36,858 nucleotides of DNA from a virus. Shown here piece by piece: positions 1 to 36,858 of this stretch. The DNA lies in IMG/VR virus record IMGVR_UViG_3300046455_000369. One strand, 5' to 3'. The translations under genes and the position numbers were made by a program. Positions within the stretch are counted from its first letter, which is position 1, and each line of letters begins with the position of its first letter. The notes under the pieces were generated by a model, which was given only the letters and a program-made list of their open reading frames with translations, ran no database searches and had not been told where the DNA came from.

Positions 1-127
1 CGTCGCGACGACGCTGGACGACCTGCACACCTCAGACGGGGCGACGGCGATGGTGTGGGAGTTCATCGGCCCGATCATCGCCTCGACCTACAACGAGACG
101 TTCAGGATCAAGCTGCCCGCGATCAAG
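1..127. repeat. Window-terminal overlap, copy 1 (identical to 36732-36858)
   Basis: The same 127 nt (cgtcgcgacgacgctggacgacctgcac...aagctgcccgcgatcaag) occur at both window ends. The repeat lies inside the major tail protein reading frame. Confidence 0.95.
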
Positions 128-253
128 TTGGACGAAGGCCCCCCGGTCGTCGACGGCTTCGGGGTGATCAAGCCCACGTTCAGCTTCACCGGCCTGTACG
201 ACGGCACGAACCAACCTGCCATTGAGTACATGAGCACTGACGTCACTCTCTGA
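1..253 (+). CDS. Major tail (tube) protein, 3' portion (continuation of 35998-36858; bases 1-127 duplicate the window end)
   Basis: The frame is continuous with the ORF that runs off the window end (...YVATTLDDLHTSDGATAMVWEFIGPIIASTYNETFRIKLPAIKLDEG...STDVTL*). Stop is TGA at 251-253. The joined protein is 328 aa. Confidence 0.75.
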   Translation, partial: VATTLDDLHTSDGATAMVWEFIGPIIASTYNETFRIKLPAIKLDEGPPVVDGFGVIKPTFSFTGLYDGTNQPAIEYMSTDVTL

Positions 254-264
254 GAGGTGGCCTC

Positions 265-777
265 ATGCCACGTGACGTGCGGATCCTGAACACCGGCAGT
301 CTGCTGGAGCTCTCGCGGCGCCTGCGGACTGCCGGTGGCCCGCGGCTCCGCGACAACATGGCCCGCCGGATCCGGCGGGCGGCCGAGCCCCTGCACCGGG
401 ACCTGCAGTCCACAATGCGCGGCCTGGATATCCGGCCCCAGGGCCGCACCACTCGCCCCGGTGGTCCGAGCATGAACACCCGCCCGCTGCGGGCGACGCT
501 CGCGGAAGCGATCCGGCTCTCGGTGCGGACCAGCGGCAACCTCGGCGCCACGGTGTGGATCGACCAAGGTCGCCTGCCCAAGGGCTACGAGAACATCCCC
601 AACGAGCTGAACAAGGGCCGCCTGCGCCACCCCACCTTCGGCAACAAGAGCCGACGCGGATGGGTCAACCAGTACGCCTCACCTCCCTGGTGGGACACCG
701 TTGTCCGCCAGCACCGACCCCGCATGGAGCAAGAGGTTGCCCGGGTCCTGGACGACGTCCGGCGCAGCCTCGACTAG
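265..777 (+). CDS. HK97 gp10-like neck/tail-completion family protein (170 aa)
   Basis: RBS gaggtgg lies upstream of ATG 265. Pattern LLELSRRLRTAG-PRLRDNMARRIRRAAEPLHRDLQ...RATLAEAIRLSV...RHPTFGN...W resembles gp10-family proteins. The assignment is from memory of the family, not a search. Confidence 0.5.
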   Translation: MPRDVRILNTGSLLELSRRLRTAGGPRLRDNMARRIRRAAEPLHRDLQSTMRGLDIRPQGRTTRPGGPSMNTRPLRATLAEAIRLSVRTSGNLGATVWIDQGRLPKGYENIPNELNKGRLRHPTFGNKSRRGWVNQYASPPWWDTVVRQHRPRMEQEVARVLDDVRRSLD

Positions 778-785
778 GAGCACAC

Positions 786-1253
786 GTGATCATCTTTTAC
801 GAGCCGGCCGACGGCGCAGTCCAGCGGTTCGAGGCGGGCCGTGGCCGCCTGCGCGCCTCCGAGATCCAGATCATCGAGCGGACCGCCGGTGAGGACTGGG
901 ACACGGTCAAGAAGGCGGTCAGCGACGGCAATCTCGGCGCCATGCGCGTGGTCGTCTGGGCTCTGCTCAAGCGCAGCCAGCCGGCGCTGAAGTTCGGCGA
1001 GTTCGACCCCTTCGAGGGTGAGCTGTACTCGCGGCTGGACGAGCGCGAGGTGCGCAGCTTTGCCGAGGCGTTCGTGGAGAAGTTCGGCGCCGAGCCCGAG
1101 GAGCTGGCGGAGGCCTTCGAGGAGCTGCGTGAGTCGGCCGCCGACCGCGAGGTCGCTGACCGGGTGATCGCTGAAGTGACGGCCCCAAAAGACCCGGCCC
1201 CCGAGGACCAGCCGGGGCCGATGCCGGAGGAAGCTTCACCGACCGACGGCTGA
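786..1253 (+). CDS. Tail assembly chaperone (gpG-like), 155 aa
   Basis: AGGAG at 776-780, then GTG 786. The protein is acidic (VIIFYEPADGAVQRFEAG...EELAEAFEELRESAADRE) and sits immediately upstream of the tape measure gene. The upstream part of track ORF 555-1253 overlaps the previous gene and is discounted. Confidence 0.75.
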   Translation: MIIFYEPADGAVQRFEAGRGRLRASEIQIIERTAGEDWDTVKKAVSDGNLGAMRVVVWALLKRSQPALKFGEFDPFEGELYSRLDEREVRSFAEAFVEKFGAEPEELAEAFEELRESAADREVADRVIAEVTAPKDPAPEDQPGPMPEEASPTDG

Positions 1254-1387
1254 GCTACCTGCCGCTGCTCGCGTTCTACCTCCATCTCTCGCCCCGCGAG
1301 GTCGATGACCTCACCGAGGAAGAGTTCGACCTGCTCACCGCCTGGATCGACCAGCACCAGGCCCAAGCCCAGACCACAGGGGGGTGA
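786..1387 (+). CDS. Tail assembly chaperone -1 frameshift product (gpGT-like fusion; slip at 1184-1190)
   Basis: The -1 frame extension encodes ...SYLPLLAFYLHLSPREVDDLTEEEFDLLTAWIDQHQAQAQTTGG* and ends 3 nt before the tape measure ATG. This is the conserved G/GT arrangement of long-tailed phages. Confidence 0.6.
1184..1190 (+). promoter_or_regulatory. Candidate -1 programmed ribosomal frameshift slippery heptamer C CCA AAA
   Basis: In the zero frame of the chaperone gene the sequence reads gcC CCA AAA gac, an X XXY YYZ pattern. The -1 frame is open from 1175 to TGA 1385-1387. Confidence 0.6.
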
Positions 1388-1390
1388 GCG

Positions 1391-4300
1391 ATGTCGGACT
1401 CGCAGCGGCTACGGTTCATCCTCGACGGCGACGACCGCCTGAGCCGTGTCCTCAACCACGCCGGCGACTCCTCGGCCCGACTGCACCGCCGGCTCAACGA
1501 CGACATGGACGGCAACAGCCGGGCCGTCGACGGGTTCTTCCGGTCCGCCGACGGCCGCCTGAGGGACCTGCGCGGCCGGTTCCTCTCGGCCGACGACGCT
1601 GCCCGTGTGATGGGCGACGGCCTGCCCAACCTCAACCGCAGACTCGGCGACTTCTCCAACGCGGCATCCAGCGCGGGCGAGTCCGGCATGGGCCTCATGG
1701 GTGCACTCAAGGGCGTCGGCATCGTCGCAGGCTTCTCCCTTCTTCCGGCGATCGGCGCCCTGGTCCCGCTGCTGCTCGGTGCCGGCGCGGCCGCGGGCAC
1801 CCTCAAGCTCGGGTTCTCCGGTGTCGGTGACGCGCTCCAGGCGCAGGGGAAGGGCGCGAAGGAGTACAAGGACGCGCTGAAGAAGCTGTCGCCTGAGGCG
1901 CAGACCTTCACGAAGGCGCTGGTCGGGCTGAAGGGCGAGTTCGGCCCGATCGGCAAGGCGATCCAGAAGTCGATGCTGCCCGGCTTCACCGCGGCGGTGA
2001 AGGCGGCTGGGCCCGTCGTGAGGATCCTCGGCAAGTCCATGACCGAGATGGGCCGGGACTTCGGGGACGCGGGCCAGGGCGTCGCCAAGCTCCTCAAGGA
2101 CAGTGGGTTCCAGGACGACCTGCAGAAGAACCTGCACATGGGCGTCGGCGCGATCAAGGACATCACGGCCGCGGTCGGCCCGTTCGTCCGATCGCTGCTC
2201 GATCTGGGTGCCGCGTCCGGCCCGACCCTGAAGGCGCTCACGGGCGGGCTCTCGGACCTGCTCAGCAAGGGTCTGCCGTCGCTTTTCGACGGGCTGAAGC
2301 AGGGCATCCCCGGCGCGGCCAAGCTGCTCAGCGGCTTGTTCTCCGGGGTCAACGATCTGCTCGGCGGGATCGGACGGCTGTCCGGTGTGGCGGGTAAGGT
2401 CCTCGGTCCACTGTTCGGCGACACGTTCAAGGTCACGGGCTCCGTGGCGGCCGGGGCGATGGACGCGCTGGGCATGGAGCTGACGAAGCTGGAACCAGTC
2501 TTCCGTGACGTGGGGTTCGGCCTCAAAGCGATCATGGATGTCGGGCGGATCATCGGCCCGACCCTCGCGGACACGGGCACGGCAATCGCCGGCGCGTTCG
2601 CCCCGGTCGGTGACTCCGTGAATGGTGCCGTCGGACCGCTGCAGCGCCTGGACCGGTGGGTGAAGAACAACAAGGTCGACGTTCTGGAGGCGGCCCGGTT
2701 GTTCGGCGTGTCCTTCATCGACATGACGAGCGCCTCGGTTAAGGCCGCGCCGCAGATCATCCACGCGTTCCGGCTCGTCAGCGAAGGTGTCCTGTACGCG
2801 CTGGACGGCATGGTGTCAGGGGCGGCGCAGGCGTTCGGTTGGGTGCCCGGGATCGGTTCCAAGCTCAAGGCTGCGAACCGGGCGTTCGACTCCTTCAAGG
2901 ACGGCTACCTGGGCGCCCTGAGCACGGCCGAGCGCAAGGCCAACGAGTTCGCCGATTCGACCGTGCCGCGTCTGTCGCAGGGCAAGCTGCAGCTGAACAT
3001 CAACAACTGGACGTCGCAGATCGAGGCCGCCAAGGCCAAGATGAAGACTCTCCCGGCGTCGAAGCAGGCCGCGCTCAAGGCGACGATCGCCGACCTGGAA
3101 GCGAAGGTCCGGGCCGCGAAGGGCCAGCTGGCGTCACTGCACGACAAGAACGTCAGCGTGACCACCACGTTCTACTCGGTCGGCTCGAAGGCCAGCGGCG
3201 GGATTCCGGTCGCCCACCGGAACTACGCGTCCGGTGGTACGCCGAAGGCCGGCCAGTTGGCGATGGTCGGCGAGCGTGGTCCCGAGATGGTCGTGTTCGG
3301 GCAGGACGCCCGGGTGTTCACCGCTGAGGAGACGAAGGGCATCCTGCGGGGCAGTGCCGGGCCGCGGACTATCGGGGCCGGTGTGGCGGCCGCGCAGGGC
3401 CTGGCCGCGGGTATGGCCGGGTCGACGGGTGTCGTGGGTGCGGCAGCGCGGGCGATGGCGGCCGCGGTCACGGCCGGGGTCCGGGACGAGCTGGAGATCC
3501 GTTCGCCGTCGCGGAAGATGAAGGCGCTGATGGCCGATGTCGGCAAGGGCATCATCATCGGTCTGACCGGCTCCAGAGCCAAGATCAAGTCGACGGCCGC
3601 GGACCTGGCCCGGGACATCCGGACGGCGTTCTCCGGCAGGAAGGAGAGCCGCCTCCTCCGGTACGTGGACCAGCAGACGAAGCGGCTGCTGGACGCCGCG
3701 GCGAAGCGCGACAAGATCGCGGCGAAGATCGCTGAGGCGAAGCAGTACGCGTCCACGCTGACCACGAACGCCCGCAGTGCGGCCGGCCTGTCCAACCTCG
3801 GCATGGACCCTGACCACGTCACGGCCAAGGGCATCAAGACGGGGCTGCAGCAGAAGCTCGCGCAGATCCAGCAGTTCACCAGGTACATCGGCATCCTGGC
3901 CAAGCGAGGGCTGAACAAAGCCCTGCTGCGGCAGATCGAAGACATGGGCCCGGTCGACGGCTACGCCTACGCCTCGGCCCTGGTCGGCGCGGACAAGGCC
4001 ACGTTTTCGTCGATCAACAAGACCGAGACCGCGATCAACAAGACGACGGCCTCGCTGGGCCGCCAGGGCGCGGACATCCTGTACGACTCGGGCAAGAACG
4101 CGTCGAAGGGCTTCCTGGCCGGTCTGCAGTCCCAGCAGGCCGCCATCGAGAAGCTGATGGAGAAGATCGCCAGGGGCATGCAGAAGGCCCTACGGCGCGC
4201 CCTCGGTATCGCCTCGCCCGCGAAGAAGATGATCCCCGACGGGGTCAACGTCATGCGGGGCGTGGCCGTCGGCGTCCTGCAGGGGCTGCCCCACATCGAC

Positions 4301-4516
4301 AACGCCATGGCGGCGGCGGCCGGGCGGATGACCGGGGCCCTGCCGGCCGCCGGGCGTCCCGCGGTGGCGGGCGCGGGCGGCGGCACGGTCATCAACGTGC
4401 AGGTGGACGTGCACGACGCCATGGACCCGGTCGCCGTTGGCAGGGAACTCCAGCGGGTACTCCTGCAGTTCGGCCGCGTACAGGGCGGCGCCGTCACTCT
4501 GAAGGTAGGGGGATGA
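1391..4516 (+). CDS. Tape measure protein (1041 aa)
   Basis: Largest ORF, downstream of the chaperone pair. It has Gly/Ala-rich hydrophobic segments (GIVAGFSLLPAIGALVPLLLGAGAAAG), long helical regions, and the typical MVGERGPEMVVFG motif. Confidence 0.9.
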   Translation: MSDSQRLRFILDGDDRLSRVLNHAGDSSARLHRRLNDDMDGNSRAVDGFFRSADGRLRDLRGRFLSADDAARVMGDGLPNLNRRLGDFSNAASSAGESGMGLMGALKGVGIVAGFSLLPAIGALVPLLLGAGAAAGTLKLGFSGVGDALQAQGKGAKEYKDALKKLSPEAQTFTKALVGLKGEFGPIGKAIQKSMLPGFTAAVKAAGPVVRILGKSMTEMGRDFGDAGQGVAKLLKDSGFQDDLQKNLHMGVGAIKDITAAVGPFVRSLLDLGAASGPTLKALTGGLSDLLSKGLPSLFDGLKQGIPGAAKLLSGLFSGVNDLLGGIGRLSGVAGKVLGPLFGDTFKVTGSVAAGAMDALGMELTKLEPVFRDVGFGLKAIMDVGRIIGPTLADTGTAIAGAFAPVGDSVNGAVGPLQRLDRWVKNNKVDVLEAARLFGVSFIDMTSASVKAAPQIIHAFRLVSEGVLYALDGMVSGAAQAFGWVPGIGSKLKAANRAFDSFKDGYLGALSTAERKANEFADSTVPRLSQGKLQLNINNWTSQIEAAKAKMKTLPASKQAALKATIADLEAKVRAAKGQLASLHDKNVSVTTTFYSVGSKASGGIPVAHRNYASGGTPKAGQLAMVGERGPEMVVFGQDARVFTAEETKGILRGSAGPRTIGAGVAAAQGLAAGMAGSTGVVGAAARAMAAAVTAGVRDELEIRSPSRKMKALMADVGKGIIIGLTGSRAKIKSTAADLARDIRTAFSGRKESRLLRYVDQQTKRLLDAAAKRDKIAAKIAEAKQYASTLTTNARSAAGLSNLGMDPDHVTAKGIKTGLQQKLAQIQQFTRYIGILAKRGLNKALLRQIEDMGPVDGYAYASALVGADKATFSSINKTETAINKTTASLGRQGADILYDSGKNASKGFLAGLQSQQAAIEKLMEKIARGMQKALRRALGIASPAKKMIPDGVNVMRGVAVGVLQGLPHIDNAMAAAAGRMTGALPAAGRPAVAGAGGGTVINVQVDVHDAMDPVAVGRELQRVLLQFGRVQGGAVTLKVGG

Positions 4517-4519
4517 CTC

Positions 4520-6967
4520 GTGGCTCTGCTCGCCGAGATGGGGTGGGGTGGCCTGGTCCAGGACCCGGCCACCATCACGTGGACGGACATCTCGACCTAC
4601 GTGGACATGGCGACGGGAGTGACCATCACCCGGGGCGCTTCCGACGAGCTGTCGGAGACGCAGCCGGGGACGGCCACCCTGCGCCTGGACAACGCCGACG
4701 GCCGGTTCACCCCGGGCAACGCGGCCTCGCCCTATTACCCGTTCGTGCGCCGCAACGCGCCGATCCGGATCTCGGTGGCGGCCATCCCCGTCCGGACCGG
4801 ATCGGCCCCGTACCTGCTGGAGCAGCTCGGCGACGACTTCGACAACAACCAGGTCGACACCACGCTATGGACGGCGTCGGGCGGGGCCAGCGAAACGAAC
4901 GGGCGCATGCGCCTGCCCCTCGTGGCCGCAGGCACCACGGCCCGGTTCGTGAGCCTGCGTCAGTGGAAACTGCAGGGGTCGAAGCTGACGGCGAAGCTGT
5001 GCACCATCCCTGCTGGCGGCGGCAGCGCGTTCGGGTCGGTGACGATGTACGTGGAGGCGGTCGCCAGCAACACGTGGCTTCGCTGGACGTACAACGCCCT
5101 CGACGGGAAGCTGCGCGCGTACAACGACGCCGGGTCTACCGACCCCTCGCCGACCGTGCTCACCTACGACCCGATCCAGCACGCGTGGCTGCGGATCCGC
5201 GAGGCGTCGGGGACCGTGTACTTCGAGACCAGCCCGGACGGCGTTGTGTGGACGGTATGCCGGTCGCTGGCCACCCCGGCGTGGGTCGTGACGGACACGG
5301 TGCAGGTGGAATTCGCCGCGAACCGCTCCGGCGGCACCAGCGACTACGCCGAGTTCGACCTGGTCGGCGCCGATGTCCGGCCCCGCTTCTACGGCATGGT
5401 CAACGAATTCCCCGTGGACTGGGAAGGCCTCAGCAGCCACGTGCAGGTCACCTGCACGGACCTGTTCAAGCGGCTCAACAGGCTGCCCACGCTCCGGTCG
5501 ATGCTGACCGAGGAGATCGCCAAGATCTTGCCCACCGTGTACTACCCGCTGACCGAGCCGTCCGGGGCGGCATCCGCCGGCGACATCTCCGGCAACGCCC
5601 TGCCCTCGATGGCCATCACGCAGGTGTCGACGGGCGGCACGCTCACCATGGGCACCGACACCGGGCCGACCGAGACCGGCGACAGTACCCCGACGTTCAC
5701 CCCGTCCTCGGCGACGGCCGGCCTGTACCTCGCGGTCGACCTGGGGGTGGCCACCCAGCAGGCGCTCACGTCCTCCGTGTTCTCGGTCGAGGGCTGGTTC
5801 AAGACGACGACGACCGGCCGGGCCATCCTCAGCCTGTACTCACCGGACCTGCAGTGCGTCCAGGTCGTGTCCCTGTCGGCGTCCGGCGCCCTGCAGATCG
5901 AATGGACTGCCTCGGGTTCCAGCACCCTGACGGTGGAGGCCATCGCCGGAACCAGCGGCCTGAACGATGGGGCCTGGCATCACTTCGAGTGGGACCAGAG
6001 CGGCAGTGGCAGCGTCGCCGTGGACGGCGTGGTGGTCGACCCCAGCGTGCCCGTCACGGACGGGTTCGACCAGCGGACCCTTCACATCGGCGGATACCGC
6101 GGCACCCGGCTGTGGTCCGGGTCGATCGCGCACGTCGCGCTGTATGCGCGGTCCTCGATGGGCAGCGTCCTCGCCACCCACTACGCCACGGGCATGACCG
6201 GGAACGCTGGCGAGACCGCAGACTCCCGGATCGAACGGTTCTGCGACTATGCGGGCCTGGTCAACGTCTTCTTCCAGGGGAGCACGTTCGACCCGATCGC
6301 GTCCCAAGGGCCTGGCGGCACGGGCGTGGTGGCGCGGATGCGGGAGGTGGAAGCCACCGAGTCGGCGAAACTCTTCGCGGACCGCGACGACTTCGGCATG
6401 ACGTTCCAGTCCCGGGACCTGCGCTACAACCCGTCGCCCGCTGGCGAGGCGTTCACGATCGCCTACGCAGACCTGGAGACCAAGAGCGTCGAGTTCGCCG
6501 ACGACGACCAGAAGCTGATCAACAGCATCGAGGCATCCCGCCCGGGCGGCGCCACCCAGAAAGTCACTGCTCCGTCCAGCATCCTGGCGTTCGGGGTGTA
6601 CGACCCGGGCTCCCTCTCGATCCTCAAGACCAGCGACAACAGCGTGCTGGACGCGGCGTCCTGGCGGGTATCCCGCTACGCCAACCCGGGGCCCGAGCTG
6701 CGCGAGGTGCCAATCGAGGCGTACACGATGGCCAACTACACGGGCATCCTCGCCGCCGACATCTCCAGCTACTTCAGCGTCACCGCCATGCCGTCGCAAG
6801 CGCCGTTCTCCTCGGTACGGGTCACCGTCGAGGGCTACACGGAGACGCTCAAGGAGCGGTCGCATCTGATCCAGTTCCACACCAGCACCACCAACAACGA
6901 CTCCGTGTGGGTGCTGGACGACCCGGTCTACAGCGTCCTCGACTACACCACCCGCCTCGCCTACTAG
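4520..6967 (+). CDS. Distal tail protein (Dit, siphovirus tail component) enlarged by two ConA/LamG-like lectin-fold insertions (815 aa)
   Basis: GTG 4520 lies 3 nt after the TMP stop. The N-terminus ITWTDISTYVDMATGVTITRGASDELSETQPGTATLRLDNADGRFTP is Dit-like. aa ~100-285 form a jelly-roll-like insert (HAWLRIREASGTVYFETSPDGVVW). aa ~395-560 form a LamG-type insert (FSVEGWFK...DGAWHHFEW...LHIGGY...GSIAHVALY). A Dit-like C-terminal part follows. Confidence 0.8.
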   Translation: MALLAEMGWGGLVQDPATITWTDISTYVDMATGVTITRGASDELSETQPGTATLRLDNADGRFTPGNAASPYYPFVRRNAPIRISVAAIPVRTGSAPYLLEQLGDDFDNNQVDTTLWTASGGASETNGRMRLPLVAAGTTARFVSLRQWKLQGSKLTAKLCTIPAGGGSAFGSVTMYVEAVASNTWLRWTYNALDGKLRAYNDAGSTDPSPTVLTYDPIQHAWLRIREASGTVYFETSPDGVVWTVCRSLATPAWVVTDTVQVEFAANRSGGTSDYAEFDLVGADVRPRFYGMVNEFPVDWEGLSSHVQVTCTDLFKRLNRLPTLRSMLTEEIAKILPTVYYPLTEPSGAASAGDISGNALPSMAITQVSTGGTLTMGTDTGPTETGDSTPTFTPSSATAGLYLAVDLGVATQQALTSSVFSVEGWFKTTTTGRAILSLYSPDLQCVQVVSLSASGALQIEWTASGSSTLTVEAIAGTSGLNDGAWHHFEWDQSGSGSVAVDGVVVDPSVPVTDGFDQRTLHIGGYRGTRLWSGSIAHVALYARSSMGSVLATHYATGMTGNAGETADSRIERFCDYAGLVNVFFQGSTFDPIASQGPGGTGVVARMREVEATESAKLFADRDDFGMTFQSRDLRYNPSPAGEAFTIAYADLETKSVEFADDDQKLINSIEASRPGGATQKVTAPSSILAFGVYDPGSLSILKTSDNSVLDAASWRVSRYANPGPELREVPIEAYTMANYTGILAADISSYFSVTAMPSQAPFSSVRVTVEGYTETLKERSHLIQFHTSTTNNDSVWVLDDPVYSVLDYTTRLAY

Positions 6968-6975
6968 GAGCTGCC

Positions 6976-7428
6976 GTGCCCGCCGTCATCCCCGTTGTGC
7001 GCGCCGAGACGTTCTACCTGCCGGCCCCACCCGAGTCGCCGGACGCCTGGGCGATGGTGCCCCCGGCGCTGCTGGTGTGGCGCTGGTACGAGGCGCGCAT
7101 GGGCCGCCGTGTCATCCCGCCCGACGACGACTCGGTCACCGGGGAGTCGTACTACGCGCGCATCAACCAGAACCGATGGCTGGCCGACTGCTCGTCGTGC
7201 GGGTCGGCGGCCGTCGTCTCCCCGGCAGACCCGCGGTACGCCTGCACCCAGTGCGGCTGGGGCTGGTGCGCGCTCACCTTCCCGGCCGACGTCGCCGCGG
7301 TCGAGGCCAGCCTCATAGGCCTCAAGCCTGCCCTCAGGAACTGGTGGAACGACGCCGACCCCAGCAACCCGAACCCGCCGCCGGGCGATCCGATCCCCAG
7401 CCCGCCCGACCCGCAGAAGGTGACCTGA
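6976..7428 (+). CDS. Tail-module protein with CxxC...CxxC zinc-ribbon (150 aa), function unknown
   Basis: AGGAG at 6966-6970, then GTG 6976. This is the last 150 codons of track ORF 4513-7428. Motif: CSSCGSAAVVSPADPRYACTQCGWGWC, with a Pro-rich C-terminus. Confidence 0.6.
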   Translation: MPAVIPVVRAETFYLPAPPESPDAWAMVPPALLVWRWYEARMGRRVIPPDDDSVTGESYYARINQNRWLADCSSCGSAAVVSPADPRYACTQCGWGWCALTFPADVAAVEASLIGLKPALRNWWNDADPSNPNPPPGDPIPSPPDPQKVT

Positions 7429-7429
7429 C

Positions 7430-7939
7430 GTGACATCCACTCCCCGGACCTGGGTGGTCGGCGAGGTGGTCACCGGTGCGCTGATGAACCAGGAGATCCG
7501 CGACCAGTTCAACAGCTTCTTCGGGGCCTGGACCAGCTACACCCCGACGTTCGGGTCCGCGGGCACCGCCCCGGCAGTGGGTAACGGAACTCTGTCCGGC
7601 CAGTACATGAAGGTCGGCCGGAGCGTCCTCGTATCCCTGGTCCTCACCGTCGGCAGCACCACCACCTTCGGCAGCGGCAACCTGAACTTCAGTCTGCCCG
7701 CCACCGTGTCCGCGTCGGCGGCTGGCGCCGTCCTCAACGCCAGCACCAGCCGCACGGGCACACAGAACTTCGTCGTGGGTGCCGCCCCGCTGAGCAACAA
7801 CGGCACCAACACCGGCACCATCTGGTTCGCGTCGACGAGCACCTCGGGCGACTGGGACGCGTGGACCACGTCCACGCCGTGGACCCTGGCGGCCGGTGAC
7901 ATCGTCCGCGTCTGGGGCACCTACCAGGCCTCTTCCTGA
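7430..7939 (+). CDS. Minor tail protein / putative receptor-binding tip (169 aa)
   Basis: GTG 7430. The N-terminal motif PRTWVVGEVVTGALMNQEIRDQF is typical of actinophage minor tail proteins. The rest is Gly/Ser/Thr-rich and beta-like. Confidence 0.65.
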   Translation: MTSTPRTWVVGEVVTGALMNQEIRDQFNSFFGAWTSYTPTFGSAGTAPAVGNGTLSGQYMKVGRSVLVSLVLTVGSTTTFGSGNLNFSLPATVSASAAGAVLNASTSRTGTQNFVVGAAPLSNNGTNTGTIWFASTSTSGDWDAWTTSTPWTLAAGDIVRVWGTYQASS

Positions 7940-7958
7940 CCCACCCCTCACCCCGCAC

Positions 7959-7983
7959 GCCCCGAGCCGATGGCCGGGGCTTT
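7959..7983 (+). terminator. Hairpin plus short T-run after the tail genes
   Basis: gccccgagcc-gat-ggccggggc followed by ttt. It lies between the minor tail gene and the endolysin gene. Confidence 0.5.
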
Positions 7984-8003
7984 CGTCATTCCTGGAGCCC
8001 TTC

Positions 8004-8855
8004 ATGCCTGACCTGTGGATGCCCGGTGCGCAGCACCTGGACATAGGCGACCACGCGCCGACCGATGGCGGCCCGGCCAAGGCCATCGCGCACATCACCT
8101 GGGACAAGAACGCCAGCGCGGCCAAGCCGGCGGACCTGGTCCCGTACACCGCGCTGCGCAGCTACTTCGCGGGCGGCGGCGCCCCGGTCGCCCCGCACAT
8201 CCTCTGGGATGTCTTCACCGGGTCCTTCACCCAGTTCGTGCCCGCCAACTCGAGGTCGAAGAGCCTGGTCGACCAGGCGGGCGGCACCCGCACCAACCGG
8301 GCCGGCAGCGTGGTCATCCAGATCGAGGCGTTGTTCTTCCCGTACTGCCGGGTCGGGACGAAGGTGTACGCCAAGCTGGCCGACACCCCGTGCAAGGGCT
8401 GGGACGACCTGCACGCCTGGGTGAAGTCGTGGGGTGTCGCCGACGCCTGGCCGAACGGCCGCCCCGAGAACTGCACCCGCAACGAGAAGACGTGGGAGAC
8501 GAAGAGCGGCTGGTACCCGCATAAGGGCGTCCCCGAGAACGACCACGACGACCCGCTGTCCTGGCCTGCGTTCCCCGTCTCCCCGCCCGCGGCGGGGCAG
8601 CCGAAGCACGAGCCGTTCCCGGGCGCCTCGTTCTTCGTGGCCGGCCGCCGTTCTCCGATCATCGCCGCAATGCACAAGCGACTCGTCGCCGTCGGCTGCA
8701 ACAAGTACGCCAGCCCGGCCAACCCTGACGTCTGGGGTTCGGGCGACGAGCGGTCCTACGCCGCGTGGCAGCGGCACCTCGGCTACGCCGGCAGCGACGC
8801 CGACGGCCAGCCCGGCAAAACCAGCTGGGACCGACTCCAGGTCCCCATCGTCTGA
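8004..8855 (+). CDS. Endolysin (cell-wall hydrolase domain plus C-terminal Streptomyces-type peptidoglycan-binding domain), 283 aa
   Basis: GGAG, then ATG 8004. The C-terminus FPGASFFVAGRRSPIIAAMHKRLVAVGCNKYASPANPDVWGSGDERSYAAWQRHLGYAGSDADGQPGKTSWDRLQVP matches the wall-binding module common in Streptomyces proteins and phage lysins. A holin gene follows. The catalytic class cannot be resolved by eye. Confidence 0.75.
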   Translation: MPDLWMPGAQHLDIGDHAPTDGGPAKAIAHITWDKNASAAKPADLVPYTALRSYFAGGGAPVAPHILWDVFTGSFTQFVPANSRSKSLVDQAGGTRTNRAGSVVIQIEALFFPYCRVGTKVYAKLADTPCKGWDDLHAWVKSWGVADAWPNGRPENCTRNEKTWETKSGWYPHKGVPENDHDDPLSWPAFPVSPPAAGQPKHEPFPGASFFVAGRRSPIIAAMHKRLVAVGCNKYASPANPDVWGSGDERSYAAWQRHLGYAGSDADGQPGKTSWDRLQVPIV

Positions 8856-8870
8856 GAGGAACGATCTACC

Positions 8871-9137
8871 ATGTCCGACACCTCACTTCCCGCCGTGAAC
8901 ACCGTGGTAAAGACCGCCAAGACCTACGGCCGCGACCTCGCCGAGAGAGTCACCTGGTCCTTCCTCGGAGGCACGGCCGCCGTCGTCACCGCGTCGGGAC
9001 CGGCCGACATGTTCCACGCCTCGTTCTGGCAGGCCGCCGGCACCGGCGGACTCGCCGCGGTCGTGTCCCTCGTCAAGGGCCTGGCTGCCCGGTGGGTCAA
9101 CGTCCGGAACTCGGCCTCGACCGCCTCCGGCGTCTGA
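8871..9137 (+). CDS. Holin (88 aa, two predicted TM helices)
   Basis: Immediately downstream of the endolysin. Hydrophobic segments: WSFLGGTAAVVTASG and FWQAAGTGGLAAVVSLVKGLAA. Confidence 0.6.
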   Translation: MSDTSLPAVNTVVKTAKTYGRDLAERVTWSFLGGTAAVVTASGPADMFHASFWQAAGTGGLAAVVSLVKGLAARWVNVRNSASTASGV

Positions 9138-9167
9138 CCCTGCCCATCCGAGCGTCTTGGAGGTGGC

Positions 9168-9434
9168 ATGGATGCCGCCCTCGTCACAGCAATCGGCGTG
9201 ATCGTCAGCGCCATCGTGGCCGGGGCGGCAGCCATATACGGCTCCAGGGCCGCGGGACGGGCCCAACGGGAGGGCAACGCGGTGAACGGCTTCAACAGCC
9301 TCACGGACCAGCTCCAGGAGGAACGTAAGGAACTGCGCTCCGACGTAGCCGCCCTGCGCCTGGAGCTGGCCTCGGAGAAAGCGGAGACGGCGCGGCTTCG
9401 GCTGCTCGTGCAGCAGCTGGGGGGCACGCCATGA
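9168..9434 (+). CDS. Lysis-cassette membrane protein (N-terminal TM plus coiled coil), 88 aa
   Basis: GGAGG RBS, ATG 9168. TM segment ALVTAIGVIVSAIVAGAAAIYG is followed by a heptad-like LQEERKELRSDVAALRLELASEKAETARLRLL. Confidence 0.55.
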   Translation: MDAALVTAIGVIVSAIVAGAAAIYGSRAAGRAQREGNAVNGFNSLTDQLQEERKELRSDVAALRLELASEKAETARLRLLVQQLGGTP

Positions 9435-10105
9435 CGCGCACCCAGCGTGTGCTCGCCAGACGGTGGAAGCCCATCGCCCTCGTGGCCGCTCTGCTGGCCC
9501 TCACTGGCGCGGTCCTCCTCGTGTACGTGCGCGTCCAGGCCGAGGCCACGCGCGCCAACCAGCTCGCCGACGAGGCCGACCTGCGGGGCACTGCCGTGAC
9601 CACCCTGGCCGGGGACGTCCGCGTGCTGCGCGCACAGATCAAGGCCCGGGGCGGCACCCCGGCCGCGCCTGACCCGGCCAAGGCCGTCAAGAACCTGCCC
9701 GACCGGGCCGAGGTGCCCGTGCCGATTCCCGGCCCGCCCGGCCCGCCTGGGCCGAAGGGCGACCCGGGCGAGCCCGCACCCACGATCACTCCGTCGCCCG
9801 GTGCTTCCGGGGCGGCCGGCGCCAACGGTTCGGCCGGCGCGACCGGCCCTCAGGGGCCGCAGGGTGAACCGGGCGCCGACTCCACCGTCCCCGGACCCCA
9901 AGGACCTCAGGGGCCCGAGGGCGAGCGAGGCCCACAGGGCCCCGCCGGCCCCAGCTGCCCGGACGGCTACAGCCTCCAGGCACCCAGCTGGGACCCGGAC
10001 GCCCTTGTCTGCCGCCGGGACGGCGCACCGCCCCCAAGCCCCAGCCCGACCGGGCTGCTCGGCCTCGCCACACTCGCTACGACCGCCTCCTACCGGAAGC
10101 TGTAG
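9431..10105 (+). CDS. Secreted or membrane-anchored collagen-like (G-X-Y repeat) protein, 224 aa
   Basis: ATGA overlap start. N-terminus RRWKPIALVAALLALTGAVLLVYVRVQA, then a coiled segment. 21 G-X-Y triplets occur in three blocks (aa 101-175, nt 9731-9955). A Cys-containing C-terminal domain and a hydrophobic/basic tail (PTGLLGLATLATTASYRKL) follow. Confidence 0.75.
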   Translation: MTRTQRVLARRWKPIALVAALLALTGAVLLVYVRVQAEATRANQLADEADLRGTAVTTLAGDVRVLRAQIKARGGTPAAPDPAKAVKNLPDRAEVPVPIPGPPGPPGPKGDPGEPAPTITPSPGASGAAGANGSAGATGPQGPQGEPGADSTVPGPQGPQGPEGERGPQGPAGPSCPDGYSLQAPSWDPDALVCRRDGAPPPSPSPTGLLGLATLATTASYRKL

Positions 10106-10113
10106 AACAACAC

Positions 10114-10150
10114 GCGGCCCTGCTCTCCTTCGGGAGGGCGGGGCCGCTTT
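10114..10150. terminator. Bidirectional rho-independent-type terminator between convergent genes
   Basis: gcggccctgctctcc-ttcg-ggagggcggggccgc forms a 15-bp stem with two G-U pairs, followed by ttt. It sits between + gene 9431-10105 and - gene 10165-10431. Confidence 0.7.
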
Positions 10151-10164
10151 CGTCGTGTCCGGGG

Positions 10165-10431
10165 TCAGTCTTCCGGCTGCTCGGCGGCTGGCAGGGCGAT
10201 GACGAACACGCCTTTCCCCTGCACGCCCTGCACCAGGCCCTCGGTGGCGAGGACCTCGAGCGCGGTCTTGATGGTGCGCCTCGACACCACACCGCTCGTT
10301 TCGACCTCGAGTTCGGCCTGGGACGGGAGGCGGCGGCCTACCGGGATCTCGCCGCGCCGGATCCGGTCGCGGAGCACGGTGGCCAGCTGTACGTACAGCG
10401 GCGTCATCGCATCGCGGTCCAGCTCGATCAT
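10165..10431 (-). CDS. Stand-alone GntR-family winged-HTH regulator (about 88 aa, no effector domain)
   Basis: MIELDRDAMTPLYVQLATVLRDRIRRGEIPVGRRLPSQAELEVETSGVVSRRTIKTALEVLATEGLVQGVQGKGVFV is a typical GntR N-terminal domain. The start is uncertain (10431 or 10407). The upstream part of the track ORF (to 10566) is discounted. Confidence 0.75.
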   Translation of the reverse strand: MIELDRDAMTPLYVQLATVLRDRIRRGEIPVGRRLPSQAELEVETSGVVSRRTIKTALEVLATEGLVQGVQGKGVFVIALPAAEQPED

Positions 10432-10487
10432 GCTGTGACCGTAAGAGCACCACTCGTGCAGGCATAGATCTGGATAGCCCGTCCGAG

Positions 10488-10517
10488 GACGTACCAAGAC
10501 GTACCAAGTAGGCGTAC
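10488..10517. promoter_or_regulatory. Candidate operator: perfect tandem 10-bp repeat GACGTACCAA x2 plus a third CGTAC one helical turn further
   Basis: gaggACGTACCAAGACGTACCAAGtaggCGTACag lies in the divergent intergenic region between the GntR-like gene and the Cys-rich operon. GT..AC cores are typical of GntR operators. Confidence 0.5.
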
Positions 10518-10592
10518 AGTCCGGAGGCACGAGAAACCCCCGCAGCCTGGCAGGGCCCGGGGGCACGGTCCACGCCGAAGAGGAGCGTCGAC

Positions 10593-10790
10593 ATGCCAGA
10601 GACTACGCAGACCGAGGACACCCCGACCAGCCCCCGCGCAATGGGCTGGTGCCACTGGCACAAAGGCCTCGGGGAGACCCCGCGGCTGATCCAGGTCGTA
10701 GAAGCCGGCTCCGGACCGGGCGCTCGGATGTTCGCCTGCGGCCGCTGCTCCACCCGGTTCAACCTCACCCCGTTCGCCGACCAGCCGTGA
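10593..10790 (+). CDS. Small Cys/His-rich protein 1 (65 aa)
   Basis: RBS gaagaggag, ATG 10593. Motifs: GWCHWHKG...MFACGRCSTRFNLTP. Confidence 0.6.
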   Translation: MPETTQTEDTPTSPRAMGWCHWHKGLGETPRLIQVVEAGSGPGARMFACGRCSTRFNLTPFADQP

Positions 10791-11008
10791 CGGCGCCGGA
10801 GCTACCGAACGCGGCCCGGCTGACCCGCGGCCAGCACTCGGGATGGAACTGCGTGCTCTGCCACGCCCGGCTCACCCGGGGCGCGGTCTGCGCCGGCCGA
10901 GCCGAGGGCCGCATCGGCGCCCACGACATGGGCATCGACGTGTACGCCTGCCCCAGCTGCGCCACCCGATACGGCATCACCGACCGGCCAGGAGGTACCC
11001 CGCGATGA
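10787..11008 (+). CDS. Small zinc-ribbon protein 2 (73 aa), distant paralog of protein 1
   Basis: GTGA overlap start at 10787. Motifs: GWNCVLCHARL...VYACPSCATRYGITD. Confidence 0.55.
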   Translation: MTAPELPNAARLTRGQHSGWNCVLCHARLTRGAVCAGRAEGRIGAHDMGIDVYACPSCATRYGITDRPGGTPR

Positions 11009-11208
11009 AGACGATCAGCCAGGCGACGAAGGACCTCATGGCCAACGCGGACGCCTCGGGCTACCGGGCGGCCGGCCTCTGCGCCTCCAGGCACTCCAGT
11101 GGCGCGCTCTGCACCCGCAGCGCCAGCGATGGCCACGGCGCGGGCGAACACGGCAACCCCTACGTGGACCGGAAGTCCGTGGCGGACGCGTTCGGCCTGC
11201 GCTGGTAG
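11005..11208 (+). CDS. Small Cys/His-containing protein 3 (67 aa)
   Basis: ATGA overlap start at 11005. Sequence: MKTISQATKDLMANADASGYRAAGLCASRHSSGALCTRSASDGHGAGEHGNPYVDRKSVADAFGLRW. GC3-rich. Confidence 0.5.
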   Translation: MKTISQATKDLMANADASGYRAAGLCASRHSSGALCTRSASDGHGAGEHGNPYVDRKSVADAFGLRW

Positions 11209-11249
11209 AGCTCCGGTCCCGGCGCAGACGGCGTGCCGGGGCCGGACCG

Positions 11250-11285
11250 ACGGCCGCCTGTTCCCCCCGAGCAGGCGGCCGTTTT
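11250..11285 (+). terminator. Rho-independent terminator after the Cys-rich operon
   Basis: acggccgcctg-ttccccccgag-caggcggccgt followed by tttt/g. Confidence 0.75.
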
Positions 11286-11471
11286 GCGTCTACCTTCGAT
11301 TCGAAGGCGATCACTCACAGGCCCGAATTGAGCCGCAAAGCCGCAGGTCAGCGGGCTGGACTTCCATGACGAACGTCAAGCTCAAGCATGATCCTTTTAG
11401 TGGTGTCGCAGGACCATATTGGGGTTCCCGAACCTGAGACAAAGACGCCTCTAGCGGAGCACACTCGGGGC
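11286..11471. other. Candidate attP-containing and int-promoter region
   Basis: A 186-bp AT-richer non-coding gap directly upstream of the serine integrase gene. It has three short palindromes: CCTTCGAtTCGAAGG (11293-11307), TGACGaaCGTCA (11367-11378) and GGTTCccGAACC (11423-11434). Position is by analogy with other serine-integrase phages. The exact core is not identifiable by eye. Confidence 0.35.
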
Positions 11472-12968
11472 ATGAAGAACACCCAGACGGGGGGCGCCCA
11501 GACGCGCGCGGCCATCTACTGCCGCATCTCGCAGGACCGCACGGGCGCCGGTCTCGGCGTCGACCGGCAGCGCGAGGACTGCCAGGCCCTCGCCGACCGG
11601 AACGGCTGGACGGTCGTCGAGACCTACGTCGACAACGACGTGAGCGCGTACTCGGGGAAGAAGCGCAAGGACTACGAGCGCATGCTGGCCGACCTCGCCG
11701 AGGGCAAGGCCACCGTTGTGATCGTCTGGCACACGGACCGGCTCCACCGCTCGGTCACCGAGCTGGAGAAGTACATCAACATGTGCGAGCAGCGCGGCGT
11801 CACCACCCACACCGTGCAGGCCGGGGAGCTCGACCTCGCTTCACCCACCGGGCGGATGGTGGCGCGGATGCTCGGCAACGTCGCCCGATACGAGTCCGAG
11901 CACAAGGGCGACCGGATCGCGAGGAAGCGCCGGCAGAAAGCCATGGCAGGCGAGTGGGCCGGCGGGATCCGCCCGTTCGGCTGGGGCCTGCCCACCGGCG
12001 AGACGGTCAAGAAGGTGGACCGGAAGACCGGCGACGAGATCGAGGTCCCCGAGCTGGACATGCTCAAGGCCGTGCCCGAGGAGGCCGAGGCCCTGCGCTA
12101 CTGGACGGATCACATCCTGTCCGGCGGGTCGATCCGGTCGCTCGTGCAGTGGTGCGCGGACAAGGGCATCACCTCGACCCGCGGGAACGCCGTCACGCAC
12201 ACCGATATGCGCGACATGCTGCTGCGCCCCAGGAACGCCGGGATCGCCGTCTACAAGGGCGAGGAGGTCGGCCCCGGGCGGTGGGAGCCGATCGTCGCCG
12301 AGACGAAGTTCAGGGCCGTCTGCGCGGTCCTGAGGAACCCGGAGCGGACGACGACCCCGGGCGCCCAGCCGAAATGGCTGGGATCACTGCTGTACCGGTG
12401 CGGCCGCGGGGATTGCCCGGAGTTCGTGTACGTCACCCAGTCGGGCGGCCGCCGGTATCCGTCGTACCGGTGCCAGACCGGGCACGGCGGCGGCCGGCGC
12501 GCCGAGATCGTCGACCAGCATGTCGAGGACACGGTCGTCGAACGGCTGGAAAGAGACGACGCCCCCGACCTGCTGGAGCCCGCACCCGAGGGCGTGAACG
12601 TATCGGCGCTGCAGGCGGAGGCCGAGGACGTCCGGGGCCGGATGCGGAACCTGGCCGGGATGTACGGGGCCGGGCAGATCGACGAGGTGCAGTTCGCCGA
12701 GGGCACCGACACGGCCCGCGGCCAGCTGGAGGGGATTACGCGGCAGCTGGCGCGCGCAGCCCGGGTGGATCCGCTCGTGGAGCTCGTCGGCGCGAAGGAT
12801 GTACGGAAGGCGTGGAAGGCGCTGACCTTGGACCGGAAGCGGTCGGTGCTGCGTTCCCTGGTCACGGTGACGCTGAAGACTCCGCGCGCCGGCCGGATGC
12901 CCGACGGCGGCTACTTCGACTACGACGCCGTCGTCTTTGAGTGGAAGCGGGGATCACCGATCGGATGA
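11472..12968 (+). CDS. int: Large serine recombinase (phage integrase), 498 aa
   Basis: MKNTQTGGAQTRAAIYCRISQDRTG... is a resolvase-type catalytic domain with the Ser nucleophile context YCRIS. A recombinase domain (ARYESEHKGDRIARKRRQKA), a zinc ribbon (YRCGRGDCPEF...YRCQTGHGG) and a coiled-coil region follow. Confidence 0.95.
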   Translation: MKNTQTGGAQTRAAIYCRISQDRTGAGLGVDRQREDCQALADRNGWTVVETYVDNDVSAYSGKKRKDYERMLADLAEGKATVVIVWHTDRLHRSVTELEKYINMCEQRGVTTHTVQAGELDLASPTGRMVARMLGNVARYESEHKGDRIARKRRQKAMAGEWAGGIRPFGWGLPTGETVKKVDRKTGDEIEVPELDMLKAVPEEAEALRYWTDHILSGGSIRSLVQWCADKGITSTRGNAVTHTDMRDMLLRPRNAGIAVYKGEEVGPGRWEPIVAETKFRAVCAVLRNPERTTTPGAQPKWLGSLLYRCGRGDCPEFVYVTQSGGRRYPSYRCQTGHGGGRRAEIVDQHVEDTVVERLERDDAPDLLEPAPEGVNVSALQAEAEDVRGRMRNLAGMYGAGQIDEVQFAEGTDTARGQLEGITRQLARAARVDPLVELVGAKDVRKAWKALTLDRKRSVLRSLVTVTLKTPRAGRMPDGGYFDYDAVVFEWKRGSPIG

Positions 12969-13706
12969 GATCTCGATAACTTCATCCAACTCTCTCAATC
13001 CCCGTTCCAGGGTTCGAATATCCGCGTCACGCCCCCTCTTACCCTCGGGGGCAGCGCGCACTTCTTCCAACTTCCTGAGGAGGATGTCCCTGAGGCTAGT
13101 ACTTTGCCGATTGATCAGCTGCCTCGCCTCCTGCATATCTTGTGCGGTCTCGTCTGGATTCTGCTGCCCCAATCGAAGCAGCTTTTCCTGATGAGCCCGC
13201 GCAACCTCCGCCAGCATGATCGAAGCCATGCCTTCAAACGACATGACCAGCCGCGATGACGCCCCGGAACCCGAGCAGCGGCCGGCGAACTGGGCGATCA
13301 TGGGGATCATCGCCGCGATGTCATCCGGCAAGTCCTCGGCCCTCACCCCATAGCGGTCCAGGAAGTGATCGAATGAGATGTTGTCGGTGGTCGGGGAAGC
13401 TGCGTCGCCCGAGGACTTCTCGCCTCCGGTGTCCTTTTCCGGGAGCCTGAACAGAGGATTCCTCCACATGGGAACCCCTCCACCAAGCACATATTGAGCG
13501 CTTTCAGGAACCCATCCGAGGGCTTCCGAAAGAGCGTAGAGGGACTTGGGCCAGCGGGTCGGAACGCGCCCCTCTTCAGTCAACTGGATGCTCTTCTCCG
13601 AGACTCCGGACAGTTCCGACAGTCGCTTGCGGCTGTACCCATACCGCTCCCGGGCCTTCCGGATCTCTACCCCCAGGCGAGCCCAGTCGTCTGGGTCCCA
13701 CTTCAT
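12954..13706 (-). CDS. cI-like repressor candidate: XRE-family HTH plus about 170-aa C-terminal domain of unknown function
   Basis: MKWDPDDWARLGVEIRKARERYGYSRKRLSELSGVSEKSIQLTEEGRVP is a Cro/C1-type HTH. The gene is on the minus strand, divergent from a Cro-like gene and convergent with int. Alternative starts at 13757 or 13805. The region is visibly AT-richer. Confidence 0.7.
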   Translation of the reverse strand: MKWDPDDWARLGVEIRKARERYGYSRKRLSELSGVSEKSIQLTEEGRVPTRWPKSLYALSEALGWVPESAQYVLGGGVPMWRNPLFRLPEKDTGGEKSSGDAASPTTDNISFDHFLDRYGVRAEDLPDDIAAMIPMIAQFAGRCSGSGASSRLVMSFEGMASIMLAEVARAHQEKLLRLGQQNPDETAQDMQEARQLINRQSTSLRDILLRKLEEVRAAPEGKRGRDADIRTLERGLRELDEVIEISSDR

Positions 13707-13757
13707 GTCAACCACTTGACCCTCCAGGCTGGCAACGATCGGCAACGCCTCAACCAT

Positions 13758-13897
13758 AGAGTCTGGTCGCGACACTGGCAATGAGGACCCCCCGCCTGGT
13801 CGCAACTGGTAACCCAGTGGCCAATGTGACCAGCGGAAACGTGGTTACCTGGCAGTATTGCTTGCTTCATTGCCACTCATTACCTTATGGTCTGGCC
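13758..13897. promoter_or_regulatory. Divergent promoter/operator region of the immunity switch
   Basis: Repeats seen: CTGGTCGC at 13763 and 13796, plus inverted CTGGTCAC (13826-13833). Palindrome ACTGG-TAAC-CCAGT (13805-13818). GGTAACC/GGTTACC inverted pair (13808/13842). A[CG]TGGC(C)AATG at 13774 (+), 13816 (+) and 13868 (-). Confidence 0.55.
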
Positions 13898-14203
13898 ATG
13901 AAGACGGACGGACGCCTGATTCGCCGCAAGCGGATCAGGCTGGGCCACGGGTTGAACCGCTTTGCCGCGCTCGCAGGCATCAGCGGCGCCGCACTCAGCC
14001 GCATCGAAAACGGTCAACGCGCCCCGCGCCCCGAAACGCTCAAAAAGATCACCGATGCACTCGGCTGCCAGATGACCGAGGTCATCGCCGAGGAAGACGG
14101 TGCCTCTCCCGAGTACCAGCCGGGAGAGTCCGCCGGAAACGACGAAGAGGCCGGGTACCAGCCGGCCTCTCCAGTCGAGCAGTCCATCCCTACCGCGAAG
14201 TAA
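13898..14203 (+). CDS. Cro-like XRE-family HTH regulator (101 aa)
   Basis: MKTDGRLIRRKRIRLGHGLNRFAALAGISGAALSRIENGQRAPRPETLKKITDALGC. It is the first gene of the rightward early operon. Confidence 0.75.
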   Translation: MKTDGRLIRRKRIRLGHGLNRFAALAGISGAALSRIENGQRAPRPETLKKITDALGCQMTEVIAEEDGASPEYQPGESAGNDEEAGYQPASPVEQSIPTAK

Positions 14204-14218
14204 GAAACGAGCAGCTCC

Positions 14219-14542
14219 ATGGACAGAGTACCTACGACGGCAACGGCGCCGTCGACCAACCCGTTCGCCCACCTCACTCTCGCGCCCGCCGTAGTCGATT
14301 GGGTTCAGGTCCCCGTCGCCAGTCCGGCCGCCGCGTTCCAGGCGCTCGTCACCGAGTACGGGCTGCAGGTCGAGGAGTGGGACACCGTGACGCTCGACCC
14401 CAAGCTGCGCGACAAGTTCATGGCCTTCTACCTGGAGACGGACGGCAAGCGAATCCTCGTCGTACCCGTCGGCCAGGACCCCGCCGAACGCCTGCACGCC
14501 CTGCGCTCCCTCCTCGCCCACCAGGAGGTGACGCCGGTATGA
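14219..14542 (+). CDS. Hypothetical early protein (107 aa)
   Basis: Track ORF with GC3-rich codons, in operon context. Confidence 0.5.
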   Translation: MDRVPTTATAPSTNPFAHLTLAPAVVDWVQVPVASPAAAFQALVTEYGLQVEEWDTVTLDPKLRDKFMAFYLETDGKRILVVPVGQDPAERLHALRSLLAHQEVTPV

Positions 14543-14742
14543 GCACCGTCACCGAGCAGGCCATCGCGACCGTCGAGGACTTCCGCACGACGATGCGCAG
14601 CCTCGGCCAGAACACGCCGGCCGTCGAGAAGTTCGCCGACGACGTGACCATCTACGTCATCGCCACCGGCTCCCCGCAGCTCGCCGTCGACATGGCTCTG
14701 CAGAACGTCCTCGGCAAGAAGGCGGAGGTCACGGAATGCTGA
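14539..14742 (+). CDS. Hypothetical early protein (67 aa)
   Basis: ATGA overlap start at 14539. Sequence: MSTVTEQAIATVEDFRTTMRSLGQNTPAVEKFADDVTIYVIATGSPQLAVDMALQNVLGKKAEVTEC. Confidence 0.5.
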   Translation: MSTVTEQAIATVEDFRTTMRSLGQNTPAVEKFADDVTIYVIATGSPQLAVDMALQNVLGKKAEVTEC

Positions 14743-14954
14743 CCGCCGACCACACCCGGATCGTCAACCAGCTGCGCGAGGGCCATGCCGCGATGAACGC
14801 GGCCGGCCTCGGCAGCCCGGCTCTGGACGACTTCAACAAGACGGTCATCCGGATCGTGTCCGAGTCCGCTGACCCCGCGGCCGCGCTGCGGTCGATGGTC
14901 GACCTGCTCGAAGAGGACATGGCCGCCCGCGCCGCGAAGGTGGCAAGCCGGTGA
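14736..14954 (+). CDS. Hypothetical early protein (72 aa)
   Basis: Track ORF that overlaps the previous stop. Helical, acidic. Confidence 0.5.
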   Translation: MLTADHTRIVNQLREGHAAMNAAGLGSPALDDFNKTVIRIVSESADPAAALRSMVDLLEEDMAARAAKVASR

Positions 14955-15193
14955 CCCTGCCCACCACCGCGACGGCCGTGTCCACAACTGTGGACACCGG
15001 CCGCCCGGCCCTCAGCCCGGCCGAGCAAGCCCGTCGTGCGAACCGGCCGGTCCGTTTCGCCGACCCCGCGCGCAACGCCGCGTACTGGGCGCGCATCGAC
15101 GCGTGCGTGGATGCGGCGCCCCCGCTCTCGAACGACCAGAAGGCGATCATTCGCGCGGCTTTCCACGCGCCCGCACTCAAGGAGGCGGCGTGA
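14951..15193 (+). CDS. Hypothetical early protein (80 aa)
   Basis: GTGA overlap start; track ORF. Confidence 0.45.
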   Translation: MTLPTTATAVSTTVDTGRPALSPAEQARRANRPVRFADPARNAAYWARIDACVDAAPPLSNDQKAIIRAAFHAPALKEAA

Positions 15194-15387
15194 CCACCGT
15201 GACCGCCGCTCTGTTCGTCGACCTCGAAGGCGTCCGCGCCCGGTACGAGTGCCTGCGCCCCGGCTGTACCCAGCCGCTGGAAGGCCCCGTCTACGGGGGC
15301 GACGTAAAGCCCTTCGTGGACAGCATCCGCACCGACCACCCAGCCCGCTGCACGGCGAGCCTTCGGCAGCAGGGAGGGCACCGGTGA
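15190..15387 (+). CDS. Hypothetical small Cys-containing protein (65 aa)
   Basis: GTGA overlap start at 15190. Sequence: VTTVTAALFVDLEGVRARYECLRPGCTQPLEG...HPARCTAS. Confidence 0.45.
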   Translation: MTTVTAALFVDLEGVRARYECLRPGCTQPLEGPVYGGDVKPFVDSIRTDHPARCTASLRQQGGHR

Positions 15388-15809
15388 GCGGCACCGTCCA
15401 CATCGAGGTCGGCACGTTCGACGCCAAGGTCCACAGCCCCTTCGAAGCCAAGGACCACATCAAGGACCTACCCCATCGCTGGCGACGCTGGGACAAGGCA
15501 GAGAAGTGCTGGATCGTCGAACTCCACGCCGTCGACCTGCTGAAGTCCACGCTCCGCCTGGCCGGCTTCACAGTCCGCACCACTCACCAAGGCGGATCCA
15601 GCCGGACCTACAGCGCCCCTCCACCGCGCGCCGAGCGCAACGCGGACACGTGGGCCGACTCGATGTACCGCGCCCTCGGAAAGGACCTCGGCGACAAGGC
15701 GTACAAGGCCCTCGTTCCCGTCCTCCACCCCGATCGCGGCGGCGACACCGTCTCCATGCAGCAGCTCAACGCCGCCCGCGATAAGGCCAAGCTCCAGCCC
15801 ACCCGGTGA
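15384..15809 (+). CDS. J-domain (DnaJ-like, HPD motif) protein with an N-terminal HARP-like beta/alpha region (141 aa)
   Basis: GTGA overlap start at 15384. The C-terminus MYRALGKDLGDKAYKALVPVLHPDRGGDTVSMQQLNAARDKAK has helix II, HPD and helix III of a J domain (HPD at nt 15726-15734). The N-terminus is FDAKVHSPFEAKDHIKDLPHRWRRWDKAEKCWIVELHAVDLL. Confidence 0.6.
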   Translation: MSGTVHIEVGTFDAKVHSPFEAKDHIKDLPHRWRRWDKAEKCWIVELHAVDLLKSTLRLAGFTVRTTHQGGSSRTYSAPPPRAERNADTWADSMYRALGKDLGDKAYKALVPVLHPDRGGDTVSMQQLNAARDKAKLQPTR

Positions 15810-15829
15810 CGCAGCGCGCGGCGTTGTAA

Positions 15830-18565
15830 GTGGCAGCGCCGCGCCCTCACGAACACCATCGGCACCACGGGAATCGAGAGACCACGTTCGTGAACACCAA
15901 CACCGAGCCACTGGCCGCGGACCCGGGCATCGTCCGTGCATGGCTCGCTCCCCGCTTCGAGGCCCCCGGCCTCGTCTCGATCTGTTCCAAGGGCAACTGG
16001 ACCGGGATCCAGACCGACGACCTGGACCGTGCGGTCGCATGGGTCATGTCCCAGGATCAAGCCGGCGCCGAGGGAATCTACTGCCGAGTCACCACAGTCA
16101 CCAGCCGGTTCCCCGGCGGGTCCCGCGGCAGTGCTCGCGACTCCCGTGCCGTCTTCGGCATGTGGTCCGACATCGACTTCGGCAACGACCTCCACAAGGC
16201 GACCGGCCTGCCCGCCGACGCCAGCGAGGCCCGCGATATCCCGCGCTTCGCGCGCCTGCCGGACGCCACCCGCGTCGAGAACTCCGGCGCCGGCCTGTAC
16301 GTCTGGAACGAGTTCGAACAGCCGCTCGTCATCGGCGAGGACATCGAGTTCGACGACTTGGCGGAGCTCGCCGGGGACTGGCAGAACATCCTCCTGGCCG
16401 GCGCCAAGGTGATGGGCCTCAGCTATGGAACCGGGGTGCGGGACCTGGCGCGGGTGCTGCGGCTGCCCGGCACGGTCAACCGCAAGCCCGGCCGGGTCCC
16501 TGTGCTCTGCCAGGTCGTCGAGGACAGCGGTATCCGCTACGGCCTCGACGACATCCGGAAGCTGGCTGCCGACCTGAAGCCCAAGCCGAAGAAGCGGACG
16601 GCGCCGACGGCTTCGGCACCCCGGGCCAAGACCGCGCGCAGCAGTCAGAGCGGCGGCCGCGGGCCGATGGAGATCCTCGGCGACCACGCGTGCTGCGGTG
16701 AGATCCTCATGCACGTCGGCGCCACCTACGCCGAGCAGTACCCCGGCACCTGCTCGTACTGCGGTCCCGGATGCCAGCGCTGGAACCGGCCCAACTGGGA
16801 CGACACCTGCTCCAAGGACGGTGTTGCCGTCCACAAGGAGGGCGCCGCAGTCACCATCCGCACCGACAACTTCCCCGGGATCAGCGCGGCCGCGATCGGC
16901 CACGTCCTCTCCCCCGGCCAACTGTTCGCTGCACTGCACCACAGCGGCGACGAGTCCGAGGCATCTCGCGACATCATCCGGGCGGCGCACGGTCGCGACG
17001 GAGCGAGCGCTGCGGCCCGCGCGCTGCCAGTCGCCGTCCTCGACGACGTGCGCCAAGCCACCGCCCGCGGCGACGAGCCGGACGATCAGCCGGAGCCGGA
17101 GACCGAGGCCAACGCCGAGAACGACGAGCCCGAGGCCCCGCCCGCCGGATCCCCCGCCGCGCTGCTCGCCGACTTCCTCGATCAGATGAAGACCTACGTC
17201 CACCTCGCCGACCACGGACACGTCATCTTCGCGCTCGCGGTGGCCGTGTCCTCCGACCTCGACGGCGAACCACTGTGGGGCATGCTCGTCGGGCCGCCCT
17301 CCGGCGGAAAGAGCGAAGCGGTCAAGGCCCTCGACGAGATCGCCGACGAGCACGTCGACGACATCACCGGCCCCGCCCTGCTGTCGTGGATGCCGGGCAA
17401 GAACCCCAAGCCGGCGGGCATCCTCACCCGCATCCCGAGCCGCGCGTTCGTCAGCATCAGCGACTTCTCCACGGTGCTGGCCACGTCCGACCGGGGCGGC
17501 CGCGACACCCTGTTCGCGCTGCTGCGCCGGGCCTACGACGGACACGTCGTGCGCGAGGTCGGGAACTCCCCGCGGCCGCTCACCTGGACGGGCCGCCTGA
17601 CCCTGCTCGCTGCGGTCACCCCGGCCATTGACAACTTCTCCTCGCACACCGACGCGCTCGGTCCTCGCTGGCTGTACTGCCGCTTGCCGGAAACGGACAG
17701 CGCCCACAAGAAGGCCACTGTCCGCAAGCGCCGGAAGATCGAGGGGCTCGCCGAGAAGCAGGCCGAAGCCCAGCGCCGGGCGTCCGCTCTCGTGCGTGCC
17801 GCGCGCCGGGTCGTGGGCGACGTCGAACTCGACGACGAGATGTACGACCAGCTCGAGGACGCGGCCATGCTGACGTGCCTCGGCCGCGCCGCAGTCCCGC
17901 GCAACGCCTACGGCCGCCGAGAGATCGACGGCATCCCGATCATCGAGGAGCCCGCCCGCATCACCGGGCAGATCGTGTCCCTCGCCAAGTCGCTGCTCGC
18001 GCTCGGCGTCTCCCGCGGCGAGGCCCTGGCGCTCGCGGGCAAGTGCGCGCTGGACACCGTGCCTCAGGCGCGGCTGGCCTGCCTCAAGCAGCTGGCGGGC
18101 GGCGAGCCGATGACGGTGTCCGAGGTACGTCGGCGCACGGGGTTGAACAGGCATGTCGCCCGGCGCGCGCTGGAGGACATGGAGGTCCTCGACCTGACGG
18201 CGTGCCCTCGGCACGAGAAAGACGAGGAGTCGGAGGAGGTCGGCTTCCCGGCCTCAGTGCCGTGGCATCTGGGCGAGGAGCGGGCGCTGGTGGCGCGCGT
18301 GCTCGCCGCGCAAGCCGCAACCGAACAGGCGAGCGATTCCGAAGGCTCTCCCTTGGCACGAAGTGTTGGTTACCCAACCCCAACCCCCCAAGAAAGAGAC
18401 CTTAACGATCTTCAAAAGGGCTCGTCAGAGGGTTCCGGTACGCGCGCAACCCACACTTCGGGCCAAGCAAAGCCCCAGCCCACGCCGTCCCCGGCGCCCG
18501 AAGACGTCGGGCTGTGGGACGTGCCGCTTGACGAGCCCGACGACTACTGGGCCGAAGCCAGCTGA
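15830..18565 (+). CDS. Replication protein: primase-polymerase (prim-pol) N-terminal domain, P-loop helicase-like domain and C-terminal wHTH (up to 911 aa)
   Basis: Prim-pol/PriCT-like motifs: MWSDIDFG, SGAGLYVWNEF, RLPGTVNRKPG. A Cys cluster: CCGEILMH...CSYCGPGCQRW. Walker A: MLVGPPSGGKSEA. wHTH: MTVSEVRRRTGLNRHVARRALEDM. The start is uncertain (GTG 15830 or GTG 15890). Confidence 0.8.
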   Translation: MAAPRPHEHHRHHGNRETTFVNTNTEPLAADPGIVRAWLAPRFEAPGLVSICSKGNWTGIQTDDLDRAVAWVMSQDQAGAEGIYCRVTTVTSRFPGGSRGSARDSRAVFGMWSDIDFGNDLHKATGLPADASEARDIPRFARLPDATRVENSGAGLYVWNEFEQPLVIGEDIEFDDLAELAGDWQNILLAGAKVMGLSYGTGVRDLARVLRLPGTVNRKPGRVPVLCQVVEDSGIRYGLDDIRKLAADLKPKPKKRTAPTASAPRAKTARSSQSGGRGPMEILGDHACCGEILMHVGATYAEQYPGTCSYCGPGCQRWNRPNWDDTCSKDGVAVHKEGAAVTIRTDNFPGISAAAIGHVLSPGQLFAALHHSGDESEASRDIIRAAHGRDGASAAARALPVAVLDDVRQATARGDEPDDQPEPETEANAENDEPEAPPAGSPAALLADFLDQMKTYVHLADHGHVIFALAVAVSSDLDGEPLWGMLVGPPSGGKSEAVKALDEIADEHVDDITGPALLSWMPGKNPKPAGILTRIPSRAFVSISDFSTVLATSDRGGRDTLFALLRRAYDGHVVREVGNSPRPLTWTGRLTLLAAVTPAIDNFSSHTDALGPRWLYCRLPETDSAHKKATVRKRRKIEGLAEKQAEAQRRASALVRAARRVVGDVELDDEMYDQLEDAAMLTCLGRAAVPRNAYGRREIDGIPIIEEPARITGQIVSLAKSLLALGVSRGEALALAGKCALDTVPQARLACLKQLAGGEPMTVSEVRRRTGLNRHVARRALEDMEVLDLTACPRHEKDEESEEVGFPASVPWHLGEERALVARVLAAQAATEQASDSEGSPLARSVGYPTPTPQERDLNDLQKGSSEGSGTRATHTSGQAKPQPTPSPAPEDVGLWDVPLDEPDDYWAEAS

Positions 18566-18573
18566 GGAGATCC

Positions 18574-18792
18574 GTGAACGTCAACGACATCGTCGCCGAG
18601 AAGATCGCCGCGGCCGCCCGCCGGGCCGAGGAGACGAAGCGCCGGCGCGCCGCCCTCAACGCCGCCCGGCAGCGTGGCCTCGCCCACCGGCACGCACAGA
18701 AGCTCGCCCGCCTTGCGACCGAGGAGGACTCGGCCGCAACCGCGACTCCGACCGACGGAGCCGCGAACGACACCATCGAGGAGAACTCATGA
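18574..18792 (+). CDS. Hypothetical basic helical protein (72 aa)
   Basis: GAGGAG RBS, then GTG 18574; track ORF. Confidence 0.5.
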   Translation: MNVNDIVAEKIAAAARRAEETKRRRAALNAARQRGLAHRHAQKLARLATEEDSAATATPTDGAANDTIEENS

Positions 18793-19124
18793 ACATCGCC
18801 ACCGGCTCGATCCTCAACATGGCCCCGGCCGGCCACGACTGGGTCATCGCCTTCGACGAGGGCGACGAGACCCAGCCCGAGATCGTCTGCCCGGTCATCG
18901 GCTGGGCCACCGTGGTCGAGGCCCGCCTGAACGACGGCACCGTCAGCACGTGCATTCAGCCCGCGTTCCTGTACGTCGACATGGTCTGGACGCCGAGCGA
19001 ACTGCGCGAGCACAACCCGGCCGCCTCCGGTTTCGAGATCCGCGCCAGGGAGATCGTCCACACCGACCTTCAGGGCCACCGCACCGTCAAGCGCGACGGC
19101 CGCCGCGTATCCGCTGAGAACTGA
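18789..19124 (+). CDS. Hypothetical protein (111 aa)
   Basis: ATGA overlap start at 18789. Sequence begins MNIATGSILNMAPAGHDWVIAFDEGDETQPEIVCPVIGWATVVEARL... Confidence 0.5.
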   Translation: MNIATGSILNMAPAGHDWVIAFDEGDETQPEIVCPVIGWATVVEARLNDGTVSTCIQPAFLYVDMVWTPSELREHNPAASGFEIRAREIVHTDLQGHRTVKRDGRRVSAEN

Positions 19125-19136
19125 TCCCGCACGACA

Positions 19137-19169
19137 CCGGCCGGGCCCGCAGTCATCGGGCCCGGCCGG
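19137..19169 (+). terminator. Perfect 13-bp-stem GC hairpin (terminator/attenuator) upstream of ssb
   Basis: ccggccgggcccg-cagtcat-cgggcccggccgg with no T-run. A second small inverted repeat AGGTGT...ACACCT lies at 19184-19205. Confidence 0.5.
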
Positions 19170-19225
19170 CCACCCAGCATCCCAGGTGTTTCAGATGAGA
19201 CACCTCCCCCGAGAAGGAGTTCGCC

Positions 19226-19765
19226 ATGGCTGGCGAGACCGTGATCACCGTCGTCGGCAACCTGGTCGACGACCCCGAGCTGCGCTTCACCCCGTCCGGT
19301 GCGGCGGTCGCGAAGTTCCGCGTCGCCTCGACCCCGCGGGTGTTCAACCGCGAGGCCAACGAGTGGAAGGACGGCGAGTCCCTGTTCCTCACCTGCTCGG
19401 TGTGGCGGCAGGCCGCCGAGAACGTCGCCGAGTCCCTCGCCAAGGGCGTCCGCGTCATCGTGCAGGGCCGGCTGAAGCAGCGGTCCTACGAGGACGGGCA
19501 GGGCGTGAAGCGCACGGTGTACGAGCTGGACGTCGAGGAGGTCGGCGCGAGCCTGTCCCGGGCTACCGCCAAGGTGACGAAGAACCAGGCCGGGGGTGGG
19601 CAGGGGAAGTCTCCGTCCGCAGGTACGGCGACTTCCGCGCAGGACCCGTGGGCCGGCGCCCAGCCCGCGAACGCCCAGCAGCAGAACGGCGGCTGGGGCA
19701 ACCCGCCCGCCCAGCAGCAGCCCGCCGCGCAGAGCGCCGGGTACAGCGACGAACCGCCCTTCTAG
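19226..19765 (+). CDS. ssb: Single-stranded DNA-binding protein (179 aa)
   Basis: [38 protein letters not shown]...[19 protein letters not shown] is an OB fold. A Gly/Gln-rich linker and the acidic tip DEPPF follow. Confidence 0.95.
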
Positions 19766-19780
19766 GCCTGGGAGAACGCC

Positions 19781-19948
19781 ATGAGTGACCACGACATCCA
19801 GCTGCTCGCCCTCGGTACCACGCTGGGCATGTACATCATGCTGATCGCCCAGGCTGTCGGCTCGATCATCGACGATCGCCGCGACCGCAAGGTGGCTCGC
19901 GCCGCCCAGGCCGAGCTCGATGCCTCCCGGGAAAAGGCGGCGACGTGA
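19781..19948 (+). CDS. Small membrane protein (55 aa; below the ORF-track size cutoff)
   Basis: GGAG RBS, ATG 19781. Hand translation: MSDHDIQLLALGTTLGMYIMLIAQAVGSIIDDRRDRKVARAAQAELDASREKAAT*. The stop overlaps the next GTG start. Confidence 0.45.
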   Translation: MSDHDIQLLALGTTLGMYIMLIAQAVGSIIDDRRDRKVARAAQAELDASREKAAT

Positions 19949-20577
19949 CCGCATCGTGCGGGCTGTGCGAGACGGACCTCCAGGACGGCTACCTCTGCCC
20001 GGGTGACACGCTCGCCCTGGCGGAGCGGCTGGACCGGATGCCGAAGATCTACGCGGCGCTGGCCGGGTTCCTCGCCCCGGCCGCCCGCGGCATCACCGAA
20101 CGCATCCAGGCCAGCGCCACCCCGGCGCTCCCCGTCGACGAAGCCGTCCTCGACCTGCGGTACGGCGGGATCGCCCTGGTCCTGGAGCAGTGGCGGTCCG
20201 ACGTACAGCGGGTCCGCGGCTGGGGCGAGCCGGCCGTCACCGGGGACCCCGGGCAGCGGGTGATGCGCGCGGCCCGCTGGCTGGGCATGGAACTGTCCTG
20301 GATCGCCGCCAGCTACCCGGCCGCCGGCGACCTGGCCCGCGAGGTCAAGGAGCTGGAGCGTGCGTGCCTGTCGATCGTCGGCGCGCTCCCGGACCGCGGC
20401 CGTCGGCTCGGGCAGTGCGTCTCGATCGACGCCTCGGGCGTGGTGTGCGGGGCGAACATCTACCAGCTGCCGACGCAGACCCGGCTGGTGTGCGACTGGT
20501 GCCAGTGCGTCTATAGCACCCCGCAGGAGTGGGCGCTGCTCGCCCACTACCAGCCGAAGGAGGCCGCCGATGCCTGA
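19945..20577 (+). CDS. Hypothetical protein with N- and C-terminal Cys clusters (210 aa)
   Basis: N-terminus: CGLCETDLQDGYLCPGD. C-terminus: CVSIDASGVVCGAN...LVCDWCQCVY. Track ORF. Confidence 0.55.
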   Translation: MTASCGLCETDLQDGYLCPGDTLALAERLDRMPKIYAALAGFLAPAARGITERIQASATPALPVDEAVLDLRYGGIALVLEQWRSDVQRVRGWGEPAVTGDPGQRVMRAARWLGMELSWIAASYPAAGDLAREVKELERACLSIVGALPDRGRRLGQCVSIDASGVVCGANIYQLPTQTRLVCDWCQCVYSTPQEWALLAHYQPKEAADA

Positions 20578-20740
20578 CCGGATCGTGACCTGCCGGGTCC
20601 TGAACGGGCGCGGCAACCAGTGCACGGGCGAGGCGGTCGACGCCACCGCCGAGCTGCTGATCTGCGCCCGGCACCTGGCGGAGGCGCAGCGCCTCATACA
20701 TGCGGCGTTCCAGCAGGCGCGCCGCCCGGAGAAGACATGA
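20570..20740 (+). CDS. Small Cys/His protein (56 aa)
   Basis: ATG 20570 overlaps the previous gene end. Sequence: MPDRIVTCRVLNGRGNQCTGEAVDATAELLICARHLAEAQRL. Confidence 0.45.
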   Translation: MPDRIVTCRVLNGRGNQCTGEAVDATAELLICARHLAEAQRLIHAAFQQARRPEKT

Positions 20741-21006
20741 CCGACACTACGTCATGGGGGGTTGTGCAAAACCCCGGGTGCGGTATTCTTCTGGAGGTGG
20801 AAACACCGCCCTGGCGGGACCGGATCCGCACGGAAGACGAGTTGCTGGAACAGCTCGACGACCAAGCAGAACAGGCCCGCAGACGACGAGCACAAGCCCT
20901 CGCAGAGGGAGTCGGCGAACTTGGCAGCGTCTACGCCGTAGCCAAGGACCAAGACCTCAGCCAGACCGCCGTATCGAAGGCGATCAAGAAGTACACAACC
21001 GAATAG
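20737..21006 (+). CDS. Hypothetical protein with a possible C-terminal HTH (89 aa)
   Basis: ATGA overlap start at 20737. The C-terminus is VYAVAKDQDLSQTAVSKAIKKY. The 5' end is locally AT-richer. Confidence 0.45.
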   Translation: MTDTTSWGVVQNPGCGILLEVETPPWRDRIRTEDELLEQLDDQAEQARRRRAQALAEGVGELGSVYAVAKDQDLSQTAVSKAIKKYTTE

Positions 21007-21109
21007 ACAGCGAGGGCCGGACGACAGCTCTCCGAGGGGCTGGAACCCCACGGAGGCGCGCGCGTCGCCCGACCCTCTACCGAACATCCTGATTACGCCA
21101 GGAGTCGGC

Positions 21110-21268
21110 ATGACCGATCTTGCCATGCCCGCGGACAGCCGCGGCACCACCCAGACCCGCCGGCTCATCGCCGCGGGCATCATCCGCCGCAGCCCCGGCC
21201 GCACCCTCACCGTGCGCGTCACCGAGGCCGGCGTCACCGGCACCATTCGCAAGGCGGGTGCCCGATGA
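21110..21268 (+). CDS. Small basic protein (52 aa; below the ORF-track cutoff)
   Basis: AGGAG at 21100-21104, ATG 21110. Hand translation: MTDLAMPADSRGTTQTRRLIAAGIIRRSPGRTLTVRVTEAGVTGTIRKAGAR*. ATGA overlap with the next gene. Confidence 0.45.
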   Translation: MTDLAMPADSRGTTQTRRLIAAGIIRRSPGRTLTVRVTEAGVTGTIRKAGAR

Positions 21269-22011
21269 TGCGCAACGACCTGCCCCGCTTCGGGCCGACC
21301 GAAGTGGTCGACGACCCCGGCGTCACGCCCGAGGTCATCGTCCGCACAGACATCGCCCTGTCCCGCGAGCAGCTGGTCGCCGCCCTCAGCGTCGCCTACG
21401 CCAGCCTCGCCCCCGACGTGGACCCCGACTCCCTGACCGTCGTACAGACGCGCACCGAGATCGAGGCCATGCTCACCGAGAGCGGCATCGTCGACATCGA
21501 CAACCTGATCGCCCTTGACCGGGACGGGATCCCCGCCGAGGAGCAGGCCGTCGCCGACGCACTGCGCCGCGCAGTCGACCGGGCCTACCCGACCGACACC
21601 CCCGAGCCGACCCCGCCCCGCAGGCAGGACCCGCGGTACCGCGACGGCACCGTCATCCTTGACACCGTCGACCACGGCGAGGTCACCGTCCGGGAACCCG
21701 CATGGTGCACCGGCCATGACGACGACACCGTCGACTACCTCGCCGGGATCACCCACAACGGCCGCACCTGCGCCACCACCGCGATCACCGCCGAGTTCGG
21801 CGAGGTCACCGTGGCCCGCGCCCAGATCAGCCACGGCCCGCACCTGGTCGAGCAGCCCGAGCCGTACCCCACCCTGCACATCGCCCTCGACCTGCACCAG
21901 TCCTTCAACCCCGAGGACGGCCGCGCCGTCACCCGGGCCCTGCGCGTCGCCGCCTGCCGCATCGACCGAACCCTCGACGACCTCGAAGCCATGCGGAGGG
22001 CAGAGCAGTGA
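21265..22011 (+). CDS. Hypothetical protein (248 aa) with an AWCTGH motif
   Basis: Track ORF. Motif: VREPAWCTGHDDDTVDYLAGITHNG. It is positioned directly upstream of the membrane protein/TraB block. Confidence 0.55.
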   Translation: MMRNDLPRFGPTEVVDDPGVTPEVIVRTDIALSREQLVAALSVAYASLAPDVDPDSLTVVQTRTEIEAMLTESGIVDIDNLIALDRDGIPAEEQAVADALRRAVDRAYPTDTPEPTPPRRQDPRYRDGTVILDTVDHGEVTVREPAWCTGHDDDTVDYLAGITHNGRTCATTAITAEFGEVTVARAQISHGPHLVEQPEPYPTLHIALDLHQSFNPEDGRAVTRALRVAACRIDRTLDDLEAMRRAEQ

Positions 22012-23123
22012 CCACCCGCGAACTCACCAGGGGACAGTCCGCCGTCCTCGCCGTCACCGCGGCCGCCATGGTCGTTGTCGGCAGCTTCGGCGCCTGGGGC
22101 ACCTACACCAACGCCGTGACCGCCTTCCACCGGCAGGCCACCGCCGCCGGTGTCGTCGCCGCCGGAGAAGGGCTGACGTTCGTCCTCGCCCTGATCATGC
22201 TGGTGCGGACGATGCTCAACATGTCCTCGCCGCTGGTCGTCCGCGGCGGCATGTGGCTGGCCCCGGTATCCGCGAGCTGCATCGGCCTGTCCATCGCATC
22301 CACCACCCGAGAGGCCGCGGTGTACGCGGTCACCCCGCTCGCCATGAGCGGGGCCGCCGAGGGCCTCGGGTTCATCGCCCGGTCGGTCGTCGTCTACCGC
22401 ACCGGCCGGGACGCCGAGACGGACCGCCGCAACGCCGCCACCGTGCAGCAGCTGGCGTATCAGCAGGCGCTCGCCGCCGGGCACCCCGACGAGGACGTGA
22501 AGGAAGCCGCGACCCGGAAGGCGTGGAAGCTGATCGGCCGTGTCGGCGTCGGTGACCCGCAGCTCGCCGAGGGCCTGGTCGACGTCTCCCGCACGAAGCT
22601 GACCGCCGGGGCCGGGCACGCCCTGGACCGGATGCTCGCGCTCCCGGCAGGTGATGCGCCGGCCGACCGCCCGGCGCCGAAGTCGACGAACGCGACGGAC
22701 GCGATCCGCGCACACTTCGCCGACATGGACCCGGTCGACGCGGTCCGGCTTGCAGCGGATGCGCGACCTGATGCGGGCCCCGTCGAACTCGCCGGGATCC
22801 TCGGCACCTACGGCCTGACCGTCGACCCTGTGGCGGTCGCTCTGGTCCTCGGTCAGCAGCCTGCCGAGTACATCGTCGAGCGACCTGATGCGGCTGATGC
22901 GCTCCAGGTCAGCGCCCTGGAGCCCGTCGACATGGCGGGCGCGGTCGAGGAGGCCGCATCCGCCCTCGGGCCGGACGCCTCAGCCCGCGATATCGCCGAG
23001 CACATTGCCCGCCACCGGCGCCTGGTCGTCACCGAGCCGTACATCCGCACCGCCCTGTCGAGGGCCTCGAAGAAGCCCCAGCCGGAGACCCCGGCCAAGC
23101 CCATGGAAGGCGGATACGCCTGA
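22008..23123 (+). CDS. Polytopic membrane protein (about 4 N-terminal TM helices, DUF2637/Spd-like architecture) with a long cytoplasmic tail (371 aa)
   Basis: GTGA overlap start. TM segments: SAVLAVTAAAMVVVGSFGAWG, AAGVVAAGEGLTFVLALIMLV, MWLAPVSASCIGLSIA, VYAVTPLAMSGAAEGLGFIA. The family assignment rests on architecture only. Confidence 0.5.
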   Translation: MTTRELTRGQSAVLAVTAAAMVVVGSFGAWGTYTNAVTAFHRQATAAGVVAAGEGLTFVLALIMLVRTMLNMSSPLVVRGGMWLAPVSASCIGLSIASTTREAAVYAVTPLAMSGAAEGLGFIARSVVVYRTGRDAETDRRNAATVQQLAYQQALAAGHPDEDVKEAATRKAWKLIGRVGVGDPQLAEGLVDVSRTKLTAGAGHALDRMLALPAGDAPADRPAPKSTNATDAIRAHFADMDPVDAVRLAADARPDAGPVELAGILGTYGLTVDPVAVALVLGQQPAEYIVERPDAADALQVSALEPVDMAGAVEEAASALGPDASARDIAEHIARHRRLVVTEPYIRTALSRASKKPQPETPAKPMEGGYA

Positions 23124-23299
23124 TGCGCGCACTCCTCGCGGGCGCCCTGCTCGGGCTGCTCTGGATCTCCGCCCCGGCCGTCGTCGCCTACATCGCCGCG
23201 GTGGCCCTGGCCGCCCTGGTGAAGGCGCTCCCCGCCGCGCTGGTCCTCGCCGTCCTGGTCCGCGCCGTCCCGTCCCGGATCCGGAGGTGGGCGCGGTGA
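23123..23299 (+). CDS. Small hydrophobic membrane protein (58 aa; below the track cutoff)
   Basis: TGATG overlap start. Sequence: MRALLAGALLGLLWISAPAVVAYIAAVALAALVKALPAALVLAVLVRAVPSRIRRWAR*. Confidence 0.5.
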   Translation: MRALLAGALLGLLWISAPAVVAYIAAVALAALVKALPAALVLAVLVRAVPSRIRRWAR

Positions 23300-23616
23300 G
23301 CGACGCCCTGAAGAAGGCCGAGGCCGCGGTCACCGAGGCGCAGACGGACACGGTGGCCGTACAACTGGCGCTCGCCGCCGTCGAGCTGGCCAAGGCCGCC
23401 ACCGCCCAGCAGCCGCAGCAGCAGGCGCCGGCCTGTAGCCACCAGCCCCGGCAGGGCCGTAGTACGGGCGAGTGGTTGGGGATCGGCTGCGCCGTGTGCG
23501 TTGGGGGCGTCGGGATCGCCTTCGCGTCCATCGCCATCGCCATCGGCGGCATGTCCGTCGCCATCCTCGCCCTGGTGCTGCGCTCCATCTGGCGAGACCT
23601 GCAGAGGGGACGCTGA
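23296..23616 (+). CDS. Membrane protein (106 aa; N-terminal helix, C-terminal TM)
   Basis: GTGA overlap start at 23296. C-terminal part: ...EWLGIGCAVCVGGVGIAFASIAIAIGGMSVAILALVLRSIW. Confidence 0.5.
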   Translation: MSDALKKAEAAVTEAQTDTVAVQLALAAVELAKAATAQQPQQQAPACSHQPRQGRSTGEWLGIGCAVCVGGVGIAFASIAIAIGGMSVAILALVLRSIWRDLQRGR

Positions 23617-23618
23617 CC

Positions 23619-23801
23619 GTGGCCGACGACATCGACTGGGGCGACCTCAACTGGTCGGAGAAGCGGGCCGTCCTGCGAGCGGACGCAAAGGGCGGCTGGA
23701 GCGTCCTGCGCACCCGCGCCACCAGCACGCCCAAGGCCGACCGCGAGGTCGAGGCCGTCTTCGAGCGGGCCCGCAAGCGCATCGCCAAGGGCAAGAAGTA
23801 G
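23619..23801 (+). CDS. Small basic protein (60 aa)
   Basis: GTG 23619. Sequence: VADDIDWGDLNWSEKRAVLRADAKGGWSVLRTRATSTPKADREVEAVFERARKRIAKGKK*. Confidence 0.4.
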   Translation: MADDIDWGDLNWSEKRAVLRADAKGGWSVLRTRATSTPKADREVEAVFERARKRIAKGKK

Positions 23802-23804
23802 CAC

Positions 23805-23847
23805 CCCGAGGACGGCGCCCTACCGCCAAGCAGCCGCCGTCCTCGGG
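23805..23847 (+). terminator. Perfect 13-bp-stem hairpin (terminator/attenuator) just upstream of the TraB-like gene
   Basis: cccgaggacggcg-(17 nt)-cgccgtcctcggg, with no T-run. Confidence 0.45.
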
Positions 23848-23884
23848 CCACCCGACCGCCCAACAGAACGACCGGAGAACCAGG

Positions 23885-25966
23885 ATGACAGTCCACCTGA
23901 TCAAGCCGGAACAGGACGCCCCCGAGGACGCGCCGGACACCACTCCGTCCTCGACGCGTCCCGAGCGGCGCCGCGCCCGCTATCTCCGCATCACCAAGGC
24001 CGCCCTCACCGACGACCGCGTCCGCACCGCCGGACGCCTCGCCGTCCGCCACGCGTCCTACATCACCGGCGGAGGACGCATCGTCGGACGCCGCGTCTGG
24101 GACAGCCGGTCCACCGCCCGGTACGAGCGGATGATCCGCGCCGCCGAAGCCGCCGGCCTCATGGACGAAGTCAAGGAATGGGAGGCACGCGCCGCCGCCT
24201 ACAAGGCCGCCCGGCACCGCCGCCGCCTCGACATGCTCCAGCTGATGATCCAAGCCCCCAAGGCCCTCGCGTTCGCCACCGTCGGCGGCGCCGGCGTCCT
24301 CCTCCTAGTCGGCATCCTGCTCGCCTGGGGCAGCGGCGACGTCCACGACGTCCTCACCCCCATCGAGACCGTCATCGACCTGGTCCGCTGGTGCGCGTTC
24401 ATCGGCGGCATCGTCTGGGACCCGTTCCTGTTCGCCGCCCCCTGGATCGGGCTCGCCGCCGTCTGGGCCGTCGGCCAGCACCAGCACACCGCCCCCCAGT
24501 GGGCACTGCCCGCAAGCGCCCGCACCTACGGCGACGCCGTCACCCCGTCCATCGTCGTCATCGCCTTCCGTGACCTGGGCATCTCCCCGCTCCGTAAGGC
24601 CATCGACAGCATGGGCGACCTCGGTGGCGCCATGCTCTCCCCGATCACCATCGCGGGCTGCGGCGTCCAGGTCGACGTCCACCTGCCCACCGGCGTCTCC
24701 ACCGAAGAGATCCAGGCCAGGCGCAAGAAGCTCGCCGAGAACCTCAACCGGCACGAACACGAGGTGTTCATCTCCATCCCACCGCAGCCCCGCACCGTCA
24801 GCCTGTGGATCGCCGACTCCGGCGCCCTCGACGAACCCATCGGCCCCTCGCCGCTCGTGCTCGACGACGACATCCACGCCAACTACAAGACCGGCCGCGC
24901 CCCCTGGGGCCAGTCCCTGCGCGGCGACAACGTCGGCATGAGCGTCTACCAGCGGCACGTCCTCATGACCGGCCTGTCCAACCAGGGCAAGACCGCCTCC
25001 CTGCGGGCCGTCGCCCTCTGGCTCGCCTTCGACACCTCCGTCGAGTTCTGGATCGGCGACCTCAAGGGCATCGGCGACTGGCGGATGTTCAACGGCATCG
25101 CCACCGTCCTCATCGAGGGCCCCACCGACGAACACGCCTGCTCCGTCACCGAGATGGTCGAGGCCGCCGTCAAGGAGATGGAGAAGCGCCTCCAGGACCC
25201 GCCCGGCACCGTCCACCACCCGCTCGTCGTCATCGTCGACGAGGCCCAGGTCGCGTTCATGAACCCGCTCAAGGGCGACGACGGCCGCCCCTACGGCGGC
25301 AAGAAGGCCACCAGCAGGTACTTCATGGCCTGCCGCCGCCTCCACAACCAGGGCCGCGCCGTCTCCGTCACCCTGTGGCAGGGCACCCAGGACCCCACCG
25401 ACGAGAACCTGCCCAAGCTGGTCCGCGAGGGCGCCCACATCCGGGCCTCCCTCGTCGTCGGCACCGAGTCCCAGGCCAAGATGGCCCTCGGCGACAAGGC
25501 CGTGAACGCCGGCGCCGCACCTCACCTGCTGCGCCAAGGCCTCGACAAGGGCACCCTCGTCGTCGCCGGCGACGGCATCGAGATCCCGGCCGGGGAACCG
25601 GCCATCACCGTCCGCACCCACTTCATCGACACCGACCCCGCCAAGGAGATCGCAGAGCGCGCCCGCCAGCTCCGCGACGGCATCGCCACCGTCCACCAGC
25701 TGGAGGTCGCCCCCGACGTCGACCACCTCCTCGACCTGGCCGCGGTCGTCGGCCGCGAGAACCGCGTCCGCACCACCGAGGTCATCCACCGGCTCAAGTC
25801 CCGCAACCACCCCGTGTACGAGCACTGGGACGGCAAGCGCCTCAAGGCCCTGCTCGCCGAGTACGGGGAGGAGCCGGGGGTGTCCGACGGCTATCCGGTG
25901 GTCAAGCTGGAGAGCGTCGAGAGGGCCCTCGAACGCCGCGCGGAGCAGCTTGCTGAAGCCCAGTGA
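23885..25966 (+). CDS. TraB/TraSA-like FtsK/SpoIIIE-family dsDNA translocase (693 aa)
   Basis: GGAG RBS, ATG 23885. N-terminal TM helices: ALAFATVGGAGVLLLVGILLAWG and FIGGIVWDPFLFAAPWIGLAAVWAVG. Walker A: LMTGLSNQGKTAS. Walker B: HPLVVIVDEAQVAF. C-terminal wHTH-like region: RVRTTEVIHRLKSRNHPVYEHWDGKRLKALLAEYG. Confidence 0.8.
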   Translation: MTVHLIKPEQDAPEDAPDTTPSSTRPERRRARYLRITKAALTDDRVRTAGRLAVRHASYITGGGRIVGRRVWDSRSTARYERMIRAAEAAGLMDEVKEWEARAAAYKAARHRRRLDMLQLMIQAPKALAFATVGGAGVLLLVGILLAWGSGDVHDVLTPIETVIDLVRWCAFIGGIVWDPFLFAAPWIGLAAVWAVGQHQHTAPQWALPASARTYGDAVTPSIVVIAFRDLGISPLRKAIDSMGDLGGAMLSPITIAGCGVQVDVHLPTGVSTEEIQARRKKLAENLNRHEHEVFISIPPQPRTVSLWIADSGALDEPIGPSPLVLDDDIHANYKTGRAPWGQSLRGDNVGMSVYQRHVLMTGLSNQGKTASLRAVALWLAFDTSVEFWIGDLKGIGDWRMFNGIATVLIEGPTDEHACSVTEMVEAAVKEMEKRLQDPPGTVHHPLVVIVDEAQVAFMNPLKGDDGRPYGGKKATSRYFMACRRLHNQGRAVSVTLWQGTQDPTDENLPKLVREGAHIRASLVVGTESQAKMALGDKAVNAGAAPHLLRQGLDKGTLVVAGDGIEIPAGEPAITVRTHFIDTDPAKEIAERARQLRDGIATVHQLEVAPDVDHLLDLAAVVGRENRVRTTEVIHRLKSRNHPVYEHWDGKRLKALLAEYGEEPGVSDGYPVVKLESVERALERRAEQLAEAQ

Positions 25967-26130
25967 CCCGGCAGTGGTCAGTGACCTTTCACTTCCAAGG
26001 TCACTGACCCGCCCCACTGGCTTTGATCAGCGGAAACAGCGATCAAGTGAGGAAGTGAGGCCGTCTGTAAGGTCCCGTCAGGACCCGGCAAACGGCCTCT
26101 CTGCGCGTCGCACACAAGGTCACTCACTGC
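25958..26130. repeat. Dense AGTGA(C/G) motif array with nested palindromes (candidate clt / iteron / operator cluster)
   Basis: AGTGA on + at 25962, 25980, 26046 and 26054; TCACT at 25989, 26001, 26120 and 26124. GGTCAGTGACC (25976-86) and its reverse complement GGTCACTGACC (25999-26009). Tandem AAGTGAGG x2 (26045-26060). GGTCC-cgtca-GGACC (26071-26085). GATCA x2. Confidence 0.7.
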
Positions 26131-26144
26131 CGCATCATGGGGGC

Positions 26145-26345
26145 ATGGAGTCGCTGACCTACCGCCCCGGCCACTACACCGCCCACCAGACCGCCGAGAT
26201 CCTCGACGTCGGCCTCGGAACCATCCGGCAGATGGTCCGGCGCGGCCAGCTCCGCCGCTCCGGCGGGACCCCGCGGCAGCCCTGGTACCCCGCCGCAGAG
26301 GTCAACGCGCTCGCCGCGAAACGACAAGAGCGCGTTGCCGCTTGA
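26145..26345 (+). CDS. Excisionase-family (MerR-like) HTH DNA-binding protein (66 aa)
   Basis: MESLTYRPGHYTAHQTAEILDVGLGTIRQMVRRGQLRRSGGTPRQPWYPAAEVNALAAKRQ fits the Xis-type HTH pattern. Confidence 0.65.
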   Translation: MESLTYRPGHYTAHQTAEILDVGLGTIRQMVRRGQLRRSGGTPRQPWYPAAEVNALAAKRQERVAA

Positions 26346-26415
26346 CCAGCAGGTCAGAGCGATGTAACGATCTCGGTGTACAACTGTGCCCGCAGACGGC
26401 ACCACAGACGCACAC

Positions 26416-26448
26416 GAAGCCCCGGCCAATCCCCCCGGCCGGGGCTTC
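26416..26448 (+). terminator. 12-bp-stem GC hairpin after the HTH gene
   Basis: gaagccccggcc-aatcccccc-ggccggggcttc, with no T-run (common in Streptomyces). Confidence 0.55.
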
Positions 26449-26611
26449 GTCGTGCCAGGCCGCCGCCGCCCGAGCGAGGGGCAGAGGTGACCCCACGCGG
26501 CCGCTCCGGCGCGCGGCGGCCCCCAACCGTCACAACACGGCCACACCACCCCCAAGCCGTCCCCAAGCGGCGCATGATGCCCCATCAGCATCAGCACACC
26601 CTGGGGGGACC

Positions 26612-27193
26612 ATGAACACACGCACAGTCACCTGCGCCGCCCTGCTCGGCCTCGCCGCCACCCTGACCGCCTGCAGCAGCAGCGGAGACCCCAAGCCCGC
26701 CGTCACCGTCACACAGACCGTGACCGCCTCACCCGGCTCCAGCGCAAGCCCCGCGGCCGCCGACAACGGCTCGCTGAAGATGGGCGCCGTCAAGACCATC
26801 GACGACACCGCCAACGACGTCCACATCACCATCCAGGCCCTGGCCTACCAGCAGCCCTACAAGGGCCCGCAGCCCCAGAAGCCGGACAAGAGCCTGGGCG
26901 GCGACACCTGGTCCACCATCAACGTCAAGGTCTGCAACACCAGCGGCCCCGACATCAACGTCAGTCAGGACCCCTGGTCCCTCGACTACGCCGACGGAAC
27001 CAGCATCAAGACCACCGGCCTCTCGGGCGGCGACATGCCTAAGCCCGAGTTCCCCATGGATAAGGCCATCAAGGCTGGCCGCTGCGCCGCAGGCCTGATC
27101 GCATTCCCGGTCGAGAGCAGCAAGACGCCCGCGCGCGTCATCTACGCCCCCGACGGCGCCGAGCCCATCGAATGGGCCGTCGCCGCGTCCTGA
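26612..27193 (+). CDS. Lipoprotein (193 aa; lipobox LTAC; DUF4352-like beta-sandwich suspected)
   Basis: MNTRTVTCAALLGLAATLTAC|SSSGDP is a signal peptide plus lipobox. ATG 26612 follows ggggggac. It is preceded by a 266-bp non-coding stretch and a hairpin. Confidence 0.75.
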   Translation: MNTRTVTCAALLGLAATLTACSSSGDPKPAVTVTQTVTASPGSSASPAAADNGSLKMGAVKTIDDTANDVHITIQALAYQQPYKGPQPQKPDKSLGGDTWSTINVKVCNTSGPDINVSQDPWSLDYADGTSIKTTGLSGGDMPKPEFPMDKAIKAGRCAAGLIAFPVESSKTPARVIYAPDGAEPIEWAVAAS

Positions 27194-27209
27194 CCGACGG
27201 GAGGCGCCC

Positions 27210-27500
27210 GTGCCCGGCAACCCGCGCAACGGGCGCCCATACCGCCGCCTCGTCGCCGCACAGAAAGCCCTCGGCCTGCCCTGCTGGTGGTGCGGCGAAC
27301 CCATCCGCTACGACATCACCGGCCCCCTCGCCGGCCGCCACCGCCACGCCTTCACCCTCGACCACGCCACCCCGCTCAGCCGCGGTGGCGACCTCCTCGA
27401 CCCCGCCAACGCCCGCAGCGCGCACCGCCACTGCAACTCGGCCCGCGGCAACCGCACCGACCACAAACGGCAACCGATCCGATCCTCCCGGAGGTGGTGA
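27210..27500 (+). CDS. HNH endonuclease (96 aa)
   Basis: CWWCGEPI...HAFTLDHATPLSRGGDLLDPANARSAHRHCNSARGN is an HNH motif with a CxxC...HxxC zinc site. It lies upstream of the terminase genes. Confidence 0.9.
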   Translation: MPGNPRNGRPYRRLVAAQKALGLPCWWCGEPIRYDITGPLAGRHRHAFTLDHATPLSRGGDLLDPANARSAHRHCNSARGNRTDHKRQPIRSSRRW

Positions 27501-27502
27501 CC

Positions 27503-27712
27503 ATGGCAGTCCCCGCTGCGCCCACACCGTTCCTCCTGCGCCTGGCCGACGGGCGCACATGGGCTGGCGCCGAGTTCGGCCCCGGCCGCTTCGTCTGCGT
27601 CTACCACCCCGGCGAGATCAACCTCTGCACCATCGCGGTGACCTTGACGGACCTGCTCGACGTCCCCGAGGGCAACCCGCTGCACGGCGCCACCGTCGAG
27701 GCTTACGAGTAG
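27503..27712 (+). CDS. Hypothetical protein (69 aa)
   Basis: ATG 27503. Sequence: MAVPAAPTPFLLRLADGRTWAGAEFGPGRFVCVYHPGEINLCTIAVTLTDLLDVPEGNPLHGATVEAYE*. Confidence 0.45.
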   Translation: MAVPAAPTPFLLRLADGRTWAGAEFGPGRFVCVYHPGEINLCTIAVTLTDLLDVPEGNPLHGATVEAYE

Positions 27713-27738
27713 CCGAAAGCGAGGGGGGAGGTAACACC

Positions 27739-28176
27739 GTGCTGATCGTGGTCACCGGGCCGCCAACCGGTGGCAAGTCCTCATGGATCCAGTCCCACGC
27801 CACAGCCCGTGACATCGTCATCGACCTAGACCTCCTCACCCGGGCCCTGTCCGGGCCCGGCGCCCCCCAGTGGAACCAGGACCCGCTCCAGCTCAAGGTG
27901 GCCCACCGCGCCCGGTACGCCGCCATGGACGCCGCCTACGAGGTACGCGACCAGGTCGATGTCTACCTGATCCACACCATGCCCAGCGGCAAGGCACTCG
28001 CCCGGTACAAGCGCCTTGGAGCTCGCATCGTCACCGTCGACCCCGGCCGCGACGTGGTCATGCAGCGCATCGAGGCCATGCGCGACCAGGACATGCAGAG
28101 GGTCGCAACCCGCTGGTACAACAACCGGCCGGCCTCGTCACCGAGCGCGATGCCCCAGACGTCACGGCCCTGGTGA
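27739..28176 (+). CDS. Small P-loop NTPase (145 aa)
   Basis: RBS gaggggggagg, then GTG 27739. Walker A: VLIVVTGPPTGGKSSW. Possible Walker B: VYLIHT. The class (kinase-like or ATPase) is unresolved. Confidence 0.6.
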   Translation: MLIVVTGPPTGGKSSWIQSHATARDIVIDLDLLTRALSGPGAPQWNQDPLQLKVAHRARYAAMDAAYEVRDQVDVYLIHTMPSGKALARYKRLGARIVTVDPGRDVVMQRIEAMRDQDMQRVATRWYNNRPASSPSAMPQTSRPW

Positions 28177-28384
28177 GCACCGGCTCGGCCTGATCGCAGA
28201 GCAGATGATCACGGCACCTAGGGGGGTACGCCGACGACGGAAAGTGCCTTCCCGGGCGACCCAAACGCCCTTGTCGCCCGATTTTTTGCGCGGCGATTTT
28301 TTCTTGATCAATTCGCGTGAACTCAGTTCGGCCCTTTTAGCGGCGGTCACCGTGCGTGACTGTCACCCTCCGTGATGGGCGGTC
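28177..28384. other. Candidate cos / terminase-recognition region
   Basis: A 208-bp AT-richer gap between the P-loop gene and terS. CGATTTTTT x2 (28279, 28294). TCTTGATCA x2 (28302, 28383). Palindrome GTGAC-t-GTCAC (28356-28366). GTCACC x3 (28346, 28362, 28400). An HNH gene is nearby. Confidence 0.45.
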
Positions 28385-28669
28385 TTGATCATGGGCATGG
28401 TCACCGACAAGATCAAACAAGAGATCCAAGATCTTCGTGCCGACGAAACCACGCCCGGCCTCGCGCAAGTCGCCATCGCCCTCGCCGAGTCGATCGACGA
28501 GCCCGGCGGCCCCACCGGCAAGGCGAACGCCGCCCGAGAGCTGCGCGCCGTGATGAACGACCTCCGCAAGCTCGCGCCGATCGCCGAGGAGGGGGACACC
28601 GTCGATGACATTGCTCAGCAACGAGCGAAGCGCCAAGCCGCCGCCCGCGAGAAGGCAGCCGGTGGCTGA
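28385..28669 (+). CDS. terS: Terminase small subunit (about 94 aa)
   Basis: Position immediately upstream of and overlapping terL. Actinophage TerS-like helical protein (GLAQVAIALAESIDEPGGPTGKANAARELRAVMNDLRKL). Alternative starts at 28391 and 28397. Confidence 0.65.
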   Translation: MIMGMVTDKIKQEIQDLRADETTPGLAQVAIALAESIDEPGGPTGKANAARELRAVMNDLRKLAPIAEEGDTVDDIAQQRAKRQAAAREKAAGG

Positions 28670-30149
28670 CGGCCCCGCGCAGGGCTGGCAGGCGCCGCCG
28701 ATCGAGACCGCGCCGCCGTCGGTGACGACGGCCGGCCAGGAGGCGATCGATCTTGCGGCGCGGGCCGGGCTGCGCTTGGACCCGTGGCAGCAGCACGTCC
28801 TGCGACAGGGGATGGGCGAGCAGGCCGACGGCAACTGGGCAGCGTTCGAGGTCGCCGTCAACGTTCCCCGCCAGAACGGCAAGGGCGGGATCATCGAGGC
28901 CCGGGAGCTGTGGGGCCTGTTCATCGGCGGCGAGCAGCTGATCCTGCACTCGGCACACGAGTTCAAGACGGCAAAGAACGCGTTCAAGCGGATCGAGCGT
29001 CTCATCCGCGCGTGCCCTGACCTGCACAAACGTGTGAGGGCGTACCGGTACACGGTCGGTGAGGAGTCCATCGAGCTGCACACCGGGCAGGTGCTGCGGT
29101 TCATCGCCCGCTCCAAGGGCTCCGGGCGTGGCTTCACCGGCGACTGCAACATCCTCGACGAGGACATGATCCTGGGCGACGAAGCGATGGACGCGCTGCT
29201 GCCCACGATGGCAGCCGTCGCCAACCCGCAGATCTGGTACCTGGGTTCAGCCGGGATCGGCACCCCCTCGGTGCAGCTGGGACGCCTGCGCCGGCGGGCG
29301 CTCGCAGCGATCGAGACCGGCACCCCCGACCCGTCGCTTGCCTACATGGAGTGGTCGTGCGACCTGCACGTGGACGAGTGCCCGCAGAACTGCGAGGCGC
29401 ACGACGACGCTGCCTCGGACGAGGCGGTGCTGAAGTCCAATCCGGCGGTCGGCTTCCGGCTGACCCTGGAGAAGGTCCGGAACGAGCGGTCGACGCTGAG
29501 CGCGGCCGGCTTCGCGAGGGAGCGGCTCGGCGTGGGCGACTATCCATCCGACGAAGCGGACACGTGGCAGGTCATCGGGCAGGACGCATGGCGGGCTCTG
29601 GCGGACGTTGGCAGCGCCCCGAGTGACCCGGTGGCCTTCTCCATCGACATGACGCCGGAACGCAGCCACGCGGCTATCTGCGTGGCCGGGTACTGGCAGG
29701 GCGGCGTGCACGTCGAGGTGGTTGACCACCGTCCCGGCACCGGCTGGATTCTCGAACGGGCCAAGGAACTGCATGAGCGGTGGGGGCCGCGCTGCTGGGT
29801 GGTCGACGGCGGCGGCCCGGCCGGATCGCTCATCCCCGACCTGGAGGACGAGGAGAAGGGCCTGGGCGTCACCGTCGTCCAACCGAAGGCCCGGGAGATC
29901 GCGCAGGCCTGCGCGCAGTTCTACGACGCCGTCACCGAGCAGAACCTGAGTCACCTTGACCAGGCGCCGCTGGCGTCCGCGCTGGCGGGCGCTCAGAAGC
30001 GACCGCTCGGCGACGCGTGGGCGTGGGCCCGCCGGATCGTCTCCGTGGACATCAGCCCGCTGGTGGCCGCGACGTTCGCGAAGTGGGGGCTGTCGGCGGT
30101 GCTCGACGAGCAGGAAGAGGAGGCGCTGCCGTGGGCGGAGTACGGATGA
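28605..30149 (+). CDS. terL: Terminase large subunit (up to 514 aa)
   Basis: Walker A-like VNVPRQNGKGG. Walker B-like CNILDEDM. A C-terminal nuclease-like domain is present. Alternative start GTG 28662 gives a short overlap with terS. Confidence 0.9.
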   Translation: MTLLSNERSAKPPPARRQPVADGPAQGWQAPPIETAPPSVTTAGQEAIDLAARAGLRLDPWQQHVLRQGMGEQADGNWAAFEVAVNVPRQNGKGGIIEARELWGLFIGGEQLILHSAHEFKTAKNAFKRIERLIRACPDLHKRVRAYRYTVGEESIELHTGQVLRFIARSKGSGRGFTGDCNILDEDMILGDEAMDALLPTMAAVANPQIWYLGSAGIGTPSVQLGRLRRRALAAIETGTPDPSLAYMEWSCDLHVDECPQNCEAHDDAASDEAVLKSNPAVGFRLTLEKVRNERSTLSAAGFARERLGVGDYPSDEADTWQVIGQDAWRALADVGSAPSDPVAFSIDMTPERSHAAICVAGYWQGGVHVEVVDHRPGTGWILERAKELHERWGPRCWVVDGGGPAGSLIPDLEDEEKGLGVTVVQPKAREIAQACAQFYDAVTEQNLSHLDQAPLASALAGAQKRPLGDAWAWARRIVSVDISPLVAATFAKWGLSAVLDEQEEEALPWAEYG

Positions 30150-30349
30150 GCCGGCTACGGAAGCTGACCGCCCTGACCTGGTCCCGGCTCGGCTACAGCG
30201 CGGGCTGCGCGGCCATGGCCGTGGGCGTCGGCCTGGAGGTGGGGCTGGGCTGGGGCCTGGTCGTAGGAGGGGTCATGAGCGCGGCCTCGTCGCTCCTGCT
30301 GGTCGACGTGGCCGGGCAACGCCCCCAGAACGGAGGTGACAGCGGATGA
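30146..30349 (+). CDS. Small membrane protein between terL and portal (67 aa)
   Basis: ATGA overlap start. Hydrophobic segments: YSAGCAAMAVGVGLEVGLGWGLVVGGVMSAASSLLLV. Confidence 0.5.
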   Translation: MSRLRKLTALTWSRLGYSAGCAAMAVGVGLEVGLGWGLVVGGVMSAASSLLLVDVAGQRPQNGGDSG

Positions 30350-31677
30350 ACCTCCTGCAGCGCGCCTTCCAGCGCTTCGACCTCGCCTCGGCCCTCGACG
30401 ACGCCGGCTGGGCGGTGAACGGCAACACCTACTTCGGCCTCGGCCGCCCCGTGGGCGGCGAGGAGCGCTCGTCGGCCTGGGACTTCGAGGCCGCGGTCCG
30501 GTTCGCGTACAAGCGGAACGGTCCGGTGTTCGCGCTCATGCTGGTGCGGCAGCTGGTGTTCTCCGAGGCCCGCTTCCAGTTCCGGCAGATCCGCAACGGC
30601 CGGCCGGGCGAGCTTTTCGGTACGCAGGCGCTGGCGCCCCTGGAGACGCCGTGGGCGGGCGGGACGACGGGCAAGATGCTGTCCCGGCTGATCCAGGACG
30701 GCGACCTGAACGGGAACGGGTTCGTCACCAACTACAACCCGGGCCGGCTGAAGCGACTCCGTCCGGACTGGGTCATCATCGTGACTGCCTCGCAGGAGGA
30801 ACCGCACCTTGCCGGTGACGCGATCGACAGCGATCTGGTCGGCTACGGCTACGCGCCGCAAGGGAACTGGGACAACCCGGTGTTCCTGCTGCCCGAACAG
30901 GTCGCGCACTTCGCTCCGATCCCGGATCCGGAGTTTCACTTCCGGGGAATGTCGTGGCTGACTCCGGTCGTCCGGGAGATCACGTCCGACTCGGCGGCGA
31001 CCTCGCACAAGCTGAAGTTCTTCGAGAACGGGGCGACCCCGCAGCTGGTGGTGTCCTACTCCGACAAGATCACCCCCGACAACTTCGCGAAGTTCAAGGC
31101 GGCGATGGAGGTCAGTCACGCGGGCGTCGACAACGCCTACCGCACTCTCTACCTGGGTGGTGGGGCCGATGTGACGGTCGCGGGCAAGGATCTCCACCAA
31201 CTGGACTTCAGCACCGTGCAAGGAGCCGGTGAGTCCCGGCTCGCGGCCGCAGCGGGCGTCCCTCCGTCGATCGTCGGGTTCTCCGAAGGGCTGGACGGCT
31301 CGTCGCTGAACGCGGGCAACTACACGGCCGCCCGCCGCCGGTTCGCGGACGCCACGATGCGCCCGCTGTGGCGGGAGGCCGCAGGTGCCCTGTCCACGCT
31401 GATCGAGGTCCCGGCGGGCGCTGAGCTCTGGTACGACGAGCGGGACGTGGCGTTCCTGCGCGAGGACAGCAAGGACGCCGCCGAGATCCAGGGCGTCAAG
31501 TCCCGCACGATCCGCCAGCTGACCGACGCGGGGTTCGAGCCGACCACGGTCATCGCTGCCATCGAGGCCGACGACTTCGCCCTGCTGCGCCACACCGGCC
31601 TGTACTCCGTGCAGCTGCAGGCCCCCGGCGCAGGACAGTCCAACCCACCCGCCCCACAGTCCACGGAGGAGCCGTGA
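30346..31677 (+). CDS. Portal protein (HK97-type), 443 aa
   Basis: Size and position after terL. Typical portal motifs: VFALMLVRQLVFSEARFQFRQ and LIQDGDLNGNGFV. Confidence 0.9.
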   Translation: MNLLQRAFQRFDLASALDDAGWAVNGNTYFGLGRPVGGEERSSAWDFEAAVRFAYKRNGPVFALMLVRQLVFSEARFQFRQIRNGRPGELFGTQALAPLETPWAGGTTGKMLSRLIQDGDLNGNGFVTNYNPGRLKRLRPDWVIIVTASQEEPHLAGDAIDSDLVGYGYAPQGNWDNPVFLLPEQVAHFAPIPDPEFHFRGMSWLTPVVREITSDSAATSHKLKFFENGATPQLVVSYSDKITPDNFAKFKAAMEVSHAGVDNAYRTLYLGGGADVTVAGKDLHQLDFSTVQGAGESRLAAAAGVPPSIVGFSEGLDGSSLNAGNYTAARRRFADATMRPLWREAAGALSTLIEVPAGAELWYDERDVAFLREDSKDAAEIQGVKSRTIRQLTDAGFEPTTVIAAIEADDFALLRHTGLYSVQLQAPGAGQSNPPAPQSTEEP

Positions 31678-32489
31678 TGGACGCATTCACGCGCAGCTTC
31701 CCGCTGGAGGACATCCATGTCCGTACCGGCGGGGACGGCCGCACGGTCGAGGCGTATGCCGCGGTGTTCGACACCCCGACGGAAATCTACGACCAGGACG
31801 GCCACTACAACGAGGTCATCGACCGCCGGGCATTCGACCGCACCCTCAGCCAGCTGGCCCCGGCGGGCAGCCGCACCAACTGGCGTGTGGGCGTGCTCTA
31901 CAACCACGGCCGGACCCTGTTCGGTACGCCGTCGGAGCGCGGGGCGATGCCGATCGGCGCCCCGGTGCAGATCAAGGCCGACAACCGGGGCCTGCTCACG
32001 GTGACCCGCTACAACCGGACCGAGCTGGCCGACGAGGTGCTGGAGAACATCCGCGAGGGCTCCATCACTGCGCAGTCGTTCAGCGGCGGCTTCCTGCGCT
32101 CGGACCCCGGGCGGGCACCGCGCGGCGGCTACCGGCCCGACGCCAACGGGAAGCTGCGCACCGTCCGCCGCCAGGAGATCGCCCTGCGGGAGTACGGACC
32201 CACCCCGTTCCCCGCCTACCCCGACGCCGCCGTTGTCGGCGTCCGCGCCGAGCAGGTAGCACGACTGCTCGGCTCCCTTTCCTCCGGCGAGCGCGACGAG
32301 CTCGTCGAGATGCTTCGGACTGGCACCCCGCTGGACTCGCCTCAGGGTGAGCCTCCTGCGGGCCCGCCGGCCGCCGGCGACCCCGACCCGGGACCCGCCG
32401 CCGAGGACCCGCCCGCAGGGCACTCCGCTCGGCAGAAGATCGCATGGGCCAAGGTCCGTGCAGAGATCATGGCCAGGAGGGCCCTGTGA
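31674..32489 (+). CDS. Prohead (capsid maturation) serine protease, HK97 family
   Basis: MDAFTRSFPLEDIHVRTGGDGRTVEAYAAVFDTPTEI...VIDRRAFDRTL...VLYNHG. It lies between portal and capsid. Start is GTG 31674 or ATG 31677. Confidence 0.85.
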   Translation: MMDAFTRSFPLEDIHVRTGGDGRTVEAYAAVFDTPTEIYDQDGHYNEVIDRRAFDRTLSQLAPAGSRTNWRVGVLYNHGRTLFGTPSERGAMPIGAPVQIKADNRGLLTVTRYNRTELADEVLENIREGSITAQSFSGGFLRSDPGRAPRGGYRPDANGKLRTVRRQEIALREYGPTPFPAYPDAAVVGVRAEQVARLLGSLSSGERDELVEMLRTGTPLDSPQGEPPAGPPAAGDPDPGPAAEDPPAGHSARQKIAWAKVRAEIMARRAL

Positions 32490-33946
32490 CCGTCACGAAG
32501 AAGACGAAGAAGTCCGACAAGCTGAAGGAGTCTCTGGACGCGATCCGCTCCGAGCTCCTGGAGCTGGAAGAGGTCGAGGAGCCGACCGAGGAGCAGGCGT
32601 CGCGTGCGACCGAGCTGCTCGGCGAGTTCGACACCACCCAGCAGGCCTACAACGAGCAGGTCGACCACGAGCGGCGCGTCGACGCCGTCCGCGCCGCCGC
32701 GCTCACCCCGGGTGGGCAGGAGCGCACCCCGGGGGAGGGCCCCGAGTTCCTGCGGCACCGGGGAAACCCCTACGAGGACCTCGACCGGGTGCGGGGCGCC
32801 AACCTCATGGAGCGGTCCACGGTCGGCGATCTCCGTTCGCGTGCGCTGTACGCGGTGGAACTCGCGGCCGAGGCCCTGACTGCGGACCAGCAGGAGCGGG
32901 CCGAGGGGCTCGTGCGGTCCGACCGCCGCGGCCGGATCGCGCAGCACATCCTGCTCACCGGATCGGACGAGTACCAGCGCGCGTTCGAGTCCCTCCTGTC
33001 GAACGCCGGGAACCCGGCGCTGCTGGAGGACGACGAGTACGCGGCGTACAAGCTGGCCGAGGCTCACCGGCGGGCGATGACTCTGACCGACGCGGCGGGC
33101 GGCTTCCTGGTGCCGTTCACCCTGGACCCGACGATCATCCTCACGAACGCTGGCTCGGCCAACCCGTTCCGGCAGGTCGCGACGACCAAGACCATCACCA
33201 CCGACACGTGGAACGGCGTGTCCAGCGCCGGCGTCACCGCGTCGTGGCTGGCCGAGGCCAACCAGGTCTCCGACAACTCGCCGAGCTTCGCGCAGCCGTC
33301 CATCACGCCGCAGAAGGCCGCGGCATGGGTGCAGGGCTCGTTCGAGGTCCTGGCCGACTCCGGGTTCGGCGCCGAGGTGGGCCCGCTCCTCGCGGACGCC
33401 AAGGACCGCCTGGAGGCCACCGCGTTCGCCACCGGCTCCGGCACCGGACAGCCCAAGGGCGTCATCACCGCCGTGTCCGCGGTGGGCGGCTCGGTCGTCA
33501 ACTCGGCGTCCACCGACACCTACGCGGTCGCCGACGTGTACGCCGTCGAGCAGGCGCTGCCGCCCCGCTACCGGCTCACCGGCTCCCCGTCGTGGATGGC
33601 GAACAAGGCCATCATCAACAAGACCCGGCAGTTCGACACCGCCGGCGGCTCCAGCTTCTGGGCCAACCTCGGCATGGGCCAGCCCGAGCAGCTGCTCGGC
33701 GCCCCCATCTACGAGGCGTCGGCGATGGACGGCGTCATCAACGCCAGCCAGGAGAACTACGCGCTGCTGCTCGGCGACTTCCGCAACTTCTACATCGTGG
33801 ACCGTGTCGGCATGACCATGGTCTACGAGCCGCTCGTCAAGGGCGCCAACGGCCGCCCGACCGGTGAGGCCGGCTGGTTCGCCTACTGGCGGGTCGGGTC
33901 GGACGTCGTCAACGCCGACGCGTTCCGGCTCCTGGACATCACCTGA
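32486..33946 (+). CDS. Major capsid protein, HK97 fold, with an N-terminal coiled-coil delta/scaffold domain (486 aa)
   Basis: GTGA overlap start at 32486. The N-terminal helical region is KLKESLDAIRSELLELEEVEE. The core has LTDAAGGFLVPFTLDPTIIL. Confidence 0.9.
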   Translation: MTVTKKTKKSDKLKESLDAIRSELLELEEVEEPTEEQASRATELLGEFDTTQQAYNEQVDHERRVDAVRAAALTPGGQERTPGEGPEFLRHRGNPYEDLDRVRGANLMERSTVGDLRSRALYAVELAAEALTADQQERAEGLVRSDRRGRIAQHILLTGSDEYQRAFESLLSNAGNPALLEDDEYAAYKLAEAHRRAMTLTDAAGGFLVPFTLDPTIILTNAGSANPFRQVATTKTITTDTWNGVSSAGVTASWLAEANQVSDNSPSFAQPSITPQKAAAWVQGSFEVLADSGFGAEVGPLLADAKDRLEATAFATGSGTGQPKGVITAVSAVGGSVVNSASTDTYAVADVYAVEQALPPRYRLTGSPSWMANKAIINKTRQFDTAGGSSFWANLGMGQPEQLLGAPIYEASAMDGVINASQENYALLLGDFRNFYIVDRVGMTMVYEPLVKGANGRPTGEAGWFAYWRVGSDVVNADAFRLLDIT

Positions 33947-34014
33947 TCCCATCCACCCCGACGGGCGTGGCCGGCTTCCCGCTGGCTGCGTCCGTTCCTG
34001 TTCCAGGAGCTGCG

Positions 34015-34290
34015 ATGTACCGCGCGAAGGACACGTTCTGGGCGCCGGACAACCGGCGCATCGTCAAGGGCGACCTGGTGGCCCCGCACGACCCTGTGGT
34101 CGAGGGCCGCGAGGAGCTGTTCGAGGAGGTCGTCATCCCTCAGGCCGTCGCTAAGCCGACGCCTGTCAAGAAGACCGCGGCCGCGAAGCCGGCCGCCAAG
34201 AAGACCGCGGCCACCAAGCCGGCGGATGCCGGTGACGAGGGCTCCGGCGACGACTCCGGCGCGGGGACGGACGGAGGCGACGGCAAGTGA
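34015..34290 (+). CDS. Small structural-module protein with an Ala/Lys/Pro-rich basic tail and acidic Gly/Asp end (91 aa)
   Basis: RBS caggagc, ATG 34015. Tail: ...AKPTPVKKTAAAKPAAKKTAATKPADAGDEGSGDDSGAGTDGGDGK*. Confidence 0.5.
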   Translation: MYRAKDTFWAPDNRRIVKGDLVAPHDPVVEGREELFEEVVIPQAVAKPTPVKKTAAAKPAAKKTAATKPADAGDEGSGDDSGAGTDGGDGK

Positions 34291-34709
34291 AGCGCACCGT
34301 CTACAGCCACGTTCGCGCGAAAGCGTCCCTGGCCATCGCCGCCAGGACCAGCACCGTCAACGGCACGGCCGTGGACCGGCAGCTGTCGGGGGCGTCCGGC
34401 ACGAACGAGTGGTTCGGTTCCGCGATGCTGCTGGTCCACACCGGCACCATCACCGACGGCACCCACGCCATCACCCTGGAAGTGTCGGACGACAACTCCA
34501 GCTGGGGCGCGGCGGCCGCCGCCGATCTACAGGGCTCACTGCCCTCGATCGCGGCCACCGACGACGACAAGCTGTACGAGATCGGCTACACCGGCACCAA
34601 GCGCTACCTGCGTGCGGTGACCACCCCGACCGGCACCACCACCGGCGGCGTGTACGGGGCGACGATCCTGCTCGGCTTCCCCACCGTCCTGCCCCTGTCC
34701 CGGACGTAA
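34287..34709 (+). CDS. Head-module protein of unknown role (140 aa; decoration/accessory candidate)
   Basis: GTGA overlap start. Predicted beta-rich (HAITLEVSDDNSSWGAA...YEIGYTGTKRYLRAV). It lies between the capsid and head-tail adaptor genes. Confidence 0.5.
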   Translation: MKRTVYSHVRAKASLAIAARTSTVNGTAVDRQLSGASGTNEWFGSAMLLVHTGTITDGTHAITLEVSDDNSSWGAAAAADLQGSLPSIAATDDDKLYEIGYTGTKRYLRAVTTPTGTTTGGVYGATILLGFPTVLPLSRT

Positions 34710-34719
34710 GGGGGCTGCG

Positions 34720-35283
34720 GTGGCACTGCTGACCTTGGAAGAAGCCAAGCAGCAGCTCAACCTCACCACGTCCACGGACGATGCCGAGCTGCAGGTGTAC
34801 GTGAACGGCGTCACCGACGCCATCGAGGCCCACGTGGGCCCGGTGGAGAACCGGGAGGTCACCGAGCTCCACGACCTCCCGGCCGGCGGCGCCCGAGCCC
34901 TTGTCCTGCGGCAGCTTCCGGCGGTGTCACTGACCAGCGTGGCGGCGGTCCTGAGCGGCAGCACCGGGTACGACGCTGCCGCACTCGACGTGGACGGACC
35001 CACCGGGGTGGTGCGCCGCCTGGACGGCGGCCGCCTGTACGGGCCACTGCGCATCACCTACACCGCCGGACGCGGCACCGTCCCGGACACCATCAACCTG
35101 GCTGCCCGGATCATGGTGCAGCACCTGTGGCGCACCCAGTACGGGGCCTCCCGCGCCCTGCCGTCCGTGGGTGGCGGTGACGACGTCTCGGTGAGCGAGC
35201 CCATCTCCGGCTGGGGGTACGCGATCCCGTTCCGGGTCCTGCAGCTCCTGGAGCCGTACAAGTTGCCCCCGGCGGTGTTCTGA
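34720..35283 (+). CDS. Head-tail connector/adaptor (gp6-like), 187 aa
   Basis: LTLEEAKQQLNLTTSTDDAELQVYVNGVTDAIEAHVG is the typical gp6-family N-terminus. Confidence 0.7.
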   Translation: MALLTLEEAKQQLNLTTSTDDAELQVYVNGVTDAIEAHVGPVENREVTELHDLPAGGARALVLRQLPAVSLTSVAAVLSGSTGYDAAALDVDGPTGVVRRLDGGRLYGPLRITYTAGRGTVPDTINLAARIMVQHLWRTQYGASRALPSVGGGDDVSVSEPISGWGYAIPFRVLQLLEPYKLPPAVF

Positions 35284-35753
35284 TGGCCGTGACGACATCC
35301 CGGGTACCGGCGGCCGTCGACGCCCTGCTCACCATCCTGCGGGCCGCCCCCGGCCTGGCGGACGTCCTCATCATCGACGGGCCCGCGACTACCAACCTGA
35401 CATCGCTCCGGCATGTGTTCGTCGGCTGGTCGCCCAGCGGGGACGCGGCCGTAGGCCTGCAGCAAGCGTTCAACGCTGCGGGCGCGCGCACTAGGGACGA
35501 GGCGTTCGAGATCACCTGCTACGCGGAAGCCCGCGCTGGTGACACCGATATGAAGGCCCGCCGGGACGAGGTGTTCGCGCTCGTTGGCGAAGTTGAGACC
35601 GCGCTGCGTGCGACCAACGAGACGCCGACGGCACCCACCCTGCTCGGCACCGTGCTGTGGGCGCATCTGACCGCCGGTGACCTGACCCAAGTGCAGTCCG
35701 ACGGCAGCCTCGCCGGGCTGGCGTTCACGGTGACCTGCCAGGCCCGCATCTGA
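35283..35753 (+). CDS. Tail terminator / neck protein candidate (DUF3168-like), 156 aa
   Basis: TGATG overlap start. Motifs: VPAAVDALLTILRAAPGLADVLIIDG...FTVTCQARI. It lies upstream of the tail tube gene. Confidence 0.5.
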   Translation: MAVTTSRVPAAVDALLTILRAAPGLADVLIIDGPATTNLTSLRHVFVGWSPSGDAAVGLQQAFNAAGARTRDEAFEITCYAEARAGDTDMKARRDEVFALVGEVETALRATNETPTAPTLLGTVLWAHLTAGDLTQVQSDGSLAGLAFTVTCQARI

Positions 35754-35775
35754 TCCACACGACAAGGAGAGACCC

Positions 35776-35994
35776 ATGGCGCGAGTGCGCTACCTGGGGC
35801 ACGAGCAGGTGACCGTGCCCGAGCTGGGCCGGACCGTCGAGCCCGACGAGATCGTCGAAGTCCCCGACGAACGGTTCGAGGGCTACGCGTGCCAGCCCTC
35901 GAACTGGGAGCCGATCGAGGAGCCCAAGCCCGCCGAGGAGCCCGAGGCTCCGGCGGCCAAGAAGACCACCGCCAAGACGGCGAAGGAGGGCTGA
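35776..35994 (+). CDS. Small protein with an acidic Pro/Glu linker and a basic AAKKTTAKTAK tail (72 aa)
   Basis: RBS aaggagag, ATG 35776; track ORF. Confidence 0.5.
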   Translation: MARVRYLGHEQVTVPELGRTVEPDEIVEVPDERFEGYACQPSNWEPIEEPKPAEEPEAPAAKKTTAKTAKEG

Positions 35995-35997
35995 TCC

Positions 35998-36858
35998 ATG
36001 GCGATCGGATCCGGTCTCGGCGCCCAGCTGGGTATCAGCGCTGAGAGCACCTACGGCACCTATGTGGCGCCCACGAAGTTCGTGGAGTTCACCAAGGAGT
36101 CGCTGGTCCTGAAGAAGACCACCGCGCAGTCTGCCGGCATCGCGGCTGGCCGTCTGCTGCCGCTGTCGTCCCGGCGGGTCATCACCCGCAAGGAGGTCAG
36201 CGGGACGATTGACCTGGAGGTGGCCAACAAGGGCATGGGGCTCCTGTTCCAGGCCCTCATGGGGACGTCGGTCACGCCGGTGCAGCAGGCTGCTTCGACC
36301 GCGTACCTGCAGACGCACACGCTCGCCGACACGGCCGGGAAGAGCCTCACGATCCAGAAGGGCGTGCCGCTCACCACGGGCACGGTCACGGACAAGTCGT
36401 TCCTGGGCTGCAAGGTCACCAGCGCGGAGTTCTCGTGCGAGGTCGGCGGCATGCTGACTGTCACGTTCGAGTTCGACGGCAAGGACTGCGACGAGGGCCA
36501 GACGCTGGCCGTCGCCTCGTACTCGAACATGTCCCCGTTCAACTTCGCGCAGATGGCCTTCAAGACCGGCACGTTCGGCTCGGAGGCCGCGCTGGACGGC
36601 ATCCGCAAGGTGTCCTGCAAGATCGAGCGGGCGATGGACGTGGAGCGGTTCTACGCCAACCAGGCCGCGCTGAAGAAGGAGCCCATCTCGAACGACCTGG
36701 TCAAGATCAGCGGGTCGATCGAGAAGGACTACGTCGCGACGACGCTGGACGACCTGCACACCTCAGACGGGGCGACGGCGATGGTGTGGGAGTTCATCGG
36801 CCCGATCATCGCCTCGACCTACAACGAGACGTTCAGGATCAAGCTGCCCGCGATCAAG
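35998..36858 (+). CDS. Major tail (tube) protein, 5' portion (runs off the window end; continues at 128-253)
   Basis: GAAGGAGGG RBS, ATG 35998. Hand translation: MAIGSGLGAQLGISAESTYGTYVAPTKFVEFTKESLVLKK...FEFDGKDCDEG..., with no stop before the window end. It is absent from the ORF track for that reason. Confidence 0.75.
   Translation, partial: MAIGSGLGAQLGISAESTYGTYVAPTKFVEFTKESLVLKKTTAQSAGIAAGRLLPLSSRRVITRKEVSGTIDLEVANKGMGLLFQALMGTSVTPVQQAASTAYLQTHTLADTAGKSLTIQKGVPLTTGTVTDKSFLGCKVTSAEFSCEVGGMLTVTFEFDGKDCDEGQTLAVASYSNMSPFNFAQMAFKTGTFGSEAALDGIRKVSCKIERAMDVERFYANQAALKKEPISNDLVKISGSIEKDYVATTLDDLHTSDGATAMVWEFIGPIIASTYNETFRIKLPAIK
36732..36858. repeat. Window-terminal overlap, copy 2 (identical to 1-127)
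   Basis: Direct comparison of both window ends: 127/127 identical. Confidence 0.95.

Follow-up and report, generated by a model that had tools for sequence, protein, structure and literature searches.

The last gene of the late/lysis operon of a temperate Streptomyces siphovirus encodes a collagen-like protein with a predicted N-terminal membrane anchor. Together with the small gene p88 immediately upstream it forms a conserved two-gene module, which has previously not been studied; a literature search for TM-anchored collagen proteins in lysis cassettes of Streptomyces phages retrieved no description of one. The pair probably assists the phage in breaking or managing the envelope of its host cell, and the collagen protein is probably not a tail fibre.

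The lysis operon and its last gene

The window, i.e. the whole stretch of DNA of 36,858 nucleotides that was analysed, represents a temperate siphovirus of Streptomyces, complete at 36.7 kb. Endolysin, r1t-type holin, p88 and the collagen protein are encoded in this order and followed by a strong hairpin terminator (Table 1). The gap between the holin gene and p88 is 30 nt; the stop codon of p88 overlaps the ATG of the collagen gene by 4 nt (ATGA). The endolysin matches NCBIfam PG_bind_siph with residues 241-316 (1.6e-27), and its true start is probably near 8004, since the match with most relatives starts at residue 37. With Pfam Phage_r1t_holin the holin gave a weak match (0.0017), which is below the cut-off.

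An earlier note on this DNA had placed the collagen gene at the end of the late/lysis operon, adjoining a terminator. This was confirmed: the hairpin is situated between the collagen gene and the GntR gene, its fold has a centroid energy of -35.1 and an MFE of -37.4 kcal/mol (10100-10170; z = -3.9), and none of 200 shuffled sequences folded as well. A U-run follows it on the plus strand. The GntR regulator and a serine integrase beside the collagen gene mark this as the prophage end. The collagen ORF with its features is real, and its many database relatives (see below) show it to be no chance product. Its GC3 is 0.87, compared with 0.72-0.75 in the overlapping rival ORFs.

Table 1. Features of the lysis operon and of the collagen protein in the window
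Feature	Position	Strand	Evidence or remark
Endolysin	7896..8855	+	First lysis-cassette gene; phrog_29733 5.8e-97, phrog_17214 'endolysin' 3e-63
Holin, 88 aa, r1t-like	8871..9137	+	phrog_443 'holin' 1.5e-8; two weakly hydrophobic segments
Partner p88, 88 aa, TM and coiled coil	9168..9434	+	Hydropathy, AlphaFold2, phrog_2658 2.1e-15
Collagen protein, 224 aa	9431..10105	+	ORF as described in the earlier note
Basic N-tail, predicted cytoplasmic, aa 1-12	9431..9466	+	Charge pattern
Transmembrane signal anchor, aa 13-35	9467..9535	+	Kyte-Doolittle maximum 2.67; pLDDT 94-98
Juxtamembrane ectodomain helix, aa 36-72	9536..9646	+	AlphaFold2 helix 3-72
Pro-rich linker, aa 73-100	9647..9730	+	GGTPAAPDP...PDRAEVPVPIP
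Interrupted collagen-like domain, aa 101-175	9731..9955	+	G-X-Y regex count; Pfam PF01391
Two-Cys hairpin 'knob', aa 176-194, 19 residues, CPDGYSLQAPSWDPDALVC	9956..10012	+	AlphaFold2
Pro-rich linker 2 (aa 195-206), hydrophobic and basic C-tail (aa 207-224), stop codon	10013..10105	+	
Hairpin terminator	10114..10147	.	15-bp stem, 4-nt loop; between the convergent late operon and GntR gene
GntR gene	10165..10566		Convergent to the collagen gene

Anatomy of the collagen protein

From the N- to the C-terminus the protein consists of a basic tail, a TM helix with a long helical continuation, 21 G-X-Y triplets, a two-Cys hairpin and a second basic tail. The first 13 residues contain five Arg/Lys and no Asp/Glu, the signal anchor is a hydrophobic segment of 23 residues, and the 15 residues past it carry +1/-4 charges. 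As these flanking charges fit the positive-inside rule, the protein is predicted to be a type II single-pass protein with N-in/C-out topology. AlphaFold2, run with 56 homologs, modelled one unbroken helix from aa 3 to 72 (pLDDT 79-98), so that the basic-hydrophobic N-terminus followed by a helix, as the earlier note had read it, is borne out. That note had also considered a cleaved signal peptide besides a signal anchor. An exported or anchored, non-cytoplasmic protein is indeed what the data point to, but cleavage after VQA is unlikely because this site (VQA followed by E) is not conserved (IDA, IES, IGQ, VVA and similar in relatives), the TM segment is among the best-conserved parts of the family, and the helix runs unbroken into the ectodomain.

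The heptad core of the juxtamembrane helix is formed by V56, L59, V63, L66 and I70. Its invariant residues extend from E48 to Q69, and it contains the family signature TLAGDVRxLRxQ(V/I), which distant relatives retain. The subsequent Pro-rich linker has no regular secondary structure in the AlphaFold2 model; P77, P80, D81, P82 and V95-P100 are invariant or nearly so. The triplets are arranged as previously counted, in runs of 5 (aa 101-115), 9 (aa 124-150) and 7 (aa 155-175) with the spacers APTITPSP and STVP in between. Pfam Collagen scores this region with 36.5 bits, above the cut-off of 27.2 for this repeat family, and the repeats would probably form a triple helix. A profile search of the PDB found collagens only (over aa 100-180), and NCBIfam only the collagen adhesins SclB/SclA, below threshold (over aa 101-190). 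Relatives have 16-38 triplets each.

The small two-Cys domain of the earlier note corresponds to C176 and C194, which enclose a predicted beta-hairpin (strands 180-183 and 193-196, pLDDT about 70). In all 121 relatives compared, the ectodomain contains exactly two Cys, which would close the hairpin by a disulfide. The protein ends with ...SPTG-LLGLATLATTASY-RKL, where aa 210-222 form a low-confidence AlphaFold2 helix (pLDDT about 50 or lower).

The idea that this tail resembles a sortase sorting signal did not hold. L[PA]xTG is found within the last 60 aa of none of the 121 relatives, the 'TG' ahead of LLG is not conserved, and the hydrophobic stretch comprises about 13 residues. A third of the relatives have the non-hydrophobic tail ...LDPxRRQYP instead, and only the basic end is conserved (TAxYRRL in 74, LDPxRRQY in 33, and others, of which other variants also have an Arg/Lys pair near the C-terminus). 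A sortase substrate (LPXTG, or LAXTG in Streptomyces) was thus rejected, as the motif is missing and the hydrophobic stretch is too short or absent.

The partner p88 and the two-gene module

AlphaFold2 models two helices in p88, the TM segment (aa 3-29) and a charged one (aa 38-83). The charge past the TM segment is +3/-1, and the helical domain consists of 30% KRDE; the predicted topology is N-out/C-in with the coiled coil facing the cytoplasm. A lipobox is missing from p88, which is a TM protein in its own right. Among its 346 relatives, 119 of the 120 listed have 88 aa, and their names in NCBI/UniRef, where given, are 'hypothetical' or 'uncharacterized'. This obligatory partner gene was absent from the earlier note. 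We also considered p88 and the collagen protein as paralogs and rejected this (hhalign 3.8%), despite both helices ending with LGG(T/Q)P.

The search for homologs and their genomic context, which had been proposed as a check, returned more than 2,500 database relatives of the collagen protein. The best 120 are all from Streptomycetaceae, with 207-240 aa and 58-100% identity. The pairing with p88 is conserved: in 54 loci a small single-pass coiled-coil gene lies immediately upstream of the collagen gene, with a stop-start overlap of 4 nt in 51 of them, and the two N-terminal subtypes of the collagen protein go with two partner topologies without exception (N-terminal TM 38/38, C-terminal TM 16/16). 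The order of the four genes is repeated in the Streptomyces phages SF1/SF3, Kromp and OnionKnight and also in Streptomyces/Actinacidiphila prophages and IMG/VR contigs.

The association of the pair with the lysis genes is mosaic. Endolysins of at least four unrelated types (Amidase_2, CHAP+LysM, GH25, phrog_29733) and holins of 66 to 121 aa are found upstream of it. Among the 66 contigs which share the endolysin family of the window, the module is present in 35 and absent in 31. It is thus an accessory module and not essential for lysis by that enzyme. In the same-endolysin relatives without the collagen gene the slot is often occupied by a 3- to 4-TM protein and a 1-TM helical protein, a gene pair that looks like LysY/LysZ (see below); p88 compared with the 119-aa 1-TM protein in the slot of locus L129 gave a probability of 30%.

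Is the collagen protein a virion component?

According to PHROG and some GenBank annotations the collagen protein would be a virion fibre, i.e. a minor fibre of the tail or head. It matches phrog_1806 'collagen like minor tail' (1.6e-38) and phrog_18350 'tail fiber protein', SF3 gp25 and Kromp gp28 carry a minor tail protein annotation, and collagen repeats are common in fibres such as phiC31 gp49. However, the PHROG match spans the TM and helix region, so the PHROG family is the same TM-anchored family, and its tail label appears to rest on the repeats. We found no virion data for any member, and in the OnionKnight and SF1 annotations the protein is 'hypothetical'. The signal anchor with its +5 charge inside and the invariant Cys pair imply that the protein folds on the outer side of the membrane, away from the site of tail assembly.

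The gene context argues in the same direction. That the gene is not placed like a tail fibre had already been remarked in the earlier note and is corroborated here: the phiC31 gp49 fibre is encoded upstream of the endolysin, whereas in the loci examined the collagen gene is always 3' of the holin and never among the tail genes. In a six-frame search of the window and 90 loci, 86 of which had been fetched via the collagen protein itself, the knob motif was confined to the TM-collagen gene and occurred in no tail gene. Given the position outside the tail module, the signal anchor and the invariant Cys pair, a tail fibre or minor tail protein, and with it a place in the virion, is very improbable.

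Comparison with known systems

By architecture and position the closest known proteins would be LysZ of corynephages and the i-spanins. LysZ of Cog and CL31 and lysZ-like genes of actinophages were described by McKitterick, Lyerly & Bernhardt, PNAS 2026 (PMC13123898). LysZ is encoded by the last gene of lysA-hol(r1t)-lysZ, is required for lysis, targets LM/LAM and overcomes membrane-anchored glycopolymers (PMC13123898). The Microbacterium phage Smarties is a functional LysZ donor. As the LysZ family is defined through position and predicted structure, not sequence (PMC13123898), both were compared. Like lysZ, the collagen gene is the distal gene of a cassette of lysA, an r1t-type holin and a further gene; CL31 clg_49, checked as a yardstick, likewise overlaps its upstream gene by 4 nt. 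In architecture, the collagen protein has the TM segment, a helix (shorter, to aa 72) and a Pro-rich linker, which is expanded to collagen repeats and the hairpin; the C-terminal helix 210-222 has the low confidence given above and is replaced in a third of the relatives. LysZ homology was not detectable with hhalign for the collagen protein (CL31 clg_49 0.5%, Corndog gp75 0.2%, the latter taken as LysZ by its position), nor was it for p88 (0.2% and 3.3%, respectively). p88 is connected to Corndog gp75 only by a weak phrog_2658 link, and an 18-residue positional match, AV(S/T)T...V.VL..Q..A, was not significant (E = 0.12). The system described here differs from LysZ in its linker, which is an interrupted collagen domain with a predicted disulfide hairpin, in the obligatory small partner, which would replace or accompany the 4-TM LysY, and in a host that makes lipoteichoic acid and not LM/LAM. 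Streptomyces phages are not mentioned in PMC13123898.

With i-spanins (lambda Rz) the collagen protein shares the distal position in the lysis cassette, the N-in/C-out signal anchor, an extended helical ectodomain with conserved Cys, and a second, translationally linked gene. Yet the host is monoderm, the collagen domain is an additional feature, and instead of an outer-membrane lipoprotein the partner gene encodes a TM protein whose predicted coiled coil lies in the cytoplasm. Pfam and PHROG searches with the collagen protein gave no match to a spanin family. Identity with an i-spanin was thus rejected, although topology and helix would fit.

For p88, the architecture can be compared with that of LysF1a/LysF1b, the holin-like pair which Pollenz et al. 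(PLoS One 2026; PMC13056207) described in cluster F1 mycobacteriophages. LysF1b is a helical 1-TMD protein with N-out/C-in topology and is required for efficient lysis (PMC13056207). In the window, a 2-TMD holin of 88 aa is likewise followed by a 1-TMD protein, p88, with predicted N-out/C-in topology and a charged helical domain, and ATGA-type coupling exists within both cassettes; here, however, the overlap is with the downstream collagen gene.

The eukaryotic type II transmembrane collagens (MACITs, collagen XIII/XVII) and the class A scavenger receptors (SR-A/MARCO) are an architectural analogy. They share the cytoplasmic N-tail, signal anchor, juxtamembrane coiled coil, interrupted collagen helix and small C-terminal Cys domain, and by analogy the coiled coil could nucleate collagen folding from N to C. 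There is no homology beyond G-X-Y, and the phage protein is about 10 times smaller. Likewise, phiC31 gp49 and the LPXTG-anchored Scl1/Scl2 share the G-X-Y repeats (Pfam PF01391). The fibres, however, have no signal anchor and are encoded upstream of the endolysin, and Scl1/Scl2 are anchored by sortase at the C-terminus, whereas the collagen protein is anchored N-terminally and has no sorting motif.

Possible roles of the pair

A possible interpretation is the following. The collagen protein would be made late on the endolysin/holin transcript, translationally coupled to p88, and the two proteins probably associate via their TM segments. The ectodomain probably trimerises through the juxtamembrane helix and thereby forms an interrupted collagen triple helix, a rod that would be about 35 nm long if fully extended, which is about the thickness of a Gram-positive wall. 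Its end would be the disulfide-closed hairpin with the basic tail. We favour an auxiliary role in host lysis or progeny release at the extracytoplasmic face. Streptomyces has a membrane-anchored polyglycerolphosphate lipoteichoic acid (PMC3196553); this or wall polymers could be the target, to which the basic tip could bind.

The earlier note had proposed either an envelope-spanning lysis accessory or lysogenic conversion or exclusion. The former is better supported, because the gene is coupled to a membrane protein of the lysis cassette and its position is conserved behind swapped endolysins and holins; the latter stays as a rival. We consider it about evenly balanced whether the collagen protein is a late-expressed, trimeric, wall-spanning accessory of lysis with N-in/C-out topology, and give the same even chance to its being required if lysis or release is to be efficient or correctly timed. 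That it acts by a specific mechanism like that of the effector LysZ is suggested by analogy and seems rather unlikely. The host has no outer membrane, and lipoteichoic acid as a mechanical barrier in Streptomyces is only supposed, both of which speak against a lysis function.

The accessory distribution, the temperate carriers and the location at the prophage end by regulators and integrase speak against it as well, and they are what makes exclusion or receptor masking a serious rival. The anchored rod could be a surface fibre for superinfection exclusion, receptor masking or lysogenic conversion, expressed in lysogens and/or late, whose tip at or beyond the wall blocks adsorption or DNA entry or stops the loss of progeny on debris. 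A prophage end beside regulators or integrase is a classic site for lysogen-expressed genes, and here the collagen gene, present in about half of the related contigs, ends the late operon beside the GntR regulator and the serine integrase. All carrier phages with readable lifestyle are temperate; the 'virulent' label of SF1/SF3 (PMC5336643) was set aside, as the SF1 record has two complete structural modules and looks chimeric. Furthermore, the N-terminus is conserved whereas the C-terminal modules are swapped among relatives (two knob types, at least two tail types), as would be expected for a variable external target. Yet knob A is near-invariant across very different N-terminal subtypes, unlike a fast-evolving decoy. 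Space for a promoter of its own is also lacking, with the 4-nt overlap with p88 and only 13-33 nt between holin and partner gene across the loci, and a sigma-70-type scan of 7300-11500 detected nothing promoter-like, which weighs little since Streptomyces promoters differ from that consensus. Moreover, coupling to a membrane protein of lysis-cassette type is strict in both subtypes, and PADLOC matched neither the collagen protein nor p88 or the holin to any defence-system model. On balance we regard this role as improbable.

By analogy to the T4 RI/RIII antiholin logic, the rod could also act as a regulator or sensor of lysis timing which informs the holin through p88 of outside conditions, for example of superinfecting phage or of the wall's state. 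One subunit has a predicted cytoplasmic coiled coil and the other an extracellular domain, and they would be joined at the membrane; the pair is dispensable in many relatives, and 1-TMD N-out/C-in partners of mycobacteriophages alter lysis timing (PMC13056207). However, the protein resembles no antiholin, it is not obvious how a rigid collagen rod would signal, and the argument is one from architecture, which makes such a sensor quite unlikely.

Returning to the lysis accessory, we tentatively suggest, at somewhat less than even chance, that the collagen triple helix is a working part of a monoderm lysis machine: a membrane-anchored rod of wall length, coupled via p88 to the cytoplasmic side of the cassette, that either disrupts glycopolymers of the membrane or wall (lipoteichoic or teichoic acids) as the last step of lysis or reports the surface to the holin clock.

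Significance

Lysis of Gram-positive hosts is usually pictured as the work of holin and endolysin alone. The LysZ and LysF1b papers of 2026 (PMC13123898, PMC13056207) show that actinophages need further membrane proteins and suggest that glycopolymers anchored in the membrane act as a mechanical barrier. The p88/collagen module is widespread in Streptomyces phages. If our interpretation is true, it would correct a systematic mis-annotation in PHROGs and GenBank ('minor tail protein', 'tail fiber') and be a rare instance in which a bacterial virus uses a collagen helix as membrane-anchored spacer. It would extend the ideas of these papers to mycolate-free actinomycetes, and the collagen protein would be a Gram-positive counterpart of spanins and LysZ.

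Genomic setting of the collagen gene

The two ends of the window (1-127 and 36732-36858) share 127 identical bp; thus the window represents a complete phage genome of ~36.7 kb, assembled as a circle. Besides the genes in the table, it carries genes for an SSB, an FtsK-like protein, terminase, portal and major head protein. Its gene content (integrase, tail and head genes), a GC content of 70%, and the origin of the collagen protein's close relatives, all from Streptomyces or Actinacidiphila among the matches listed, identify it as a temperate Streptomyces siphovirus. The FtsK/SpoIIIE-like protein is uncommon in a siphovirus and recalls Streptomyces plasmid transfer proteins.

Features of the phage genome and of loci lacking the pair
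Feature	Position	Strand	Remarks
Tape measure	1391-4516
Large tail protein	4520-6967
Endolysin	7896-8855		First of four genes closing the late operon
r1t-like holin	8871-9137		Second of four
p88 (88 aa)	9168-9434	+	Third of four
Collagen protein (224 aa)	9431-10105	+	Fourth; operon end
DNA hairpin, 15-bp stem	10114-10147		z = -3.9; between late operon and convergent GntR gene
GntR-type regulator	10165-10566	-	Short, winged-helix domain only; convergent neighbour
Serine integrase	11388-12968
FtsK/SpoIIIE-like protein (821 aa)	23501-25966		phrog_1358
Multi-TM + 1-TM proteins	L097 5260-6017; L129 5195-5997; L143 5238-6016		Pair-less slot; IMG/VR contigs, same endolysin family

The earlier note had placed the collagen gene after the holin and beside a terminator. 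This was confirmed: p88 lies between holin and collagen gene, and the DNA hairpin lies between the operon and the convergent GntR gene. As listed, the endolysin ORF starts at a GTG lying inside the preceding gene (7430-7939), with which it shares 44 nt. Since alignments with most relatives cover it only from residue 37 onward (MPDLWMPGA...), translation probably begins near 8004. At the compared locus L004 a full GntR+UTRA protein takes the place of the short regulator.

A conserved pair with a small TM partner

The collagen gene is half of a conserved gene pair, which is the main new result of this analysis. A search for homologs and their genomic context, as the note had proposed, showed that the order endolysin, holin, small transmembrane (TM) protein, collagen TM protein is also found in phages SF1/SF3, Kromp and OnionKnight, in Streptomyces and Actinacidiphila prophages and in many IMG/VR contigs. 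A scripted census found 54 loci (46 with distinct partner sequences) where a partner of 84-135 aa is encoded directly upstream of the collagen gene; in 51 of them the partner's stop and the collagen start share 4 nt. In an Actinacidiphila glaucinigra prophage (L006, 8699-9940) the collagen gene is followed by one more: a 413-aa ORF without assigned function abuts its stop on the same strand.

Two subtypes were found. Type A collagen proteins, including that of the window, carry the signature TLAGDVRxLRxQV, and their partner has an N-terminal TM segment followed by a charged helix. In type B (Kromp, OnionKnight) the helix is shorter and ends in ...ARDxLAxQVxxLGxxPV, and the partner starts with a coiled coil and is tail-anchored by a C-terminal TM segment. 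Collagen subtype and partner type agreed in 38 of 38 and 16 of 16 cases. Both partner types are predicted to keep the coiled coil in the cytoplasm: in type A this follows from the positive-inside rule, in type B from the lack of a leader. The two-Cys hairpin CPDGYSLQAPSWDPDALVC-R(R/K)DGAP hardly differs between the subtypes and is absent from every other gene of the searched loci. Together with the subtype-partner match, this points to co-evolution of the partner with the N-terminal TM and juxtamembrane part, and to a conserved extracellular counterpart for the tip. Common descent is another way in which such a pattern could arise. The motif (L/R)GGTP closes both the p88 helix (motif at 9417-9431) and the collagen protein's ectodomain helix (motif at 9647-9661); no profile homology between the two proteins was detected (hhalign 3.8%).

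Anatomy and anchoring of the collagen protein

The protein starts with an N-tail of charge +5 and a 23-residue hydrophobic segment (aa 13-35), embedded in an unbroken helix (aa 3-72, pLDDT 79-98) in an AlphaFold2 prediction with 56 homologs. There follow a Pro-rich linker, the collagen blocks, the hairpin flanked by C176 and C194, a second Pro-rich linker and a short tail, first hydrophobic and then basic. Both the helical stretch before the collagen blocks and the small two-Cys domain had been recognised in the note, as had the three G-X-Y blocks of 5, 9 and 7 triplets. The blocks are interrupted by APTITPSP and STVP; the Pfam Collagen match exceeds its threshold. A PDB profile search matched collagens only, and only at aa 100-180. 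The GC3 of 0.87 favours this frame over overlapping ORFs. The first interruption (aa 116-123; 9776-9799) is a nearly invariant Pro/Thr/Ser motif. Its likeness to O-mannosylation sites of actinobacteria raises the possibility of a glycosylated stalk.

Charges of +5/0 before and +1/-4 after the TM segment point to an N-in/C-out topology. A signal-peptide cleavage after VQA, raised as a possibility in the note, is unlikely: VQA is present here, but relatives have IDA, IES or IGQ at this site and the second subtype VVALTH, few parts of the family are as conserved as the TM region, and the helix runs through. A signal anchor thus appears the better reading. The proposed sortase-like sorting signal has to be abandoned. 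L[PA]xTG occurs in 0 of 121 family members, the 'TG' of the window tail is not conserved, and about one third of the members end in ...LDPxRRQY(P) without a hydrophobic stretch; the sole constant of the C-terminus is its basic end. All 121 members have exactly two ectodomain cysteines. Since disulfides are used in exported actinobacterial proteins, this fits an extracytoplasmic, disulfide-bonded tip.

Association with lysis genes

At least four unrelated endolysin types precede the pair (Amidase_2, CHAP+LysM, GH25 and the window's own phrog_29733 type with PG_bind_siph), and the holins differ in size and TM number. The pair has therefore been retained at the end of the lysis cassette through module shuffling. 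Holin and partner genes lie just 13-33 nt apart, and the simplest assumption is thus that the pair is transcribed together with the lysis genes. That the pair acts as a sensor of lysis timing is improbable in our view.

Of 66 viral contigs that encode a relative of the window endolysin and extend at least 1.5 kb downstream of it, 35 have the pair and 31 lack it. In several of the latter the slot is occupied by a 3- to 4-TM protein (140-151 aa) and then a 1-TM helical protein (110-119 aa) with a Pro-rich end, an arrangement resembling LysY/LysZ. PHROG labels this multi-TM protein 'minor tail protein' (phrog_4026), files the TM-anchored collagen family under 'tail' (phrog_1806, phrog_18350; 'collagen like minor tail', 'tail fiber protein') and calls the pair's partner 'hol-like chemotaxis' (phrog_2658). 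The labels of phrog_1806, phrog_18350 and phrog_2658 seem to reflect repeat or coiled-coil composition, and we give very little credence to a virion fibre.

All carriers of the pair with a readable lifestyle are temperate, so expression in lysogens is conceivable. Exclusion or receptor masking we consider rather unlikely. Terminase, portal, capsid and tail genes are present in the SF1 record (NC_028807; L088, L001) as two complete sets, so this record is probably a chimera in which two phages were assembled together; its 'virulent' label was left out of the lifestyle evidence for this reason. The lysis region is exactly common to SF3 and SF1.

Comparison with known lysis proteins and possible function

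In corynephages lysZ closes the cassette lysA-hol(r1t family)-lysZ, often preceded by the gene of the 4-TM LysY; phages without lysZ do not lyse, a block lifted when LM/LAM lipoglycans are lost (McKitterick, Lyerly and Bernhardt, 2026; PMC13123898). That study spotted lysZ-like genes in phages of Mycobacteriales and Micrococcales via position and predicted structure, and makes no mention of Streptomyces. In its predicted layout the collagen protein resembles LysZ, the linker being enlarged to a collagen domain plus a hairpin. As yardsticks we used clg_49 of Corynebacterium phage CL31 (MW582634; L253, 4900-5415) and Corndog gp75; from position, the former is the lysZ gene of CL31 studied by experiment and the latter was taken as the Corndog LysZ. 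The gene clg_49 overlaps the CL31 holin gene by 4 nt and bears the GenBank label 'exonuclease'. Because neither the collagen protein nor p88 showed detectable homology to either (hhalign probabilities 0.2-3.3%), we keep the link to LysZ as one of architecture and position, not of demonstrated membership. Both p88 and gp75 matched phrog_2658, gp75 at 2.4e-4 only.

Holin and p88 are alike in architecture to the 2-TMD LysF1a and the 1-TMD N-out/C-in helical LysF1b, both required for efficient lysis (Pollenz et al., 2026; PMC13056207). Topology and position of the collagen protein are also those of i-spanins, which however require an outer-membrane lipoprotein partner that the pair lacks. Streptomyces makes membrane-anchored polyglycerolphosphate lipoteichoic acid (PMC3196553), and the basic tip could bind an anionic polymer of this kind. 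A LysZ-like action of the pair on anchored polymers is a tentative proposal that we rate below even odds.

We envisage that the pair would be produced late in infection in stoichiometric amounts, p88 being inserted with its coiled coil inside the cell and the collagen protein N-in/C-out. As in eukaryotic type II transmembrane collagens, the juxtamembrane helix would trimerise and nucleate the collagen helix from N to C. The computed length at full extension (summed rise of helix, linkers and 63 collagen residues) is ~35 nm, comparable with the Gram-positive wall, so that hairpin and basic tail would be positioned in or at the outer wall. Once the holin has triggered and the peptidoglycan has been cleaved, the complex would then help to complete envelope disruption or release, and we put the chances that the pair serves this final step at about even.

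Follow-up and report, generated by a model that had tools for sequence, protein, structure and literature searches.

A conserved small-protein operon with a structured 5' leader upstream of the integrase gene of a temperate Streptomyces phage

Organization of the locus

The stretch of DNA analyzed here (the window) is a viral record of 36,858 nucleotides (IMG/VR IMGVR_UViG_3300046455_000369), in which three small open reading frames follow one another on the plus strand. ORF1 (10593-10790) encodes 65 amino acids and starts with an ATG that has a GAGGAG sequence 8 nt upstream. ORF2 (10787-11008, 73 amino acids) starts with the GTG of a GTGA that overlaps the ORF1 stop codon and lacks a Shine-Dalgarno sequence of its own, and ORF3 (11005-11208, 67 amino acids) starts with the ATG of an ATGA that overlaps the ORF2 stop codon and has an AGGAGG 9 nt upstream. 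The GC content at the third codon position reaches 0.88, 0.89, and 0.96 for ORF1, ORF2, and ORF3, respectively, versus 0.60 to 0.70 at the first and second positions. Protein homologues were found for each of the three genes, and comparison with homologous loci gave dN/dS values of 0.2 to 0.97, which mostly fall between 0.3 and 0.5 and reach 0.8 to 0.97 in some pairs. Taken with the coordinates, these data confirm the original prediction of a three-gene operon linked by GTGA and ATGA overlaps.

The operon is followed by a tandem intrinsic terminator on the plus strand (11212-11287), composed of hairpin A (11212-11246), hairpin B (11249-11283), and a TTTT stretch. The RNA of both hairpins (11212-11283) folds with -71.7 kcal/mol (z = -7.3), and none of 200 shuffled sequences was equally stable. 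Downstream of the terminator lies the gene of a serine integrase with Resolvase and Recombinase domains (11388-12968). Upstream, a gene on the minus strand (10165-10431) encodes an 88-residue mini-GntR regulator, which is divergent from the operon and consists of a winged helix only, without an effector domain; residues 12 to 77 match the GntR family (PF00392, E 1.2e-12). The proposed placement between a GntR-like gene and a strong terminator, right before int, thus holds, and the view of a self-contained, terminator-insulated unit close to attP with a dedicated regulator next to it is supported.

The two termini of the contig overlap exactly over 127 nt. The source is therefore a complete, circular, non-integrated genome of a temperate Streptomyces phage, and the earlier description of the locus as a future prophage end is apt. 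Module and integrase gene adjoin in this circular genome and are found at opposite ends of provirus records. A nucleotide search of phage records with the operon region gave no match.

ORF1 and ORF2 encode two distinct families with zinc-ribbon-type metal ligands

ORF1 begins with an acidic or polar tail carrying a conserved M-x-E-x-T-Q motif, followed by C-x2-H and C-x2-C pairs. The public gene call places the start at Met17 (49 amino acids); the 65-residue start is favored because the homologues conserve the N-terminal motif. The ligand positions are C20, H23, C49, and C52, and the wider family varies there only between Cys and His (CHWH, CSWC, and CHWC at the first pair; ACxxC and ACPSH at the second). 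The ORF2 family is characterized by the motif LP..a.LT..Q..GW.C..C ... AGRA.G..GAH.L.I.VYAC..C, with two Cys knuckles, C22-x2-C25 and C55-x2-5-C58, the first with invariant Cys residues and the second with Cys residues conserved to at least 90%. The Cys/His pattern that the two proteins were said to have in common is therefore present and is conserved across the homologues of each family. We take them to be two distinct small zinc-ribbon families that probably bind zinc.

An AlphaFold2 model of ORF2 (pLDDT 84.7, pTM 0.69) places two strands (residues 34-43 and 46-54) between the Cys knuckles, forming a long β-hairpin. The suggested zinc-ribbon-type fold is thus supported by the conserved Cys/His ligand positions and by this confident predicted model. 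A Foldseek search with the ORF2 model returned nothing significant (best E 1.2 in the PDB and 0.076 in BFVD); its best neighbors are zinc-binding nucleic acid binders with TM-scores of 0.35 to 0.46. Generic zinc-ribbon and treble-clef proteins such as ribosomal protein eS26 and PARP-1 zinc finger 1 share with ORF2 the two Cys/His knuckles with a β-hairpin in between, and they are weak structural neighbors only, none being a significant match.

The idea that ORF1 and ORF2 are paralogs fared less well. BLASTP aligned the two proteins with an E-value of 4e-4 across 23 residues. Their ligand topology is alike, and nothing beyond it. The profile comparison with hhalign gave a probability of 27% over 16 columns, and of 19% over 34 columns when 28 and 32 sequences were used, so that common descent is statistically unproven. 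Pattern scans were based on narrower alignments, since the sequences varied too much in both the combined ORF1+ORF2 alignment and the diverse ORF2 one.

That none of the three proteins belongs to a recognized family was borne out. Searches of Pfam, PHROGs, NCBIfam, and PADLOC with ORF1-3 gave no usable match, the zinc-ribbon models in Pfam all stayed below threshold (E 0.04-0.3), and profile searches of PDB sequences returned matches at chance level only. Several other identities were considered and dropped. A WhiB-like (Wbl) Fe-S protein was discarded for want of a Pfam Whib match to ORF1-3 at E ≤ 1, secreted or membrane peptides because the sequences contain no hydrophobic segments, and RiPP precursors because modifying enzymes are absent nearby.

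Distribution of the ORF1-ORF2 pair

Among 401 sampled Streptomyces species genomes, ORF1 matches occur in 74 and ORF2 matches in 80, so that each family is present in roughly 15 to 20% of the genomes, often in several copies. Both ORFs and their Cys pattern are hence conserved in related genomes. When match coordinates were compared, 24 adjacent ORF1-ORF2 pairs on the same strand were found in 20 of the 401 genomes, and in all 20 neighborhoods that were fetched at paired matches ORF1 lies directly 5' of ORF2. As a rule, the junction is a stop/start overlap or a gap of 0 to 30 nt. One locus (L046) encodes a natural in-frame ORF1-ORF2 fusion protein.

The pair corresponds to gp27/gp28 of the phages Ignacio, Eastland, and their relatives, and it also occurs in IMG/VR proviruses and in about 20 of 36 soil metagenome loci. 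The module is additionally found in AICE-like islands (L004, L035, and L048), and many chromosomal copies have no integrase nearby. The ORF1-ORF2 pair is thus a widespread, conserved module of mobile elements, an aspect that was absent from the original prediction.

An interchangeable third gene

The third gene varies between loci, and ORF3 is one option, a further point that the original prediction lacked. The ORF3 motif reads GYRAAGLC..H..G..CTR...D.HG.G.H.NPY......GLRW, with conserved residues C26, C36, H49, Y53, and W67. This family is narrow: an exhaustive profile search of 1.84 billion sequences delivered three true small relatives, and two long repetitive proteins were disregarded as they matched via Gly/His-rich repeats. 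ORF3-like genes were detected in 27 of the 401 Streptomyces genomes, at least 10 of them beside ORF1 or ORF2 matches. The AlphaFold2 model of ORF3, built from 14 sequences, reached a pLDDT of 52, which is too low for a fold search. A resemblance to a bacterial metallothionein (PDB, E 0.43) was rejected since ORF3 contains just two Cys residues.

Regulatory elements upstream of the operon

Between the divergent regulator gene and the operon lies a candidate operator/promoter (10488-10520), consisting of a perfect tandem repeat of GACGTACCAA (two copies, 10488-10507) followed by GGCGTACAGT, which contains a TACAGT hexamer resembling a -10 element. Near-identical operator-like sequences are located 5' of the ORF1 homologue in two other loci (L055 and L085). 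Judged from this arrangement, the mini-GntR protein would bind the tandem GACGTACCAA repeats and repress the operon.

A DNA-binding regulator adjoins nearly every ORF1-ORF2 pair, be it a mini-GntR, an HTH_31/DUF5753 protein accompanied by DUF6879, or another HTH_31 protein. The proposed co-occurrence with mini-GntR regulators could be followed to four loci (L002, L039, L040, and L047), where genes of 76 to 88 amino acids occupy the same divergent position; it does not extend to most of the homologous loci, whose regulators are of the XRE/WhiJ type rather than GntR.

A structured 5' leader, which was overlooked in the original prediction, runs on the plus strand from 10534 up to the ORF1 start codon (10534-10592). 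It comprises two hairpins: P1, which is GC-rich (10537-10563), and P2 (10568-10592), which encloses the Shine-Dalgarno sequence GGAG. P1 recurs at this position in the predictions for all 29 distinct homologous leaders, and a covariance model of the leader finds the window's own leader as its best match in the window (23.5 bits, E 0.0011). The alignment is 95.6% paired with double changes in 10 of the 15 base pairs, which none of 500 shuffles equaled; these counts come from a model-fitted alignment and are biased toward the structure. A plain MAFFT alignment analyzed with RNAalifold yielded just seven pairs, because indels misalign the stem, and was replaced by the realignment to the covariance model. 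In Rfam, the region 10380-10700 had matches at chance level only (E 0.17 and 8.3). The two-hairpin leader is thus conserved with covariation and absent from Rfam, and part of the signal could reflect an inverted repeat at the DNA level.

Relation to known regulatory cassettes

Among the closest known systems are the paralogous WhiJ-type cassettes of Streptomyces, such as whiJ-bldB-abaA and the iosA-whiJ9-bldB9 cluster of S. venezuelae, where WhiJ9 activates the adjoining small gene iosA (PMC10294661). At most homologous loci a WhiJ-like XRE regulator (HTH_31+DUF5753) likewise accompanies the ORF1-ORF2 operon, lying either upstream of it or in divergent orientation, as exemplified by L001, L004, L006, L007, L014, L032, L033, L046, L049, and L051. 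Both kinds of cassette occur in multiple copies per genome, and in both the regulated neighbor is a small protein without recognizable fold, IosA in the one case and ORF1-3 in the other. There are also differences. The analogy rests on the homologous loci, because the regulator in the window is a mini-GntR and not WhiJ-like. Pfam searches of ORF1-3 reveal no DUF397 (BldB-like) or AbaA-like protein, the partners here being DUF6879 and an 86-residue protein; ORF1-3 are of the zinc-ribbon type and apparently unrelated to IosA, with no family match; and the present cassette is carried by phages and AICEs.

Like the window, the KorSA-pra pair of the Streptomyces AICE pSAM2 (PMC2440964) has a GntR-family regulator beside a small gene near integration functions. 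Unlike KorSA, the 88-residue regulator of the window has no effector-binding domain, and three coupled Cys/His-rich genes take the place of the single pra; the likeness to Pra is drawn as a functional analogy. Finally, the small recombination directionality factors (RDFs) of serine integrases, including phiRv1 Xis, SPBc SprB, TP901-1 Orf7, and phiJoe gp52 (PMC5311408), are of similar size (58-110 amino acids) and are encoded near a large serine integrase gene. In contrast to these, the module does not track serine integrases in its distribution, lacks similarity to PHROGs families, and displays a zinc-ribbon pattern instead of an Xis-like HTH.

Possible functions

Our preferred explanation, held tentatively and with slightly less than even confidence, is that the locus is a repressor-gated accessory operon encoding a hetero-oligomeric zinc-ribbon complex that acts like the output of a WhiJ- or Kor-type cassette. 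Transcription would start from the promoter overlapped by the tandem GACGTACCAA repeats and would most likely be repressed by the divergent mini-GntR. As P2 encloses the ribosome-binding site, its sequestration in this hairpin could provide a second, post-transcriptional control point. Translation of ORF1, ORF2, and ORF3 would be coupled, and the tandem terminator would isolate the unit from attP and int. ORF1 and ORF2, as different zinc-ribbon proteins, may act jointly as a hetero-oligomer, for which ORF3 would be one of several exchangeable third partners determining the output. No enzymatic or classical DNA-binding domain is recognizable by Pfam in ORF1-3, and the complex most likely functions as a small adaptor with a regulatory role, bound to a host or element protein or nucleic acid. 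It would probably tune host physiology or development, or the maintenance or transfer state of the element, rather than integrase directionality.

That last role, an RDF in which one of the small proteins would bind the neighboring large serine integrase, enabling attL x attR excision, was among the functions originally put forward. The operon lies directly upstream of attP and int, phage Ignacio shows the same serine integrase neighborhood, a dedicated repressor would silence an RDF in the lysogen, and known small RDFs (58-110 amino acids) have no common sequence and can sit one or two ORFs away from int (PMC5311408). The wider distribution weakens this idea. Among five proviruses with the module, two encode a serine integrase and two a tyrosine integrase (G404 and G405), while none was detected in the fifth, and a role as dedicated RDF is very unlikely because the same ORF1/ORF2 module accompanies tyrosine integrases. 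It is further at odds with the presence of the module, often in several copies, in so many Streptomyces genomes, with the finding that no gene related to the serine integrase of the window lies within 6 to 8 kb in loci L001-L019 (chromosomal, metagenome, and IMG/VR), and with the separation of module and int by the whole element in the prophage. For builders of serine integrase tools, the att-proximal small genes are probably not the missing RDF of the present integrase. A Kor/Pra-type switch, where the mini-GntR would be the Kor-like repressor and one or more of the ORF1-3 proteins, once freed from repression, a Pra-like activator of excision, replication, or DNA transfer, appears unlikely, though less so than an RDF. 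The divergent arrangement of GntR regulator and small-protein operon fits the example of pSAM2, where the rep-xis-int activator gene pra is under repression by KorSA, a GntR-family protein (PMC2440964), as does the presence of the module in AICE-like contexts (L004, L035, and L048). The prevalence of XRE/WhiJ-type over GntR regulators at homologous loci, the occurrence of the module in Ignacio-group phages, and the lack of a recognizable DNA-binding domain in ORF1-3 argue in the other direction.

Defense or counter-defense cargo has a minor but appreciable chance of being the correct reading. The operon would then be a superinfection exclusion or anti-defense set of small, modular, and fast-evolving proteins, carried by prophages or AICEs and expressed from an att-proximal moron position, akin to acr-aca loci with their variable small proteins beside a conserved HTH repressor. 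An accessory site between the lysis genes and int, HTH regulators next to nearly all loci, an exchangeable third gene and shuffled domains, relaxed purifying selection (dN/dS 0.3-0.97), and several copies per genome on mobile elements would all agree with such cargo; high dN/dS in some pairs, along with a reshuffled third gene, is just as characteristic of conflict genes. On the other hand, PADLOC and PHROGs searches gave no match, which leaves the originally suggested defense module without a counterpart among the known systems in PADLOC, and the proteins show no recognizable nuclease, NTPase, sensor, or membrane domain. The basic character of ORF2 does not fit an acidic DNA mimic, and ORF1-ORF2 form a fixed pair throughout the genus, unlike typical hypervariable anti-defense genes. 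It is highly improbable that ORF1 and ORF2 constitute an overlapping antitoxin/toxin couple of the type II kind that stabilizes the element. Two small overlapping genes, multiple in genomes and carried by mobile elements, would suit such a couple, and XRE/DUF5753 regulators of the neighboring kind have been proposed to be toxin-antitoxin-like in Streptomyces (PMC10364602). No toxin or antitoxin family was matched in Pfam, NCBIfam, or PADLOC, however; the natural ORF1-ORF2 fusion would be unusual for a toxin-antitoxin pair, and a separate dedicated regulator plus a third coupled gene misfit the usual autoregulated two-gene layout.

A bolder and rather unlikely reading can also be envisaged. ORF1 and ORF2 would combine with an exchangeable third subunit into a zinc-dependent complex that binds its own two-hairpin leader, resulting in translational autoregulation. 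Together with the repressor, this would constitute a hitherto unrecognized, genus-wide regulatory system of mobile elements through which prophages and AICEs reprogram Streptomyces development or their own transfer.

Relevance

Streptomyces species are the main producers of antibiotics, and similar small-protein cassettes control their development and secondary metabolism. The present cassette offers a handle on the communication of temperate phages and integrative elements with their Streptomyces hosts. Defining it would put names to two or three protein families of wide distribution, one of which has a confident predicted fold that lacks a structural neighbor, and would bring the actinobacterial catalog a further candidate cis-regulatory RNA.

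Organization of the operon

ORF1, ORF2 and ORF3 form a real, insulated, regulator-associated operon, which encodes two obligatorily linked zinc-ribbon proteins and a swappable third protein and represents a single copy of a mobile cassette that is common among Streptomyces. The window (~70% G+C) carries identical sequences at positions 1-127 and 36732-36858, and because of this exact 127-nt end overlap it represents a complete phage genome, assembled as a circle and circularly permuted, and not an integrated prophage. On the plus strand, a lysin-like gene (7896-8855) is followed by two holin-like genes (88 aa each) and a gene for a collagen-repeat protein (9431-10105, PF01391). Next come a minus-strand gene (10165-10431) for an 88-aa regulator consisting of a GntR winged helix only (mini-GntR; PF00392, E 1.2e-12), the plus-strand ORF1-ORF2-ORF3 operon (10593-11208), a highly stable double hairpin followed by TTTT, a large serine integrase with Resolvase and Recombinase domains, and two XRE-type HTH genes in divergent orientation.

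ORF1 (10593-10790, 65 aa) starts with an ATG preceded by GAGGAG, ORF2 (10787-11008, 73 aa) with a GTG within GTGA and without a Shine-Dalgarno sequence of its own, and ORF3 (11005-11208, 67 aa) with an ATG within ATGA and AGGAGG upstream. The lengths, the overall span and both overlaps agree with the original prediction, and the strong terminator it placed after ORF3 corresponds to the double hairpin (-71.7 kcal/mol, z = -7.3). With GC3 values of 0.88, 0.89 and 0.96 (ORF1 to ORF3) and dN/dS values against homologous loci of mostly 0.3-0.5 (up to 0.97 in some pairs), the three ORFs are coding, though the constraint is not strong.

Distribution of the gene pair

None of the three proteins has a significant match in Pfam, PHROGs, NCBIfam, PADLOC or the PDB sequences, consistent with the original prediction, which had recognized no known family. 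Word-indexed protein searches returned only 6-14 close Streptomyces homologues per ORF, all annotated as hypothetical. Conservation in related genomes, on which the original prediction hinged, was found when 401 Streptomyces species genomes were searched with profiles in all six frames, with ORF1 matches in 74 and ORF2 matches in 80 (about 55 near full length at E < 1e-8). Some genomes contain multiple copies, such as G012 with eight ORF1-like and five ORF2-like sequences. Comparing the coordinates of both searches gave 24 same-strand ORF1-ORF2 neighbours in 20 genomes, and ORF1 lay directly upstream of ORF2 in all 20 neighbourhoods examined, each of which was chosen at paired matches. Gene calls in the comparison loci were made with a simple GC3-based caller that missed some small ORFs. 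Among 36 soil metagenome loci, ORF1 was found just upstream in about 20.

The pair is also present in the isolated Streptomyces phages Ignacio, HFrancette, Eklok, Eastland, Piccadilly, Cumberbatch and AxeJC, where the lysin is followed further on by an HTH protein, gp26, gp27 (ORF1-like), gp28 (ORF2-like), gp29 (four CxxC motifs) and a serine integrase. In IMG/VR proviruses, it is located at the extreme end of the predicted element.

The ORF1 and ORF2 proteins

ORF1 family members start with a conserved M-x-E-x-T-Q and a variable polar tail, after which comes the core GWC-x-W-H ... GSG ... AC-x2-C-R ... L-x-P. At the four predicted ligand positions only C/H exchanges occur (CHWH, CSWC, CHWC; ACxxC, ACPSH), the signature of metal ligands. 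The ORF2 family core reads LP..a.LT..Q..GW.C.WC...L..GA..AG.A.G..GAH.L.I.VY.C..C, in which the first CxxC is invariant and the second knuckle at least 90% conserved with a spacing of 2-5 residues. The proposed Cys/His pattern is kept among the homologues of both proteins. The AlphaFold2 model of ORF2 (from a 36-sequence alignment) is confident (pLDDT 84.7, pTM 0.69) and predicts a long beta-hairpin (34-43, 46-54) that is preceded by short N-terminal helices and followed by a C-terminal helix. Neither the PDB (best E 1.2, TM 0.35-0.46 to eS26 and PARP-1 Zn1) nor BFVD (best E 0.076) gave a significant Foldseek match to this model.

Of the earlier suggestion that ORF1 and ORF2 are paralogs, the common ligand topology stands and homology is unproven, the profile-profile comparison giving a probability of only 19-27%; paralogy is possible. 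In L046 (4986-5393, minus strand), ORF1-like and ORF2-like domains share one open reading frame, and this natural fusion supports a physical interaction of the two proteins.

The third gene

Different loci have different genes directly downstream of ORF2, usually in translational coupling with it (offsets of -4 or -1). The slot is taken by ORF3, by a CxxC...CPxxC ribbon of 52-57 aa, by a protein of 150-175 aa that contains DxGWHxFxLHT, by Cys-rich proteins of 110-160 aa with an N-terminus similar to the first half of ORF2, or by Ignacio gp29. ORF3 itself shows strong conservation across its close relatives, with 32 invariant columns. Its family is narrow, as an exhaustive profile search covering 1.84 billion representatives yielded three true relatives. 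A broader ORF3-like group retaining G24, C26, C36, H49, Y53 and W67 occurs in 27 of the 401 Streptomyces genomes, at least 10 times beside ORF1 or ORF2 matches and once between both. The predicted ORF3 model was unusable (pLDDT 52). Two long proteins, P0030 (7482 aa) and P0031 (1035 aa), matched the Gly/His-rich centre of the ORF3 profile in 36 and 8 stretches, most likely through compositional repeat similarity, not homology.

The 150-175 aa protein replaces ORF3 as coupled third gene in L023, L028, L033, L050 and L051, conserves D-x-GWH-x-F-x-LHT-x-x-Y-x-x-FC, and had no match in a Pfam search. In L007 (5615-6004), L055 (5995-6360) and L059 (1660-1974), an extra Cys-rich C-terminal domain (H-x3-C-x2-C-x6-C) on the ORF1 homologue takes the place of a separate ORF2; the same small domain also ends 110-160 aa Cys-rich proteins upstream of ORF3 (L008, L009, L037).

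A conserved 5' leader

Intergenic comparison showed conservation of the ~60 nt that precede the ORF1 start codon, regardless of regulator type. In the window (10534-10592, plus strand, directly before ORF1), this leader consists of two hairpins. P1 is GC-rich, with an outer stem CCCC(C)G/C(G)GGGG, a bulge and a locus-variable inner stem (GAGGC/GCCUC, GGCCG/CGGCC or GACCG/CGGUC). After a short spacer, P2 (CGACU...AGUCG or ACGC...GCGU) encloses the GGAG ribosome-binding site, and the leader ends with TCGAC-ATG.

P1 folds at the same position in each of the 29 distinct copies gathered. With a covariance model trained on 11 copies, 621 kb of sequence yielded 29 sites at E <= 0.01, and the window copy (10534-10595), at 23.5 bits (E 0.0011), was the top match in the window. 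In the model-fitted alignment, which is somewhat biased towards structure, 95.6% of cells are paired and double changes occur in 10 of 15 pairs, a level that was not attained by any of 500 shuffles; slid controls paired at only 36-51%. The leader is common to at least 29 related operons, among which it shows compensatory changes. It also heads related operons without ORF1 (L011, L021, L031, L075) and has no match in Rfam 15, which makes it a candidate for a new cis-regulatory RNA; that it is a palindrome at the DNA level is less likely.

Regulators and genomic context

The module is found at prophage ends past the lysis genes and in AICE-like islands, and a DNA-binding regulator adjoins it in nearly every locus. 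This is a WhiJ-type XRE protein (HTH_31 and DUF5753) with DUF6879 and an 86-aa protein, placed divergently or upstream, a mini-GntR of 76-88 aa (window, L002, L039, L040, L047), or another HTH_31 protein of 300-450 aa. The trio of 86-aa protein, DUF6879 and WhiJ-like HTH_31/DUF5753 recurs divergently beside the ORF1 operon in L001 (3945-5580), L007 (3761-5396), L014 (5771-7373), L032 and L033; the 86-aa protein has no match in Pfam.

Just upstream of the leader, window positions 10488-10520 contain a perfect tandem of GACGTACCAA (two copies), a related third site and a TACAGT hexamer. The tandem and third site are kept in other mini-GntR-type loci, upstream of ORF1 in L055 and L085. Together with TACAGT, the repeats probably constitute a GntR operator overlapping the promoter.

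Possible function of the module

The mini-GntR likely represses transcription of the operon, to which the leader would add post-transcriptional control. ORF1 and ORF2 likely form a heteromer, which their conserved adjacency, coupling and natural fusion support. Together with ORF3, this heteromer probably serves as a small adaptor that binds a target of the host or of the element. It had also been proposed that the operon provides a recombination directionality factor for the serine integrase. Such a dedicated role is unlikely for ORF1-3, because, of five module-bearing proviruses, two have a serine and two a tyrosine integrase, the integrase lies at the opposite record end from the module in each, and many module copies have no integrase nearby.

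A serious rival to the adaptor is defence or anti-defence cargo, which would suit the position of the module, the modularity of the cassette and the relaxed selection, but the PADLOC search gave no positive match. In function, the operon is most closely modelled by the WhiJ9-iosA relationship (PMC10294661) and by KorSA-pra of pSAM2 (PMC2440964). Nudix genes adjoin the regulator in some module-bearing loci (L005:3684-4217 and L012, ~4916-5596), recalling pSAM2, in which KorSA is accompanied by the Nudix immunity factor Pif.

Follow-up and report, generated by a model that had tools for sequence, protein, structure and literature searches.

Gene content of the early operon

The window, i.e. the whole stretch of 36,858 nucleotides analysed here, is a complete temperate Streptomyces siphovirus with a circular genome of 36.7 kb. 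Its ends share an exact terminal repeat of 127 bp, hence the assembly is circular and has a length of 36,731 bp. Among the encoded proteins are TerL, portal, protease, major capsid, tape measure, endolysin and tail fibre proteins, as well as a serine integrase, a Cro-like HTH protein, an SSB and a Xre-type repressor, in line with the original prediction of an otherwise complete temperate phage. Two further genes named in that prediction, a Kor-like GntR regulator and a prim-pol replicase, were not confirmed: neither a Pfam search of the called genes nor tblastn with an AICE GntR protein detected a GntR regulator in the window, and the supposed replicase, a protein of 891 aa, had no match in a Pfam search and only a weak match to a DNA polymerase/primase PHROG (E=3.3e-5).

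The genes described in the following are located on the plus strand. The first (21265–22011) codes for a DUF6907 protein of 248 aa (Pfam, E=4.3e-17). Homologues with 30–54% identity occurred in phage-context loci only, and the gene is conserved as an upstream neighbour only in related prophages. An integral membrane protein of 371 aa is encoded at 22008–23123, as judged from hydropathy and a match to phrog_16651 (E=2.7e-38); four hydrophobic segments are located within aa 6–129, and the C-terminal half is soluble. Related prophages contain homologues with 59–69% identity. The N-terminal ~200 aa have counterparts with 40–49% identity in 18 AICE loci, which lie between the genes of a DUF6284 and an RRQRL protein and occur only in loci without the annotated spdB type. 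We regard the 371-aa protein as a candidate Spd-type spreading protein in the spdB slot; since BLAST did not relate it to the annotated "protein spdB" of the AICE-like element L001, this role is assigned from position and topology.

Translationally coupled to the preceding gene is that of a small hydrophobic membrane protein of 58 aa (23123–23299), recognized by its coding score and a hydropathy peak of 2.4 (aa 1–54), for which family searches returned no match. The membrane protein of 106 aa encoded at 23296–23616, identified by hydropathy and an AICE homologue, has an amphipathic N-terminus and a hydrophobic C-terminal region of 40 aa. It shares 37% identity (E=1e-5) with a 110-aa protein of L001, and homologues are encoded upstream of the motor gene in 16 loci; by sequence comparison, it is common to the phage block and to AICE transfer operons. 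The predicted arrangement of a 4-TM protein and two small membrane proteins ahead of the motor agrees with the hydropathy data and with the position of the 371-aa gene in the spdB slot of AICE relatives. Next to the motor gene, 23619–23801 codes for a basic protein of 60 aa (coding score 37.8) that has no significant family match.

On the other side of the motor gene, a repeat array is followed by the gene of an HTH_17/MerR/excisionase-like protein of 66 aa (26145–26345; HTH_17, E=1.3e-5; phrog_2474, E=8e-9; TIGR01764, E=0.0023), which corresponds to the excisionase-type HTH expected at this position, albeit with a score of 25.8 bits that is under the cut-off of 27. It is the first gene past the array, and is found downstream in most, not all, array-bearing relatives.

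A motor protein related to Tra proteins of AICEs

The gene at 23885–25966 codes for a putative TraB/Tra-type FtsK-like dsDNA translocase of 693 aa, as indicated by PHROG, Foldseek and identity to AICE Tra proteins. The gene model is correct, as homologues of 690–711 aa align over 100% of the ORF. A cytoplasmic N-terminus, a membrane anchor (aa ~124–198), a RecA-type motor (aa ~255–580) and a winged helix (aa 614–674) are predicted. Of the membrane-bound FtsK-like motor proposed originally, TM helices and motor were found; the helices are not at the extreme N-terminus, being preceded by 120 cytoplasmic residues. The Walker A motif GLSNQGKT (aa 363–370; 24971–24994) and the Walker B motif LVVIVDEAQ (aa 447–455; 25223–25249) are present as described, and an alignment of 58 homologues shows no variation at G363, S365–T370, D452, E453, A454 and Q455. 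In all relatives examined, the ORF is unbroken and the catalytic motifs are invariant.

A total of 2669 homologues were found, the best ones in Streptomyces. The protein matches phrog_1358 (E=7.7e-19), a family which PHROG assigns to the category "moron, auxiliary metabolic gene and host takeover". It scored 21.3 bits with PF01580, below the cut-off of 24, and 18.5 bits with the NCBIfam plasmid_TraB equivalog, the cut-off of which is 800. Its AlphaFold model resembles FtsK motor structures (Foldseek: 2IUT, E=8.5e-15; 6T8B). A search of PDB sequences gave nothing at E≤1, and there was no BLAST relative among 50,697 GenBank phage records.

The motor shares 52% identity over 93% of its length with the Tra protein of a canonical 13.5-kb AICE-like Streptomyces element (NZ_CP108827.1), which carries genes for int, xis, a DUF3631/RepAM-type protein, prim-pol, Tra, spdB and GntR, and 57–62% identity with Tra proteins encoded in about 62 AICE loci. 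In about 18 prophage loci, the motor is at least 68% identical (68–86%), and the neighbours SSB, HNH, terS and TerL are those of the window, in the same order; the motors of these prophages form one clade in a neighbor-joining tree. By sequence identity, the motor falls within the conjugative Tra lineage of actinomycetes, as predicted, and not with chromosomal FtsK.

Synteny with AICEs extends to the spdB-slot protein, the 106-aa membrane protein, the Tra protein with its TM anchor, motor and winged helix, and a ten-site array with palindrome and hairpin. However, Streptomyces AICEs carry integration, replication and GntR genes, in place of which the window contains a complete set of genes for virion, lysis and immunity. 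It lacks an AICE-type Rep (RepSA, RepAM/DUF3631, Pfam Prim-Pol) and AICE int/xis, and no remnants of AICE int, rep or regulator genes were found beside the transfer block. Of the AICE hallmark gene set proposed for this phage, the transfer module therefore stands, whereas GntR Kor-like repressor, Rep and int/xis do not. Judged by gene content, sharing with AICEs is limited to the transfer module, and the element is a phage that carries this module rather than a phage-AICE fusion.

The repeat array and the wing of the motor

Ten 7-bp sites with the core AGTG(A/G) form a clt-like array from 25961 to 26129, as defined by clustering of the core, by its recovery among repeat families and by its conserved layout. 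Five sites are in forward (25961, 25972, 25979, 26045, 26053) and five in reverse orientation (25988, 26000, 26013, 26119, 26123), and the TGA stop codon of the motor gene sits within the first site. The whole window contains 30 AGTGA/TCACT cores, eight of which fall into 25962–26128 (expected, 0.16 per 200 bp); a second cluster was not found anywhere in the window. Between the array halves lies a central palindrome, TTGATCAGCGGAAACAGCGATCAA (26023–26046), which is conserved in the phage clade, and in place of which AICE loci have a related CTGACCTGC..GATC element. The array also contains a GC-rich stem-loop (26054–26102, plus strand) with a minimum free energy of –28.5 kcal/mol (z=–4.7; none of 200 shuffles was equally stable) and compensatory changes at 8 of 16 pairs among 14 loci. 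It lacks a T-tract and was not called by a simple terminator scan; it probably terminates the early/transfer operon.

Seventeen loci of related prophages keep the layout of the array. In AICE relatives, a homologous ten-site array of this layout, with palindrome and hairpin, lies 3' of Tra, with CAGGGAG replacing CAGTGA, and these arrays persist despite a different downstream gene. Across relatives, the array goes with the motor, not with the downstream HTH gene or the replicase.

The tail of the motor, which had been described as wHTH-like, is predicted to be a winged helix (25724–25906). Evidence comes from a domain model and the full model; in the domain model (pLDDT 88), the last 88 aa adopt an H-E-H-H-E-E winged-helix topology with helices at aa 614–622, 630–640 and 650–658 and wing strands at aa 665–667 and 670–674. 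Foldseek matches of this domain were weak (all E>0.1), and nearly all were winged-helix DNA binders; FtsK-gamma was absent from the top 50.

Covariation with the repeat sequence was found for wing residues G665, V666, S667, D668, Y670 and P671. A wing with D and V/R-M is associated with AGGGAG sites in 55/55 loci, H with GGGGAG sites in 9/9, and T plus Y-P with GGTG sites in the single locus of this type (1/1); Y-P goes with AGTGA sites in 15/15 loci, the CAGTGA switch being a single evolutionary event. In the loci L056 and L073, the change from D to H is the sole wing change compared with D-type relatives, and the sites change from A to G. AGTGA in the window and AGGGAG in AICEs are likewise accompanied by matching changes of the wing. 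Within the phages, the central base of the sites is T in 138/140 cells of one subclade and G in 38/40 cells of its sister subclade; this difference is uniform over all ten sites, indicating that recognition has been maintained in phages. Array and covariation fit a clt-type transfer locus that has been kept functional inside phages. The new point is the array as the motor's candidate cis site, its sequence tracking the wing of the winged helix.

Possible function of the block

Two Streptomyces plasmids provide models. The theta-type plasmid pWTY27 encodes a TraA protein of 688 aa with two TM helices, and its experimentally defined clt, which is bound by TraA and required for transfer, comprises 16 bp inside the end of traA plus 159 bp downstream, with 7-bp direct repeats and inverted repeats (PMC3583192). 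The array of the window, which begins in the stop codon and has about 170 bp and 7-bp sites, resembles this layout. However, the pWTY27 repeats, TGACACC and CCCGCCC, are unlike the sites of the window, a plasmid search did not detect a close sequence relation to the motor, and the binding and transfer data are those of pWTY27. TraB of pSVH1 is described as the single, FtsK-like motor, which recognises 8-bp clt repeats through a C-terminal winged helix (PMC4447253; Vogelmann 2011 as cited there and in PMC3583192), and spreading within the mycelium is directed by the 4-TM SpdB2 and the small Spd proteins of pSVH1, the genes of which form a coupled operon (PMC4447253). The window carries a comparable set of motor, repeats, 4-TM protein and small membrane proteins. 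In contrast to pSVH1, it lacks a GntR protein such as TraR, its motor is only remotely related to TraB (plasmid_TraB, see above), and the TM helices of its 371-aa protein are N-terminal, unlike in SpdB2.

We propose, with a probability of roughly 0.6, that the block is a Streptomyces-type dsDNA transfer module, consisting of motor, cis-acting clt and Spd-like proteins, and integral to a temperate siphovirus lineage. Once the phage has been induced or has infected a cell, the early operon would supply the motor, which would insert into the membrane via aa ~124–198 and form an FtsK-like ring. Through its C-terminal winged helices, the ring would recognise the ten CAGTGA-type sites in the 170 bp of the array and thereby be loaded onto the circular genome of the phage. 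Driven by ATP hydrolysis, it would then pump double-stranded phage DNA across the membrane where there is a cross-wall or hyphal contact, assisted by the 371-aa protein with its four TM segments and by the small membrane proteins in the manner of Spd proteins of plasmids, and the genome would reach neighbouring hyphal compartments, possibly other hyphae, without virions. Binding of the array by the motor, DNA translocation and the biological role are what we infer from the comparisons above. As there is no kil-kor GntR repressor in the window, regulation would differ from that of plasmids and AICEs. Further points that weigh against the proposal are the low plasmid_TraB score, the weak Foldseek matches of the winged helix, the single origin of the CAGTGA switch, the motor dN/dS (see below) and a lytic programme that kills the donor compartment, which makes the benefit of transfer hard to place.

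It is unlikely, though the strongest of the other explanations, that the array-guided motor acts on phage DNA inside one cell, in the segregation or partition of replicating or excised genomes, in clearing DNA from closing or sporulation septa, or in the exclusion of competing AICEs or plasmids, and moves none between compartments or cells. FtsK/SpoIIIE relatives do such work for chromosomes, the GntR kil-kor control known from conjugative elements is missing, and the covariation indicates sequence-directed loading but not the destination of the DNA. However, the closest relatives of the motor are conjugative Tra proteins, it is accompanied by membrane proteins in the slot of those used by plasmids for cross-wall spreading, and a phage that integrates by means of a serine integrase hardly needs partition.

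Still less probable is a host-takeover factor acting on septation, sporulation or chromosome segregation of Streptomyces, the customary assumption for FtsK-like genes of actinophages, with the repeats unrelated to it. The literature groups ftsK with whiB, parB and ssgA as possible development-manipulating phage genes, and the PHROG category of the motor family points the same way. Nevertheless, the motor is far from chromosomal FtsK (21 bits with PF01580; no PDB sequence match at E≤1) and close to AICE Tra, and a phage-borne cis array that tracks the wing of the motor ill suits a host-directed factor.

We consider it equally doubtful that the array is an operator or terminator of the late operon which the HTH protein encoded downstream or the phage repressor would bind, and that it adjoins the motor gene merely by gene order. 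Phage control regions commonly carry repeated operators, the hairpin within the array is strong and conserved, and the HTH start codon follows the array end after 15 bp. Against this, the array is kept behind the motor where the HTH gene is displaced or absent (L003, L012, L087, L015, L051, L014) and in AICEs. Moreover, identity to the HTH protein of the window is not tied to the site type (65% in L009 with AGGGAG, 49% in L005 with AGTGA), and the immunity region (12954–14203) contains the core motif as single chance copies at most.

That a prophage once captured an AICE, of which the block is a decaying and functionless remainder, is very improbable: motor dN/dS (0.33–0.70; only mildly purifying, and unreliable at 90% GC3) exceeds that of TerL in most comparisons, and in L014 the motor lies in an island without virion genes within 10 kb, but full ORF, Walker motifs and array are retained in about 18 prophages at 68–86% identity, the concerted change of ten sites requires selection, and AICE remnants are missing at the block edges.

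For the transfer module favoured here, there are partial precedents in pZL12, in SpdB2 homologues of phiC31 and VWB, and in annotated phage FtsK-like genes. Among isolated Streptomyces phages, Woodruffvirus YDN12 and Mischief19 encode homologues of the 371-aa protein (38–45% identity); in YDN12, the gene directly precedes that of an FtsK-like translocase (~325 bp upstream), six GGAACGG repeats being located within 124 bp between the two, whereas in Mischief19 it is two genes away from a translocase gene in convergent orientation. The translocases, YDN12 gp71 (686 aa) and Mischief19 gp79 (PHROG 1358), are similar in length to the motor of the window, but share no BLAST-level similarity with it; they are known from annotation only, and are usually discussed as host-development genes. 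The earlier statement that the role of phage FtsK-like genes is untested agrees with the literature searchable here. Thoma et al. (2015) suggested that SpdB2 homologues in phiC31 and VWB may spread phage DNA, a remark limited to SpdB2, without a motor-plus-clt pair or comparative evidence. According to papers that cite Zhong et al. (2010, J Bacteriol), the Streptomyces plasmid-phage pZL12 forms phage particles and is also transferred by conjugation via a major tra gene and adjacent genes, which makes it an experimental example of tra-dependent transfer in a phage; pZL12 is described as a singleton, an extrachromosomal plasmid-prophage of about 90 kb with ParAB, in contrast to the 36.7-kb integrating siphovirus of the window. 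If the transfer module works as proposed, the phage genome could pass from one hyphal compartment or cell to another without virions.

A temperate siphovirus and its transfer-type gene block

The window has a G+C content of 70%, and its + strand carries nearly all genes. An exact 127-bp direct repeat occupies both ends (1–127 = 36732–36858), and a virion gene (start near 36066, product MAIGSGLGAQ...) spans the junction, indicating a circular assembly of 36,731 bp. The virion and lysis genes code for a large terminase, portal, head protease, major capsid, head-tail adaptor, tape measure, endolysin and collagen-like tail fibre; a serine integrase (Resolvase and Recombinase domains), a Cro-like HTH protein and an SSB are also encoded. 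In the immunity region (12954–14203), which is the only low-GC stretch (61%), the gene of an Xre-type repressor (283 aa, minus strand) and a Cro-like HTH_3 gene (101 aa) are divergent. As expected of a temperate tailed phage, one element unites terminase, portal, protease, capsid, tape measure, lysin, integrase and repressor, and the original prediction of a complete temperate siphovirus with a serine integrase was borne out by its head, tail, packaging, lysis, integrase and repressor genes and by the circular closure. Immediately upstream of TerL (27210–28669) are genes for an HNH endonuclease, a 145-aa protein of AAA_33/terS-like type and a protein of 94 aa, an arrangement typical for HNH-assisted cos packaging. 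No tRNA genes were found, and scans of 20600–28700 for sigma-70 promoters and T-tract terminators yielded nothing useful.

Codon-score gene calls and translations delimit a block of genes, all on the + strand, for a 248-aa DUF6907 protein (21265–22011), a 371-aa membrane protein (22008–23123, overlapping the neighbouring genes), a 58-aa and a 106-aa protein with membrane segments by hydropathy (23123–23299 and 23296–23616), a 60-aa protein (23619–23801), the 693-aa motor (23885–25966) and, beyond a gap of 178 bp (25967–26144), a 66-aa HTH protein (26145–26345). Homologues of the motor are 690–711 aa long and covered end to end, supporting the 693-aa start.

The motor shows the build of a conjugative TraB/Tra protein. 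Its membrane anchor, consisting of two hydrophobic segments (aa 124–157 and 166–198 by hydropathy) inside long helices of the AlphaFold model, lies N-terminal to the motor domain, as anticipated from the sequence; two TM helices are present in TraA of pWTY27 as well. The latter is an FtsK/SpoIIIE-type RecA motor with the predicted Walker A (GLSNQGKT) and Walker B (LVVIVDEAQ) motifs, whose key residues are invariant in 58 homologues; it matches PHROG 1358 ‘FtsK/SpoIIIE-like protein’ (E=7.7e-19, aa 260–607). In the AlphaFold model (pLDDT 72 overall, 80–90 in the motor region), Foldseek retrieved the FtsK motors 2IUT and 6T8B (E about 1e-14, target TM-score 0.60–0.67), followed after the FtsK motor structures by the conjugation coupling protein TcpA. 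When modelled separately, the C-terminal 88 residues adopt a winged-helix topology (H-E-H-H-E-E, pLDDT 88), in keeping with the wHTH-like tail that had been proposed; however, although almost all Foldseek matches of this domain are winged-helix DNA binders, every one is weak (E>0.1), and FtsK-gamma is absent from them, so that, for the predicted winged helix, the agreement is one of fold class only.

Kinship with chromosomal FtsK/SpoIIIE is not indicated: the score against Pfam FtsK_SpoIIIE (PF01580) is 21.3 bits, below the cut-off of 24, phmmer against PDB sequences gave no match at E<=1, and the nearest relatives are Tra proteins of AICEs (actinomycete integrative conjugative elements) and other mobile elements. 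The postulated Streptomyces TraB/TraSA architecture thus holds for anchor, motor, winged helix and repeat array, but not for membership in the TraB equivalog family, since the motor scores 18.5 bits against NCBIfam NF041214 plasmid_TraB (cut-off 800). It belongs to a Tra lineage that is separate from plasmid_TraB and in which AICEs share.

The 371-aa protein has four hydrophobic segments (aa 6–129 by hydropathy) and is encoded upstream of tra within the transfer operon, as is an Spd protein of the SpdB2 type. SpdB2 of pSVH1 forms pores, binds peptidoglycan and DNA, and is needed for pock formation (PMC4447253). Homologues of the N-terminal 200 aa (40–49% identity) occur in 18 AICE loci, between DUF6284 and the RRQRL protein, which is the position of annotated spdB elsewhere; among the loci compared, the 371-aa type and annotated spdB never occur in the same AICE locus. 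Assignment of this protein to the Spd position is backed by topology and by the spdB slot, but not by sequence: the 371-aa protein lacks similarity to the ‘protein spdB’ of the AICE-like Streptomyces element NZ_CP108827.1 (BLASTP E=2.3), and has no Pfam or NCBIfam match. The 106-aa protein is 37% identical (E=1e-5) to a small protein of the AICE-like element. Relatives of the 371-aa protein (38–45% identity) are also present in the isolated Streptomyces phages YDN12, TP1604, Mischief19, phiSAJS1 and Geonosis. In YDN12, the homologous gene immediately precedes one annotated as ‘FtsK-like DNA translocase’, whereas Mischief19 has its translocase gene two genes beyond and in convergent orientation. 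This translocase has no BLAST similarity to the motor.

Relatives of the motor in AICEs and phages

Megablast of 20000–28000 against phages found nothing, as did tblastn of the motor against 50,697 GenBank phage records at E<=1e-5; the motor domain alone retrieved Bacillus and Clostridium phages only (E<=1), and an exact-sequence look-up of the protein in public assemblies returned no record. Among plasmids, the best match (52% identity, with 93% of the protein covered) is a 13.5-kb circular Streptomyces element with the gene order int, xis, DUF3631, prim-pol, Tra, small genes, spdB, GntR, which by its layout is a textbook AICE. The protein database contains 2669 relatives, the best 120 of which are about 60–86% identical and nearly all from Streptomyces.

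The comparison covered 80 loci from genomes and 16 from IMG/VR, each with flanks of 10 kb, and used all proteins of the window and of the AICE-like element as queries. Where the motor is at least 68% identical, the locus has the phage genes of the window in the same order (SSB, 210-aa protein, DUF6907, 106-aa protein, HTH, HNH, terS, TerL); where it is at most 62% identical, it is accompanied by DUF6284, spdB or a substitute, the RRQRL zinc protein, prim-pol, DUF3631, xis, int and GntR, and phage genes are lacking. By gene content, the split between phage and AICE contexts is clean. Neighbour-joining places the phage-context motors in a single clade adjoining the AICE clade. Most of the remaining loci of unknown context are phages of other lineages, differing in their terminase families, portals and tail proteins, and some of their motors occupy basal branches; one (L014) is an island without virion genes within 10 kb. 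As relatives thus occur in AICEs and in phages of other lineages, this Tra family is common to AICEs and several prophage lineages.

Seven of the loci (L053, L090, L091, L093–L095 and L097) place motor relatives of 49–62% identity in other prophage lineages, which differ in terminase families (phrog_38, phrog_19179), portals or tail genes; arrays in these lineages use other motifs (CGGTG in L091, CAGGGAA in L097, GTTAG in L094). Two FtsK-like genes, about 8 kb apart, are present in L051 (87–2201 and 10001–12028). Outside Streptomyces, the 41.9-kb circular ‘plasmid’ pPaSha2 of Pseudonocardia alni (L002) carries phage genes (Bet recombinase, holin) and, immediately in front of an FtsK-like gene whose product is 26% identical to the motor, the gene of a DUF2637 membrane protein; it is a further phage-like element with a pair of membrane-protein and FtsK-like genes.

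AICEs are defined by the combination of Int, Rep and Tra (Ghinet et al. 2011). The window has a serine integrase and Tra, and no AICE-type Rep: neither DUF3631 nor Prim-Pol nor RepSA was matched, and the 891-aa protein that had been taken for a prim-pol replicase has no Pfam match, its sole PHROG match being weak (phrog_2478, E=3.3e-5). The Kor-like GntR regulator that had been proposed was likewise not recovered, either as a domain in the called genes (Pfam) or by tblastn with the GntR protein of the AICE-like element, so that kil-kor control by an adjacent GntR-type repressor (TraR/KorA) is not apparent. Nor is the window a small plasmid-like element devoid of virion genes. Synteny with AICEs is accordingly partial: motor, array, 106-aa protein and the slot of the 371-aa protein are shared, but int, xis, rep and GntR genes of AICE type are missing, and the notion of a hallmark AICE gene set fused to a phage had to be abandoned. 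An AICE nested inside a prophage was rejected on the same grounds, and also because the block is co-oriented and syntenic in about 18 prophages. Without GntR, AICE int, xis or rep and a supported prim-pol, the element is best described from its gene content as a phage with a transfer module rather than a phage–AICE fusion.

A clt-like array that covaries with the wing of the motor

As predicted, the motor gene is followed by a repeat array and then an HTH gene. In the window there are 30 copies of the core AGTGA/TCACT, eight of which fall within 25962–26128 (0.16 expected per 200 bp) and form its sole cluster. With the looser core AGTG(A/G), ten sites are obtained (25961–26129): three forward sites, the first of which includes the TGA stop of the motor gene, three reverse sites, a 24-bp palindrome, two forward sites 8 bp apart, a stem-loop, and two overlapping reverse sites. 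The palindrome TTGATCAGCGGAAACAGCGATCAA (26023–26046), with two GATC sites, is kept in the phage relatives, and AICE loci have a related element at the corresponding mid-array place. The stem-loop (-28.5 kcal/mol, z=-4.7) shows compensatory changes in 8 of 16 pairs across 14 loci. The array layout is identical in all 17 aligned related prophage loci and recurs, built on CAGGGAG, in the AICE loci.

Short repeats clustered at the 3′ end of tra are what is expected of a cognate clt, the cis-acting transfer locus read by Tra. In pWTY27, clt consists of 16 bp within traA and 159 bp downstream, and contains 7-bp direct repeats as well as inverted ones; TraA binds to it, and transfer requires it (PMC3583192). 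The array resembles it in position and in its make-up of 7-bp and inverted repeats.

Two other readings of the repeats were discarded. The 9-mer GACCCGGCA (25965–25973 and 26082–26090) bears a likeness to GACCCGGA, which we take to be the 8-bp TraB site of pSVH1; as its second copy lies in a hairpin arm and is not conserved in relatives, it was rejected as a TraB recognition sequence, and the likeness is regarded as chance. Iterons of the replicase were rejected because two loci (L009 and L086) encode the 891-aa protein (84% identity) yet have another motif, and because most relatives with the same motif lack this protein.

Within the phage lineage, two subclades differ at the same central base in all ten sites, which is T in 138/140 cells of the alignment for the subclade of the window and G in 38/40 for its sister. 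Across 95 loci, the site core follows the residues in the wing of the motor in a perfect association: ‘KS-DG(V/R)M’ goes with AGGGAG (55/55 loci), ‘KS-HG’ with GGGGAG (9/9), ‘DGYP’ with AGTGA (15/15) and ‘TGYP’ with GGTG (1/1). The covarying residues G665, V666, S667, D668, Y670 and P671 make up the two wing strands and their turn in the model. Two motors that are not sisters in the tree (L056 and L073) are D-type-like in the aligned C-terminal region except for D to H (and one nearby V to I), and carry the A to G change in their sites. The motor of L063 groups overall with a D-type protein (L062), and its winged helix and array are of the H/CGGGGAG type (cf. the L036 group), which suggests joint exchange of the winged-helix domain together with its sites. 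Since wing and sites covary, and the array tracks neither the HTH gene nor the 891-aa replicase, there is strong comparative evidence that the motor reads the array sites, and we take site recognition to have stayed under selection within phages. The pairs of residue and base (D with A, H with G, Y-P with T) would amount to a recognition code for this Tra family.

In YDN12, all six GGAACGG copies of a 7.3-kb stretch are located within 124 bp (4960–5083), in one orientation, between gp70 (the 371-aa homologue) and gp71 (the FtsK-like translocase gene); a clt-like array may thus be present, too, in isolated phages whose FtsK-like motor is very different. Mischief19 has a perfect 17-bp hairpin and GTGGCC-type repeats 11 bp apart just 3′ of its FtsK-like gene (5860–6005), with GGTGGCC as an exact 7-mer not enriched above chance.

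Proposed virion-free transfer and its alternatives

By analogy to pSVH1 and pWTY27, we propose that a ring of the membrane-anchored motor would load on the circular phage genome at the array and pump double-stranded DNA through the cross-wall or hyphal contact, with the four-TM and small membrane proteins in the role of Spd. Because a kil-kor repressor is lacking and the block is part of the early operon, its expression is probably under the phage repressor, after induction or infection. On a more far-reaching reading, several temperate Streptomyces siphovirus lineages would be ‘conjugative phages’, whose TraB-type motor and co-evolving clt move their own double-stranded genome across cross-walls, and possibly between hyphae, without virions or receptors; modules would swap freely between AICEs and phages, and, since phage-borne versions are found on basal branches of the Tra family, AICE Tra genes may derive from phages. 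We assign this far-reaching reading as a whole a probability of roughly one in three.

The same motor–site pair might instead act intracellularly, which would accommodate the covariation of wing and sites and leave the membrane protein in the spdB slot aside; we consider this rather unlikely. FtsK-like genes of actinophages have been annotated before and discussed as possible development genes, and manipulation of host development by the motor would agree with that usual interpretation of a widespread gene; here, the motor is paired with a candidate cognate cis site, and we rate this explanation as improbable. We are similarly doubtful that the repeats are an operator: their last sites end 15 bp upstream of the start codon of the HTH gene, but in several loci the array is present although this gene is displaced or missing, and its level of identity does not go with the motif. 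A decaying remnant is very improbable, with the Walker residues invariant. The dN/dS of the motor is 0.33–0.70, a figure made unreliable by synonymous divergence that reaches a plateau of about 0.3 at 90% GC3.

A precedent for transfer of a phage-related element is pZL12, described as a plasmid-phage whose conjugal transfer requires a tra gene. We found no literature description of an integrating siphovirus lineage with a motor close to AICE Tra, of a conserved clt-type array on phage genomes, or of covariation between array and winged helix. As site specificity tracks named residues of the motor, the proposed transfer is open to direct experiments. Should the module function as it does in plasmids, a second, virion-free route of spread would be available to a phage with a mycelial host, bypassing receptor-based resistance and compartmentation by cross-walls. 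This would change how plaques, lysogenisation and the containment of infection in Streptomyces are read, and would blur the boundary between prophages and AICEs in genome-mining pipelines.

Follow-up and report, generated by a model that had tools for sequence, protein, structure and literature searches.

The 169 bp of DNA that begin at the stop codon of a gene for a TraB-like DNA translocase (positions 25961-26129) are probably a clt-like locus, namely a cluster of ten 8-bp recognition sequences which, as comparative sequence data suggest, would be bound by the putative winged helix at the C-terminus of that translocase. The surprise is that such a plasmid-style pump-and-site module would be located inside the genome of a temperate Streptomyces phage. 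The DNA analysed, hereafter the window, is a stretch of 36,858 nucleotides from an IMG/VR virus record (IMGVR_UViG_3300046455_000369). It is a temperate siphophage genome, as Pfam and PHROGs profiles identified a terminase, portal, capsid, head-tail connector, tail tube, serine integrase and a repressor/cro pair, which together rule out a plasmid context. The TraB-like module sits between the replication and the packaging genes, with the traB-like gene being the last before the late/packaging block. The features of the region are:

23885..25966, + strand: gene of the TraB-like FtsK/SpoIIIE-family dsDNA translocase, 693 aa from the ATG at 23885 (mechanical ORF start at 23501)
25724..25906, + strand: predicted winged-helix part of the TraB-like C-terminus (AF2 model), in which the class-predicting columns lie
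25961-26129, both strands: candidate clt-like array, 169 bp, ten 8-bp slots with the consensus gnCAGTGAS
25961..25968, + strand: slot 1, CAGTGACC, at a position kept across loci and holding the TGA stop codon of the TraB-like ORF (25964-25966)
25972..25979, + strand: slot 2, CAGTGGTC
25979..25986, + strand: slot 3, CAGTGACC
25988..25995, - strand: slot 4, GAAGTGAA
25999..26006, - strand: slot 5, CAGTGACC
26012..26019, - strand: slot 6, CAGTGGGG
26023..26037, + strand: motif-independent conserved element, TTGATCAGCGGAAAC, family consensus TGAYCWGS-N2-AAAY
26045..26060, + strand: slots 7 and 8, a perfect tandem of two AAGTGAGG, the best-conserved pair in every motif class
26057..26099, + strand: conserved stem-loop, outer stem GAGGCCGT/ACGGCCTC, inner stem GGTCC/GGACC
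26118..26129, - strand: slots 9 and 10, overlapping, GGTCACTCACTG on the + strand, read as GAGTGACC and CAGTGAGT on the - strand
26145..26345, + strand: gene of a 66-aa HTH_17/MerR-like protein (Pfam HTH_17 1.3e-5, PHROG 2474), a neighbour and not part of the array

The array thus consists of three + slots, three - slots, the 15-bp element, two tandem + slots, the hairpin and two overlapping - slots, and its G+C content is 60%. The consensus gnCAGTGAS was derived from a position matrix over 166 sites. A sequence-only reading of the same DNA had described eight AGTGA motifs, four per strand, and we recovered all of them, on the + strand at 25962, 25980, 26046 and 26054 and as TCACT at 25989, 26001, 26120 and 26124. 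The number of slots, in contrast, had to be raised to ten once AGTGG variants were counted. The AGTGACC copies (25962 and 25980; as GGTCACT at 25999 and 26118), the reverse-complementary pair GGTCAGTGACC (25976) and GGTCACTGACC (25999), and the tandem AAGTGAGG (26045-26060) with an inverted TCACTTCC at 25989 are likewise present. The reported palindrome GGTCC-N5-GGACC exists at 26071-26085, and can now be placed as the inner stem of the larger conserved hairpin at 26057-26099.

The AGTGA pentamer is concentrated in the array to a degree far above chance, as had been estimated before (0.1-0.2 copies expected). Eight copies, at 25962-26128, fall within a stretch of 173 bp, where 0.10 would be expected from the rest of the window and 0.23 from the local composition (Poisson P ~3e-13). 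This enrichment is local only: the whole window contains 30 copies on both strands compared to a mean of 41 in dinucleotide shuffles. The 22 copies outside the array (7 on the + and 15 on the - strand) form no second cluster in the window, every other 173-bp stretch holding at most two, so that the motif is not equally frequent elsewhere.

The proposed check of conservation in related elements revealed that the layout is kept while the word switches. We found the array in 51 distinct related loci, examined with 3-6 kb of flanking DNA, and each time it begins at the TraB-like stop codon. Most of these loci are Streptomyces prophages or IMG/VR viral contigs; one is a plasmid with spdB, prim-pol and integrase genes. 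The arrangement of slots is retained across loci, and all of the roughly ten slots change their core in concert. At least seven core classes were distinguished (CAGTGA, CAGGGAG, CGGTGA, GGTGGGG, TGGGGAG, AGTGGA and CCTAAC), with each array containing 7-12 copies of the word of its own class and 0-2 of another. The end position of the array is the same in all loci, regardless of which gene comes next. Further substantiating the association with traB, an IMG/VR scan with the exact tandem 15-mer returned dense AGTGR clusters solely beside TraB-like genes, and the search for orphan arrays with the same 15-mer gave 19 unrelated matches of low density. The tandem 15-mer search also returned an odd sixfold tandem in a phage head module (locus L078).

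The core word follows the C-terminus of the TraB-like protein. All 21 C-terminal domains of the type 'WxGxRL...GYP' were accompanied by NGTGR arrays and 22 out of 23 domains of the type 'KSxG' by NGGGA arrays, while two chimeric C-terminal domains corresponded to mixed arrays. For the two large classes, domain type and array core fit in 43 of 46 cases, this being an association between physically linked features. A mutual-information scan across 43 full-length TraB-like proteins gave normalised values of at least 0.9 at five columns only (K635, G647, E659, Y667 and P668 of 690), which predict the class almost perfectly and all lie within the last 60 residues. Given that linkage to the 3' end of traB predicts some co-inheritance even without function, the argument for a clt rests on the concerted change of the slots and on recombination breakpoints that are close on both sides. 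Together, the comparative data favour the leading interpretation of the sequence-only reading, a clt-type cluster that would be read by the TraB-like winged helix: the array travels with the traB-like gene, and its core tracks only the C-terminal ~60 residues of the product.

None of the neighbouring genes tested (prim-pol, HTH_17, o19945 and TerL) covaried with the core class, which bears on the other proteins that could occupy the slots. The 911-aa prim-pol-like replication protein, encoded 7 kb upstream of the array, carries a C-terminal MarR-like winged helix, and the repeats had been considered as its replication iterons. This is extremely unlikely, because the C-terminal 232 aa of the prim-pol of locus L002, which has a CAGGGAG array, are 78% identical to those of the window with its CAGTGA array, and the recognition helix of the winged helix (LNRHVARRALEDMEVLDL) is identical in both. 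Moreover, the 8-bp units occur in both orientations, an AT-rich unwinding region is lacking in the array, and the arrays never adjoin the prim-pol gene. Similarly, the proposal that the repeats are operators of the downstream 66-aa HTH_17 protein (Xis/MerR-like) could draw on the position of its gene, which in the window, as in several relatives, starts 16 bp past the final slot. However, the proteins of loci L019 (CAGTGA) and L018/L002 (CAGGGAG) share 53 of 56 residues and an identical helix-turn-helix across the two core classes; a different gene follows the array in five of the first 12 loci (L003, L004, L005, L010 and L012), and the plasmid (L014) has the array and no HTH_17 gene. We therefore consider HTH_17 operators very improbable.

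A packaging site of the terminase (cos/pac) or a set of binding sites for a host protein such as BldD would be a further explanation. The array is located 2.5 kb upstream of TerL and contains AGTGA...TCACT pairs, and the motif resembles an older consensus for BldD operators, AGTgA(n)TCACc. Yet TerL is only 30% identical to that of the window in locus L001, which shares the CAGTGA core, and 74% identical in L012 with its CAGGGAG core, so that the terminase type does not track the core. The array is also present in the plasmid, which has no terminase, and a candidate TerS and a terminator are instead found beside TerL. Nor can a conserved host protein like BldD account for cores that differ from element to element in a single host genus. 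Packaging or host-protein sites are hence highly unlikely. Taken together, the iteron, operator and packaging-site readings were removed because the recognition helix of the prim-pol and the 66-aa HTH are identical or nearly so across cores and the terminase type is not coupled to the core.

The slots might also be operators of another element-encoded regulator, for example a late-gene activator or a repressor acting at a downstream promoter. The array does lie at the early/late boundary, slots 9 and 10 precede the HTH_17 start codon by 16-27 bp, GCCGCATCATGGGGNCATGG is a conserved segment, and the relatives were covered over flanks of 3-6 kb only. Nevertheless, loci with the same array differ in the downstream gene, and the same layout follows traB in a 13.5-kb plasmid without phage late genes (NZ_CP108827.1), in which the gene after the array has the opposite orientation. 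As the association maps sharply onto the TraB C-terminal domain and all four tested neighbours fail to covary, we regard such a regulator as improbable.

The putative reader of the slots, the TraB-like protein, has homologues of about 690-710 aa with the N-terminus MTV.L.K. It displays a Walker A motif (GLSNQGKT) at residue 363, a Walker B motif (VVIVDE) at residue 448 and a TM-like segment at about residue 124. The best matches of an AF2 model of residues 200-600 (pLDDT 80) were the FtsK motor domains 2IUT/2IUS/6T8O and TcpA (E 3e-15 to 1e-12, TM about 0.6), consistent with an FtsK-fold motor equipped with both Walker motifs. The protein matches PHROG 1358 ('FtsK/SpoIIIE-like') at 1e-18 and many homologues carry PF01580. 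Among annotated proteins, the nearest relative is of the plasmid transfer type. Identity to the FtsK/SpoIIIE protein of plasmid NZ_CP108827.1, which is encoded next to spdB, is 51%; identity to classical Streptomyces plasmid Tra proteins is 22-26%. The protein failed the NCBIfam plasmid_TraB equivalog (18.5 bits vs a cut-off of 800) and Pfam FtsK_SpoIIIE (20.7 bits vs a threshold of 24), and a profile of 13 family members had no match among PDB sequences at E <= 0.01. Since the curated family models were not passed and there was no PDB sequence match, we filed it as TraB-like, in a separate subfamily. A homologue search with its 100-aa C-terminus returned four fragments.

For the final 100 residues, AF2 gave a model (pLDDT 80) with the topology H-E-H-H-E-E-H. 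In a Foldseek search against the PDB, the top matches were almost all winged-helix domains, at non-significant values (best E 0.2, TM about 0.4), and FtsK gamma was absent from these top matches. We model the last ~60 residues as a winged helix behind the FtsK-fold motor, which would correspond to the TraB/FtsK domain order.

Apart from the slots, the array contains two elements with features of their own. The TGAYCWGS-N2-AAAY element was present in 39 of the 51 unique arrays, against a background of 0.21 per 250 bp. It is located +57 to +63 past the stop codon in close relatives and is inverted in distant ones; two more exact copies of TTGATCAGCGGAAAC occur in the window at 13827 and 29018. 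A sigma-70-type promoter around the TTGATC/TTGACC of this central element was rejected, as an acceptable -10 is lacking and distant relatives have the element in the inverted orientation. The hairpin at 26057-26099 (block 2) has a predicted RNA folding energy of -30.8 kcal/mol (z -3.2). Compensatory double changes were observed in 7 of its 25 predicted pairs (9 loci), including the motif-free inner stem, and a hairpin with z < -2 occupies this position in 22 of the 51 arrays. The inverted slots themselves (block 1) fold with -38.1 kcal/mol (z -6.6). Scans of the array region for tRNAs, Rfam families, promoters and terminators yielded nothing significant.

These folds raise the question of whether the region is simply the 3' UTR of the early operon, with two RNA hairpins as terminators or stabilisers and the pentamers as a by-product of stem symmetry. 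Both folding energies, the compensatory changes in the block-2 inner stem, the strong hairpin in the same place in many relatives and the position of the traB-like gene ahead of the late/packaging block are in line with this explanation. However, stems need pairing, not one word of 6-8 bp in ten slots, including a tandem (slots 7/8) and a loop (slot 4). The covariation term of block 1 is about zero across 17 CAGTGA-type arrays, and the flanking bases are often non-complementary (L017, L019, L021, L023 and L055). Furthermore, the block-2 hairpin lacks a T-tract, a simple terminator scan found none, and the word switches as a set along with the TraB C-terminus. We consider it unlikely that RNA structure accounts for the array. 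The hairpin at 26057-26099 is probably an end-of-operon terminator of the early traB transcript or a structural part of the locus; the former role is compatible with the clt reading. Given the strong hairpin potential of the inverted slots, the array may have an RNA or cruciform role besides protein binding.

The architecture resembles clt loci of Streptomyces plasmids. Such loci hold several copies of a word of 5-9 bp, direct or inverted, over about 50-175 bp, located at the 3' end of tra or directly behind it; here, ten 8-bp slots occupy 169 bp and the stop codon lies within slot 1, as in all 51 loci. The clt of pWTY27 comprises 16 bp inside traA and the adjacent 159 bp, and contains inverted repeats as well as four copies of TGACACC; its cognate protein, the FtsK-like TraA, footprints two blocks of it, and transfer requires it in cis (PMC3583192). 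Like the window array, it begins in the last tra codons, extends ~160 bp into non-coding DNA (175 bp in total) and combines several copies of a short word, 7 bp in that case, with inverted repeats. It differs in the word (TGACACC/CCCGCCC) and in having four direct copies instead of a convergent 3+3+2+2 layout. In addition, pWTY27 is a theta plasmid and not a phage, the Tra proteins are only distantly related, and its clt function was shown experimentally, whereas that of the window array is inferred from sequence.

According to work as cited in PMC3583192, PMC4447253 and PMC4170104, TraB proteins read element-specific 8-bp repeats via a winged helix. For pSVH1, pIJ101 and pJV1 (Vogelmann 2011, Franco 2003, Ducote 2000, as cited in these sources and in PMC9513070), element-specific clt repeats of 5-9 bp are described, which the C-terminal winged helix of a hexameric FtsK-like pump reads. 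The window array shares with them the short element-specific repeats, a core that differs between elements, and inverted repeats in the locus. In contrast, those elements are conjugative plasmids of small size that carry spd genes and a traR/korA repressor, and the window is a temperate siphophage in which no spd (spread) genes were detected; it shares no sequence beyond traB with the spd region of the plasmid NZ_CP108827.1. The fixed slot architecture, the motif-independent central element and the at least seven core classes also set the window family apart.

FtsK (gamma domain) with KOPS and SpoIIIE with SRS also pair an FtsK-fold motor with a C-terminal winged helix, which reads a word of 8 bp that is often G-rich, as the putative winged helix of the window protein would. 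The CAGGGAGG and TGGGGAGG classes of the window family resemble GGGNAGGG, and as in KOPS/SRS the orientation of the word could direct loading. KOPS and SRS are, however, spread with strand skew over the whole chromosome, while the window word is not enriched outside the 169-bp cluster (22 copies, against the shuffle mean of 41 for the whole window). With neither over-representation nor a second cluster in the window, replicon-wide sequences of this type were rejected, and FtsK gamma did not rank among the best structural hits of the predicted winged helix. Isolated Streptomyces phages carry FtsK/SpoIIIE-like genes as well; manipulation of host development has been suggested as their function, and no cis site was reported (PMC13587820, PMC10117723, bioRxiv 10.1101/2024.02.16.580700). 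A tblastn search of 50,697 deposited phage genomes gave no match to the window protein.

If the module works like TraB of pSVH1 and TraA of pWTY27, a hexameric pump would dock with several of its winged helices on the clustered sites, on three + and three - slots and then on two + and two - slots around the hairpin. Docking could nucleate assembly of the ring on the element's own dsDNA, and the ATP-driven motor would then move this DNA across a membrane or septum. Given its location in a temperate phage, the module would act on the phage genome after excision or during replication, and this genome could thereby move between hyphal compartments or hyphae independently of virions; the embedded hairpin would probably also end the early (traB) transcript. 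That the protein binds the slots, that a ring loads there, that DNA is transferred and what the module does for the phage are all inferred from these plasmid systems.

A cognate cis site beside a phage FtsK/SpoIIIE-like gene would imply that the DNA of the phage itself is the substrate, and the array makes the role of such genes in Streptomyces directly testable. The family also offers a natural specificity series, with at least seven words on one fixed scaffold and five candidate specificity residues, that helps to decode how TraB/FtsK winged helices read DNA. Since the same type of array follows traB in a plasmid that carries spdB and encodes an integrase, the pattern may help to find clt loci in AICEs. 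It is conceivable, though we propose this tentatively, that a widespread group of temperate Streptomyces phages uses a TraB-like pump and its own clt to move naked dsDNA without virions to hyphal compartments, neighbouring hyphae or prespores, with the word classes acting as incompatibility or specificity groups that prevent cross-mobilisation. If phages do possess such a conjugation-type module, the boundary between phages and AICEs would be blurred, and should a conjugative pump carry phage genomes through the mycelium, the way in which phage-host dynamics are modelled for multicellular bacteria would have to be revised.

The pentamer AGTGA occurs 30 times in the 36,858-bp window on both strands, fewer than the 41 copies expected from dinucleotide shuffles. 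Eight of these copies lie at 25962-26128, where 0.10 (rest of the window) or 0.23 (local composition) would be expected per 173 bp, and no other 173-bp stretch of the window holds more than two. The clustering claimed by the sequence-only reading was thus borne out as a local excess, and every repeat and palindrome that it had listed was found in place. Once AGTGG variants were included, the array resolved into ten slots of 8 bp.

Layout of the array
Starts 25961, 25972 and 25979, plus strand: slots 1-3
Starts 25988, 25999 and 26012, minus strand: slots 4-6
26023-26037: central element TTGATCAGCGGAAAC
26045-26060: slots 7-8, a perfect tandem of AAGTGAGG
26057-26099: stem-loop
26118-26129, minus strand: slots 9-10, overlapping

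The TGA stop of the upstream TraB-like gene lies inside slot 1, and the gene downstream begins with an ATG at 26145. The plasmid-style context assumed earlier had to be corrected: gene content (terminase, portal, capsid, tail tube, serine integrase) excludes a plasmid, and the window is the genome of a temperate siphophage, apparently circularly permuted.

Genes of the window
11388-12968: serine integrase
15830-18565: prim-pol-like protein
Ending inside slot 1: TraB-like protein
After the TraB-like protein: HTH_17, DUF4352, AAA/HNH protein, large terminase (TerL), portal, capsid, head-tail connector, tail tube
Also encoded: SSB; divergent repressor/cro pair; tape-measure-size protein and tail fibre-like protein

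This apparent permutation shows in the gene order, which opens with tail genes, has the integrase in the middle and closes with a truncated tail tube gene. Just 3' of the AAA/HNH gene, at 28251-28293, lies a terminator-like hairpin (GGGCGAC-N12-GTCGCCC plus T6), 42 bp of which recur at 93% identity in non-coding DNA of the small Streptomyces plasmids NZ_CP109526.1 and NZ_CP109563.1. A 72-aa ORF (28391-28608) directly 5' of the large terminase gene, overlapping its start, may encode the small terminase, which makes it unlikely that the 66-aa HTH_17 protein has this role.

Protein-guided scans yielded 13 loci with proteins 63-81% identical, and an IMG/VR profile scan added 43 more, leaving 51 distinct downstream regions once duplicates were dropped. 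In nearly all of these the repeat cluster begins at the stop codon. Many related loci carry terminase genes 2-4 kb downstream, which confirms the phage setting, and the terminase and other neighbours of the array are mosaic. The relatives are strongly mosaic: elements that share prim-pol (85% identity) or TerL (74-86% identity) differ in array and traB C-terminus, and the converse is also seen. When the conservation of the motif was followed across the 51 regions, the layout of the array was kept while the word filling its slots varied; in an alignment of 40 arrays, the slots matched column by column.

Word classes and the elements that carry them
CAGTGA(S): the window and 16 others
CAGGGAG(G): about 20 loci
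CGGTGA: L030
GGTGGGG/GGTGAGG: L041, L043, L045
TGGGGAG: plasmid NZ_CP108827.1 and L050
GAGGGAG, CAGGGAA, AGTGGA, CCTAAC: one or few loci each

Each element carries 7-12 pentamers of its own class against 0-2 of the other, with the same word in all of its roughly ten slots, and the position matrices read gnCAGTGAS (166 sites) and gnCAGGGAGG (156 sites). Since ten sites change in concert on a fixed scaffold, we infer that they bind one element-encoded, sequence-specific protein whose specificity has diverged.

Three readers of the array had been suggested. The first alternative, replication iterons bound by prim-pol, is contradicted by the CAGGGAG locus L002, whose prim-pol is 78% identical to that of the CAGTGA-type window over the C-terminal 232 residues and has an identical winged-helix recognition helix. 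Operators for the downstream HTH, the second alternative, were likewise discarded, as HTH_17 of L019 (CAGTGA) and of L018/L002 (CAGGGAG) agree at 53/56 residues with an identical HTH, and a different gene follows the array in 5 of the 12 first loci. TerL type and a conserved 210-aa protein are both independent of word class, and plasmid NZ_CP108827.1, which bears an array without any of the phage genes, likewise speaks against the other candidates.

The C-terminus of the TraB-like protein covaries with the word. All 21 'WxGxRL...GYP' C-termini accompany NGTGR arrays, and 22 of 23 'W..DLK...KSxG' C-termini accompany NGGGA arrays, the lone exception being L027, where the array begins inside the ORF. 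A mutual-information scan of 43 full-length proteins found no class-predicting columns in the first 630 residues and five in the last 60 (K635, G647, E659, Y667, P668); in the C-terminal model, these five fall where helix 2 ends, where helix 3 begins and in the wing. The array abuts the codons of this domain, a physical linkage that entails co-inheritance; the argument for the TraB-like C-terminus therefore rests on the concerted change of the slots and the sharp boundaries on both sides. This covariation supports the lead proposal of the sequence-only reading, a clt cluster read by the TraB-like winged helix, and the slots are probably its recognition sites.

Two loci, L035 and L054, have chimeric C-termini, with a helix-3 region as in CAGGGAG-class proteins and a GYP wing as in those of the CAGTGA class; their arrays mix CAGGGAG and CAGTGAG, 0-200 bp after the traB-like stop. 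Separately, the viral contig IMGVR_UViG_3300050821_014019 (L078) has six perfect tandem copies of CAGTGAGG at 5230-5280, after a phage head-module gene and with a prohead protease upstream. The 5.8 kb covered there contain no TraB-like gene. The repeat has either arisen by chance or is an orphan recognition array.

ATG 23885 is the most likely start of the TraB-like protein, giving it a length of 693 aa; Walker A and Walker B motifs and a TM-like segment were recognised in it. When residues 200-600 were modelled (pLDDT 80), FtsK motor domains and TcpA, an FtsK-like coupling protein, came up as structural matches (E 3e-15). For the last 100 residues, the model (pLDDT 80) shows the winged-helix topology helix-strand-helix-helix-hairpin-helix; nearly all of its Foldseek matches were winged-helix domains, none of them significant. 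The protein scored below the cut-offs of curated TraB and Pfam models, and no relatives were found among 50,697 deposited phage genomes. At E <= 1e-10 it has more than 2,600 matches among database proteins; with the FtsK/SpoIIIE protein of NZ_CP108827.1, a 13.5-kb Streptomyces plasmid that also encodes spdB, prim-pol, DUF3631 and an integrase, it shares 51% identity.

The stem-loop at 26057-26099 is stable (-30.8 kcal/mol, z -3.2), and in a comparison of nine loci its inner stem, which is free of the motif, carries compensatory changes; 22 of the 51 arrays have a strong hairpin at this position. It lacks a T-tract and probably either serves as a factor-independent terminator for the early transcript or belongs to the structure of the locus. 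Inverted repeats are described in the clt loci of pIJ101, pJV1 and pWTY27 alike, in the account of PMC3583192. Block 1 of the array also folds strongly. Its complementarity across 17 arrays is limited to the word cores with a covariation term of about zero, so that it does not count, in our view, as a selected RNA structure.

Of the 51 arrays, 39 contain the central element, TGAYCWGS-N2-AAAY, irrespective of word class; in close relatives it sits +57 to +63 from the stop, and in distant ones it is inverted. The window contains the degenerate 14-mer TGAYCWGSNNAAAY three times without mismatch, against 0.56 expected even with one mismatch allowed.

Copies of TGAYCWGSNNAAAY
13827-13840: repressor/cro divergent intergenic region, flanked by GGTAACC..GGTTACC
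26024-26037: centre of the array
29018-29031: inside TerL, kept in related TerL genes

The segment GCCGCATCATGGGGNCATGG (26130-26150), ending in the HTH_17 start codon, is also kept across word classes, at the same position in the related loci L001, L002, L006, L007, L009, L015, L017 and L019. It has no obvious Shine-Dalgarno and may point to a transcript that is leaderless or initiates unusually, and whose -35/-10 spacer would overlap slots 9/10.

Taken against known systems, a clt-like locus is the best-supported reading. A KOPS-like array was dismissed because there is neither replicon-wide enrichment nor a second cluster, and an iteron set, an HTH_17 operator cluster and a packaging site were all rejected. 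The array has the position and composition of a clt, and covariation suggests a clt-like specificity. Its closest analogue is the pWTY27 clt, which spans 16 bp inside traA plus 159 bp and contains four 7-bp repeats, inverted repeats and two footprinted blocks. According to PMC9513070, pSAM2 is without a described clt motif. In the papers searched, FtsK-like genes of phages figure as unexplained cargo only (PMC13587820, PMC10117723, bioRxiv 10.1101/2024.02.16.580700). Our literature search found no report of a phage-borne TraB/clt module. The plasmid-phage pZL12 needs a tra gene for transfer. What appears to be new here is the phage setting, the fixed ten-slot scaffold with at least seven word classes, and the class-independent central element.

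At 3310-3410, plasmid NZ_CP109526.1 (L081), annotated with a classical 'plasmid transfer protein TraB', carries CTTGTCGC x4 and, about 60 bp beyond, GCGACAAG x3 in convergent orientation. These repeats may be the plasmid's own clt, and they share a convergent logic with the array of the window.

By analogy with the scheme outlined for pSVH1 TraB and pWTY27 TraA in PMC3583192, PMC4447253, PMC4170104 and PMC3429521, the winged helices of a hexameric pump would dock on the clustered words, the ring would then assemble on the element's own double-stranded DNA, and the motor would translocate the bound duplex. Speculatively, the convergent 3+3 block offers six sites for the six winged helices of the hexamer. 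For the phage module, that duplex would be the phage's own genome, excised or in replication. We can propose only tentatively that phage DNA is carried from one compartment or cell to another in this way; the benefit could be virion-independent spread via septate hyphae, or entry into adjacent hyphae or spores.
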